From an uncultured Eubacteriales bacterium (lineage in GTDB: Bacteria > Bacillota_I > Bacilli_A > RF39 > UBA660): DNA of 34,299 bases. Location of the stretch: positions 1-34,299 of the forward strand of contig ONSF01000040.1 of NCBI GenBank assembly GCA_900320425.1. The letters run 5' to 3'. A model generated the notes under the pieces. The model did not search any database and was not told where the DNA came from. It was given only the letters and a program-made list of their open reading frames with translations. The translations under genes were made by a program, and so were the position numbers. Positions 1 through 34,299 of the stretch are shown here, in pieces (within the stretch, counting starts at the first letter, position 1; each line of letters opens with the position of its first letter).

Positions 1-1
1 A

Positions 2-856
2 GTAAGTTTAAATGCTGGTTTTACTTGTCCTAATCGTGATGGAACAAAAGGAGTAGGGGGATGTATTTATTGTTCTAGTCTTAAAAGCGGAGATTATGCT
101 GGAGAAAAAGAAAAGAATATTGTAGAACAATTTAATGATATAAAGGAAGTTATGTTACATAAATGGCCTGACGCTAAGTTTATTGGATATTTTCAAGCTG
201 GAACTAATACATACGCAAGTGTTGAAAAATTAAAACAAGTATTTGAACCAATCCTAAAACTTCCTAATGTTGTAGGTCTCAATATTGCAACTCGTCCTGA
301 TGCTATAACGCTAGAATGTTTAGATTATTTAAGTGATTTAAATTCTAGAACTTACTTAACAATTGAACTCGGACTCCAAACCATTCACGATAAAACAAGT
401 AACTTAATAAATCGTTGTCACACATTACAAGAATTTTCTGAAATGGTTATAAAACTTCGAAAAAGAAATATTAATGTTGTTGTACATATAATAAATGGAC
501 TGCCATATGAAACAAAAGATATGATGATTGAAACAGTTAAATATTTAAATACTCTAGATATTGGGGGAATAAAGATTCATATGTTACATATTTTAAAAAA
601 CACCAAACTTGAAGCATTATATAAAAAAGAAAAATTTCATGTATTATCAAAAGATGAATATATAGACATAGTTGTATCTCAATTAGAATTCTTAAGACCA
701 TCTATTGTAATTCATAGAATTACAGGAGATCCAAAGGTTGATGATTTAATTGAACCTACTTGGCTTATAAAAAAATTTGTTGTATTAAATGATATAGATA
801 AGGAGTTAAAAAGAAGAAATACTTATCAAGGAAAAGCATTAAAAAAAGATAATTGA
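2..856 (+). CDS. TIGR01212-family radical SAM protein (YtqA/YhcC-like), 5'-truncated by the window edge
   Basis: The frame is open from nt 2. Translation starts ...VSLNAGFTCPNRDGTKGVGGCIYCS (radical-SAM Cys triad) and runs colinear with remembered YtqA/YhcC blocks (YFQA.TNTYA, IATRPD, ELGLQT, IINGLP, IHRITGD, YQG). The ORF-track Met at 152 is internal. Stop is TGA at 854-856. Confidence 0.9.
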   Translation, partial: VSLNAGFTCPNRDGTKGVGGCIYCSSLKSGDYAGEKEKNIVEQFNDIKEVMLHKWPDAKFIGYFQAGTNTYASVEKLKQVFEPILKLPNVVGLNIATRPDAITLECLDYLSDLNSRTYLTIELGLQTIHDKTSNLINRCHTLQEFSEMVIKLRKRNINVVVHIINGLPYETKDMMIETVKYLNTLDIGGIKIHMLHILKNTKLEALYKKEKFHVLSKDEYIDIVVSQLEFLRPSIVIHRITGDPKVDDLIEPTWLIKKFVVLNDIDKELKRRNTYQGKALKKDN

Positions 857-880
857 TTAAATTATCTTTTATTTTATTTT
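841..880. terminator. Probable bidirectional intrinsic terminator between convergent genes
   Basis: Perfect 7-bp stem GATAATT (848-854) / AATTATC (860-866) with a 5-nt loop. It is flanked by an A7 run on the left and TTTTATTTTATTTT on the right, so a T-run follows the hairpin on either strand. Confidence 0.5.
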
Positions 881-1657
881 GATTGCATGTAAAACAACTC
901 TAAATTTATTATTTGTTGCACAAGTTGATAACGTTAAAATTTGATTCGAATTATATACATCTACTTGAAAATCATATTTACTTCTTTCCTTTATAACTTT
1001 TATAAAATTTTGAAATTCATTATCTATAAATTCGGTTTTTCGATAATAATCTTCACTTTCTATTACATATACAGAGAATACCTCAAATGTACTATATTCG
1101 TTTTCAGTTATAAAAGTTATTTTTCTATTTTCCTCTTTTATAAACCATTCATCATTTAAAATATTTTTCATAGTACCAAACATTGTACCGTTTTTCATAT
1201 TATGTCCATAGATAATTATATTTTTATCTGTTCCATCAAATTTATTAGCATAATCAGCAAAAATCCATCCGGCAGCATTTTTCTCTTTATTAAAACTATG
1301 GTGTAAATAAAACTTATTATCATTTCCTTTAACAACAACGCTTTCTATATCGGTTCCATTTACTTTTAAAAAACCTACAGTATCTGAATTTTGTTCTTTT
1401 AATGATTTAAAATCAATTTTATAATTTTCATTTTTATTATTTATTATATTTTCCTGTTTCTCATCATCATATGCTAGTACTATCTTTGATGAAATTTCTT
1501 CTTTTTGTTTTTCTAATTTCGCATTGTCCATAATATATATTATTATCATAGTTCCATTATATATAATTGAGATTACACAAATAATTAATATTATATATGG
1601 TATTATACTAGTTTTTCTTTTTTTCTTTATAGGTTCAAATTCATATTCATTTCTCAT
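869..1657 (-). CDS. srtB: Class B sortase
   Basis: N-terminal TM anchor. SrtB-type blocks are present: NSDTVGFLKV.GT.I...VV, IIIYGHNM.NGTMFG (catalytic His) and LTLSTC (catalytic Cys). It lies immediately downstream of a sorting-signal protein in the same orientation. Confidence 0.9.
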   Translation of the reverse strand: MRNEYEFEPIKKKRKTSIIPYIILIICVISIIYNGTMIIIYIMDNAKLEKQKEEISSKIVLAYDDEKQENIINNKNENYKIDFKSLKEQNSDTVGFLKVNGTDIESVVVKGNDNKFYLHHSFNKEKNAAGWIFADYANKFDGTDKNIIIYGHNMKNGTMFGTMKNILNDEWFIKEENRKITFITENEYSTFEVFSVYVIESEDYYRKTEFIDNEFQNFIKVIKERSKYDFQVDVYNSNQILTLSTCATNNKFRVVLHAIKIK

Positions 1658-1727
1658 AACTTATCATTCCTCAAAACTTATTATCATATATTATAGTTTT
1701 ATCATTTTTTTAAAAAAAAAGCAATAA

Positions 1728-4700
1728 TTACTTATTGCCTTTCTTAATATAATTAATTGTAAATACAACCGTTAGTATAGAGATTGTTAAAAGTGTTATC
1801 CACATTACAATATGAGTTGAATCGCCTGTTTGAGGAGAAGAAGATTTTTTGATTTTTTGATAATAATATATTACTGTTATTTCATCTTCTGTCATTTTGC
1901 CTTCTTTATTATCAGGAATCTCAACTAATTGATAATCTTTGATGTCTTTAGGTTCTGTATTATATAAATCATTTTCGTGTCCATCTATAGTTTCAGGGTC
2001 TACCAAATCTTCATTTGTTTCTTTATCAAGATATTTTACAATTATTCTTGTCTTTTTTACATAATAATACTTAACTTCTATTTCTTCTTCCGTCATTGTT
2101 CCTTTACTATTATTTGGTAATTTATCAAGAACTAATTCATAATTTTCAAATTCTCGACTCTTTATATCATATGGATCTCCAACTTTTCCTTCATGTACTT
2201 CATTTGCTAGTATTTCATCTGTATTAATATCTATATGTTTTTCTATTACTCCTCCTGATACTTTAGAATAATAATAATTTAACACATTTTCTCCATCTTT
2301 TAAAACAATAGTTTCATTTTCTGGTTTTTCTACCAAAATATATTCTTCAAAATTCTTTGACTTTCCTGTATATCTTTGATTTATTCTACCTGTATCAGTT
2401 ACTTTTCCTAATAACTCACCAGTTTGTTTATCAATATGATTTACGATAACATCCACCTGTTTATAAACAAGTCCTGCATTTACATATCTTTCTTGTAAAT
2501 CACCTTGAGCTAATGTATTAAGTGTCTTTAAGATTCCGGTTTCTGACTGAGTTTCTATTTTGCTATTTATTTTTTTATCTTCTCCAACTTTTGGAGTTGT
2601 TACCTCATAAATTGTTGGATATTCTATTTTAACTTTATATTCAGATTTGGCAAGATTTTCAAACTTATAATAGCCAGAATTATCTGTAATTATTGGTTCA
2701 ACATCTTGTCCATTTATATCTTTAGCTTTAGCACCATTACCGGTTAATAAAGTAACTTTTACACCACTTAATTTTGATTCATTTGAATCCATCAAACCAT
2801 TTAAATTTTCGTCTAACCATACAGTTCCATCTAAACTTCTTTTTACAACTTCAATTTTTATAATTGGTGAAACCATTTCTTCTGTATCTACATTTGTTTG
2901 AACTGTTGCAGAATTATTATAAATATCTAATGGTTTGTTTCCATTTGTTTTTATAACAAATTCTACTTCAACTCTTGTTTTAGCAGGTAATGTTCCTTTT
3001 AGGGCAAACCCAGTTAAAGCTCTATTTATTGTTGTATTTGGAGTTATTTCTTGCCATTCATTTGTAGTTGCAAAATTATTATCTTTTACATTTACAGAAT
3101 TTCTTACATTAATATCTGATGATATATATAATTTTATGTCTGAATTGCTTACTTCTTCTAAAGTTGAAATATTTATATATTTTAATTTTATATTTTCAAC
3201 CACATAATTTCCACTATAGCTTGTTCCTCTTCTATCTCCAACATATGGTAAAATATCAAGCATTCTAAACGTTGTTAAATCATCATCTGTTTTATTTACT
3301 GATTTTACTATGTAATTTCCTCTATCATTTACTTCAATTACAGGTGTTTCAGTTTCTTTATGTAAATTATAACTTGCTAAATTTATCACTTGAATAGAAA
3401 TATTTGCTTGTCTATCTCTATTTTTTACATTACCTATTTTATAAGCTTCTCCAGATGATACTTCTTCCTTAACCTCAGTTATAGTTTCATATTGTGTTCC
3501 ATTGCTACTTTCTTCTGAAATATGAGCCTTATAGGTAATTGGTTCTATTTCTTGATTAATAATAGAATTTGGTTTATGCCATACAAGAGTTGTTGTTCCA
3601 TCTTGATTGTTTGTTATTTCTGGTTCTTGATAATTACTACTATTTGGTATATAAGTTAATCCTTTTGGTAAAGTTTCTTCAATTCTAACATTTACTTTTA
3701 ATGGAGTTTTTAATCTATCATTTTCTAAAATTGGACTTATTTTATATGTTGCTACTGTCTCATTTTTATCCAAATTATAATTAATTTTTTCTTTTCCATT
3801 TTCTTTATCAACGATATTTTTTTGCACTTTTAATTTTGCAGATGCAATATATAGAGAATTTCCATAATAGAATGTTGGTGCATGAGTTCCCATTTCTACC
3901 TGACCATTACTATCTATGATACTTTTTACATACTTTTGAGGATTATACATATATATTGTTGGAGTAGGATAACTATCATTTGAGTTTAAATGAGAACCAC
4001 TTATATTATCTTTCCAACCTTTAACAGTATTTGTAGCTTGATATACTTTTCCAATTTGAGCAGTATCTTTAACTTTCACTTTTACTGCATAACTTACTGC
4101 TCGACCTGGATATATTATAGCATTTCTTTCTTCATATAATATTGCAACACATACATATCCAGCATTCTTAAGTGATGCTATAGAATCAAAATATACTAAA
4201 TCTTCCTCTTTAGCATCATTCATTTCATCATCGCTGTCCCATCCTGTTTTATTTGTTTTACCAGCATACAATACTTTTAAATCTCCAATTTGAGCAAGAT
4301 TTGCTGTATTATCTCTTATATAATAGTAGGCAGATGTTGAATCCAATCCTTCCACAGGTTCTAAAGCCTCATCATCAAATTTTTGAAGTAAATTTAGACT
4401 TTTTATTTTATCTTGATTTAAGCTTGATATGTCAAAATTAGATGCAAGATAAATATCACTTCCAATTGATGCTACGGCATCTCCTCCTGACGGTGATGTT
4501 GCAAGTAGATAACTACTTCCGTACCATATTACTTGTGTTGCAGGAATACTTGTATCAACAAAATACTGATATTTATAATAAGTTCCAGGTGGTTCTAAAG
4601 GGACTAAAGAATTTACATGATTATCATTATCCTCTTTATCTATTGTAGTTGTTGCTCCAGAAATAGATGTTGCTTTAAGATTTGATAGTTCTACTTTCAT

Positions 4701-6008
4701 ATACGCACTAATTGATACTTCTGTTTCAGTTGAATATTGCATAATAGCTTGAATATATCCAGTACTAAAGAATCCTATGTTTTCTGTATACCTAACATAC
4801 GTTGCGGAATCATTAGGATTTTTAATTGGGAAAATATGGTTATATAAATCAAATTCGTAATCTTTTACTGTAACATGATATTTGTTCTTTTGAACTGTAT
4901 CTTGTACTATATTCCAATTTCCACCATTATAACAATTAGCTGTCGTTGCGGTTGTTCCAAATGCATTATATGGAACTGTGTCTCTTGCATAACGGGTAAA
5001 TTGTACACCATTCCAAAACATTCTTCTTCCATTTTTTCCAACATCAGTCAGTACATTTTCAAAATAATCCCATAAAGTTGGTATATAACCAGGTCTATTA
5101 GTTACATCCTCTCCACCTAATTGTTCACTAAGTGTAATATCAAAAGTAATATCACCCGTTGGTATTTCAATTCCTTTTAATTTTTTCGTTGTCTCTGGAT
5201 TATATAATTGTAATCCTATTCCATATCCAAGCATTGTTCCATAAATACTTGATGCCGTTGGATTTGAAACTTCATCCTTTTGTGAAAAATCAAAATGTCC
5301 TCTATAAGAAAGATAATCGTTCTTTTTTATTGTTATATTATATGATGGTGCTGCACTAACTTTAATTTTAGAATCTGTGTATTCATATGTTTCACTTTCT
5401 TGATTTCCATATAAGCTAGTAGTAAATTTAGGAGTTATTTCCAAACCATTTGGTGCTCCTAAAACCTGTAAAACATATATTAAAGTTTGTTTTCCAGGAA
5501 TTGTAACTGAATCAGTTGGCATCTTATAATATGCTGTAAAAGTTGTCCCATCACTTGATACTTTTGGATTTAACGCCCAATTCATGGAATTAACATCCCA
5601 TTTTGCATATTTTGCTTCTTCTTGCGAAATTGATGCCTTTACAGCTAACACTCCTCCACTGTAACTTACACCATCTTGTTCATTTTTTAACTGTGTGGTA
5701 TTCTCAATTGTCCACGTAATTTGATCAAAAGATCTAACTATATCGTTTTCCTCATTCATATCATTTCCTGGACTATTATCACTATCCCATGGTCCAAGTC
5801 CTGTTTGTCGCAAAACAACAGTTGATTCTTTGATGTTACCAATTTGTCCGATTTGTCTATCTGCTTCAGTTAAAGTATATTCTAACGATGCACTCGTTTT
5901 AAGTTTAAAATCTGTATATTTACTTATTCCGAGTACAATCAATAATACTAATACGACAGATAACAAAACAATTAGTGGTTTCAAATTTTCCTTAAATAAT
6001 TTTTTCAT
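1728..6008 (-). CDS. Giant (1426 aa) cell-wall-anchored surface adhesin with a C-terminal SPQTG sorting signal
   Basis: ATG at 6008 is preceded by AGGAGGAG; the ORF-track start at 6041 has no SD. Signal/TM segment is MKKLFKENLKPLIVLLSVVLVLLIVLG. There is an SdrD-B/Cna-B-like segment (DGTVWLDENLNGLMDSNE...YYKFENL) and three MucBP-like repeats. SPQTG is encoded at 1824-1838, followed by a hydrophobic helix and a KKGNK tail. Confidence 0.9.
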   Translation of the reverse strand: MKKLFKENLKPLIVLLSVVLVLLIVLGISKYTDFKLKTSASLEYTLTEADRQIGQIGNIKESTVVLRQTGLGPWDSDNSPGNDMNEENDIVRSFDQITWTIENTTQLKNEQDGVSYSGGVLAVKASISQEEAKYAKWDVNSMNWALNPKVSSDGTTFTAYYKMPTDSVTIPGKQTLIYVLQVLGAPNGLEITPKFTTSLYGNQESETYEYTDSKIKVSAAPSYNITIKKNDYLSYRGHFDFSQKDEVSNPTASSIYGTMLGYGIGLQLYNPETTKKLKGIEIPTGDITFDITLSEQLGGEDVTNRPGYIPTLWDYFENVLTDVGKNGRRMFWNGVQFTRYARDTVPYNAFGTTATTANCYNGGNWNIVQDTVQKNKYHVTVKDYEFDLYNHIFPIKNPNDSATYVRYTENIGFFSTGYIQAIMQYSTETEVSISAYMKVELSNLKATSISGATTTIDKEDNDNHVNSLVPLEPPGTYYKYQYFVDTSIPATQVIWYGSSYLLATSPSGGDAVASIGSDIYLASNFDISSLNQDKIKSLNLLQKFDDEALEPVEGLDSTSAYYYIRDNTANLAQIGDLKVLYAGKTNKTGWDSDDEMNDAKEEDLVYFDSIASLKNAGYVCVAILYEERNAIIYPGRAVSYAVKVKVKDTAQIGKVYQATNTVKGWKDNISGSHLNSNDSYPTPTIYMYNPQKYVKSIIDSNGQVEMGTHAPTFYYGNSLYIASAKLKVQKNIVDKENGKEKINYNLDKNETVATYKISPILENDRLKTPLKVNVRIEETLPKGLTYIPNSSNYQEPEITNNQDGTTTLVWHKPNSIINQEIEPITYKAHISEESSNGTQYETITEVKEEVSSGEAYKIGNVKNRDRQANISIQVINLASYNLHKETETPVIEVNDRGNYIVKSVNKTDDDLTTFRMLDILPYVGDRRGTSYSGNYVVENIKLKYINISTLEEVSNSDIKLYISSDINVRNSVNVKDNNFATTNEWQEITPNTTINRALTGFALKGTLPAKTRVEVEFVIKTNGNKPLDIYNNSATVQTNVDTEEMVSPIIKIEVVKRSLDGTVWLDENLNGLMDSNESKLSGVKVTLLTGNGAKAKDINGQDVEPIITDNSGYYKFENLAKSEYKVKIEYPTIYEVTTPKVGEDKKINSKIETQSETGILKTLNTLAQGDLQERYVNAGLVYKQVDVIVNHIDKQTGELLGKVTDTGRINQRYTGKSKNFEEYILVEKPENETIVLKDGENVLNYYYSKVSGGVIEKHIDINTDEILANEVHEGKVGDPYDIKSREFENYELVLDKLPNNSKGTMTEEEIEVKYYYVKKTRIIVKYLDKETNEDLVDPETIDGHENDLYNTEPKDIKDYQLVEIPDNKEGKMTEDEITVIYYYQKIKKSSSPQTGDSTHIVMWITLLTISILTVVFTINYIKKGNK
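1854..2456 (-). repeat. Three tandem MucBP-like protein repeats (about 66-68 aa each) inside the adhesin
   Basis: Three units share the pattern V..H.D..T.E.L......G.....Y......F..Y.LV........G.......E....YYY.K. They fall at approximately aa 1185-1385 of the 1426-aa protein, directly before the sorting signal. Confidence 0.7.
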
Positions 6009-6031
6009 TATCTTATCTCCTCCTATTATTA

Positions 6032-6040
6032 AGTATAACA
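6032..6040 (-). promoter_or_regulatory. Candidate extended -10 (TGTTATACT) for the adhesin-sortase operon
   Basis: The reverse complement of 6032-6040 reads TGTTATACT. It lies about 24 nt upstream of the ATG at 6008 and just downstream of the preceding terminator. Confidence 0.35.
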
Positions 6041-6042
6041 TA

Positions 6043-6084
6043 CAAAAAAAAAAAATAAAATAGTTACTTTAAAAATAAAGCAAC
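6043..6084 (-). terminator. Intrinsic terminator after the zinc-ribbon membrane protein gene
   Basis: On the minus strand: AGTTGCTTTA-TTTT-TAAAGTAACT, a 10-bp stem with one mismatch, followed by ATTTTATTTTTTTTTTTT. Confidence 0.6.
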
Positions 6085-6087
6085 TTT

Positions 6088-6780
6088 TTATTTTATTTTA
6101 TGACCACATTCAGGACAAAATTTCATGTTTTTATTTAATTTTGCTCCACATTCAAAGCAAAATTTTTGAGCAGTTTTTTCATCATTTTTTTTGACTTCTT
6201 TTTTTTCTTCATTTTTTTCTTCTTTAGTTTCAGATATAACTTCTGCTTCTTTAAATTGTTCTGTTACCTCTTCTTTATCCTTTATAACATATAAGAATAC
6301 TCCACCAAGTAAAGTTCTTGTTAAGACAGTAAATACAGTATAAACTATAGAATTTTTTTCATTTAATACTTTAAACATATTGTAGAATGCCCAACTTTCA
6401 AATACCAACAATCCAAGTGTTGCTAAATCATGGATATCATTATCACTTCCTAAAAGAAAGGCACCAGCTGCTAGTCCTAAAGTTACCCAAGTTAATGTTG
6501 AATTTTTTTTATCATCAGCTGCATAAATTTCAAATCCGAGTTTTCCTACCAAATAACTTCGTGCAATAGGTAAAAATGCAAACCATGCATTTGGTAAATT
6601 ATTTTTTTTTGCTAGATTCATAATTCCAACACTACTAAATACCCATAAGAAAACAATTCCAATTGCAAATATAATTATAAAGAAAAATACTAATATTCCA
6701 GCTCCACCAAGCCAATTCCAAAAACCATTTAAATCTAAATTTTCTATTTTATCCAAACCCTCTAAATTAAAATTAATCAT
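6088..6780 (-). CDS. Multi-pass membrane protein with a Lys/Glu-rich linker and a C-terminal zinc ribbon
   Basis: Several hydrophobic helices. The tail FCFECGAKLNKNMKFCPECGHKI is a CxxC-x10-CxxC zinc-ribbon. No family beyond this is recognised. Confidence 0.7.
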   Translation of the reverse strand: MINFNLEGLDKIENLDLNGFWNWLGGAGILVFFFIIIFAIGIVFLWVFSSVGIMNLAKKNNLPNAWFAFLPIARSYLVGKLGFEIYAADDKKNSTLTWVTLGLAAGAFLLGSDNDIHDLATLGLLVFESWAFYNMFKVLNEKNSIVYTVFTVLTRTLLGGVFLYVIKDKEEVTEQFKEAEVISETKEEKNEEKKEVKKNDEKTAQKFCFECGAKLNKNMKFCPECGHKIK

Positions 6781-6803
6781 AAATTTTACCTCTTTCTTTC
6801 TTT

Positions 6804-7901
6804 TTATTTATTAAAACGGAAATGACAAATATCTCCATCTTGCATAATATAATCACGACCCTCTATACGAAGTCGTCCTGCTTCTTTAACTTTTATTTCA
6901 TCACCATATTTTACTAAATCATCATAGCTAATTACCTCAGCTTTAATAAAACCTTCTCTAAAATCAGTATGAATTATTCCAGCACAGTCTCTTGCATTCA
7001 TTCCATCTTTATAAGTCCATGCTCTTACTTCATCACTACCTACGGTAAAATATGTTTTTAAACCTAATAGAGAATAAGTTGCATTAATTAAATCATCTAA
7101 ACCACTTGATTGAATTCCAAGCATTGTAAGCATTTCTTCTTTTTCTTCAATCGATAATTCTGCTAACTCACTTTCAACCTTGCAACAGGTTTTAATAACT
7201 CTTGTATCTGTATTTTTTACATATTCTTTCAAATCTTTTACATACTGATTATCATCATTACCTAAATCAATTTCAGCAACATTGGCAAGATATAAAATTG
7301 GTTTTAATGTTAAAAATTGAAATGATTTTAACTTTTCAAGTTCTTCTTCTGTAAATTTTACTTCTCGAAGAGGAATTGCTTTTTCTAACGATTCTTTACA
7401 TTTTTTTAAAGCTTCTACTTCAACTAGTGAATCGGCATCTTTAGTCGTTAAAGCTTTTTTTTCTACCTTTCCCAAGCGATTATTTACTATTTCTAAATCA
7501 CTTATTGTAAGTTCTAAATTAATAATATCAACATCCCTAACTGGGTCCGGTGTTCCTTCAACATGAATAATATTCGAGTCATTAAAACATCTAACTACTT
7601 CAACAATTGCATCAACTTCTCTAATATGAGATAAAAATTTATTACCAAGTCCTTCTCCATTAGACGCTCCTTTTACAAGTCCTGCAATATCAGTAAATTC
7701 AAAACTCGCAAGAATTAACCTTTCAGGCATATACATATCATTTAAAACATTCATTCTCATATCTGGAACATTTACAACACCAACATTTGGATCAATAGTT
7801 GCAAAAGGATAATTTGCGGCTAATATATTTTGTTTGGTAATGGCATTAAATAAAGTTGATTTTCCAACATTAGGTAATCCAACTATTCCTGCTCTTAACA
7901 T
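6804..7901 (-). CDS. ychF: Redox-regulated ribosome-binding ATPase YchF
   Basis: MLRAGIVGLPNVGKSTLFNA P-loop, YPFATIDPN, DIAGLVKGAS, and the C-terminal TGS-like block AWT...G..A...AG.IH.DF..GFI.AE. ATG at 7901 has AAGGAG upstream. The ORF-track GTG at 7910 is probably an over-extension. Confidence 0.95.
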   Translation of the reverse strand: MLRAGIVGLPNVGKSTLFNAITKQNILAANYPFATIDPNVGVVNVPDMRMNVLNDMYMPERLILASFEFTDIAGLVKGASNGEGLGNKFLSHIREVDAIVEVVRCFNDSNIIHVEGTPDPVRDVDIINLELTISDLEIVNNRLGKVEKKALTTKDADSLVEVEALKKCKESLEKAIPLREVKFTEEELEKLKSFQFLTLKPILYLANVAEIDLGNDDNQYVKDLKEYVKNTDTRVIKTCCKVESELAELSIEEKEEMLTMLGIQSSGLDDLINATYSLLGLKTYFTVGSDEVRAWTYKDGMNARDCAGIIHTDFREGFIKAEVISYDDLVKYGDEIKVKEAGRLRIEGRDYIMQDGDICHFRFNK

Positions 7902-7913
7902 ACTCCACACTCC

Positions 7914-9518
7914 TTATACAATTGGTTTTACTCCAGGACCAATTGGTAATCCTATTATATACCATCCAATCAAAACAAGCAACCAAGTAATAGAAATTAT
8001 TAAAAAATAAGGCATAATTAATTTTACTGCTTTAAAAATTCCAATTGGATTATCAGAATCACGATTATAAATATTTACATATGCAAGATAAATTACAAAA
8101 AATGCTGATAGGGGAGTAATTCCTTTTGTCATAGAGTCACTTGCTCGAAGAACAAATTGTAAAAATTGTGGTGATATATTAGATTGCATTAAAGGTGGTA
8201 CAATAACTGGAGCCAAAATTTCCCATTTTCCTCCAGCTGTTGTTAAAAATAAGGCAGCAAAAGCTATTAATAGAATAGAAATAATTAAAAGTGGCACTCC
8301 AGAGAAAGTTAAACTATCAATTACATTAGCAACAATTCCCGTTATAATAACTCCAATATTAGTTTTCTTAAAAATAGCTATAAACTGAGAAGCTAAGAAA
8401 ATTAAGATAATAACCCCACCTAAATCTCTTAAATTATCATGACTTTTTTCAAATATATCTTTGTCATTTTTAAATTTTCTAGAACCTATCCCATAAAATA
8501 ATCCAGTTATTATAAATAAAAGCGACATCATATAAGTAAATCCATCTTGAAAATATGAATTATCTCCAAAAATTTGTTTTAGGTAAGTTTTTTCTGACAT
8601 ATCAAGAAGAAGTCCTGATAAAGGAAGTCCTGGAATAACCGAATAAATAAATACAGTTATCATGACTAAAAAAGCAATAAGGCCATATTTAAATCCTCTT
8701 TTTTCTAAATATTCTTGATTTAATTTTTCCTCTTCTGATACAACATCAATAATTTCAACATTTTCACTTTCAATTAGATCTTTTTTTTCTATTTCTTTTT
8801 CTTTAACTTTTCCAAATTGTGGAACAATAATTTTCTCAACAATTATAGTTCCTACTATCGATAATATAATAGTTGTTATAATCATAATATACAAATTAGA
8901 AAGTAAACTAACATGATATGTTTCATCAACAAGACGGGCAGCTGCAGTAGTATAAGGAATTAAACTTACTTCTGATGAACCAACAAATATGGTTGTTCCA
9001 GACCCAAATACAACTCCACAAAAAGCAGCAATAATTCCTGATATTGGATTTCTTCCTTTTCTTTCATAAATACTTGCAGCAATTGGAATTAAAACAACAT
9101 ATCCTATATCATTAATAATAGTTGAAATAGTTGCTATAAAAATAATTAAGAAAGTTACAATTTTATTACTTATTTTAGAAAAAAACTTTTTATTTAAAAA
9201 ATCAAAACATCCACTTGAATCTAATATTGATATTCCTATTGCTATCATTAAAAACATAGACAATGGTGCAAAACTAATAAAATTTCTTGTTGCATTACTA
9301 ATAATATATTTTAATCCATCAAAATTAAACAAATTTTCTACTTGGACAGTATTTTGAACAATAGATAAATCCGTAGAACTTACAGTACTATAAGTAGTTT
9401 GAAAATTTAATGCTGATAAGATTCCACTCAATATAACTGTTATCATTATTAAGATTAAATATATGGATATAGGATGTAGTTTTAATTTCTTTAACCGCAT
9501 TTTCTTTTTTTTATTCAT
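7914..9518 (-). CDS. AbgT-family transporter (p-aminobenzoyl-glutamate / antimetabolite transporter family)
   Basis: Polytopic membrane protein. Remembered E. coli AbgT blocks match: NF..FAPL, ILAP..VP, R..DS....L.P.S.F and the C-terminal W....GLPIGPG. ATG at 9518 follows AGGTGA and overlaps the DUF951 stop by 8 nt. Confidence 0.8.
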   Translation of the reverse strand: MNKKKKMRLKKLKLHPISIYLILIMITVILSGILSALNFQTTYSTVSSTDLSIVQNTVQVENLFNFDGLKYIISNATRNFISFAPLSMFLMIAIGISILDSSGCFDFLNKKFFSKISNKIVTFLIIFIATISTIINDIGYVVLIPIAASIYERKGRNPISGIIAAFCGVVFGSGTTIFVGSSEVSLIPYTTAAARLVDETYHVSLLSNLYIMIITTIILSIVGTIIVEKIIVPQFGKVKEKEIEKKDLIESENVEIIDVVSEEEKLNQEYLEKRGFKYGLIAFLVMITVFIYSVIPGLPLSGLLLDMSEKTYLKQIFGDNSYFQDGFTYMMSLLFIITGLFYGIGSRKFKNDKDIFEKSHDNLRDLGGVIILIFLASQFIAIFKKTNIGVIITGIVANVIDSLTFSGVPLLIISILLIAFAALFLTTAGGKWEILAPVIVPPLMQSNISPQFLQFVLRASDSMTKGITPLSAFFVIYLAYVNIYNRDSDNPIGIFKAVKLIMPYFLIISITWLLVLIGWYIIGLPIGPGVKPIV

Positions 9519-9717
9519 TACTATCACCTACATCAGAAATAATTTTTTTTATTTTTTTATTAAATTCTATTCGAGGTAACATTACTACATGTCCACAATT
9601 TAAACACTTTATTTTAATATCAGCACCCATTCTTACAACTTCCCAAAGATTTCCTCCACAAGGATGTTGTTTTTTCATAGTAAGAGTAGTTCCTATATTA
9701 TATTTTTTATCATTCAT
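9511..9717 (-). CDS. DUF951-family small protein (YyzM-like)
   Basis: 68 aa with the pattern KK.HPCG.N.WEV.R.GADIKIKC..CGH..M..R..F.K. This pattern and its position next to parB are typical of DUF951. Confidence 0.75.
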   Translation of the reverse strand: MNDKKYNIGTTLTMKKQHPCGGNLWEVVRMGADIKIKCLNCGHVVMLPRIEFNKKIKKIISDVGDSNE

Positions 9718-9727
9718 ATTATCACAC

Positions 9728-10612
9728 TCATTCGCTTATATTCAAAGCTTCTATAATTCGATTAAAATCGTTTAAATCTTGAAAATTAATCTCTATTTTA
9801 GTTCCACGAATTCTAACCTTCGTTCCTAATCTATCACAAAGAAGTTCTTGAACATATTTATAGGTTTTATTTTCTTCTGTTTCACGTCTTTCCATTTTAT
9901 TACGTTTTTCAAATGATTTATCTTGTGTTAATTCTTCAATTGCTGCTGTAGTTAATCCTTCATTAATTATTCTATCAGCAATTTCTTCTACTTTACTAGG
10001 ATCTTTTATTTTACTTAATGTTCTTGCATGAGTTGCTGATATTTTTCTAGCAATAACTAAATCTTTAACAGAATCTGGAAGATTCATAAGTCCTACCATA
10101 TTGGTAACATAACTACGACTTTTTCCAATACGTTCAGCAAGTTGTTCATGACTAAGTCCACGGGATTCCATCAATTTTTGATAAGCCATTGCTTCTTCTA
10201 TTGGATTTAAATCTTCTCTTTGTAAATTTTCAAGTAAAGCAATCTCCATCATTTCTTGATCATTAAAATTACGAATAATTGCTGGTATAGTTTCTCTTCC
10301 TGCTAATTTACTAGCTTTAGCTCTTCTTTCTCCTGCAACAATTTCATAGCCTTTAATACTATTTTTAACAATAATAGGTTGAAATACACCATGTTCTTTT
10401 ATACTACTGGCAAGTTCAGAAAGAGCTGTCTCATCAAAAACCTTTCGTGGTTGATAAGGATTACTTCTTAATTCATCAAGTCTTATTTGACGAATTTCTT
10501 CTTTAGGCGTTTCTTCAACAATTTTTTCTTCTAAGGTATCAAAATCTAAAACCTCAGCACCAAATAATTCTTCAAGGCCACGTCCAAGTGCCCTTCTTCT
10601 AGCAGTTTCCAT
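9728..10612 (-). CDS. parB: Chromosome partitioning protein ParB/Spo0J
   Basis: RALGRGLEELF start, NPYQPRK, GERRAKAS arginine patch (CTP-binding fold), LENLQREDLNPIEEA, and an HTH LSHEQLAERIGKSRSYVTN. Its start overlaps the parA stop. Confidence 0.95.
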   Translation of the reverse strand: METARRRALGRGLEELFGAEVLDFDTLEEKIVEETPKEEIRQIRLDELRSNPYQPRKVFDETALSELASSIKEHGVFQPIIVKNSIKGYEIVAGERRAKASKLAGRETIPAIIRNFNDQEMMEIALLENLQREDLNPIEEAMAYQKLMESRGLSHEQLAERIGKSRSYVTNMVGLMNLPDSVKDLVIARKISATHARTLSKIKDPSKVEEIADRIINEGLTTAAIEELTQDKSFEKRNKMERRETEENKTYKYVQELLCDRLGTKVRIRGTKIEINFQDLNDFNRIIEALNISE

Positions 10613-11384
10613 TTCTCATAATCACTTCCTTTGCTAAATTTATATAGGCTTCAGAGCCTTTACTTTTGGGGTCATAAGATACAATTGGTTTTCCATGGCT
10701 TGGAGCTTCTGCTAATCTAATTAATCTAGGAATAATTGTATCATAAACCTTATCTTTAAAATAACTTCGAATTTCTTCTATCACATCAAGTCCTAAATTT
10801 GATTTAGAAAGCATTGTAAGAAGTACTCCTTCTAAATCTAAATTTGGATTTAAATTCTTTTGAGTTAACATGATAGTATTAAGTAATTGAGTAATTCCTT
10901 CTAGTGCAAAAAATTCACATTGAACTGGAATTAAACAAGAATTACTTGCTGCTAAAGCATTCGTTGTAATATTTCCAAGACTTGGAGGACAATCAATAAT
11001 AATATAATTATATTTATCTTGAATGGATTCTATTTTTTCTTTTAATTGATATGCTCTTTTAAAATTAGGATCATTTTTACTTTTTTCAATAAATTCAATA
11101 TCAATTCCAGCAAGTTGAATAGTTGAAGGAATAATATCCAGATTTTTAAAATCAGTTTTTATAACAACTTCTTCTACTTTACATCCTCCACGAAGCAAAT
11201 CATAAACACTATATTTAATATCTCCTTTATTTACACCAACTCCTGTAGTTGCATTTCCTTGAGGATCTAAATCTATTAATAATATCTTCTTTCCTAGTAA
11301 AGCAAGAGAGGCAGATAAGTTAATACTAGTTGTGGTTTTTCCTACACCACCTTTTTGATTTACTAATGAAATAATTTTTCCCAT
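10599..11384 (-). CDS. parA: Chromosome partitioning ATPase ParA/Soj
   Basis: Deviant Walker A NQKGGVGKTTT, DLDPQGNAT, IIIDCPPSLG. ATG at 11384 is preceded by AAAGGTGG. The ORF-track start at 11426 is a 14-aa over-extension without an SD. Confidence 0.95.
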   Translation of the reverse strand: MGKIISLVNQKGGVGKTTTSINLSASLALLGKKILLIDLDPQGNATTGVGVNKGDIKYSVYDLLRGGCKVEEVVIKTDFKNLDIIPSTIQLAGIDIEFIEKSKNDPNFKRAYQLKEKIESIQDKYNYIIIDCPPSLGNITTNALAASNSCLIPVQCEFFALEGITQLLNTIMLTQKNLNPNLDLEGVLLTMLSKSNLGLDVIEEIRSYFKDKVYDTIIPRLIRLAEAPSHGKPIVSYDPKSKGSEAYINLAKEVIMRNGNC

Positions 11385-11484
11385 GATTACCACCTTTTCT
11401 ATACGTTGATATTTATATTTTATCAAAAAAGAATAAAATAGGGAAGATGATTTCTAAAAATTAAGAAAAAAACCGATTTTTTAA

Positions 11485-13770
11485 TCAGTTTTCTTGCTTT
11501 TTGATTTTAATCGTAATTTGATAAACATCGTCAAAATCAATTTCTTCTGTTTCAATATCAATATGGTTTTGTTTAATTCTATCAGTTGTTTTCTTTAATT
11601 CTAATACTGCATCACGTGTTGTATGCATAGTTATTTCAGGTTCTAAAGTTATATATTCATTATTGTTTTTATCTGTTGAGGATTCTTCCATTGGTAAAGT
11701 TACCTCATTATCTCCAATTATTTCAATTTCTGGTACTCCGGAAATTTCTTTAGTATCTTCTAAATCATTATGTTCCTCTAAAGATTGATTGTCATTTGTT
11801 ATTTCTTTATCTACATTACCTTCATTTTCGTTTAATTCAACCGGAACCGGATTTACATTTAATATTTTTTCATAATCATCATCTAATGGATTATCAAACT
11901 TCTCCTGATTTATATTGCTATCATTATCATTAAAATTCATATTATTTTGAATTGGTTGACTAGTATTTGAATATTCAGAAGTTGACATTTGGTTTGGGTT
12001 TGATATCTCTGAATTTTCTAATCCGTTATATGAATATGTATTATTAACATTCTGTTCCACATAATTATTTTCCATTTGATGTGGAACATCTACAATATTA
12101 AGAGGTTGATTAAATAAATTACCTTCTTTGGGATTATAATTATTACTCATTCCATTAAAATCAGGAATTGCACCATTATTATTACCATGAAAATTATTAT
12201 AATTTTCAAAGTTACTCATTGAAAATTCATTACTAGACATTGAATTATAATTATTTATATTATTATTTAAATCATTTTTAAAAGAATAATCATTGTTTGG
12301 CATATTATTCATCATATTATTATTATCATTCGTTGAATTCAATGAGTAATTAAAATCATTAAAATTTCCAAAAGTATTCATATTGTTACCTTGATATTGG
12401 TTATTGTTTTGTGGTTCAAATTGATTAAAAGAATTCATTCCCATATCCATATTTTTATTATTGGAAACATAATTTCTATTCATTGCATCATTAAATGAAT
12501 TCATATCTGAATTAAATCCATTATTACTAGCACTATAGTTATTTCCTATATTATTCATTGATTCAAAATTATTCATCATAGAATTATTGAATCCTTGATT
12601 AAAACTATTTGACTCATCAAATTTATTAAATGCTTCACGACTTCCGTTCGAATCATCACTATCTACTAAAAAATTATTTCCATTATTCTTATTAAAATCA
12701 TCAAAATTTGGTAAAAACTGATTTTCTTTTTGTGGAACATTATCTTCTCTAATATGACTAACAAATAAATTAGAGTTGTTATTATTAATATTATTTGAAA
12801 CATAATTTGGTGTACTTTGTCCAAGTCCTCCATCAAACATAGAACCTAGGGATGAAGGTTGAGAAGAAACTGGTGATGAATTATAATTAAAATTGTCGTT
12901 TACAGCTTGAGTAGAAGCATTCATATTTCCTTCCTCATTAAATGCACTATAATCAAATGAATTATTATTGGTATTTTGAGTATTATTAGGCATATTATTA
13001 AAATTATTTGGAATATTATTAAACATGTTATTTTGAATTCCACTTTGATAATCGTTAAGTCCCATTCCTCCAAAATTTCCTAAATTATTATTCATATTAT
13101 TTTCCTCCCTTTTTATTTCTTTTATTTCTCCTGATGCATCACCAGATTCACTATCTAAATTTTCTTTATATTTTTTTATTTCTGCATCTAGTTCTCGAAC
13201 AGTCAATCTTTCTGTCCTAATTCTATTTAAAAAATCTAATTGATCTTTTTTATTACTAACTGTTAATAAACTTCTTGCATGACGTTCAGATATTTGATTT
13301 TTAATCAGTGCATTTTGTACTTCTTCCGGAAGCGACAAAAGTCTTAATTTATTTGCTATCATTGGTTGACTTCTTCCCATTGTTCTAGCTAAATCCTCTT
13401 GAGTCATATTATCAAGTTCAAGAATTCTTTTATAAGTTCTTGCTTCTTCAATTGCACTTAAGTTTTTTCTTTGTAAATTTTCCAGAAGTGATACTTTAGC
13501 ACTTTCTTTATCATCCATATTTTTTATTATCGCCGGAATCGTTGTAAGACCTGCAATAGCTGATGCTTTACTTCGTCTTTCTCCAGCAATTAGTTCATAT
13601 TTATCTCCAATTTGTCTTACAATAATTGGTTGAATTACACCATGTTCTTTTATACTATCTGCAAGTTCTTCAAGTCCTGTTTCATCAAAAACCTCTCTAG
13701 GTTGAAACCTATTTGGTATAATATCATCAAGTCTTAAATATACTACTTTTTCTTCTTCAGTATCACCCAT
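11485..13770 (-). CDS. noc: Noc-like ParB-family protein carrying a very long Asn-rich low-complexity insertion (761 aa)
   Basis: aa 1-205 are colinear with remembered B. subtilis Noc (IPNRFQPR, HG.IQPI.VR, IAGERR, IPAIIKN..DKE, LENLQR, ANKLRLL.LP.EVQ.AL, ERHAR.L). The C-terminal EEIDFDDVYQITIKIKK resembles the Noc C-terminus. nt 11899-13104 encode an N/S/F/M/G-rich tract. Its position between rsmG and parA is the canonical noc slot. Confidence 0.85.
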   Translation of the reverse strand: MGDTEEEKVVYLRLDDIIPNRFQPREVFDETGLEELADSIKEHGVIQPIIVRQIGDKYELIAGERRSKASAIAGLTTIPAIIKNMDDKESAKVSLLENLQRKNLSAIEEARTYKRILELDNMTQEDLARTMGRSQPMIANKLRLLSLPEEVQNALIKNQISERHARSLLTVSNKKDQLDFLNRIRTERLTVRELDAEIKKYKENLDSESGDASGEIKEIKREENNMNNNLGNFGGMGLNDYQSGIQNNMFNNIPNNFNNMPNNTQNTNNNSFDYSAFNEEGNMNASTQAVNDNFNYNSSPVSSQPSSLGSMFDGGLGQSTPNYVSNNINNNNSNLFVSHIREDNVPQKENQFLPNFDDFNKNNGNNFLVDSDDSNGSREAFNKFDESNSFNQGFNNSMMNNFESMNNIGNNYSASNNGFNSDMNSFNDAMNRNYVSNNKNMDMGMNSFNQFEPQNNNQYQGNNMNTFGNFNDFNYSLNSTNDNNNMMNNMPNNDYSFKNDLNNNINNYNSMSSNEFSMSNFENYNNFHGNNNGAIPDFNGMSNNYNPKEGNLFNQPLNIVDVPHQMENNYVEQNVNNTYSYNGLENSEISNPNQMSTSEYSNTSQPIQNNMNFNDNDSNINQEKFDNPLDDDYEKILNVNPVPVELNENEGNVDKEITNDNQSLEEHNDLEDTKEISGVPEIEIIGDNEVTLPMEESSTDKNNNEYITLEPEITMHTTRDAVLELKKTTDRIKQNHIDIETEEIDFDDVYQITIKIKKQEN

Positions 13771-13811
13771 TTACATCCCTCTTTCTTTTATTTCCCTTTT
13801 AATATATTTAC

Positions 13812-13820
13812 ATTATATCA
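13812..13820 (-). promoter_or_regulatory. Extended -10 promoter element TGATATAAT upstream of the noc-like gene
   Basis: The reverse complement reads TGATATAAT, about 42 nt upstream of the ATG at 13770 and downstream of the rsmG hairpin. Confidence 0.5.
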
Positions 13821-13873
13821 CATTTTTTTTAAATACAATCATTTTTTTCTCTTTTCCTTATAAAAAGTAATTT

Positions 13874-13908
13874 CCCAAAAGAAAAAATGTCAAGTAATTT
13901 AACATTTT
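13874..13908 (-). terminator. Candidate intrinsic terminator after rsmG
   Basis: On the minus strand: AAAATGT-(11 nt)-ACATTTT followed by TTCTTTT. The stem is AT-rich, so it is weak. Confidence 0.4.
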
Positions 13909-13909
13909 G

Positions 13910-14608
13910 TCATTTTTTCTTTATTTCTGAATACCTCCTTGGATATTTTAAATTTGTTGGTTTAATTTTTTCTATTTTTATTAAAGTTCTCTGACTTTTT
14001 TCAATTGGTAATTTAAATTCTTTTATTTCTATAATTTTTCCACCTAATTTTGAAATAACATCTAAAGATTCTTTTATTTCTTCTTCACAAATTCCTTTCA
14101 TAGCAACAAGAAATCCTCCTACTTTAACAGATGAAAAAGATATCTCAGAAAGAATTTTTAAATGTGCTACTGCTCTTGATATTACCAAATCGTATTCTTC
14201 TCGATTAATTTTAGTATATTCTTCACTTCTTGCACATACTACTTCTATGTTGTCTAAATCTAATTCTTTTATTATCTCTTTTAAATAATTAATTCGTTTT
14301 TGTAAAGAATCAAGAAGAGTTATTTCTAAATTGGGAAATACAATTTTTAAAACAATTCCTGGAAATCCCGCTCCTGTACCTACATCCAAAACTTTTAATT
14401 TTTTTGTTAAATCAATAATATTTACTATAGTTAAACTATCATAGAAATGTTTTAAATAAACTTCTTCTTTTATAGTAATTGTCGTTAAATTAATTTTGTG
14501 ATTCCAATCTATAAGTAAATTATAAAATTTATCTAGTTTTTTTATTTGTTCTTCAGTTAAAAAAATATTCAATTTTTCAAGTTCTTCTAAAAATACATCT
14601 TTATTCAT
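13910..14608 (-). CDS. rsmG: 16S rRNA (guanine527-N7)-methyltransferase RsmG (GidB)
   Basis: WN.KINLT, HF.DSL, SAM motif LDVGTGAGFPG..LKI..P, and SRAVA. Its start overlaps the mnmG stop (ATGAATAA). Confidence 0.95.
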   Translation of the reverse strand: MNKDVFLEELEKLNIFLTEEQIKKLDKFYNLLIDWNHKINLTTITIKEEVYLKHFYDSLTIVNIIDLTKKLKVLDVGTGAGFPGIVLKIVFPNLEITLLDSLQKRINYLKEIIKELDLDNIEVVCARSEEYTKINREEYDLVISRAVAHLKILSEISFSSVKVGGFLVAMKGICEEEIKESLDVISKLGGKIIEIKEFKLPIEKSQRTLIKIEKIKPTNLKYPRRYSEIKKK

Positions 14609-16460
14609 ATTTTCCTCTTTTTAAAACAACACTTAATACAGCTATATCACTAGGATTTACTCCACTAATACGGGAAGCTTGTCCAAGTGTTAATGGTTTA
14701 ACATTTTCTAATTTTTGTCTTGCTTCACTTGCAATATTAGATATTTTAGCATAATTAAAATCATTAGGTATTTTAATACTTTCAAGTTGTTTCAACTTTT
14801 GGGCTTCTTTTTCAGCTTTTTTTATATATCCTTCATATTTTATACTAATTTCTACTTGTTCTTTAACATCGGTTTCATAAGGCATATTTAAATTTAATAT
14901 TTTTTCTAAATCATTTATTGTTATCCCAGGCCTTTTTAAAAAATCATAATAAGTAATACCATCTAAAATAGGGGAGGTATCAATTTTTTCTAATAATGCA
15001 TTATCTTTTGTTGTTATTTTATTTTCTTTTAAATATATTCTCAAATTTTCTATATCATCTAATTTTTTCTTAAATTTTTGATATCTTACTTCATCAATTA
15101 ATCCAATTTTTTTTCCATATTCTCGAAGTCTAATATCTGCATTATCATGACGAAGTAATAATCTATATTCTGCACGACTTGTTAGCATTCGATAAGGCTC
15201 TTTTGTTCCTTTAGTTACTAAATCATCAATTAAAACTCCAATATAAGCTTCATTTCTTTTTAAAATTAACGGATCTTTCCCTTGTAACTTTAAACTGGCA
15301 TTTATTCCTGCAATTAATCCTTGGGCTGCTGCTTCTTCATATCCACTTGTACCATTAATTTGTCCAGCTGTAAATAAATTTTCAAGAATTTTATTCTCTA
15401 AACTTGGTTTCATTTCTAAAGGATCAATAGCATCATATTCTATTGCATAAGCATATTTTAATATTTTAGCATGTTCTAATCCTTTTAAACTATGAACCAT
15501 TTCTTCTTGAACTTCATGAGGCATACTTGTTGAAAATCCTTGTAAATAAATATCATCGTAGTAAATACTTTCTGGTTCTAAAAATAATTGATGTCTTTCC
15601 TTATCTTTAAATTTTACTACTTTATCTTCAATAGATGGACAATATCTTGGCCCGATTCCTGTTACATATCCTCCATACATACTAGATTTTTTTAAATTAG
15701 CATTAATAATTTCATGAGTTAATTTATTAGTATATGTTAAATAACAAGGAACTTGCTCATCTAATTTATAAAGTGGCATAGTATCATAAGAAAAAGTTCT
15801 TAAAATATTATCACCATCTTCTTTTTCTAAAACAGAAAAGTCTATTGAACTCTTTTCAATTCTTGGCGGAGTTCCGGTTTTTAATCTTTGAATAGTTAAT
15901 CCTAATTTTCTTAAATTATCACTTAAATTTTTAGCAGGGCGCTCTCCATGAGGACCTGAAGAGGTTCTTTTACTACCAACTAAAACATCGGCTTTTAGAT
16001 AAGTACCAGTTGTTAAAATAACTATTTTACTTTTAATCTCTTTTTTATCTTCTAGTTTTACTCCAACAACTTTATTATTTTCTACTATTAAATCATCAAC
16101 AATAGTTTCCTTTATGTCTAAATTAATGGTATTTTTTAAGGTTTTTAACATTTCTTTTGGATAAGTAATTTTATCTGCTTGGGCACGTAAGGCACGAACA
16201 GCAGGACCTTTTTTAGTATTTAACATTTTAAGTTGAATTAAACTCTTATCTGTATTAATTCCCATCTCTCCACCTAAAGCATCAATTTCACGAACCAAAA
16301 TACCTTTTGCCGGACCTCCTATTGATGGATTACAAGGCATGTCTGCGATATTTTTTATATTTCCCGTAATTAATAATGTTTTATTTCCAAGACGGGCTGC
16401 TGCTAAACTTGCTTCACACCCAGCATGTCCTCCTCCAACGACAATAATATCATATTCCAC
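14601..16460 (-). CDS. mnmG: tRNA uridine 5-carboxymethylaminomethyl modification enzyme MnmG (GidA)
   Basis: YDIIVVGGGHAGCEA FAD motif, CNPSIGG.AKG, GPRYCPSIEDK, QINGTSGYEEAAAQGL. GTG start at 16460 has AAAGGAAG upstream. Confidence 0.97.
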   Translation of the reverse strand: MEYDIIVVGGGHAGCEASLAAARLGNKTLLITGNIKNIADMPCNPSIGGPAKGILVREIDALGGEMGINTDKSLIQLKMLNTKKGPAVRALRAQADKITYPKEMLKTLKNTINLDIKETIVDDLIVENNKVVGVKLEDKKEIKSKIVILTTGTYLKADVLVGSKRTSSGPHGERPAKNLSDNLRKLGLTIQRLKTGTPPRIEKSSIDFSVLEKEDGDNILRTFSYDTMPLYKLDEQVPCYLTYTNKLTHEIINANLKKSSMYGGYVTGIGPRYCPSIEDKVVKFKDKERHQLFLEPESIYYDDIYLQGFSTSMPHEVQEEMVHSLKGLEHAKILKYAYAIEYDAIDPLEMKPSLENKILENLFTAGQINGTSGYEEAAAQGLIAGINASLKLQGKDPLILKRNEAYIGVLIDDLVTKGTKEPYRMLTSRAEYRLLLRHDNADIRLREYGKKIGLIDEVRYQKFKKKLDDIENLRIYLKENKITTKDNALLEKIDTSPILDGITYYDFLKRPGITINDLEKILNLNMPYETDVKEQVEISIKYEGYIKKAEKEAQKLKQLESIKIPNDFNYAKISNIASEARQKLENVKPLTLGQASRISGVNPSDIAVLSVVLKRGKYE

Positions 16461-16464
16461 AAAA

Positions 16465-16902
16465 TCACTTCCTTTTGCTTTTTAATTCAAGGTCTTTTAT
16501 TTTTTTTAAATATTCGAAACATTTATTTTTATATTCATTTAATATTAAATCTACTTTAATCTCTTCTAATTCATCTCTTGTTGTAACTCTTCTTATACTA
16601 TCAATTATTTTTCCTCTTTCATCAATTAAATAATTTAGCATCTTTTTAAGTTCAAATAAATTTAAATTTACAACATCAATTTCATCTACCATCCAATGTT
16701 GATTATTTATAAAGAAAAAAGAAATGTCATCCGAAAATTTATAAAATTTTTCTAAATTTTCATTTTCTCTTAAATCTAATAAAACCTTAATTGTTTCTGG
16801 CATTGGCAATTCTAATTTTTTTATTGTTTCTAATTCTATTCCTTGAATTTGATAAGTTCTTTCCATTTTGCCATTTTTTTCAATTGATACTAATTTTCTC
16901 AT
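16465..16902 (-). CDS. Hypothetical 145-aa soluble protein embedded between mnmE and mnmG
   Basis: The ATG at 16902 lies 4 nt after the mnmE TGA (16907-16909). Its own TGA at 16465-16467 lies 4 nt before the mnmG GTG, and the mnmG SD is inside its 3' end. No TM segment and no recognised motif. Confidence 0.6.
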   Translation of the reverse strand: MRKLVSIEKNGKMERTYQIQGIELETIKKLELPMPETIKVLLDLRENENLEKFYKFSDDISFFFINNQHWMVDEIDVVNLNLFELKKMLNYLIDERGKIIDSIRRVTTRDELEEIKVDLILNEYKNKCFEYLKKIKDLELKSKRK

Positions 16903-16906
16903 TTTA

Positions 16907-18259
16907 TCACTTCCCAACACAAAAATTTTTAAATAAATCATCTAATAATTCTTCATCATATGAATCTCCGGTAATAAATCCAAGTTGTTCCCAAATCTCT
17001 CTTAAATCCATTTCTAACATATCAAGTTCTAAATCATCGTTTATTCCTTCTTCTATATCACTTATAATTTTTAAACATTCTTTAATTTTATTTATCTGTC
17101 TTAAATTTGTAATATAATTAAAATCACTATTATTTATTTTATCTAACTGAAATAAATCTCTAATCTTTTCTTTTAGAATTTTGATTTCTTTATTATCAAG
17201 AGTATTTATTGAAATAACATTAGATAAATTCTTATCTAACTTAATTTTAGTTTCTAAATCATTTTTATTTACAACATAAATCGTTGTTTTATATTTAGTT
17301 TTATCAATTAAGATTTTATCTTCTTCTGTTAACTCTTCATTATTATTTAAAAGTAATAAAACTAAATTTGCTGATTCAATTGTTTCTATACTTTTATTTA
17401 CACCAATTTTTTCTACAATATCATCAGTTTCTCTGATTCCTGCTGTATCTATAATATTTAATTTCACTCCATCAAGATACATTATTCCTTCAACTATATC
17501 ACGAGTTGTTCCTGGAATATCAGTAACAATTGCTTTTTCACTATTAAGTAATTTATTTAGTAAACTACTTTTTCCGACATTTGGACGACCAATAATTGCT
17601 ACTTTAATTCCTTCATGAATTAATTTTGATTGTTCATAATTTTCAACAATTTCTTCTAACTCATTTTTTATTAATGGAATCTTTTCTCTTATATCATTTA
17701 TAGTTACTTCATAAATATCTTGATATTCTGGGTAATCAATATTTACTTCAATATTACTAATTATTTTTATTAACTCATCTCTTAATTTTTTTATTAAAGA
17801 ACTAATATTTCCTTTAATTCCATTTATAGCAACTTTTCTTTCAAGTTCAGTTTCGGAATTAATTAAATCGGATACAGCTTCAGCTTCAACTAAATCAATT
17901 CTTCCATTTAAAAATGCACGTTTTGTAAATTCTCCAGGTTCTGCAAGACGACACCCATTTAAAAGTAAGAGTTCTAATACTTTATTAGTTGTTGCAATAC
18001 CACCATGACAATTAATTTCAACAACATCTTCCATAGTATAAGTTTTAGGACTTTTCATGACACTTACTAATACTTCATCAATAATATTTTCTTTATCTTT
18101 TATATATCCATAATGAATAGTATGACTTTCTACTTTTTCTAAATCATGTCCTTGAAATAATTTATTAACTATAGATATACTATCATTTCCACTAACTCTT
18201 ATAATTGATATTGCACCAACTCCAAGAGAAGTTGCAATACTTGCTATAGTATCGTTCAT
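16907..18259 (-). CDS. mnmE: tRNA modification GTPase MnmE (TrmE/ThdF)
   Basis: DTIASIAT, RVSG, GRPNVGKSSLLN G1 motif, DTAGIR, NK.DL, and the C-terminal FCVGK tetrapeptide. Confidence 0.97.
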   Translation of the reverse strand: MNDTIASIATSLGVGAISIIRVSGNDSISIVNKLFQGHDLEKVESHTIHYGYIKDKENIIDEVLVSVMKSPKTYTMEDVVEINCHGGIATTNKVLELLLLNGCRLAEPGEFTKRAFLNGRIDLVEAEAVSDLINSETELERKVAINGIKGNISSLIKKLRDELIKIISNIEVNIDYPEYQDIYEVTINDIREKIPLIKNELEEIVENYEQSKLIHEGIKVAIIGRPNVGKSSLLNKLLNSEKAIVTDIPGTTRDIVEGIMYLDGVKLNIIDTAGIRETDDIVEKIGVNKSIETIESANLVLLLLNNNEELTEEDKILIDKTKYKTTIYVVNKNDLETKIKLDKNLSNVISINTLDNKEIKILKEKIRDLFQLDKINNSDFNYITNLRQINKIKECLKIISDIEEGINDDLELDMLEMDLREIWEQLGFITGDSYDEELLDDLFKNFCVGK

Positions 18260-18288
18260 AAAATCACCCCTTACAAACTTCGGTATAG

Positions 18289-18297
18289 ATTATATCA
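18289..18297 (-). promoter_or_regulatory. Extended -10 promoter element TGATATAAT for mnmE
   Basis: The reverse complement reads TGATATAAT. It follows the hairpin at 18304-18335 directly, about 30 nt upstream of the mnmE ATG (SD AAGGGGTGA). Confidence 0.55.
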
Positions 18298-18303
18298 CAA
18301 AAT

Positions 18304-18335
18304 AAAAACTATGTCACATTTTTAACATAGTTTTT
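18304..18335 (-). terminator. Intrinsic terminator closing the inserted gene block
   Basis: Perfect 11-bp inverted repeat AAAAACTATGT / ACATAGTTTTT with a 10-nt loop. It starts 1 nt after the stop at 18337-18339 and runs into TTTTTATTTT on the minus strand. Confidence 0.6.
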
Positions 18336-18336
18336 A

Positions 18337-19059
18337 TCATTTTGTTTTAGAATTTATATAAGAAATATCTTTATATAGCTTAATTTGCTGATTTAATAAA
18401 TTTATTTGTTTATCGATATCTTTCCTTATTTCAAAAAATTTTTTCATATCTTTTAATAATTCTAATTCACGATTAAATTCATTTTTGTTATTTTCATTTT
18501 CTTGTTTCATTAAAGCATCAATTAAAATTAAAGTTTTATACTTTATATTTTGGAGAAGTAAATTATTTTGTAAAACACTATTATTTTCTTCACTTTGAAT
18601 AATTTTACCTAATTGATAAGGAATATCTTCATAAAAAACCTTTAATAATTCTAAAATTGAAATATTTTTTTTATATTTAGTTAATTTTAAATAGTTACTA
18701 TCATAAAAATAAAATAACATTGCATACTCACTTAGAGTAAATCCTAAATTTATTAAAGTATGCATAACTTTAGCATCTAATATATTTCCTTCAATTTTTT
18801 TATTCAAATCAAAACTTATATCAAGATAAATATCTAAATAATCAAATCTAAGAAGTTCTATAATACTTTTTAAATGCTTTGCTCCTTTTTTATTAAAATC
18901 ATTTAAATAACCACTATCATATAAAAGAAATAAATCTTCTAATGTATTAGTGTTTTCAAATTTTAAAATATCCATAAAAATATCGTATTCTAAAAACTTA
19001 ATAGGTAAATCTTTATAAATATTAATATCTCTAAACTTACTGTAATCATTTTCTTTCAT
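18337..19059 (-). CDS. Hypothetical 240-aa helical protein with a C-terminal coiled-coil-like tail
   Basis: Good SD (AAAGGAG) before the ATG at 19059. No TM segment. The tail NRELELLKDMKKFFEIRKDIDKQINLLNQQIKLYKD looks heptad-like. No family recognised. Confidence 0.6.
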   Translation of the reverse strand: MKENDYSKFRDINIYKDLPIKFLEYDIFMDILKFENTNTLEDLFLLYDSGYLNDFNKKGAKHLKSIIELLRFDYLDIYLDISFDLNKKIEGNILDAKVMHTLINLGFTLSEYAMLFYFYDSNYLKLTKYKKNISILELLKVFYEDIPYQLGKIIQSEENNSVLQNNLLLQNIKYKTLILIDALMKQENENNKNEFNRELELLKDMKKFFEIRKDIDKQINLLNQQIKLYKDISYINSKTK

Positions 19060-19124
19060 CTTTTTACTCCTTTAATTTATATAATATTGTATGAAATATA
19101 AGATAAAAGAGTTATAATATTTAA

Positions 19125-20231
19125 CTATTTACTTTCAATTATTATTAAAGGAACATACATTTCTTTTTTTGTAAAACCTGCATGATTTGCTTTAAAATGT
19201 GACGGCGTTTCATCATATATTAAAGATTTATTAGTTATTCCAATTAATAAATAATCCCCAATTGCATCTCTTAAATATTTACTATCATACATACCAAATA
19301 TATGATTATCTATAACTTCATCGGTTGTCATTAACAAGAAATCTTTTTCTAAGTATTCTTTATAAATTGATATAAATTCTTCTATATTATTTTTATTTTT
19401 TAATTTCAATCCACATGCTCTTGGTTCAATTGATGTTGTTCTTTCCAACATATTATATAGTTTTGGAATTTCTCTTTTTATATTTATACTTTTATTTGAT
19501 ATTAATCCATGATCTGCAGTTATTAATAATAAAGTATCTTTTAAATTATTTGATAATTCTTTTATTTTATCATTTATAATTTCAACTTCATCTTTTACTA
19601 TTTTAGAATATATTCCATAGTGATGCATTAATTTATCAGGATTTTCTATATATGCATATATAAATTTTTTAGAATCTTCTTTACATAATTTTTTTATTCT
19701 TTCTATAACTTCATCTAAATTTAAACATTTATTATCTTTTGAAAAAGGATAGGCATAGTAAGCCGAATTGGGATGTTTTTCGTTTATCAATTCTATAATA
19801 CTTTTATATTGCATATATTTTTTATCTAAAATTTTTTTCAAACTATCTTTATTACTATCTTTAATTTTATTTAAAAATAAAGATACGGTTTCATTAGTAT
19901 CTTTAAAATACATATCCCATCCAAACCAATGATGCTCCGATGGAGAAAGTCCAGAGAGTAGAGTAGTAGTTGCAGCTGCTGTAGTAGGAGGAAAAACACT
20001 TGATATATTTAATATTTGTTGTTGTCTAAAAAAGCTATTTTTAGGTAATAGCTCTTTTAAATTATAATATCCTAGTCCATCACATACTAACAATACTACA
20101 TTTTTATATTTATTCTTATTTAAAATATTATCTAATTCTTTTAATGTATTATGAACATTCAATACACCAAAATATTTTAAAATAGAATTAGATAAATTTA
20201 CTATATTATTCTTTTCATAATTTACTTCCAT
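19125..20231 (-). CDS. Alkaline-phosphatase-superfamily enzyme (nucleotide pyrophosphatase/phosphodiesterase- or PglZ-like)
   Basis: Complete AP-superfamily metal and nucleophile signature: VLLVCDGLG, FPPTTAAATTTLLSGLSPSEHHWFGW (Thr nucleophile region), YIENPDKLMHHYG, LITADHG, and a late ANHAG. Confidence 0.75.
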   Translation of the reverse strand: MEVNYEKNNIVNLSNSILKYFGVLNVHNTLKELDNILNKNKYKNVVLLVCDGLGYYNLKELLPKNSFFRQQQILNISSVFPPTTAAATTTLLSGLSPSEHHWFGWDMYFKDTNETVSLFLNKIKDSNKDSLKKILDKKYMQYKSIIELINEKHPNSAYYAYPFSKDNKCLNLDEVIERIKKLCKEDSKKFIYAYIENPDKLMHHYGIYSKIVKDEVEIINDKIKELSNNLKDTLLLITADHGLISNKSINIKREIPKLYNMLERTTSIEPRACGLKLKNKNNIEEFISIYKEYLEKDFLLMTTDEVIDNHIFGMYDSKYLRDAIGDYLLIGITNKSLIYDETPSHFKANHAGFTKKEMYVPLIIIESK

Positions 20232-20235
20232 ATTT

Positions 20236-21147
20236 TTAACTCCTTACTAATTTTTTTTGTTTTTCTTTTTCTTTTTTAGGAAAAATTTCATCCAATTTAT
20301 ATACATAAATTTTAAATTTTTCTAATAAATTAATAGTTTCTTCTAAGGGATTTGCAAATATTGCTTTTAATATAGATTCACTTTTGGTAAATAATCCTTC
20401 TAAAAGAAATAAAATATCCTCGGTTATACTTGCTTGTCCAAGTAATCGAATACAAAAAATTACTTTATTTTCTGGAATATCATAATTTTCCCATTTACAG
20501 TAATTCATTAGATTATTAATAAATTTATTTACTGAATAAAAACAGTTTTCTAATATAACTTCATCACTCATGGGAACTGCATGATAATTAAATTCATAAT
20601 TATCTTTTGTTACGTCCCATGTTAAATAGCGATATTCACCTTTTTTAAGCATATCTATACAATAATTTAATCCTTCATGAGCATTTACTAATTCATCTAA
20701 ATTATATCTTATATCCTGAAATCTTTTCAAGGTATCTTTTCCATATACTATCCTATAATTTGTTCCATATTGATATTTATGTGTAACCGGTAAAAAGTCA
20801 TCCATTTGATCTTTAGTGTGTATCATAGCATGTATTAAAACATTCTTTTTATTTTTTGATACTTTATGATTTACTGGTCCAACCAAAGTCGAATATCCAA
20901 CTTCTATATCTTTTGTAGTTAATTTTTTAGATAATTCTTTTAAAAATTTCTCAAAATTAAGAAGTTTTTTGGAATTAACTTCATTACAAATTACTCTAAT
21001 ATCATAATCATTATCCATTCTATCTTGATAATCATCTTTTGCCATTGATCCTACTACAAAAATTGTCTCCATATCCATATCAGATAAAAAATATTTTAAA
21101 AATTCATTATCAATTCTTTTTGTAATACTTTTTAATTCATTCGTCAT
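20236..21147 (-). CDS. Pol-beta-superfamily nucleotidyltransferase with an uncharacterised helical C-terminal domain
   Basis: IFVVGSMAKDDYQDRMDNDYDIRVI matches the GS...DxD minimal NTase signature. The preferred start is ATG 21147, 8 nt after GGAGG. The ORF-track ATG at 21162 lies only 5 nt after the TATAAT box. The stop TAA is 4 nt from the downstream ATG, whose SD lies inside this gene. Confidence 0.65.
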   Translation of the reverse strand: MTNELKSITKRIDNEFLKYFLSDMDMETIFVVGSMAKDDYQDRMDNDYDIRVICNEVNSKKLLNFEKFLKELSKKLTTKDIEVGYSTLVGPVNHKVSKNKKNVLIHAMIHTKDQMDDFLPVTHKYQYGTNYRIVYGKDTLKRFQDIRYNLDELVNAHEGLNYCIDMLKKGEYRYLTWDVTKDNYEFNYHAVPMSDEVILENCFYSVNKFINNLMNYCKWENYDIPENKVIFCIRLLGQASITEDILFLLEGLFTKSESILKAIFANPLEETINLLEKFKIYVYKLDEIFPKKEKEKQKKLVRS

Positions 21148-21183
21148 TTTTTTTGCCTCCATAAAACATTATAGAGACTTTAA

Positions 21184-21210
21184 TTGTCGAATTTTGTCGA
21201 ATTTTGTCAA
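21184..21210 (-). promoter_or_regulatory. Three 10-bp-phased direct repeats T(T/C)GACAAAAT upstream of a TATAAT box; candidate operator or activator site
   Basis: The minus strand reads TTGACAAAAT-TCGACAAAAT-TCGACAATTA, then 11 nt, then TATAAT. No hexamer sits at a canonical 17-nt spacing. This resembles repeat-dependent (activator-type) promoters. Confidence 0.5.
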
Positions 21211-21243
21211 AAGAAAAAGTAATTAAAATTTTGATTAATTACT
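21211..21243 (-). terminator. Candidate intrinsic terminator after the 251-aa membrane-anchored protein gene
   Basis: On the minus strand: AGTAATTAA-(8 nt)-TTAATTACT, a perfect 9-bp stem starting 2 nt after the stop, followed by TTTTCTTTT. Confidence 0.45.
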
Positions 21244-21245
21244 TA

Positions 21246-22001
21246 TTATTCTTCTCTTAAACATACTTTATCATATGTTTCTATCCATTTTTCTAATGTA
21301 GTAATATCATTTGCTTTTTCGATAGTTATTTCTTGACCATTATATTTTATTTCATAAGTTCTATTTATTTCGTCATTTTTGTGTTTTTCGTATTCTTCTT
21401 GATTTTCTTTTAATTCTTTATTTTTTTCATTTTCACAATTTATATCTAAACGTTGAAAGAAATAACAAGATGAGGTTTTATCATAACAATCTCCAAATGA
21501 ACCAGTATCAATAAATACTCTATTGTTTTTTAATCTTATATTACTGTATTGTGCATCTTCTACACCATTATCATTAACTATAATTTCTTTTTCATCTAAA
21601 TTATATACTTTATATTTATCACCTGATTGTCCTGCTGAATAAGGAAAAATTATTAGATTATCTGCAACACTAACTTCGTACTTATTTCTTCCGTCAGATT
21701 TTCCAATTTCATGATCATTTAAATATATTTTATCATCTTTTCTTTTTAATTTTATTTTTTTATCTTCTATTGTTACCTCTTTTTCTTCACCTTCTTCAAG
21801 TTCATATTTTGTTAATTCAGTAAACAAAACTTCATTATTATCTTCTGTTTCCGTTTGTGTTTGTTCTGTTTTTTCATTTGTTGTTTTATTTCCAACATAT
21901 GTCATCTTGAACATAAAATAAAATATAGATACTAAACATATTACTAAAAATAAAATTATTCCAACCATTAATCCCTTATTATTCTTTTTTTCTTCTTCCA
22001 T
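21246..22001 (-). CDS. Hypothetical membrane-anchored (N-in, single TM) extracytoplasmic protein
   Basis: TM anchor LMVGIILFLVICLVSIFYFMF, a T/E/Q-rich linker, and a domain of about 180 aa with five Cys. SD AAAGGTAGGA precedes the ATG. No family recognised. Confidence 0.6.
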   Translation of the reverse strand: MEEEKKNNKGLMVGIILFLVICLVSIFYFMFKMTYVGNKTTNEKTEQTQTETEDNNEVLFTELTKYELEEGEEKEVTIEDKKIKLKRKDDKIYLNDHEIGKSDGRNKYEVSVADNLIIFPYSAGQSGDKYKVYNLDEKEIIVNDNGVEDAQYSNIRLKNNRVFIDTGSFGDCYDKTSSCYFFQRLDINCENEKNKELKENQEEYEKHKNDEINRTYEIKYNGQEITIEKANDITTLEKWIETYDKVCLREE

Positions 22002-22021
22002 ATATCCTACCTTTCACGATT

Positions 22022-22030
22022 ATTATATCA
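22022..22030 (-). promoter_or_regulatory. Extended -10 promoter element TGATATAAT at the head of the inserted block
   Basis: The reverse complement reads TGATATAAT, between the jag terminator and the ATG at 22001. Confidence 0.5.
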
Positions 22031-22031
22031 T

Positions 22032-22067
22032 AAAATAAAAAAAACTACTAATTTTCTTCAGTAGTTT
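22032..22067 (-). terminator. Intrinsic terminator overlapping the jag stop codon
   Basis: On the minus strand: AAACTACT-(10 nt)-AGTAGTTT followed by TTTTTATTTT. The jag TAG lies inside the 3' arm. Confidence 0.55.
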
Positions 22068-22686
22068 CTTCTTTCTTAGGAACTTCTTTTAATTTAATTA
22101 CAACACATCTATTAGGTTCTTCACCAACAGACTCAGTATAAACTTTTTTATTTTGAGATAATGTTTCATGAATAATTCTTCTTTCATAAGAATTCATTGG
22201 ATCAAGTTTGGCTTCAACTCCTGTTTTAGCAACTTCTCTTGCTATTTGTTTCGCCATTTTTTCTAAATTCCATTCACGTTTTTCTTTGTAATCAGATACA
22301 TCTAATACAAATTTATAACTTTCTCCAATATCTTTATAAACACTTTGTTTAATAATTGTTGTTAAAGCATTTAAAGTTTTTGCATTCTTACCAATTAAAA
22401 TCGCATTATTATCTGCATAAATTGTTATATTTAAAGAATCTTCTCTTTTTTTTACTTCCATATTTATAGTAAGACCCATATCTGTTGTTATTCCTTTAAT
22501 TAATTCTTTGATATGTTCTATTACATCATCTTTTTTTATAACTTCAATAACTGACTTTTTATTAAATAACTTTGTTGAACTTTCAATCTCTTTAATATAT
22601 AAATTACTTTCTTGTTCCATTAGATCTACTAATGCTTGATTTTTGGCTTCTTCAAATGTTTTTGCTTGATATGTATACTTCTTCAT
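22048..22686 (-). CDS. jag: RNA-binding protein Jag/KhpB (Jag-N, KH and R3H domains)
   Basis: Conserved position after yidC. The R3H motif block is MNSYERRIIHETL, followed by EPNR.VVI. Confidence 0.9.
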   Translation of the reverse strand: MKKYTYQAKTFEEAKNQALVDLMEQESNLYIKEIESSTKLFNKKSVIEVIKKDDVIEHIKELIKGITTDMGLTINMEVKKREDSLNITIYADNNAILIGKNAKTLNALTTIIKQSVYKDIGESYKFVLDVSDYKEKREWNLEKMAKQIAREVAKTGVEAKLDPMNSYERRIIHETLSQNKKVYTESVGEEPNRCVVIKLKEVPKKEETTEEN

Positions 22687-22687
22687 T

Positions 22688-23707
22688 TTATTTTACCTTC
22701 CTTCTAACAATTAAATTTTGAATAATTGTAAATAAATTTGTTGTCATCCAATAAATATCTAAAGCAGTTGTCATAAATATAGACATAACTATAATCATTA
22801 TGGTAAACATATTCATCATCATTTTTGATTGTTTTTGCATTTCACTATTGGCTGATGCTTGATCTTTCATAGTAGCTTTAAATGAGAAAAATGTTGTTGC
22901 TGCAACAATTAGTACAACTAATATATATAAGTAATTACCATTTGAAACTCCAACACTTGGTGTAGTTCCTAAATGAAGTCCTAAAAACTTTTCTTCAAAA
23001 ATAGCTGGAACTCTGTTAATTGCTTCTAAGAAGGCAATAAATAGTGGAAGTTGCAAGAAACTAAGAAGACAGCCACTTATAGGGCTTACATTATATTTTT
23101 TGTAAACCATCATCATTTCTTGACTTTTTTGCATCATAACTTCTTTGTCATTTTGATCTTTATTGGCATATTTCTTTTCAATTTTTTCCATCTCTGGTTG
23201 AGCTTTTTTCATATACTCAGATTGCATTGCTGTTTTTCTAGTAATTGGATAAGCAATAAGTCGTATAATTAAACTTGTAAGAATTAAACCAATTCCATAA
23301 TTTTTAGTAATTTTTCCAAAGAATAAAATTACATATGCAAGAGGTTTTACAAAAATACTAGTCCAAAGACCTTCATAGCCACCTGATCCGATATTAAAAC
23401 TTTCACATTCTACCTCTTTAGTAATAGTTTCTTCTTCACCAGTTTCTTCATTTTTAATAGTTTCTTCTGTTTTTACTTTTTCACTTTTACAAGTACAATA
23501 TGGTAAAGAATCAATATCAACTTTATTTTCTTTATAAAGTTTTATTGTTTCAGAATCAGTTGGCCTACATAAAATATTTTCTGTTAAATTTTGGCCTGTT
23601 ACTTCATTAATTACTGCTTTATTATTACTATCCTTTAAAGTTTTTGTACATCCCGTTAAAAGAAGAGGTACCAAACATAATAATATTAATTTTTTCTTAT
23701 TTTTCAT
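22688..23707 (-). CDS. yidC: Membrane protein insertase YidC/SpoIIIJ, lipoprotein type, with an extended extracytoplasmic N-region
   Basis: Lipobox LLLTGC. YidC core blocks are present: YGIGLILTSLIIRL...P, MQ...P.M..I..KY, Y.K...NP..GCL..L.Q.P.F.A. It is about 80 aa longer than B. subtilis SpoIIIJ between the lipobox and TM1. Confidence 0.92.
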   Translation of the reverse strand: MKNKKKLILLCLVPLLLTGCTKTLKDSNNKAVINEVTGQNLTENILCRPTDSETIKLYKENKVDIDSLPYCTCKSEKVKTEETIKNEETGEEETITKEVECESFNIGSGGYEGLWTSIFVKPLAYVILFFGKITKNYGIGLILTSLIIRLIAYPITRKTAMQSEYMKKAQPEMEKIEKKYANKDQNDKEVMMQKSQEMMMVYKKYNVSPISGCLLSFLQLPLFIAFLEAINRVPAIFEEKFLGLHLGTTPSVGVSNGNYLYILVVLIVAATTFFSFKATMKDQASANSEMQKQSKMMMNMFTIMIIVMSIFMTTALDIYWMTTNLFTIIQNLIVRRKVK

Positions 23708-23711
23708 TTTT

Positions 23712-24044
23712 TCATTCCTTTTCTATTTTTTCTAATAATTTTCGCAAATTCTCTTCTAATACAATATATTCTTCATTAAGAGAACTTTTCCTTACTATTA
23801 TAATATAATCTCGTCCTTTTGAATAGAGATTTTTATGATTATCTAAAATATTTCTTACTTGTCGTTTTAATTTATTTCGATTTACAGCATTACAAATCTT
23901 TTTTCCAACTGATATTCCAAAACGATATTTATCTAAATTATTCTTTATGGTATAAACAACAAAATAATTATTTTTAAATATTTTACCTTTCTTCATTACT
24001 TCATTAAATTCTTCGTTACTTTTAACAACATTAACCTTTTTCAT
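23712..24044 (-). CDS. rnpA: Ribonuclease P protein component
   Basis: 110 aa and basic. Contains the RNR motif AVNRNKLKRQVRNI. Conserved position after rpmH. Confidence 0.93.
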   Translation of the reverse strand: MKKVNVVKSNEEFNEVMKKGKIFKNNYFVVYTIKNNLDKYRFGISVGKKICNAVNRNKLKRQVRNILDNHKNLYSKGRDYIIIVRKSSLNEEYIVLEENLRKLLEKIEKE

Positions 24045-24098
24045 AAATCATCTCCAAGATATTATTGTTTCCAAAAAAAACCACTATTAAAATGTGGC

Positions 24099-24224
24099 TT
24101 ATTTTTTGATAATTTCCTTACGACCTTTTCTTCTTCTTGAATTTACAACTTTAGTTTTCATTCTTGCAAAGAATCCGTGTTTTTTTGCTCTTCTTCTTTT
24201 ATTTGGTTGATAAGTTCTTTTCAT
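24099..24224 (-). CDS. rpmH: 50S ribosomal protein L34 (41 aa; below the ORF-track length cutoff)
   Basis: Hand translation gives [48 protein letters not shown] lies 6 nt before the ATG at 24224, and the stop is TAA at 24099-24101. Confidence 0.93.
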
Positions 24225-24253
24225 TTCACACCTCCAAATTCGAAATCTACACT

Positions 24254-24283
24254 ATTATAATAGGAAAATAGTTTAAATGTCAA
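24254..24283 (-). promoter_or_regulatory. Near-consensus sigma-A promoter for rpmH-rnpA-yidC-jag
   Basis: On the minus strand: TTGACA (24283-24278), 18 nt, TATAAT (24259-24254), about 30 nt upstream of the rpmH ATG. Confidence 0.7.
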
Positions 24284-24291
24284 ATAAAATT

Positions 24292-25314
24292 TTACTTCTT
24301 CTTAAAACTTTTTACTTTTTCTTTTACTTGATTTTTCTTTTCTTTTGTAAATCCTAAAACAATCTCAGGATTCTTTTCTTTTAGTTTACTTAAAATTTCT
24401 TCAAGAATATTATCTTTATTTTTATCTAATAATTTAGTATTTGCAACACTATACATCTTATTATTAATATCAACTATTTTTATACACTTATTAATTAACA
24501 AGCCATTGTATCTTTGTTCAAAAGGATATGCCCATAAAATATCAGAATACTTTAAAATAACTATATTACTTTCTAAATCTACAAGATTATCTTTTAATAA
24601 ATAAAAATTCATCTTTTCATACGGAATATTTTTATCTTGATAAATTTCAGCTGCTATTTTTTCTAACTCTTCATGAGAAATACTTTTTAATGTTTTTTTA
24701 TTTTTTACTATTATTGTTGTATATACAGTGATAAGAAGAAATGTAAAAATTCCTGATAACATAGCACCTAAATAATAAAAACTAGAGTCATTTACAGGAG
24801 AAAGTGTATCTAAATATACAAGGCCAACATATTCCTTAAAATTATCAAAAGTTAAATATTCTTCTTCCATTAAATCATTATATGATTCAATAACAATTTT
24901 TTTTATATCACTTGGAATTTTTTTAGTTATACCTAATGTTCTAATAGGATTTTCATTGATAGAATCAACATTTAATTCTTCAAATTTATTATTATTCATA
25001 TAAATAACATATAAATAATTTTCTTTATCCATAGTCAAATAATATTTATTTGATTCTTCTATGCCATTTTTTTCATAAACGGCAAATAAATAAGGTTTTA
25101 TAGAAACATCTATATAACTGTATACATCTTCCGAATTACCTCCATTATTTATATATTCTCGTAATGAAACAGGAGTAGGTAATGGTTTCTTTTCATTTTG
25201 AATTCCAAAATATACTAAAGCAATAGTTAACAATAAAAGAATAATTCCAACAATTAATAAATTGTGATTTCTCTTAATATTTTTTTCAAAAGCTTCTGAA
25301 TTTAAATTTTTCAT
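24292..25314 (-). CDS. Hypothetical two-TM membrane protein located between oriC and rpmH
   Basis: TM1 is LLIVGIILLLLTIALVYFGI, followed by a loop of about 150 aa, TM2 LGAMLSGIFTFLLITVYTTIIV, and a cytoplasmic tail of about 130 aa. SD AAGGAAG precedes the ATG at 25314. No family recognised. Confidence 0.65.
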   Translation of the reverse strand: MKNLNSEAFEKNIKRNHNLLIVGIILLLLTIALVYFGIQNEKKPLPTPVSLREYINNGGNSEDVYSYIDVSIKPYLFAVYEKNGIEESNKYYLTMDKENYLYVIYMNNNKFEELNVDSINENPIRTLGITKKIPSDIKKIVIESYNDLMEEEYLTFDNFKEYVGLVYLDTLSPVNDSSFYYLGAMLSGIFTFLLITVYTTIIVKNKKTLKSISHEELEKIAAEIYQDKNIPYEKMNFYLLKDNLVDLESNIVILKYSDILWAYPFEQRYNGLLINKCIKIVDINNKMYSVANTKLLDKNKDNILEEILSKLKEKNPEIVLGFTKEKKNQVKEKVKSFKKK

Positions 25315-25336
25315 CCGACACTTCCTTGCTTACGCA

Positions 25337-25345
25337 ATAATATCA
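25337..25345 (-). promoter_or_regulatory. Candidate extended -10 (TGATATTAT) for the 340-aa membrane protein gene
   Basis: The reverse complement reads TGATATTAT, about 22 nt upstream of the ATG at 25314. Confidence 0.35.
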
Positions 25346-25434
25346 TATAATTTTTTTTTTGTAAACTATAGTTCTATTTTTAATTTACAAAAATTAATGG
25401 AATTTTTAGTTCTTTTTTAGTCTTAAATTATAAG

Positions 25435-25641
25435 TTTTCCACATAGGTGTGGAAAACTTTTTCAACATGTGGAAAACTATATTGTTGATAATTGTGGAAA
25501 ACTCAAATTCTCCTTGATAATAAAGGGTATTATATGTGGAAAACTATGTGGAAAACATGTGGAAAACTTTTTTTACATTTAAAGTTATCAACATAGTTTT
25601 CCACAATTATTATCATTTTTTCCACAATTTAATGTGGAAAA
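25435..25641. promoter_or_regulatory. oriC DnaA-box cluster 1 (upstream of dnaA)
   Basis: Ten perfect TTTTCCACA/TGTGGAAAA 9-mers at 25435, 25448, 25468, 25493, 25535, 25547, 25558, 25597, 25618 and 25633 (start coordinates). One TTATCAACA lies at 25585-25593. Most extend to TGTGGAAAACT. Confidence 0.9.
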
Positions 25642-25659
25642 GTTTTCGGTGTAAACTTA

Positions 25660-25688
25660 TTGAATTTTTTTTATTAAAAATGTAGAAT
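25660..25688 (+). promoter_or_regulatory. dnaA promoter
   Basis: TTGAAT (25660-25665), 17 nt, TAGAAT (25683-25688) with TG at -15/-14. AGGAGGTG at 25706-25713 precedes the ATG at 25718. Confidence 0.6.
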
Positions 25689-25717
25689 ATAATTACCAAA
25701 CGAATAGGAGGTGGATA

Positions 25718-27100
25718 ATGAACAATGAACTACTTTGGAAAAAGTGTTTAGATTCCTTAAAAAGTAGTGTTAATGCAATGGTTTATAAAACTTGGTTTAG
25801 TAAAACAAACTTAATTTCTCTTGATGAAAAAAAGGCCAAAATATTAGTTCCTTTAGAAATTCATAAAAAAAGACTAAATGATAGTTATTATGATTTAATA
25901 TCAGGAATTATAACTAAAATAACAGGTAATGTTTATGATTTGGAATTTGTTTTAGAACAAGACATAGAAAATGTTGAAAAAGAAACTTTAAATTCTCAAC
26001 TAGAACAAGTTACATTAAATATTGAAGTCCCCAGTAAATTTCATCATGAATCCAACTTAAATCCAAATTATACTTTTGAAACATTTATTGTGGGAAATAG
26101 TAATAAACTTGCACATGCCGCGGCATTTGCTGTTGCTGAAAGTCCCGGACTTACTTATAATCCTTTGTTTATTTATGGAAATTCAGGACTTGGTAAAACC
26201 CATCTAATGCAATCAATTGGTAATTATATTCAAGAAAATTCCAACAAAAAAGTTTTATATGTAACAAGTGAACAGTTTATATCTGATTTTTCTGGAATAG
26301 GAAGAAAAGAGAGTAGCGTACAAGACGAAAACTACAATTATGTTGATTATTTTAAAGATAAATATAGAAATATAGATGTTTTAATTATTGACGATATCCA
26401 ATTTCTAGCTGGTGCTACACAAACTCAACAAGAATTTTTTCATACCTTTAATACCTTATATAATGATAAAAAGCAAATTATTATTTCATCCGATCGTTCT
26501 CCAAATGATCTAAAGCTTTTGGAGGATAGACTTAGAACAAGGTTTTGTTGGGGATTAACAGTTGATATTTATCCACCAGATATGGAACTTAGAATTAATA
26601 TTCTTAAGAAAAAGATTGAGGGAAATAAAATTCAAAAAGATATTCCGAGTGATGTTCTTGAGTATATTGCTTCTAATATGGCAAGTGATGTAAGACAATT
26701 AGAAGGAGCAATAAATAGACTTCTTGCCTATTCCACTATTATGGGAGGAGCTGAAATTAATCTAAACCTTGCAATGGATGCTTTAAAAGAATTTATAAAT
26801 AAAGGCACAAGTGAAAAAACGAATATTTCAAAAGTTCAAAAAATTGTTGCCGACTTTTTTCAAATTTCTGTTGATGATTTAAAAGGAAAAAAAAGAAGTG
26901 CAAGTGTTGCTTTTCCACGACAGATAGCCATGTATTTATCGCGTGAAATATTAAATGAATCATATCAAAGAATAGGGCTTGAGTTTGGTGGAAGAGATCA
27001 TTCTACCGTAATTGCATCTTGTGAAAAGATTAAATATGATATTAAATCAACCAAAAGTATTAGAGATACAGTAGATAAAATTAAACAAAACTTAAATTAA
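25718..27100 (+). CDS. dnaA: Chromosomal replication initiator protein DnaA
   Basis: LW..CL start, NP.YTFE.F..G..N..A, Walker A GNSGLGKTHL, IDDIQFL, sensor block, and the C-terminal DNA-binding domain RQIAMYL.RE and DHSTV. Confidence 0.98.
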   Translation: MNNELLWKKCLDSLKSSVNAMVYKTWFSKTNLISLDEKKAKILVPLEIHKKRLNDSYYDLISGIITKITGNVYDLEFVLEQDIENVEKETLNSQLEQVTLNIEVPSKFHHESNLNPNYTFETFIVGNSNKLAHAAAFAVAESPGLTYNPLFIYGNSGLGKTHLMQSIGNYIQENSNKKVLYVTSEQFISDFSGIGRKESSVQDENYNYVDYFKDKYRNIDVLIIDDIQFLAGATQTQQEFFHTFNTLYNDKKQIIISSDRSPNDLKLLEDRLRTRFCWGLTVDIYPPDMELRINILKKKIEGNKIQKDIPSDVLEYIASNMASDVRQLEGAINRLLAYSTIMGGAEINLNLAMDALKEFINKGTSEKTNISKVQKIVADFFQISVDDLKGKKRSASVAFPRQIAMYLSREILNESYQRIGLEFGGRDHSTVIASCEKIKYDIKSTKSIRDTVDKIKQNLN

Positions 27101-27126
27101 CCTATATAAAATAAGGATATAAAAAG

Positions 27127-27314
27127 TTTTCCACAGTCAATTGTGGAAAACTCAAGATAAATTCAAAAGTTATAGGAATTTGTGATGAACTAAAGATTTA
27201 AAATAACATCAATTGTGGAAAACTTTAAGTTATCCACATAGTTTTCCACAATAAAAAAACTCTGGATAGACTTGATATTAAAGGATTTGATTGAGTTTTC
27301 CACAGTTTTCCACA
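27127..27314. promoter_or_regulatory. oriC DnaA-box cluster 2 (dnaA-dnaN intergenic)
   Basis: Boxes at 27127-27135, 27142-27150, 27214-27222, 27230-27238 (consensus TTATCCACA) and 27242-27250. A head-to-tail pair lies at 27296-27304 and 27306-27314. Confidence 0.9.
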
Positions 27315-27352
27315 CCATTATTATTATTAATATATATATAAAAGAAAAAAAT
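27315..27352. other. Candidate DNA unwinding element with a DnaA-trio-like (TTA)4 run
   Basis: Directly after the tandem box pair the sequence reads CC A TTA TTA TTA TTA (27318-27329), then ATATATATATAAAAGAAAAAAAT, which is almost pure A/T up to the dnaN SD. Confidence 0.6.
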
Positions 27353-27369
27353 AAAGGAGAAAAAAAATT

Positions 27370-28494
27370 ATGAAAATAACAATAAAAAAAGAAATATTAT
27401 TAGAAAATTTAAATAAGGTTGCAAAAGCAATTTCAACGAAAAACTTAGTTCCGGCTTTAGCTGGAATAAAATTTGATTTAACAAATGAAGGTTTAACTTT
27501 AACAGCAAGTGATAACGATATAACTATTCGTTCTTTTATTCCAAATAAAAATGAGGATATGAATATAGAAGAGGAAGGTAGTATTATTATCATGGGAAGA
27601 TATATTTTAGACATTGTAAGAAAACTTCCTGATAAAATGATTCATTTAGAAGTTTTTGATGAATTAAAAGTAATTATTTCAACAGAAAATAGTGAATATA
27701 ATTTAAATGGTATTAATAAATCAGAATATCCAAATATTAATTTAGAAGAAAGTAAAACTCCAGTTATTATTAACAGTAAGGTTTTTAAAGATTTAATTAA
27801 TCAAACAGCATTTGCTGCATCTACTGATGAAAGCCGTCCTCCACTTACTGGACTTAATTTTAAAATAATAGGAAATGAATTAGAATGTAACTCAACAGAT
27901 TCCTATCGTCTTGCAAGAAAAGTATTAAAATTAAATAGTATTTGTGATACAGATTATAATATAGTTATTCCAAGCAAAAATATTGTTGAGGTATCTAAGA
28001 TATTAACTGATGATGATATGGATATAGAACTTCATATTTTTAATAATAAAATATTATTTAAATATGATAATGTTTTATTTCAAAGTCGTTTAATAAATGG
28101 AAATTTTCCAAATACTGCCAATCTATTACCAAATGAAAGCATGTTAAAAATAACCGTTAATGTAGATGATTTATATAATGTAATAGATCGCGTTAGTATT
28201 TTGACAAGTGATAAAGAAAAAAATGTTGTAACTCTTGAAACCAACGGAAATACTTTAACTATGAAATCATCTAGTGTTGAAATTGGAAGAGTTGAAGAAA
28301 AAATGAATATAACAAAAGACAGAGAGGAAGATATAACTATATCATTTAGTGCAAGATATGTGATGGAAGCTTTAAAAGTATTTGAAACTAAAGAATGTGA
28401 AATATCATTTGTTGGGGAAGTAAATCCAATTATTTTTAAAGGAAAAGATCAAGAAGACTTAATTCAATTAGTTTTACCTATAAGAACCTATTAA
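27370..28494 (+). CDS. dnaN: DNA polymerase III beta sliding clamp
   Basis: 374 aa. Typical start MKITIKKE.LL..L, plus P.L.GI, FA.S.DE.RP.L.G, DS.RLA and NP..F blocks. SD AAAGGAGA precedes the ATG. Confidence 0.96.
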   Translation: MKITIKKEILLENLNKVAKAISTKNLVPALAGIKFDLTNEGLTLTASDNDITIRSFIPNKNEDMNIEEEGSIIIMGRYILDIVRKLPDKMIHLEVFDELKVIISTENSEYNLNGINKSEYPNINLEESKTPVIINSKVFKDLINQTAFAASTDESRPPLTGLNFKIIGNELECNSTDSYRLARKVLKLNSICDTDYNIVIPSKNIVEVSKILTDDDMDIELHIFNNKILFKYDNVLFQSRLINGNFPNTANLLPNESMLKITVNVDDLYNVIDRVSILTSDKEKNVVTLETNGNTLTMKSSSVEIGRVEEKMNITKDREEDITISFSARYVMEALKVFETKECEISFVGEVNPIIFKGKDQEDLIQLVLPIRTY

Positions 28495-28523
28495 TTAAAA
28501 AAAATATTAATGTTAATATTGAG

Positions 28524-28563
28524 AAAAATAAGAAAATATGAATAAAATTTTCTTATTTTTTTT
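28524..28563 (+). terminator. Candidate intrinsic terminator after dnaN
   Basis: Perfect 14-bp inverted repeat AAAAATAAGAAAAT (28524-28537) / ATTTTCTTATTTTT (28547-28560) with a 9-nt loop and then TTT. The stem is almost entirely A:T, so stability is uncertain. Confidence 0.45.
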
Positions 28564-28566
28564 ATC

Positions 28567-28596
28567 TTCGACATATTACAAAAAAATTCGACAAAA
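28567..28596 (+). promoter_or_regulatory. Two TTCGACA repeats spaced 20 bp upstream of comK; same motif as at 21184-21210
   Basis: TTCGACA occurs at 28567-28573 and 28587-28593. The 14-mer AAAATTCGACAAAA (28583-28596) is identical to the minus-strand 14-mer at 21192-21205. Confidence 0.45.
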
Positions 28597-28626
28597 CATT
28601 TTGCTATTTTAGAAAGCAAATTTAAG

Positions 28627-28648
28627 TTTTCCACCACTTTGTGGATAA
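28627..28648. promoter_or_regulatory. Inverted DnaA-box pair immediately upstream of comK
   Basis: TTTTCCACC (28627-28635, one mismatch) and a consensus TGTGGATAA (28640-28648), 35-55 nt before the likely comK start. Confidence 0.6.
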
Positions 28649-28682
28649 ATTTAAATTTAATAATTTAGTAGGGGGTGAAGTT

Positions 28683-29135
28683 GTGAACATAGATTCATAT
28701 GAAATTAATAAGGACACGTGTGCAGTTATTAATATTAATAATGAAGTATCTAAAATTATCGAAAAAAACGATGAATATTTATTACCTAAAAAAAGTTTTG
28801 AGGTAATGGAAGATAGTTGCGCTTATTATGGAAGTAGTTATGAAGGAAGACTTAAAGGAACTAAAATGATGCTAGGTTGTAATTATAAGTTGCCTATTAT
28901 TATTGAAGAATCAAATGATATAATCTTTTTTCCAACCAATGGTACAAGTAATGATAAATGTTCTTGGATATCTCTAAATCATGTTAAAAGTTATGAACCA
29001 TACGAAGGTTTTACAAAAGTTACTTTCTATGAAGGAAAAAGTATTGTTTTAAAAATGACTTGTTCTTCCTTTGAAATGCAATTATTAAGAGCCACAAGAT
29101 TACAAAATTTATTAAAAAAACGTATTGATAAGTAG
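28683..29135 (+). CDS. comK: ComK-family competence transcription factor
   Basis: Colinear with remembered B. subtilis ComK: SYE.N..T.AV, SKIIEK, C..[FY]GSSY.GR..GT, K.PI......N.I.FPT, C.WIS..HVK, T.VTF..GK, SFE.Q..R...L. The preferred start is GTG 28683, 7 nt after GGGGG. The ORF-track start at GTG 28641 has no SD and lies inside a DnaA box. Confidence 0.85.
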   Translation: MNIDSYEINKDTCAVININNEVSKIIEKNDEYLLPKKSFEVMEDSCAYYGSSYEGRLKGTKMMLGCNYKLPIIIEESNDIIFFPTNGTSNDKCSWISLNHVKSYEPYEGFTKVTFYEGKSIVLKMTCSSFEMQLLRATRLQNLLKKRIDK

Positions 29136-29156
29136 AGTTTAATAAAACTTTACTTT

Positions 29157-29165
29157 TTTTCCACA
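29157..29165. promoter_or_regulatory. Isolated perfect DnaA box (TTTTCCACA) between comK and recF
   Basis: An exact 9-mer match to the box type used throughout this oriC, 22 nt after the comK stop. Confidence 0.5.
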
Positions 29166-29220
29166 TTTATGTTAATAACTTTTAAATTATAAATAAAATG
29201 TCTAAAAATGTTATTTGGGG

Positions 29221-29248
29221 TTGTTTTAGGGTAATTTTATGATATAAT
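29221..29248 (+). promoter_or_regulatory. recF-gyrB-gyrA promoter (TTGTTT, 16 nt, TGATATAAT)
   Basis: Extended -10 TGATATAAT at 29240-29248 with a -35-like TTGTTT at 29221-29226, about 65 nt upstream of the recF ATG. Confidence 0.55.
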
Positions 29249-29313
29249 ATATAAGCAAGTATAGGTATATTACCTAATAGAAATAATTGTTTTGAAGGCT
29301 TTTGTGGTGTTTT

Positions 29314-30450
29314 ATGAGAATTAATAGTTTAAAATTAACCAATTTTAGAAATTATAAAGAGGCTTTTTTAGAGTTTTCTCCGAATATTAATATTTTTATT
29401 GGAGATAATGGCTCAGGAAAAACAAATATTTTAGAGGCTATATACGTGCTTTCATTAACAAAATCTTCAAGATATGGTATTGATAATGATTTAGTTAAGA
29501 TAGGAGAATTAAATTTAGATATTGAGGGATTAGTAAGTTATGAAGATTATGATAAAAAATATAAGATATCTATTGATAAATTTTCAAAAAGAGTATATAT
29601 AAATTCAACTCAGATAAAGAAAATATCTGATTATATATCCAAGTTTTGTGTAACTTCCTTTCTTCCAAATGATATAGATATTATAAAAGGTTCTCCTAGT
29701 ATTAGAAGAAATGTTTTAAATATTGGAATTGGAGTTTTATATAATAACTATTTAAAATACGTAAATGAATATAATAGCTTACTTAAAATTCGCAATGAAT
29801 ATTTAAAACGACTTAATGTAAATGGATTTGCTGATTCTAAATATTTAGAGGTTATTAATTCTAAAATGATTGAGATAAGTTTAAAAATTTATTTTTTTAG
29901 ATTCAATTATTTAAAGGAAATAAATTCTATTCTTCCTAATATCTATAAGAAATTAACTGGAATTAATGATATTAAAATTTTTTATGAAACTAATTTACAG
30001 ATAAGTGAGTATGATGAGGATAAAATCCGGGAAATAATGCAAAAAAAATACAAAAAAAATCTTTCTAAGGAAATGATGCAAGGCTTAACTTTAACAGGGA
30101 TTCATCGAGATGATTTAGTATTTTTAGTAAATAATCAAGATGCTAAAATTTATGCGTCTCAAGGACAACAAAGATTAATTGTTATTGCCTATAAGATAGC
30201 AGAACTTCTAGTATTTAAAAAAATAAAGAAAGAATATCCCGTTTTACTTCTTGATGATGTATTTTCAGAAATTGATATTAAAAGGAGAAATAATATTATT
30301 AAATATTTAAAAGAAGAAATTCAAGTTATTATTACAACAACAGATCTTTCTGATATAGAAGAGGATTTAGTTAGAAAAGCAAAAATATTTCGCATAAAAA
30401 ATGGGCAAATAAAAGTAAAAGGTGGTGCAAAATGCAAGAAGAAAAAGTAA
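29314..30450 (+). CDS. recF: DNA replication and repair protein RecF
   Basis: [14 protein letters not shown], Walker [16 protein letters not shown], the SMC-like signature ASQGQQR, and Walker [11 protein letters not shown]. The ATG at 29314 is preferred over the ORF-track TTG at 29302. Confidence 0.95.
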
Positions 30451-32366
30451 TGGAAAGTTATGATTCCTCAGCAATTCAGGTTTTAGAAGGACTTGAAGCA
30501 GTTCGTAAAAGACCAGGAATGTATATAGGAACAACTGATGTAAAAGGACTTCATCATTTAGTTTGGGAAATAGTAGATAATTCGATTGATGAAGCTTTAG
30601 CAGGATATTGTAAAAATATTGAAATTGTAATTAATAAAGATAATTCAGTTACTGTAAAAGATGATGGAAGAGGAATACCTGTTGATATTCATCCCAAAAC
30701 TCATATATCAACTGTAGAAACTGTTTATACAGTTCTTCATGCTGGAGGAAAATTTGGTGGTGGCGGATACAAAGTATCTGGAGGACTTCATGGAGTAGGA
30801 GCAAGTGTTGTAAATGCTTTATCAAAATGGGTAGAAGTAACTGTTTATAAGAATGGAAAAATACACAAAATTCGTTTTGAAAACGGAGGTAAAACGAAAG
30901 AGCCTTTGCATGTAATTGGTGAATGTAGTGCTGATAGAACTGGTACTACAGTAACTTTTAAACCAGATCCAGATATATTTGATTCTGAGATATATGATTA
31001 TGAAACCTTAAAAACAAGAGTAAGAGAACTAGCATTTTTGAATCGGGGATTATCTATTAATATAAGAGATGATAGAGATTTAGAAGATACTACTGGAGAA
31101 ACTTTCATGTATGAAGGAGGAATCAGTGAGTATGTTCGTTTCATTAATCAAGAAAAAACTCCAATTCATGAGGATATTATTCATTTAAGTGGAGAAAAAG
31201 ATTCCGTTATGTTTGAAGTTGCCATGCAATATAATACATCATATACCTCAAATATTTATTCTTTTGTTAATAACATTAATACTCATGATGGTGGAACACA
31301 TGAAGATGGTGTTAAACGTGCTCTTACAAGAGTAATAAATAATTATGCTAGAAAGAATAATATTTTAAAAGAAAAAGACGAGAATTTAAAAGAAGATGAT
31401 GTTAAAGAAGGACTTACTATGATTATTTCTTGTAAACATCCAAATCCTCAGTTTGAAGGACAAACAAAGGGAAGACTAGGAAACTCAGAAGTTAAAAATC
31501 TTGCCGATAGTGTATTTGCAGAAGGATTTGAAAATTTCTTACTTGAAAATCCAGAAGAAGCGAGAATTATTATCAATAAAGCAATACTTGCAAGAAATGC
31601 TAGAATGGCTGCTAAGAAAGCAAGAGAAGCAACTAGAAAAAGTGATTTAGCAACCACCAACTTTTTTGGGAAATTATCTGATTGTAAAAGTAAAGATCCA
31701 ACGATTTCAGAAATTTTTATAGTCGAGGGAGATTCAGCAGGAGGTAGTGCTAAAAAAGGAAGAGATTCTATGACTCAGGCAATCTTACCTCTTCGTGGAA
31801 AAATTTTAAATGTTGAAAAAGCAAGACTTGATAGAGCTCTCGGAAATGAAGAAATTAAAACTATTATTACAGCATTTGGAACAGGAATTGGAGATTATTT
31901 TGATTTATCAAAACTTAGATACGATAAAATAATTATCATGACCGATGCCGATGTAGATGGATCTCATATTAGAGTTTTACTTTTAACTTTATTTTACCGT
32001 TTCTTTAAACCAATTGTTGAAGCTGGACATGTATATGCTGCTCAACCACCACTTTTTAGAATAATGCATGGTAAAACCAGAAAATATGTTCTAGACGAAG
32101 CAGAGAAAGAAGCTTATCTTGCGTCCCTTCCTGAAAATGTTCGTACACGTGCTGAAATTGCCCGTATGAAAGGTTTAGGAGAGATGGATGCTGAAGAGTT
32201 AAATGAAACTACCATGGATATAAATAAAAGAGTTTTAAGAAAAATTACGGTTGAAGATTGTATAGCCGCTGATGCGATTTTTGAGAAACTTATGGGTGAT
32301 GAAGTAGAACCACGTCGTGCATTTATAGAAGAAAATGCGGTTTATGTTAAGAATTTGGATATATAG
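30432..32366 (+). CDS. gyrB: DNA gyrase subunit B
   Basis: [92 protein letters not shown] lies 6 nt before the ATG. The start overlaps the recF 3' end by 19 nt. Confidence 0.98.
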
Positions 32367-32376
32367 GAGGTAATGT

Positions 32377-34299
32377 ATGGATAATGATGATATAAAAGAA
32401 CTTGTAGATAGAGCTAATGAAGATAAATTTGAAAATAATCAAGAAAATACTTCAAATGTTTTAGAAGAAAAGAATAGCTTAAATGTTACCTCTGATACTA
32501 AAAATGACTTTGGCGGTACATTTCATGAATATGATAGTCATGCAAGAAACGATATTGTAAAAGAAGTTCGAGATTCATTTTTAGATTATTCCATGAGTGT
32601 TATTACATCTCGTGCAATTCCAGATCTTCGTGATGGATTAAAGCCAGTTCATAGAAGAATTTTATGGTCTATGTTTGAAGAGGGAAATACTCCTGATAAA
32701 CCTCATAGAAAGTCAGCTACAACGGTTGGATATGTAATGGGACATTATCATCCTCATGGAGATTCATCAATTTATGATGCTCTTGTAAGATTAGCTCAAG
32801 ACTTTAATCAAAGATATATGTTGGTAGATGGACACGGAAATTTTGGTAATATTGAAGGAGATGGAGCAGCTGCCTATCGTTATACAGAAGCACGTCTTGC
32901 AAAAATTTCTCTTGAGCTTTTACGTGATATTAATAAAAACACGGTAGATATGGATTTAAATTTTGATGAAACCCAATATGAACCAAAAGTCTTACCATCT
33001 AGATTTCCCAACATTTTAGTAAATGGTTCCATGGGAATTGCGGTTGGAATGGCAACCAATATTCCTCCTCATAACTTAGGTGAAGTAATTGATGGTTGTA
33101 TTGCTTATATTGATAATCCAGAAATTGATACTCAAGGAATGATGCAGTATATTAAGGGGCCAGATTTTCCAACTGGTGGAATAATTCTTGGAAATTCTGG
33201 AATAAGACAAGCTTATGAAACAGGGCGAGGAAGTATTACTATACGAAGTAAAGCTGAGATTGAAGAGCATGGAAATCATAGTAATATAATTATTACGGAA
33301 GTTCCGTATGGTGTAAATACAATGGAATTAAAGAACAAAGTAGCTGAACTTGTTCATAATAAAGTAATAGAAGGTATAAGTGATTATCATACTGATTTAA
33401 AAGATGGTGTTAAAATAACAATAACTTTAAAACGTGATGCTAATCCGCAAGTTGTCTTAAATAATTTATATAAACATACAAACTTTCAAGTTAATTATGG
33501 GATTATTTTCTTAATGCTTGATGGATTAACACCAAAAACGTTGGGACTTCGTGATATTATTTCTAAATATATAGATCATCAAAGAAGTGTTATTGTAAGA
33601 AGGACTCAATTTGATTTACAAAAAGCCGAAGAAAGAGTTCATATTTTAGAAGGACTAAAAATTGCTCTTGATAATATTGATGAAGTTGTTCATATTATTA
33701 GAAATGCTGATAGTGATGATGAAGCAAGAGAAAAATTGATGGGAAGATTTGGACTTGATGAAATTCAAGCTAATAATATTCTTGAAATGAGACTACGTCG
33801 TTTAACTGGAATGGAACGTGGAAAAGTGGAAGCAGAACTTTCTGATTTAGAATTAAAAATTGCTGATTTTAAAGATATTCTTGAAAAACCAGAAAGAGTA
33901 GATGGAATTATTAAAGAAGAAATGCTTGAAATTAAAAAGAAATATGGTGATGAAAGAAGAACTCATATAGATATGACAGCTATATCATCTATTGAAGATG
34001 AAGCTTTAATTCCGGTTGAAAATATTCTTGTTACTTTAACAAATAAAGGATATGTTAAACGAGTAAATGTTTCAGAATACCGAACTCAAAATCGAGGAGG
34101 AGTTGGAATTAAAGGAATGTCTACAAGTGATGAAGATTTTGCAACAAAAATGATTAATATGCAAACACATGATTATATATTATTCTTCTCAAATCGTGGT
34201 AAAGTTTATCGTATGAAGGGATATGAAGTTCCTGAATATGCAAGAACTGGTAAAGGACTTCCAATTATTAATTTACTTCCAATAGAAAAAGACGAACAA
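32377..34299 (+). CDS. gyrA: DNA gyrase subunit A, 3'-truncated by the window edge (absent from the ORF track because no stop is reached)
   Basis: AGGAGG lies 6 nt before the ATG at 32377, and the frame is open to nt 34299. Contains FLDYSMSVITSRAIPDLRDGLKPVHRRILW, HPHGDSSIYDALVRLAQDF, the active-site region AAYRYTEARL, and GIAVGMATNIPPHNL. Confidence 0.97.
   Translation, partial: MDNDDIKELVDRANEDKFENNQENTSNVLEEKNSLNVTSDTKNDFGGTFHEYDSHARNDIVKEVRDSFLDYSMSVITSRAIPDLRDGLKPVHRRILWSMFEEGNTPDKPHRKSATTVGYVMGHYHPHGDSSIYDALVRLAQDFNQRYMLVDGHGNFGNIEGDGAAAYRYTEARLAKISLELLRDINKNTVDMDLNFDETQYEPKVLPSRFPNILVNGSMGIAVGMATNIPPHNLGEVIDGCIAYIDNPEIDTQGMMQYIKGPDFPTGGIILGNSGIRQAYETGRGSITIRSKAEIEEHGNHSNIIITEVPYGVNTMELKNKVAELVHNKVIEGISDYHTDLKDGVKITITLKRDANPQVVLNNLYKHTNFQVNYGIIFLMLDGLTPKTLGLRDIISKYIDHQRSVIVRRTQFDLQKAEERVHILEGLKIALDNIDEVVHIIRNADSDDEAREKLMGRFGLDEIQANNILEMRLRRLTGMERGKVEAELSDLELKIADFKDILEKPERVDGIIKEEMLEIKKKYGDERRTHIDMTAISSIEDEALIPVENILVTLTNKGYVKRVNVSEYRTQNRGGVGIKGMSTSDEDFATKMINMQTHDYILFFSNRGKVYRMKGYEVPEYARTGKGLPIINLLPIEKDEQ

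What the first reader, a model, noticed from the sequence alone, without database searches (positions are those of the whole stretch)
11485..13770. Noc/ParB-family protein split by an Asn-rich prion-like linker of about 400 residues, and lacking the Noc membrane-targeting helix
Seen in sequence:
- The gene in the canonical noc slot encodes 761 aa, against roughly 280 aa for B. subtilis Noc.
- Residues 1-205 are a complete ParB/Noc N-terminal CTPase-fold plus HTH (IAGERRSKAS, LENLQR, ERHARSLL).
- The last ~40 residues (EEIDFDDVYQITIKIKKQ) look like the Noc C-terminal end.
- Between them, nt 11899-13104 encode about 400 residues dominated by N with S/F/M/G/Q/Y, for example NNMFNNIPNNFNNMPNNTQNTNNNSF. 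An acidic tract of about 90 aa follows.
- The frame stays open throughout, so this is not a pseudogene.
- The N-terminus (MGDTEEEK) is acidic.

Established knowledge: B. subtilis Noc uses a basic amphipathic N-terminal helix for membrane recruitment. ParB-family proteins act as CTP-gated clamps and form higher-order assemblies.

Inference: an N-rich disordered spacer between the DNA-binding and dimerisation modules could change bridging or condensate behaviour and could replace membrane tethering. The null hypothesis is neutral AT-bias-driven expansion of the linker.
Basis: partly seen in the sequence, partly recalled or inferred. Interest (0 to 1): 0.65.

Follow-up and report, generated by a model that had tools for sequence, protein, structure and literature searches.

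The report
Noc-type clamp with giant disordered linker
An uncultured rumen bacterium encodes a Noc-like DNA-clamp protein that lacks the usual membrane-anchoring helix and has a real, roughly 500-residue asparagine-rich disordered linker carrying conserved short motifs, so the linker is probably functional, though what it binds is unknown.

Summary
ORF 11485-13770 (-) encodes 761 aa: a ParB_N + HTH_ParB module (aa 8-202), a disordered linker of about 500 aa (27% Asn, 3% Lys+Arg, net charge -54), and a Noc-like C-terminal domain.

It is not an assembly artefact. The identical protein sits on 11 contigs, and two runs from different studies each give one contig matching 11400-13850 without a difference.

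It is Noc-type:
- Its best solved-structure and NCBIfam matches are Noc.
- Three of the four Noc DNA-specificity residues are present (Q-K-S-R, against QKKR in Noc).
- Eleven relatives carry a perfect canonical Noc-binding site, and this organism's own contig carries a 1-mismatch site.
- The N-terminal membrane-targeting helix is missing in all 80 relatives examined.

The new result is that the linker is not featureless. Six to seven short motifs (MGLNDYQS, SLGSMFDG, SxIRED, NQFLPNF, LFNQPLNIV, DNPxDDxYExIL, EIEIIG) keep a fixed order across about 99 homologue clusters (541-824 aa). They are separated by Asn-rich spacers that cannot be aligned and vary in length.

AT bias contributes to the Asn content but cannot explain the motifs, the Lys depletion or the evenly spaced aromatic residues.

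Most likely this is an NBS-loading CTP clamp whose linker acts as a motif-bearing tether for unknown partners. Condensate or prion behaviour is untested. I rate it a new variant of a known kind.

The parts
11485..13770 (-). Whole ORF of 761 aa plus stop codon: a Noc-type ParB-family protein.
   Evidence: One search gives the ORF. The identical protein is on 11 contigs from several samples. Single contigs in runs X1 and X2 match 11400-13850 with 0 differences.
13471..13749 (-). ParB N-terminal (CTPase-fold) domain, aa 8-100, with GERRSKA and LENLQRKNL boxes.
   Evidence: Pfam PF02195, 110.8 bits. Box motifs are conserved in all relatives. AF2 pLDDT is 74-92 per 10-residue block.
13165..13467 (-). 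ParB HTH DNA-binding domain, aa 102-202. The specificity positions are Q135, K141, S146 and R163.
   Evidence: Pfam PF17762, 106.6 bits. Residues were mapped through the 7OL9 alignment onto the Noc QKKR / ParB RTAG positions of PMC7383237. All relatives that the pattern scan could parse (43 of 81) have Q-K-x-R, with x nearly always small (S/A/T/G).
11644..13146 (-). Intrinsically disordered linker, aa ~209-709.
   Evidence: AF2 pLDDT is 30-48 with no secondary structure over aa 212-709. There is no Pfam hit. Composition: 27% N, 3% K+R, 14% D+E, 10% F+Y, net charge -54.
11905..13131 (-). Asn-rich (Q/N-rich) core of the linker, aa 214-622.
   Evidence: At least 30 Q/N per 80 aa throughout, maximum 36. 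The other ORFs of the window reach at most 20.
12994..13074 (-). Motif M1, aa 233-259: F..MGLNDYQS...NNxPNNFNNM.
   Evidence: M236, G237, L238, D240 and Y241 are invariant in 59 sequences. The regex is present in 98 of 99 long homologue clusters.
12829..12852 (-). Motif M2, aa 307-314: SLGSMFDG.
   Evidence: At least 90% conserved in alignment A1. Present in 90 of 99 clusters. There is a local pLDDT rise at aa 308-312.
12700..12771 (-). Motifs M3+M4, aa 334-357: NLFVSHIREDN....ENQFLPNFD.
   Evidence: S338, F352, P354 and N355 are invariant. M4 is in 96 of 99 clusters and M3 in 69 of 99. A profile of M2-M4 found only this family among 1.84 billion representatives.
12082..12123 (-). Motif M5, aa 550-563: GNLFNQPLNIVDVP.
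   Evidence: G550, F553 and L557 are invariant. Present in 79 of 99 clusters.
11842..11895 (-). Motif M6, aa 626-643: DNPLDDDYEKILNVNPVP, at the start of the acidic part.
   Evidence: The consensus DNPxDDxYENILFAKPVP appears in A1. A strict regex matches 49 of 99 clusters.
11713..11730 (-). Motif M7, aa 681-686: EIEIIG.
   Evidence: Seen in the alignment of close relatives. Present in 55 of 99 clusters. This is the weakest of the motifs.
11488..11655 (-). C-terminal (dimerisation-type) domain, aa 706-761: Y706...TRDAVLELKKTTDRIKQN...EEIDFDDVYQITIKIKK.
   Evidence: Many invariant columns in A1. With the linker removed, the protein aligns to TIGR04285 through model position 255. AF2 predicts a helix at aa 718-734 with pLDDT 56-66.
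10599..11426 (-). Downstream soj/parA gene (ParA-type ATPase), given as context.
   Evidence: Pfam AAA_31, CbiA and ParA.
9728..10612 (-). Downstream spo0J/parB paralogue, with ParB-type specificity residues R/M/N/T and the N-terminal LGRGLEELF peptide.
   Evidence: Residues were read from the sequence against the positions in PMC7383237.
13910..14608 (-). Upstream rsmG (gidB), which defines the canonical noc slot.
   Evidence: PF02527 GidB.

Best explanation
This is the Noc orthologue of an uncultured, low-GC rumen lineage of Bacilli. Noc is the NBS-binding, CTP-gated ParB-family DNA clamp. Two changes set this lineage's version apart from B. subtilis Noc.

1. The N-terminal membrane-targeting helix is absent throughout the wider clade.
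2. The normally short tether between the DNA-binding domain and the C-terminal dimerisation domain has grown into an acidic, disordered linker of about 500 residues that is rich in Asn and aromatic residues.

The linker is a string of six to seven conserved short linear motifs in fixed order, separated by fast-evolving spacers of variable length.

Proposed mechanism:
- The N-terminal module (aa 1-205) loads at NBS-type sites and closes into a CTP clamp, as in Noc and ParB.
- The C-terminal ~56 aa hold the dimer together.
- The linker acts as a long flexible arm that presents its motifs to one or more unidentified partner proteins. This probably substitutes for the lost direct membrane contact.
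- The evenly spaced Phe/Tyr residues among Asn/Ser/Gly spacers may add weak multivalent self-association.
- The Asn richness of the spacers is largely a by-product of AT mutational bias acting on weakly constrained sequence.

Shown here: domain identity, disorder, motif conservation, absence of the helix, presence of NBS sites, and that the assembly is real.

Inferred: CTP clamping, partner recruitment, any link to cell division, and any condensate behaviour.
For: Identity as Noc-type:
- Pfam ParB_N + HTH_ParB.
- TIGR04285 nucleoid_noc is the best NCBIfam hit, at 282.8 bits. The adjacent ParB paralogue scores 233.6.
- The best solved structures are Noc: 7NFU at 198.9 bits and 7OL9 at 177.3, against Spo0J at about 165.
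- The gene sits in the rsmG-noc-soj-spo0J order.
- The specificity residues are Q135/K141/S146/R163, against QKKR in Noc and RTAG in ParB.

DNA sites:
- A perfect 16-bp NBS lies in the mnmE-mnmG spacer of 11 related genomes, with 0 expected by chance.
- A 1-mismatch NBS lies on this organism's own contig; 0 of 100 shuffles reach it.

The gene is real:
- The identical 761-aa protein is on 11 contigs.
- Contigs with zero differences occur in two runs from different studies.

Disorder: AF2 pLDDT is 30-48 over aa 212-709, against mostly 83-94 in the N-terminal module.

Constraint in the linker:
- Invariant motif residues occur across 59 sequences.
- The motifs are present in fixed order in 49-98 of 99 clusters, depending on the motif: M1 98, M4 96, M2 90, M5 79, M3 69, M7 55, M6 49.
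- Lys+Arg is 3% in the linker, against about 10% Lys in the other ORFs.
- Aromatic residues are more evenly spaced than in shuffles in 58 of 58 homologues, mean z -1.97.
- Long linkers (at least 285 aa) persist in all 99 clusters.

Helix loss: the N-terminus aligns from Noc residue 24, and 15-23 residues precede NxFQPR in nearly all relatives, against 40 in B. subtilis Noc. The B. subtilis figure comes from my own knowledge of that sequence.
Against: - No partner is identified. The M2-M4 profile hits no other protein family among 1.84 billion representatives, so there is no shared docking motif to point to a hub protein.
- AF2 shows no docking of any motif onto the folded domains.
- The protein scores below NCBIfam's Noc cut-off even with the linker removed: 289.9 against 315.
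- One of the four Noc specificity residues differs (S in place of K).
- No NBS lies within the 34-kb window itself.
- The only site found in this organism has one mismatch and lies inside a coding sequence (dnaX).
- The motifs of short-linker relatives are not detectably related to those of this clade.
- Evidence of expression is a single 217-nt metatranscriptome contig.
- Linker Asn% follows genomic AT content (rho -0.64), so much of the composition needs no functional explanation.
Confidence: 0.6

Rival explanations
1. Neutral expansion. The linker is only a passive tether whose length and Asn content drifted upward under AT mutational bias and replication slippage. It adds no function beyond connecting the two modules.
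For: - Linker Asn% correlates with local GC (rho -0.64), and linker length correlates with Asn% (rho 0.57).
- Linker identity to the nearest species is 42-54%, with 100-240 gapped residues, against 78-88% for the N-terminal module.
- All six strain-level substitutions in P0121 fall in the linker.
- The linker has no Pfam domain and no predicted structure.
Against: - Six to seven motifs with invariant residues keep a fixed order across 59-99 homologues.
- Lys, whose AAA codon is the most AT-rich, is depleted about threefold relative to the other ORFs.
- Aromatic spacing is non-random in 58 of 58 homologues.
- Lineages with the same 24-28% GC keep linkers of 129-221 aa with 9-16% Asn.
- There is no DNA tandem-repeat structure.
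Confidence: 0.2
2. Condensate or prion-like scaffold. The Q/N-rich, aromatic-studded linker drives phase separation or amyloid-like assembly of DNA-bound clamps. These bulky assemblies would occlude the divisome without needing membrane attachment.
For: - The linker passes the criterion of at least 30 Q/N in 80 residues over about 400 aa, maximum 36.
- About 10% Phe+Tyr, more evenly spaced than random in every homologue. From my own knowledge (Martin et al. 2020), this pattern is associated with phase-separating prion-like domains.
- ParB proteins are described as condensate-forming clamps (abstract of 10.1101/2024.06.25.600654).
- There is a precedent for an Asn-rich prion-like domain in a low-GC Firmicute NTPase: Clostridium botulinum Rho (PMC4703818).
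Against: - The net charge of -54 with almost no basic residues disfavours self-association on its own.
- The conserved motifs look like specific docking sites rather than generic stickers.
- No experiment or dedicated predictor was run.
- Composition alone gives many false positives in AT-rich genomes.
Confidence: 0.15
3. Not a Noc at all. It would be a second ParB-type partition or other DNA-binding paralogue whose function is unrelated to nucleoid occlusion or NBS sites.
For: - It scores below the curated TIGR04285 cut-off.
- It lacks the membrane-targeting helix that B. subtilis Noc needs for full nucleoid occlusion activity (PMC8429893).
- NCBI names relatives only 'ParB/RepB/Spo0J family partition protein'.
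Against: - Gln at the position where parS-specific proteins invariably have Arg.
- Canonical NBS sites in relatives and a near-canonical one in this organism.
- A separate ParB-type paralogue is encoded two genes downstream.
- The best structural matches are Noc.
Confidence: 0.04
4. Assembly artefact or pseudogene. The low-complexity tract would be a mis-join or collapsed repeat.
For: Short-read assemblies often break in such DNA. Many close homologues in the database are truncated at 212-236 aa on short contigs.
Against: - The identical 761-aa product is on 11 contigs from different samples and assemblies.
- Single contigs at depth 21 and 32 in two runs from different studies match with 0 differences and 0 gaps.
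- A third run tiles the region with 5 substitutions.
- The frame is open in 99 homologue clusters of 541-824 aa.
Confidence: 0.01

Closest known systems
Noc (nucleoid occlusion protein) of Bacillus subtilis and Geobacillus thermoleovorans (PDB 7OL9, 7NFU, 7NG0, 6Y93; NCBIfam TIGR04285)
   Same: - ParB_N CTPase fold with GERR and ENLQR boxes.
- HTH DNA-binding domain with Noc-type Q, K and R at three of the four specificity positions.
- A C-terminal domain ending ...EEIDFDDVYQITIKIKK.
- The gene slot rsmG-noc-soj-spo0J.
- Canonical NBS sites in related genomes.
   Different: - No N-terminal amphipathic membrane-targeting helix and no helix alpha2.
- The linker is about 500 aa rather than a few tens, and it carries its own conserved motifs.
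- Ser replaces Lys at the third specificity position.
- The score is below the TIGR04285 cut-off.
Chromosomal ParB/Spo0J (for example B. subtilis Spo0J 6SDK, Thermus 1VZ0)
   Same: The same three-module plan (N-terminal CTPase domain, HTH, C-terminal dimerisation domain joined by a flexible linker) and the same CTP-clamp motifs.
   Different: - Gln rather than the invariant Arg at the parS-reading position.
- No N-terminal LGRGL ParA-interacting peptide; that peptide is present in the window's true ParB at 9728-10612.
- A far longer linker.
Short-linker Noc-like proteins of uncultured gut Bacilli / 'Tenericutes' MAGs (CAG-710, CAG-417, Candidatus Onthousia and others)
   Same: - 67-75% identical N-terminal module.
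- The same lack of the N-terminal helix.
- The same Q-K-x-R residues (x nearly always small).
- The same C-terminal domain and a disordered acidic linker.
   Different: - Linkers are only 87-310 aa, with 3-21% Asn and more Lys/Arg.
- They carry a different motif set (PKFINYG, IDINxIKxNAxDI, ADLDSLLxh, FKFFxP) that hhalign does not relate to the window's motifs.
Asn-rich prion-like insertion domain of Rho in Clostridium botulinum and other low-GC bacteria (PMC4703818, PMC11347177)
   Same: An Asn-rich low-complexity region of variable length, placed within a conserved nucleic-acid-binding NTPase of a low-GC bacterium. This is an analogy only.
   Different: - A different protein family and a different position in the protein.
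- The Rho domain has been tested for amyloid or prion behaviour. The present linker has not, and it is much longer, acidic and motif-bearing.
FtsZ C-terminal linker plus conserved C-terminal peptide (from my own knowledge)
   Same: A disordered tether whose length and sequence vary widely between species while short docking peptides are conserved. This is a functional analogy for 'variable spacer plus conserved short motif'.
   Different: It is an unrelated protein. It has one terminal motif rather than six or seven internal ones, and its partners are known.

Membership tests
Noc (nucleoid occlusion protein, ParB family) | ParB/Srx-type N-terminal CTP-binding domain with GERRxRA and ENLQR boxes | tested here: met
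   PF02195, 110.8 bits. GERRSKA and LENLQRKNL are present, with Lys in place of the third Arg, as in all relatives and in the adjacent ParB.
Noc (nucleoid occlusion protein, ParB family) | HTH domain carrying the four NBS-specificity residues Q158/K164/K169/R186 (B. subtilis numbering; PMC7383237) | tested here: inconclusive
   Q135, K141 and R163 match. Position 146 is Ser rather than Lys. The paper reports that R/K prevail at this position among NBS-specific variants, so three of four are met.
Noc (nucleoid occlusion protein, ParB family) | Cognate NBS sites (TATTTCCCGGGAAATA) in the genome | tested here: inconclusive
   There is none in the window with up to 3 mismatches. One 1-mismatch site lies on the same organism's contig, inside dnaX (L087 16584-16599; 0 of 100 shuffles). 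Perfect sites occur in 11 related genomes. The whole genome is not available.
Noc (nucleoid occlusion protein, ParB family) | N-terminal amphipathic membrane-targeting helix (aa 1-10) followed by helix alpha2 | tested here: not met
   The alignment to 7OL9 starts at Noc residue 24. A stop codon abuts the ATG. The helix is absent in all 80 relatives.
Noc (nucleoid occlusion protein, ParB family) | Score above the curated NCBIfam TIGR04285 cut-off (315 bits) | tested here: not met
   282.8 bits for the native protein and 289.9 bits with the linker removed. It is still the top-scoring family.
Noc (nucleoid occlusion protein, ParB family) | Gene position immediately downstream of rsmG (gidB) and upstream of soj-spo0J | tested here: met
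Noc (nucleoid occlusion protein, ParB family) | Nucleoid occlusion activity, CTP-dependent clamping and membrane recruitment of DNA | not testable with these tools
   This needs biochemistry and cell biology.
Canonical chromosomal ParB (Spo0J) | Arg at the parS-reading position (Caulobacter R173), which is invariant in parS-specific proteins | tested here: not met
   Gln135 occupies this position. The neighbouring paralogue at 9728-10612 has Arg.
Prion-like / Q/N-rich domain | At least 30 Q+N within 80 consecutive residues (Michelitsch-Weissman criterion, from my own knowledge) | tested here: met
   A maximum of 36. The criterion is met across aa 214-622.
Prion-like / Q/N-rich domain | Self-templating aggregation or phase separation | not testable with these tools
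   PLAAC and IUPred were not available. Only composition, AF2 disorder and aromatic patterning were computed.

The most novel reading that the evidence does not exclude
In this lineage nucleoid occlusion, or another chromosome-to-envelope coupling, has been rewired. Instead of a CTP-released amphipathic helix touching the membrane, NBS-loaded Noc clamps would use a 300-570-residue disordered arm. The arm's conserved short motifs would dock onto a divisome or membrane protein, and its evenly spaced aromatic residues would promote clustering. That would be a protein-mediated, possibly condensate-assisted mode of Noc action not described for any ParB-family member.
Probability: 0.2. Interest if true: 0.8.

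Novelty: new variant of a known kind. Interest (0 to 1): 0.55.

Why it matters
In B. subtilis, Noc needs its N-terminal membrane-targeting helix for full nucleoid occlusion activity, and CTP controls that helix (PMC8429893). Here a whole clade of gut and rumen Bacilli keeps the Noc DNA-reading residues and canonical NBS sites but has no helix. One sub-clade has instead built a linker of 300-570 residues with conserved docking-type motifs.

This raises a concrete, testable question: what does an NBS-bound CTP clamp do when it cannot touch the membrane directly, and what do the motifs bind?

It is also a clean natural case for separating selected short motifs from mutation-driven low-complexity spacers in a bacterial disordered region.

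The limitation is that the organism is uncultured, so tests would have to be heterologous.

Tried and rejected
- DNA tandem repeats as the source of the tract: only scraps of 2-4 copies of 12- or 21-nt units. Rejected.
- Pfam on the isolated linker and on the C-terminal domain: no meaningful hit.
- NBS and parS in the window: none at up to 2-3 mismatches beyond chance. NBS sites were found only after I extended to related loci and to the organism's own contig.
- Homology between the long-linker motifs (SLGSMFDG...NQFLPNF) and the short-linker motifs (DLDSLL...FKFFxP): it looked plausible by eye, but hhalign gives probability 0.14%. Rejected.
- Looking for the M2-M4 motif cluster in other protein families, to get a hint of a shared partner: the profile search of 1.84 billion representatives returned only this family and its fragments, plus two unrelated weak repeat proteins. 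A regex scan of about 75 kb of the organism's DNA found the motifs only in this gene.
- An amphipathic, basic membrane-binding segment elsewhere in the protein: the hydrophobic-moment scan did not discriminate, since the B. subtilis helix itself scores low on this scale. The linker has almost no basic residues.
- AF2 docking of motifs onto the folded domains: none, only small local pLDDT rises at the motif cores.
- Promoter and terminator scan: not above shuffles in this AT-rich DNA.
- Transcript evidence: one 217-nt metatranscriptome contig over the N-terminal domain. Too thin to claim expression.
- Resemblances of M1 and M2 to the Noc N-terminal FFGLG or the ParB LGRGL peptides, and of the relatives' DLDSLL motif to the FtsZ C-terminal peptide: considered from memory only, not supported by any test, and not claimed.
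Full report
**What is there**

The minus-strand ORF 11485..13770 encodes 761 aa. A TAA stop lies directly before its ATG, so no longer N-terminus is possible in this frame. Pfam finds ParB_N (aa 8-100) and HTH_ParB (aa 102-202) and nothing else. The isolated linker has no Pfam hit.

The gene order is mnmE, a small ORF, mnmG, rsmG, this gene, soj, spo0J, DUF951. All lie on the minus strand of a window with about 26% GC. The GC skew switches near 25 kb, next to rpmH, dnaA and dnaN, so this is the chromosomal origin region.

**The composition claim holds**

- Residues 214-622 have 16-40% Asn per 50-aa window. They meet the criterion of at least 30 Q/N in 80 residues throughout, with a maximum of 36.
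- Residues ~623-705 are 24-34% Asp+Glu.
- The other 24 ORFs of the window average 7.4% Asn and never exceed 20 Q/N per 80 aa.
- Tandem Repeats Finder sees only scraps, so this is compositional bias and not a repeat array.

**It is not an artefact**

- The identical 761-aa product is called on 11 contigs from several rumen samples and assemblies.
- In two runs from different studies, a single contig (depth 21 and 32) matches 11400-13850 with no substitution or gap.
- A sheep-gut run tiles the region with five substitutions.
- A 99%-identical strain variant has six substitutions and no indel. All six are in the linker.
- These are contigs, not raw reads, and no long reads were examined.

**What family it belongs to**

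- The best NCBIfam hit is nucleoid_noc (TIGR04285) at 282.8 bits. The adjacent ParB paralogue scores 233.6.
- With the linker removed, the alignment runs through the whole model (positions 1-255) at 289.9 bits. That is still below the curated cut-off of 315.
- The best solved structures are Noc: 7NFU at 198.9 bits and B. subtilis 7OL9 at 177.3. Spo0J and ParB score about 165.
- I mapped the four specificity residues of Jalal et al. (Noc QKKR against ParB RTAG; PMC7383237) through the 7OL9 alignment. The window protein has Q135, K141, S146 and R163.
- In that paper, parS-specific proteins have an invariant Arg at the first of these positions, so a parS-specific reading is excluded. The neighbouring paralogue at 9728-10612 has R/M/N/T and the LGRGLEELF N-terminal peptide, which makes it the true ParB.
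- All 80 relatives have Q-K-x-R, with x nearly always small (S/A/T/G).

**Binding sites**

- The window has no NBS or parS beyond chance.
- In 664 kb of related loci, the most recurrent GC-containing palindrome is the perfect canonical NBS, TATTTCCCGGGAAATA. It is present in 11 genomes, always in the non-coding spacer between mnmE and mnmG, with none expected by chance. All 11 are short-linker relatives.
- I walked outward along the organism's own 73-kb contig and found TATTTCCCGAGAAATA (one mismatch) inside dnaX, about 2.7 kb beyond the right end of the window. It is present in two samples, and 0 of 100 shuffles reach it.
- The clade's proteins are therefore Noc-type DNA readers. For this organism the evidence is one near-canonical site.

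**The missing helix**

Window residue 3 aligns with residue 24 of B. subtilis Noc. The membrane-targeting helix alpha1 and helix alpha2 are therefore absent. B. subtilis Noc needs that helix for full nucleoid occlusion activity (PMC8429893).

This is a clade-wide trait. In nearly all of the 80 relatives, only 15-23 residues precede the NxFQPR motif.

**The linker in context**

Relatives from uncultured gut and rumen 'Bacilli/Tenericutes' MAGs all have a disordered linker between the HTH and a conserved C-terminal domain, but its length runs from 87 to 566 aa.

- Species 78-88% identical in the N-terminal module carry linkers of 314-505 aa with 22-27% Asn.
- More distant species (67-75% identical) carry 87-310 aa with 3-21% Asn.
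- A full-length search found 99 clusters of 541-824 aa.

**The main new result**

An alignment of close relatives shows islands of near-identity inside otherwise unalignable sequence. In a 59-sequence alignment the following holds:

- Invariant: M236, G237, L238, D240, Y241, S338, F352, P354, N355, G550, F553, L557 and Y706.
- At least 90% conserved: SLGSM.D (aa 307-313), I340, E342, N350, L353, F356 and Q555-I559.

Simple patterns for the motifs occur in the same order at varying spacing. Out of 99 clusters, the counts are:

| Motif | Sequence | Clusters |
|---|---|---|
| M1 | MGLNDY | 98 |
| M2 | SLGSMFD | 90 |
| M3 | SxIRED | 69 |
| M4 | NQFLPNF | 96 |
| M5 | LFNQPLNIV | 79 |
| M6 | DNPxDDxYExIL | 49 |
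| M7 | EIEII | 55 |

AlphaFold2 run with this alignment gives mostly pLDDT 83-94 for aa 11-200, and 30-48 with no secondary structure for aa 212-709. The only linker residues that reach 50 sit at the motif cores.

**How much is AT bias?**

Evidence that AT bias contributes:

- Linker Asn% falls as local GC rises (rho -0.64).
- The linker is 42-54% identical to the nearest species, with 100-240 gapped residues. The N-terminal module is 78-88% identical.
- The spacers therefore look weakly constrained and shaped by mutation.

Evidence that AT bias is not the whole story:

- Lys, encoded by AAA, makes up about 10% of the other ORFs, but Lys+Arg is only 3% of the linker.
- Lineages with the same GC keep short linkers with 9-16% Asn.
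- Phe and Tyr are more evenly spaced than in shuffles in 58 of 58 homologues, mean z -1.97.
- The motifs are conserved.

**Function**

I could not identify a partner.

- A profile of M2-M4, searched against 1.84 billion representative proteins, returned only this family: 13 clusters, plus two unrelated weak hits.
- The motifs occur nowhere else in about 75 kb of the organism's DNA.
- The motif set of the short-linker relatives (PKFINYG, IDINxIKxNAxDI, ADLDSLLxh, FKFFxP) is not detectably related to the long-linker set (hhalign probability 0.14%).
- The linker's net charge is -54 and it has almost no basic residues, so direct binding to anionic lipid is unlikely.

My best reading is an NBS-loading CTP clamp whose long disordered arm presents docking motifs to unidentified partners. 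This would most plausibly replace the lost direct membrane contact, with possible weak multivalent self-association. The CTP clamp step and everything downstream are inferred from the family, not shown here.

**Verdict**

The Noc family assignment and the helix loss hold. Purely neutral expansion is refuted by the motifs. Prion or condensate behaviour is untested.
- It fails two membership criteria for Noc in the strict sense (the helix and the curated score), but it reads like a Noc on DNA.
- I rate it a new variant of a known kind, of moderate to good interest to the ParB/Noc field.

Noticed in passing
L013 1326-1341; also L015 1368, L016 1340, L018 1318, L019 1154, L028 1236, L032 1316, L033 1338, L048 1297, L063 1230, L073 1068: A perfect canonical 16-bp Noc-binding site, TATTTCCCGGGAAATA, sits in the non-coding mnmE-mnmG spacer of 11 different short-linker relatives. 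It is the most recurrent GC-containing palindrome in 664 kb of loci. L026 has a 2-mismatch copy at the same place.
   Followed up: yes
L087 16584-16599 (same contig as the window, about 2.7 kb beyond its right end); L088 16583-16598: A one-mismatch NBS (TATTTCCCGAGAAATA) lies inside the dnaX coding sequence of the window organism, in two samples. None is expected by chance.
   Followed up: partly
window 16465-16941 (-): A 158-aa ORF without any Pfam hit fills the mnmE-mnmG spacer and overlaps the 3' end of mnmE by 35 nt. This is exactly where relatives carry the conserved NBS.
   Followed up: no
window 9728-10612 (-) and all related loci: A ParB-type paralogue (R/M/N/T at the specificity positions, LGRGLEELF N-terminal peptide) is present. 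Even so, no canonical parS (up to 1 mismatch) occurs in the window or in 664 kb of origin-proximal loci from 81 genomes. parS may be diverged or located elsewhere.
   Followed up: partly
window 28641-29135 (+): A ComK-family ORF (PF06338 on the corresponding called gene) lies between dnaN and recF.
   Followed up: no
window 869-1657 (-) and 1728-6041 (-): A sortase lies next to a 1437-aa MucBP/SdrD_B surface protein. This suggests the organism is a walled Gram-positive with an adhesin, not a wall-less mollicute.
   Followed up: no
window 19125-20231 (-) and 20236-21162 (-): A phosphodiesterase/PglZ-like ORF and a weak Polbeta nucleotidyltransferase-like ORF lie between mnmE and the jag/yidC genes. 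Two flanking ORFs (18337-19059 and 21246-22001) have no Pfam hit.
   Followed up: no
window 24292-25314 (-): A 340-aa ORF with no Pfam family on record lies between rpmH and dnaA, at the GC-skew switch.
   Followed up: no
Relatives L018-L084 (linker regions): Short-linker relatives carry their own conserved linker motifs (PKFINYG, IDINxIKxNAxDI, ADLDSLLxh, FKFFxPxEE). Motif-bearing linkers are therefore a clade-wide property, with lineage-specific motif sets.
   Followed up: partly
window 13771-13776 (-): A two-codon ATG-TAA mini-ORF abuts the start codon of the noc-like gene.
   Followed up: no
window 12258 (run X8): One low-depth sheep-gut contig (5.8 of 14.9) carries an extra A here, which would shift the frame. 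It is most likely cross-mapping from another species' low-complexity DNA, or an assembly error.
   Followed up: no

Follow-up and report, generated by a model that had tools for sequence, protein, structure and literature searches.

Four additional genes at the jag-mnmE junction

The window analyzed here is a 34,299-nt stretch from an uncultured Eubacteriales bacterium (assembly GCA_900320425.1, contig ONSF01000040.1), a member of a rumen or gut Bacilli lineage, whose genome has a GC content of 24%. The jag-mnmE junction holds four additional genes, all on the minus strand: g1, a nucleotidyltransferase (NTase), an alkaline-phosphatase-superfamily enzyme (AP) and g4 (Table 1). Its neighbors, rsmG, a long Noc-like ParB, parA and parB toward one end and yidC, rnpA, dnaA and dnaN toward the other, match the canonical origin-proximal string. 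The identical four-gene order was found in 10 contigs, assembled independently from several sequencing runs. The initial annotation had located all four reading frames correctly, and its domain assignments agree with Pfam profiles and with Foldseek searches of the NTase and AP models. It had further regarded the genes as additional to the canonical order, which is borne out.

Table 1. Features of the jag-mnmE junction and of the comK-like locus in the window.
Feature	Position	Strand	Description
mnmE	16907-18259		
Promoter-like GTGACA-17-TG-TATAAT	18289..18317	-	would restart mnmE; promoter scan, 11/12 matches, TG present
Strong hairpin + U-run	18301..18338	-	across g4 stop; -15.5 kcal/mol, z -6.2, 0/200 shuffles as stable
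g4	18337..19059	-	240 aa, no Cys
AP	19125..20231	-	368 aa, cytosolic; predicted NPP-type alkaline-phosphatase-superfamily phosphodiesterase or pyrophosphatase
NTase	20236..21147	-	303 aa, Pol-beta fold, ANT-like two-domain architecture
TATAAT -10 of NTase	21168..21173	-	exactly 11 nt downstream of last TCGACA repeat
TTGACA-AAAT-TCGACA-AAAT-TCGACA	21185..21210	-	three direct repeats, 10-bp period; conserved upstream of NTase
Weak AT-rich hairpin + T-run	21218..21243	-	3' of g1; centroid -6.6 kcal/mol, z -2.2, 5/200 shuffles
g1	21246..22001	-	251 aa, N-terminal membrane anchor, pI 4.8 (acidic)
TGATATAAT extended -10	22022..22030	-	putative g1 promoter without -35; read from sequence in AT-rich DNA
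Hairpin + U-run	22037..22072	-	across jag stop codon; -13.8 kcal/mol, z -4.8, 0/200 shuffles as stable
jag	22048-22686		R3H + KH domains
TCGACA-N4-ACAAAA-N4-TCGACA, 11 nt, TATTTT	28569..28593	+	second element copy, upstream of comK-like gene
comK-like gene	28683..29135	+	likely GTG start at 28683 after GGGGGTGA Shine-Dalgarno

The hairpins proposed to bound the block on both sides are real and far more stable than shuffled sequence; the one at the jag stop is likely the intrinsic terminator of the rnpA-yidC-jag unit, and the one at the g4 stop is likely the block terminator. A generic scan returned zero terminators, because it requires at least three G-C pairs, which are rare at this GC content. 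The hairpin ascribed to g1 is present but weak. The promoter-like sequence before mnmE comes from a scan that was uninformative as a whole, with 65 sites against 69 expected.

A variable junction and its outer genes

The junction proved variable when close relatives were compared: jag directly adjoins mnmE in L046 (jag 84% identical), L048 (79%) and several relatives at 70-74%. Across relatives, g1, NTase-AP and g4 are present or absent independently of one another, g4 being found only here and in L005 and the AP having been lost in L005 and L032, which retain NTase without an adjacent AP. Thus, the block is not self-contained, as had been proposed. A recent insertion is likewise contradicted, since NTase occupies the same junction in ~15 species-level genomes (61-83% identity) without signs of mobility. 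Neither bracketing repeats nor an integrase was found in the block, and its GC content (0.19-0.23) shows no clear contrast with that of the flanks (~0.21-0.27). Judged from these comparisons, the block is an old, dispensable lineage feature at a long-standing variable spot, and the NTase-AP module is chromosomal, vertically inherited at the jag/mnmE site and dispensable.

A single hydrophobic segment lies at the N terminus of the g1 protein, whose C-terminal, extracytoplasmic part contains four Cys, confirming its earlier description as a membrane-anchored, Cys-containing protein. It is fast-evolving and carried by a subset of relatives, with homologues of 35-41% identity in L001, L005 and L032 and of 59-65% in L042-44. 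The only g4 homologue, that of L005, is 40% identical, and no relation was detectable between g4 and the ~255-aa proteins that more distant relatives carry at this junction. Neither protein matched a family in the domain-family profile libraries. Both are probably separate, fast-evolving passengers of the junction, outside the NTase-AP module.

NTase and AP form a conserved pair

The mechanical reading frame of NTase begins at 21162, but the ATG at 21147, chosen in the initial annotation, is upheld by a GGAGG Shine-Dalgarno 9 nt upstream and by the MTNEL start common to all homologues. As previously described, 4 nt lie between the stop of NTase and the start of the AP gene, and the AP Shine-Dalgarno (AAGGAG) falls within the 3' end of NTase. 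Among the 24 genomes with an NTase of at least 44% identity, the two genes are adjacent in about 21, with intergenic gaps of 0-33 nt and one of 93 nt; in L049 NTase is truncated. NTase precedes the AP in the Bacilli clade; a second clade has the reverse order, AP-NTase, and there the genes alongside the pair differ at almost every locus. In a rough neighbor-joining tree, built without support values, all APs paired with NTase group into a single clade, separate from those that are solitary or fused to HAD or GNAT. That two gene orders are kept and the paired APs fall into one clade argues for coupling rather than coincidence. Adjacency in both orders and in unrelated neighborhoods supports the functional pair proposed earlier, and NTase-AP is the co-transcribed, translationally coupled conserved core of the junction.

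NTase belongs to a new family with an aminoglycoside adenylyltransferase-like fold

The Pol-beta signature assigned to NTase (GS...DxD; G33, S34, D47, D49) is borne out by its conservation, the four residues being invariant or nearly so among homologues, and the Pfam Polbeta profile matches at 7.9e-5, under the curated cut-off. With the AlphaFold2 model (pLDDT 92), the best Foldseek match is AAD(9) (E 7e-6, TM 0.49-0.58), followed by AadA, ANT(6), KNTase and LinB. Additionally, the Pfam Adenyl_transf profile (ANT(6)) is weakly touched by 4 of 23 family members (up to 1.5e-4). With 138 clusters at 90% identity and 171 representatives at 50%, NTase is a member of a new, small, unannotated ANT-like Pol-beta family.

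This fold and the weak ANT(6) matches would suit a resistance or detoxification enzyme of the ANT or Lnu type acting on xenobiotics or antibiotics, with the AP as a general nucleotide pyrophosphatase and operon-mate only. In line with such a role, a Zeta-toxin-like P-loop kinase follows NTase in L023 and L025, a T4SS coupling protein lies upstream in L023, a transposase is found nearby in L084 and L085, and all sources are samples of animal gut or rumen. Nevertheless, we regard this role as very unlikely, since a diesterase partner would reverse adenylylation, the two conserved gene orders and the single paired-AP clade point to coupling, and identity to known ANTs is just 10-13%. Moreover, the site is chromosomal, stable and origin-adjacent, and a search of 72,556 plasmids gave no match.

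The AP resembles ENPP phosphodiesterases

The AP matches Pfam Phosphodiest (6.3e-20) and, with its AlphaFold2 model (pLDDT 95), retrieves ENPP5, ENPP3, ENPP1, ENPP4, ENPP6, autotaxin and snake-venom PDE (E 2e-17, TM 0.63-0.67); it is an ENPP-like enzyme. The catalytic blocks reported as intact are real and invariant across 28 homologues (D51, T83/T84, H100, D199, H203, D240, H241, H350), comprising every metal ligand as well as the Thr nucleophile. In a manual alignment, the AP reads TTAAAT at the site of the NPP motif TFPNH and lacks its Phe and Asn, which come after the nucleophile. These two residues typify nucleotide-specific NPPs; thus, nucleotide specificity of the AP is not assured. The AP family (>440 clusters) far outnumbers the NTase family and functions without NTase elsewhere.

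A phosphatase-like AP would be expected if the pair activated a precursor, with the AP acting as a phosphomutase or phosphatase that yields X-1-phosphate or X-OH and NTase making an NDP-X or NMP-X donor. The product could be an envelope or surface decoration, possibly tied to neighboring surface proteins. Both partner superfamilies of the NTase lineage include mutases and phosphatases (iPGM and DeoB in the AP superfamily, dPGM in His_Phos_1), and of 30 long remote homologues of NTase, 19 carry a His_Phos_1 fusion, so that NTase plus phosphoesterase is a recurring theme. Related APs are fused to or lie beside Cof-type HAD enzymes and adjoin LtaS, and distant NTase homologues are located within biosynthetic-looking clusters. 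Tam41, which makes CDP-diacylglycerol and serves as a model for precursor activation, stands at rank 28 of the NTase fold matches. Membrane-anchored secreted proteins also share the junction, namely g1 and 410-480-aa proteins in L012, L018 and L019, but g1-like proteins are not kept together with the pair. The AP model fits ENPP diesterases, with no iPGM or DeoB among its top 50 Foldseek matches, NCBIfam mutase profiles score negligibly (15 bits against cut-offs >250), and no glycosyl- or phospho-transferase is conserved beside the pair in the neighborhoods compared. On balance, precursor activation appears unlikely.

A promoter element common to NTase and comK

The NTase promoter has no -35 element and carries TCGACA-N4 direct repeats, and a second copy of this element lies upstream of the comK-like gene. 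The latter, whose mechanical reading frame begins at 28641, was recognized through its orthologue in L001 and L005, in which PF06338 (ComK) was found. The element is retained upstream of NTase in nearly all relatives and on the comK side in all relatives with loci reaching there, distant ones included, and the spacing between repeat and -10 is an invariant 11 nt at both promoters. Across the 812 kb of loci retrieved, the element was found 26 times, each time at an NTase or comK promoter, and 20 shuffles yielded no occurrence; second-clade loci with the AP-NTase order do not contain it. These repeats are a putative activator-type promoter element, and since the comK-like gene is preceded by it too, NTase-AP may be activated jointly with the competence regulator. 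The shared element is a new finding; the proposed link to ComK depends on this single cis-element.

The shared element raises the question of competence-linked processing of nucleic-acid ends, in which oligonucleotides or the ends of DNA or RNA would be substrates of the AP, acting as phosphodiesterase or exonuclease, and NTase would tail or cap 3'-OH groups. The Pol-beta superfamily takes in terminal transferases and CCA- and poly(A)-adding enzymes, RNA-related genes surround the module (rnpA, jag/KhpB, mnmE, mnmG), and the AP fold matches include snake-venom PDE and ENPP1 with oligonucleotide or cGAMP ligands. PorX, a PglZ-type enzyme, is reported to hydrolyze oligonucleotides (PMC9757075). 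Such processing would place the activity in a ComK-controlled state, with snake-venom PDE and PorX as analogues of the AP. However, the best structural matches of NTase are small-molecule ANTs, with no CCA-adding enzyme, poly(A) polymerase or Pol X in the top 50, and no nucleic-acid-binding domain was detected in NTase or its family members with Pfam profiles. Since, in addition, the second clade does not keep the position beside tRNA and RNA genes and the ComK link is one cis-element, we consider end processing clearly unlikely.

No sign of phage defense or mobile elements

A role in defense or signaling had been suggested initially; in an anti-phage or second-messenger module of this kind, NTase would make a nucleotide signal and the AP would degrade it or serve as effector. 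With 31.4 bits, the AP clears the Pfam PglZ cut-off of 25 bits, ENPP1 and PorX break down cyclic or linear oligonucleotides, HalB and CD-NTases occur far down the NTase fold list, and the junction is variable. Yet PADLOC found no match to the AP and, for NTase, just marginal ones of MNT type (E 0.002-0.007), CD-NTases appear only at ranks 21 and 43 (TM ~0.25), and searches of PHROGs, phages and IMG/VR, like the plasmid search, returned nothing. No effector, BREX or Cap genes surround the pair, which lies among housekeeping genes rather than in defense islands. Together with the ANT-like fold, these results leave such a role unsupported and highly improbable, and the block shows no sign of phage defense or of a mobile element.

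A possible nucleotidyl addition and hydrolysis module

We tentatively favor, as possible rather than probable, a two-enzyme module that adds and hydrolyzes a nucleotidyl group and is co-regulated with comK. Transcription would start from an activator-type promoter lacking a -35, via the TCGACA-N4 repeats, and the module would be turned on alongside the competence regulator. NTase could then move NMP from an NTP to the hydroxyl of a small molecule or, less likely, to a phosphate, a protein side chain or a nucleic-acid 3' end, and the NPP-type AP may cleave a nucleotide phosphodiester or pyrophosphate bond in the same compound. The two would constitute a nucleotidylylation/de-nucleotidylylation pair or a two-step processing pair. 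As far as sequence can indicate, the make-and-break or nucleotidylylation-and-removal scheme offered in the initial annotation remains the most economical reading. Several points weigh against this reading: a canonical NPP cut of X-O-AMP would give back X, resulting in a futile cycle unless regulated, L005 and L032 retain NTase without an adjacent AP, the AP family operates elsewhere without NTase, and second-clade loci do not contain the promoter element.

In favor of such a module, the combination of NTase with a phosphoesterase recurs in the His_Phos_1 fusions of remote homologues. The His_Phos_1 partners of the sister NTase family, however, act as monoesterases or mutases rather than diesterases, so that a phosphatase-or-mutase plus NTase logic fits at least equally. 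Among known systems, the closest folds to NTase are aminoglycoside adenylyltransferases and not CD-NTases; it is alike in fold to known ANTs at very low sequence identity and, unlike these acidic enzymes, is not markedly acidic (pI 6.4).

Gene order at the jag/mnmE junction

The window lies near the replication origin in a genome very rich in AT (GC about 0.20-0.31). Its minus strand has rnpA, yidC and jag, then four extra ORFs, then mnmE, an ORF of 158 aa, mnmG, rsmG, a long Noc-like ParB gene, parA and parB; dnaA, dnaN and a comK-like gene are on the plus strand. The four ORFs between jag and mnmE lie where the initial annotation had placed them: g1, the Pol-beta-fold nucleotidyltransferase gene (NTase), the alkaline-phosphatase-superfamily gene (AP) and g4. 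Independent assemblies from different runs gave this identical four-gene layout in 10 contigs. The NTase start proposed earlier, an ATG at 21147 preceded by GGAGG, agrees with the N-terminus MTNEL that all homologues have (the mechanically called ORF starts at 21162), and the predicted coupling signals are in place, the stop of NTase lying 4 nt from the start of AP and AAGGAG within the NTase 3' end. The hairpins described as flanking the block exceed shuffled controls (z -4.8 at the jag stop and z -6.2 after g4), and the one assigned to g1 is present but marginal (z -2.2). At such AT-rich composition, consensus promoter and terminator scans of the window carried little information except at the mnmE promoter, and Rfam and tRNA scans of the window gave nothing.

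The g1 product is, as described, membrane-anchored and Cys-containing, being acidic with four Cys, and g4, described as an unknown helical protein, had no match in any library searched. NCBIfam gave no usable match for any of the four proteins, and PADLOC and PHROGs returned nothing meaningful for the block. Elsewhere in the window, the 158-aa ORF has relatives at 23-68% identity and no family match but a marginal one to PADLOC PtuA (E 1.7e-4, 18 bits). The 340-aa membrane protein gene, conserved at 39-67% identity across the lineage and carrying DUF6709 in its orthologue at the related locus L005, is another lineage-specific gene within the canonical origin string.

Features located in the window (forward-strand positions)
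Feature	Positions	Strand	Remarks
MucBP/SdrD-B surface protein	1728-6041	minus	1437 aa; sortase adjacent; near the long ParB
Noc-position ParB homologue	11485-13770	minus	761 aa, unusually long; ParB_N and HTH_ParB only in first 200 residues
ORF between mnmE and mnmG	16465-16941	minus	158 aa; 35-nt overlap with mnmE 3' end
g4	18337-19059	minus	
AP-g4 intergenic RNA hairpin	19060-19126	minus	-11.3 kcal/mol, z -3.6; pairs g4 Shine-Dalgarno (AAAGGAG) with upstream CUCUUUU
AP	19125-20231	minus	
NTase	20236-21147	minus	
TCGACA-N4 direct repeats, NTase promoter	21185-21210	minus	element and -10 together span 21168-21210
g1	21246-22001	minus	
Membrane protein between dnaA and rpmH	24292-25314	minus	340 aa
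TCGACA-N4-(degenerate hexamer)-N4-TCGACA-N11-TAT(A/T)(A/T)T, comK-like promoter	28569-28593	plus	element and -10 together span 28569-28610
Hairpin in 5' leader of comK-like gene	28611-28660	plus	

A small family of ANT-like nucleotidyltransferases

Among Pfam models NTase reached only Polbeta, below threshold (23.2 bits against a cut-off of 26.9), and PDB searches with the single sequence and with a profile gave no match. The GS...DxD signature is kept across the family (G33, S34, D47 and D49). The best Foldseek matches of its AF2 model (pLDDT 92) are AAD(9), AadA, ANT(6), KNTase and LinB (E 7e-6 to 1e-3), with TM 0.49-0.60, normalised to the target, against the folds of these aminoglycoside and lincosamide O-nucleotidyltransferases (ANTs). 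Further down the same list stand CD-NTases at ranks 21 (prob 0.72, TM 0.27) and 43 (prob 0.28), their TM being about 0.25, and HalB at rank 42; against viral structures no match fell below E 1e-3. The model also shows an extra pair of beta-hairpins (residues 171-192). The ANT(6) Pfam model PF04439 was touched by 4 of 23 family members (1.5e-4), and the window NTase matched no ANT model (PF04439, AadA_C or KNTase_C). ANTs are acidic enzymes; a similarly marked acidity of NTase was considered and rejected on its pI of 6.4 (family median 5.5). Searches of 5.8 billion and of 1.84 billion proteins gave 138 clusters and 171 representatives of the family, respectively, all labelled 'hypothetical' and devoid of a full-length Pfam model. 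Judged by the modelled fold, the tiny, unannotated and new family of NTase is ANT-like.

Among remote homologues, 19 of 30 long representatives are fusions of an NTase to a C-terminal His_Phos_1 phosphatase (e.g., P0305, P0320, P0326 and P0337), and the only name carried by their clusters, 'PhoE', refers to the fused phosphatase. Given the NPP-type neighbour in the window and the His_Phos_1 fusions in this sister group, the partnership of the NTase lineage with phosphoesterases is recurrent. Single fusions to DHQ synthase, an alpha/beta-hydrolase or, weakly, CYTH were also seen. Homologues at 30-40% identity occur without AP, in biosynthetic-looking clusters with Peptidase_U32, PabA, PabB-CM, radical SAM and NifH/NifD-like genes, which look like uncharacterised biosynthetic clusters. 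At these loci (L034, Blautia glucerasea NZ_JAJBMO010000007, 3000-14170; L007; L006; L035) the clusters are conserved and variously encode a kinase-like 1296-aa protein, NifD/K-like, NifH-like and Glycos_transf_3-like proteins, a PabB-chorismate mutase fusion or several radical-SAM enzymes.

A putative cytosolic NPP-type partner

AP matched Pfam Phosphodiest (PF01663) over residues 45-298 at 72.5 bits (cut-off 23, E 6.3e-20), with weaker overlapping matches to Metalloenzyme and PglZ (31.4 bits for PglZ against a cut-off of 25). Its catalytic blocks are intact, as had been claimed: D51, T83/T84, D199, H203, D240, H241 and H350 are invariant in 28 aligned sequences, and the two-metal site consists of six ligands (3 Asp and 3 His) plus a Thr nucleophile in a Thr-Thr motif. 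The AF2 model (pLDDT 95) retrieved ENPP5, ENPP3, ENPP1, ENPP4, ENPP6, autotaxin and snake-venom phosphodiesterase (E down to 2e-17, TM 0.63-0.67), and sequence searches of the PDB also gave ENPP matches, albeit marginal ones. AP has neither a signal peptide nor a membrane segment and is therefore a cytosolic enzyme, of NPP type by its modelled fold. An N-terminal helix is conserved (S16, I17, L18 and K19). After the nucleophile, AP reads T84-A-A-A-T where, by manual alignment to the reference motif, NPPs have T-F-P-N-H. We take the Phe and Asn of that motif to be the nucleotide-binding residues of nucleotide-specific NPPs, and AP seems to be without them.

In the wider AP family (L009-L011, L038 and L039, with AP homologues P0174 and P0181; P0171-P0198; P0173 and P0193), members often carry a fused Cof-type HAD phosphatase or have its gene next downstream, and stand directly 3' of LtaS and a sortase; further members are GNAT acetyltransferase fusions.

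NTase and AP as the conserved unit

AP adjoins NTase in about 21 of the 24 genomes whose NTase is at least 44% identical, at gaps of 0-33 nt and once of 93 nt. A neighbourhood search had been proposed for the pair, and it shows that the two genes recur together in both orders and at unrelated loci. In a second clade of Bacillota (NTase 44-52% identical) the order is AP-NTase, and almost every genome has a neighbourhood of its own: tsf/murA; SbcCD and an M26 peptidase; ribosomal protein L9; a Zeta-like kinase and a T4SS coupling protein; or a transposase. No third gene is kept with the pair in this clade, AP and NTase alone being common to its loci. At the sequence level, both enzymes retain intact catalytic residues and are co-transcribed, translationally coupled and co-inherited. 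A caveat to the paired reading is that L005 and L032 keep NTase in the absence of AP. In a neighbour-joining tree without support values, the NTase-paired APs of both orders form one clade, at whose base stand the unpaired P0154 and P0155 (pairing status unchecked); HAD-fused or HAD-adjacent, GNAT-fused and other solitary APs fall outside it. No description of an NTase-AP pairing was found in the literature searched.

Some second-clade loci do have neighbours of a mobile or toxin-like kind. A TraG/VirD4 coupling protein lies upstream of AP-NTase in L023 (640-5930), the 3' end of NTase overlaps a Zeta-toxin-like P-loop kinase gene at 2 loci, L023 and L025 (7845-8762), and a Transposase_31 gene lies near the pair in L084 (3724-4470) and L085.

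A promoter element common to NTase and the comK-like gene

In almost every relative, two or three TCGACA hexamers with a 10-bp period precede NTase. A spacing of exactly 11 nt separates the last one from the TATAAT-like -10 downstream, and a -35 at the canonical distance is lacking. The same kind of element precedes the comK-like gene in every relative whose locus extends that far, distant ones included, and the relatives that carry TCGACA at the same positions are L001, L005, L012-L022, L031, L032, L049, L079 and L050-L081. TCGACA-N4-TCGACA or TCGACA-N14-TCGACA occurs 26 times in the 812 kb of sequence fetched, each time at an NTase or comK-like promoter, and 20 block shuffles yielded none. 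A search upstream of the second-clade AP-NTase pairs found the element absent. Direct repeats of this geometry are typical of winged-helix activators such as PhoB, OmpR and SARP, and the protein that binds the TCGACA repeats could be ComK itself. The shared architecture suggests that one regulator may control both promoters; the comK-type element at NTase is a regulatory link that the initial annotation missed.

The 5' leader of the comK-like gene contains a conserved TTTTCCAC-loop-GTGGATAAA hairpin flanked by AAATTTAA, which has no Rfam match and is also found in L016 (about 240-285, minus strand) and L031 (about 95-135, minus strand).

An old, variable block rather than one island

The four ORFs had been interpreted as a self-contained accessory insertion. 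In species-representative genomes, the NTase profile picked out 26 loci, from animal gut or rumen MAGs except for one Blautia isolate, and NTase lies between jag and mnmE in about 15 of these 26 (NTase 61-74% identical). Because such a sample favours NTase-bearing genomes, a second scan was anchored on jag in metagenome contigs. The comparison with close relatives bears out the accessory part of the claim, jag and mnmE being directly adjacent in L046, L048 and several further relatives, whose jag is 84%, 79% and 70-74% identical, respectively, whereas other relatives carry parts of the block, and the self-contained insertion gives way to pieces that vary independently. Thus, L049 holds g1 and the truncated remains of NTase, in L079 g1 is missing beside NTase-AP, and g4 is known only from the window species and L005. 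The junction of other relatives holds cargo unrelated to the block: a ~255-aa helical protein, an AAA_14-like ATPase, or secreted proteins of 410-480 aa with a membrane anchor.

Such junction cargo was located in L012 (2394-3842), L018 (5211-6662), L019 (9171-13072), L050 (6694-7461), L053 and L073; the secreted 410-480-aa proteins are rich in Cys and in Tyr/Asn, the helical proteins of ~255-268 aa are unrelated, and the ATPase (444 aa) is AAA_14/DUF4143-like by eye. No relationship of g4 to the ~255-aa junction proteins of distant relatives was detectable (hhalign probability 0.2).

Repeats bracketing the block were looked for and none was found, and GC inside it (0.19-0.23) shows no clear contrast with the flanks (about 0.21-0.27). 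Likewise, tblastn of NTase and AP against plasmids and phages gave no match, and the NTase profile retrieved nothing related from IMG/VR. A mobile genomic island was rejected on these grounds and on the occupation of the same site in about 15 species. Since the junction is variable, and brackets, GC contrast and mobile relatives are lacking, the block is accessory and dispensable, yet old and vertically inherited: it consists of independently varying pieces and is not one self-contained island.

Candidate functions of the pair

The reading that we prefer, tentatively and at somewhat less than even likelihood, is an 'add and hydrolyse' module. The ANT-like NTase would transfer an NMP to a hydroxyl group on a small molecule or, less probably, to a phosphate, a protein or a 3' end, and in that same compound the NPP-type AP would cleave a nucleotide diester or pyrophosphate. 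Two caveats apply: AP belongs to a much larger family than NTase does, and the His_Phos_1 partners of remote homologues are monoesterases or mutases. The latter would suit precursor activation, in which a mutase or phosphatase would work with NTase, as would the biosynthetic-looking clusters; with AP matching phosphodiesterases, precursor activation is unlikely, if the foremost of the alternatives. Nucleic-acid end processing during competence would draw on the comK-type promoter element and would call for the disfavoured 3' end acceptor; it is rather improbable and ranks below precursor activation.

An extended form of the 'add and hydrolyse' reading is doubtful as a whole, standing between the core proposal and precursor activation. 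In it, the pair would be an unrecognised ComK-co-regulated nucleotidyl writer/eraser (or tailing/trimming) module that combines NTases of a new, ANT-like family with a cytosolic clade of dedicated NPPs; the substrate could be some metabolite, protein or incoming nucleic acid peculiar to the competence state in genome-reduced gut Bacilli, and the module would exemplify a broader, undescribed partnership of the NTase superfamily with phosphoesterases (AP-fold neighbours and His_Phos_1 fusions).

Both enzymes come from well-known superfamilies; it is their combination and the regulatory link that are new in the literature searched. The recurrent partnering of NTase with phosphoesterases points to an uncharacterised two-step nucleotide chemistry, and the rigidly spaced common promoter element offers a testable link to the comK-like regulator in uncultured, genome-reduced animal-gut Bacilli, for whose competence and regulons we know of no prior study. 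The substrate, if found, could reveal a new modification of a metabolite or macromolecule; otherwise, NTase-AP would be an ordinary pair of lineage-specific accessory enzymes.

Comparison with known systems

AP shares with NPP/ENPP enzymes the catalytic-domain fold, the metal ligands and the Thr nucleophile, at ~15% identity. The PglZ enzymes (BREX PglZ and PorX) have the AP-superfamily fold in common with it, but its Phosphodiest match is much stronger than that to PglZ, no PADLOC PglZ model was matched and there is no receiver domain. PorX is reported to be a phosphodiesterase that acts on oligonucleotides (PMC9757075). A BREX/PglZ system was rejected: despite the PglZ Pfam score, AP had no PADLOC match, and PglX, BrxC and BrxL, already noted as missing, are absent from the window and from at least 40 related loci.

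CBASS CD-NTases and HalB of Hailong resemble NTase in the Pol-beta core and in a neighbouring gene that possibly acts on nucleotides. These likenesses would be the case for defence or signalling, which is very improbable and the least of the alternatives. CBASS/CD-NTase signalling itself was rejected, there being no SMODS Pfam or PADLOC match, a fold similarity as low as that of the CD-NTase hits, and no effector or Cap genes.

GlnE AT/AR, SidM/SidD and MntA-HepT are alike in logic alone, a Pol-beta-type NMP writer beside a possible remover; their partners are not homologous to AP, and there is no HEPN gene here. To our knowledge, nucleotidyl erasers are PP2C-like or phosphorolytic, and none has the AP fold. 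MNT antitoxins are among the fold matches of the NTase N-terminal domain, but an MNT-HEPN toxin-antitoxin was rejected, since NTase has 303 aa with an integrated helical domain, against about 100-140 aa for a minimal NTase, its neighbour is AP, and its PADLOC PDC-S09 matches are marginal (E 0.002-0.007).

The closest fold likeness of NTase is to AAD(9)/ANT(9), AadA/ANT(3'')(9), ANT(6), ANT(4')/KNTase and LinB, which, like NTase, join an N-terminal Pol-beta core bearing GS...DxD to a C-terminal helical domain, at an identity of only 10-13%. This architecture is what speaks for an ANT-like drug modification to which AP would be unrelated, a reading that the recurrent pairing makes improbable and that we place after end processing. 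We know of no ANT paired with a phosphodiesterase; unlike the ANTs, NTase is chromosomal, stably positioned and usually paired with a phosphodiesterase-type gene.
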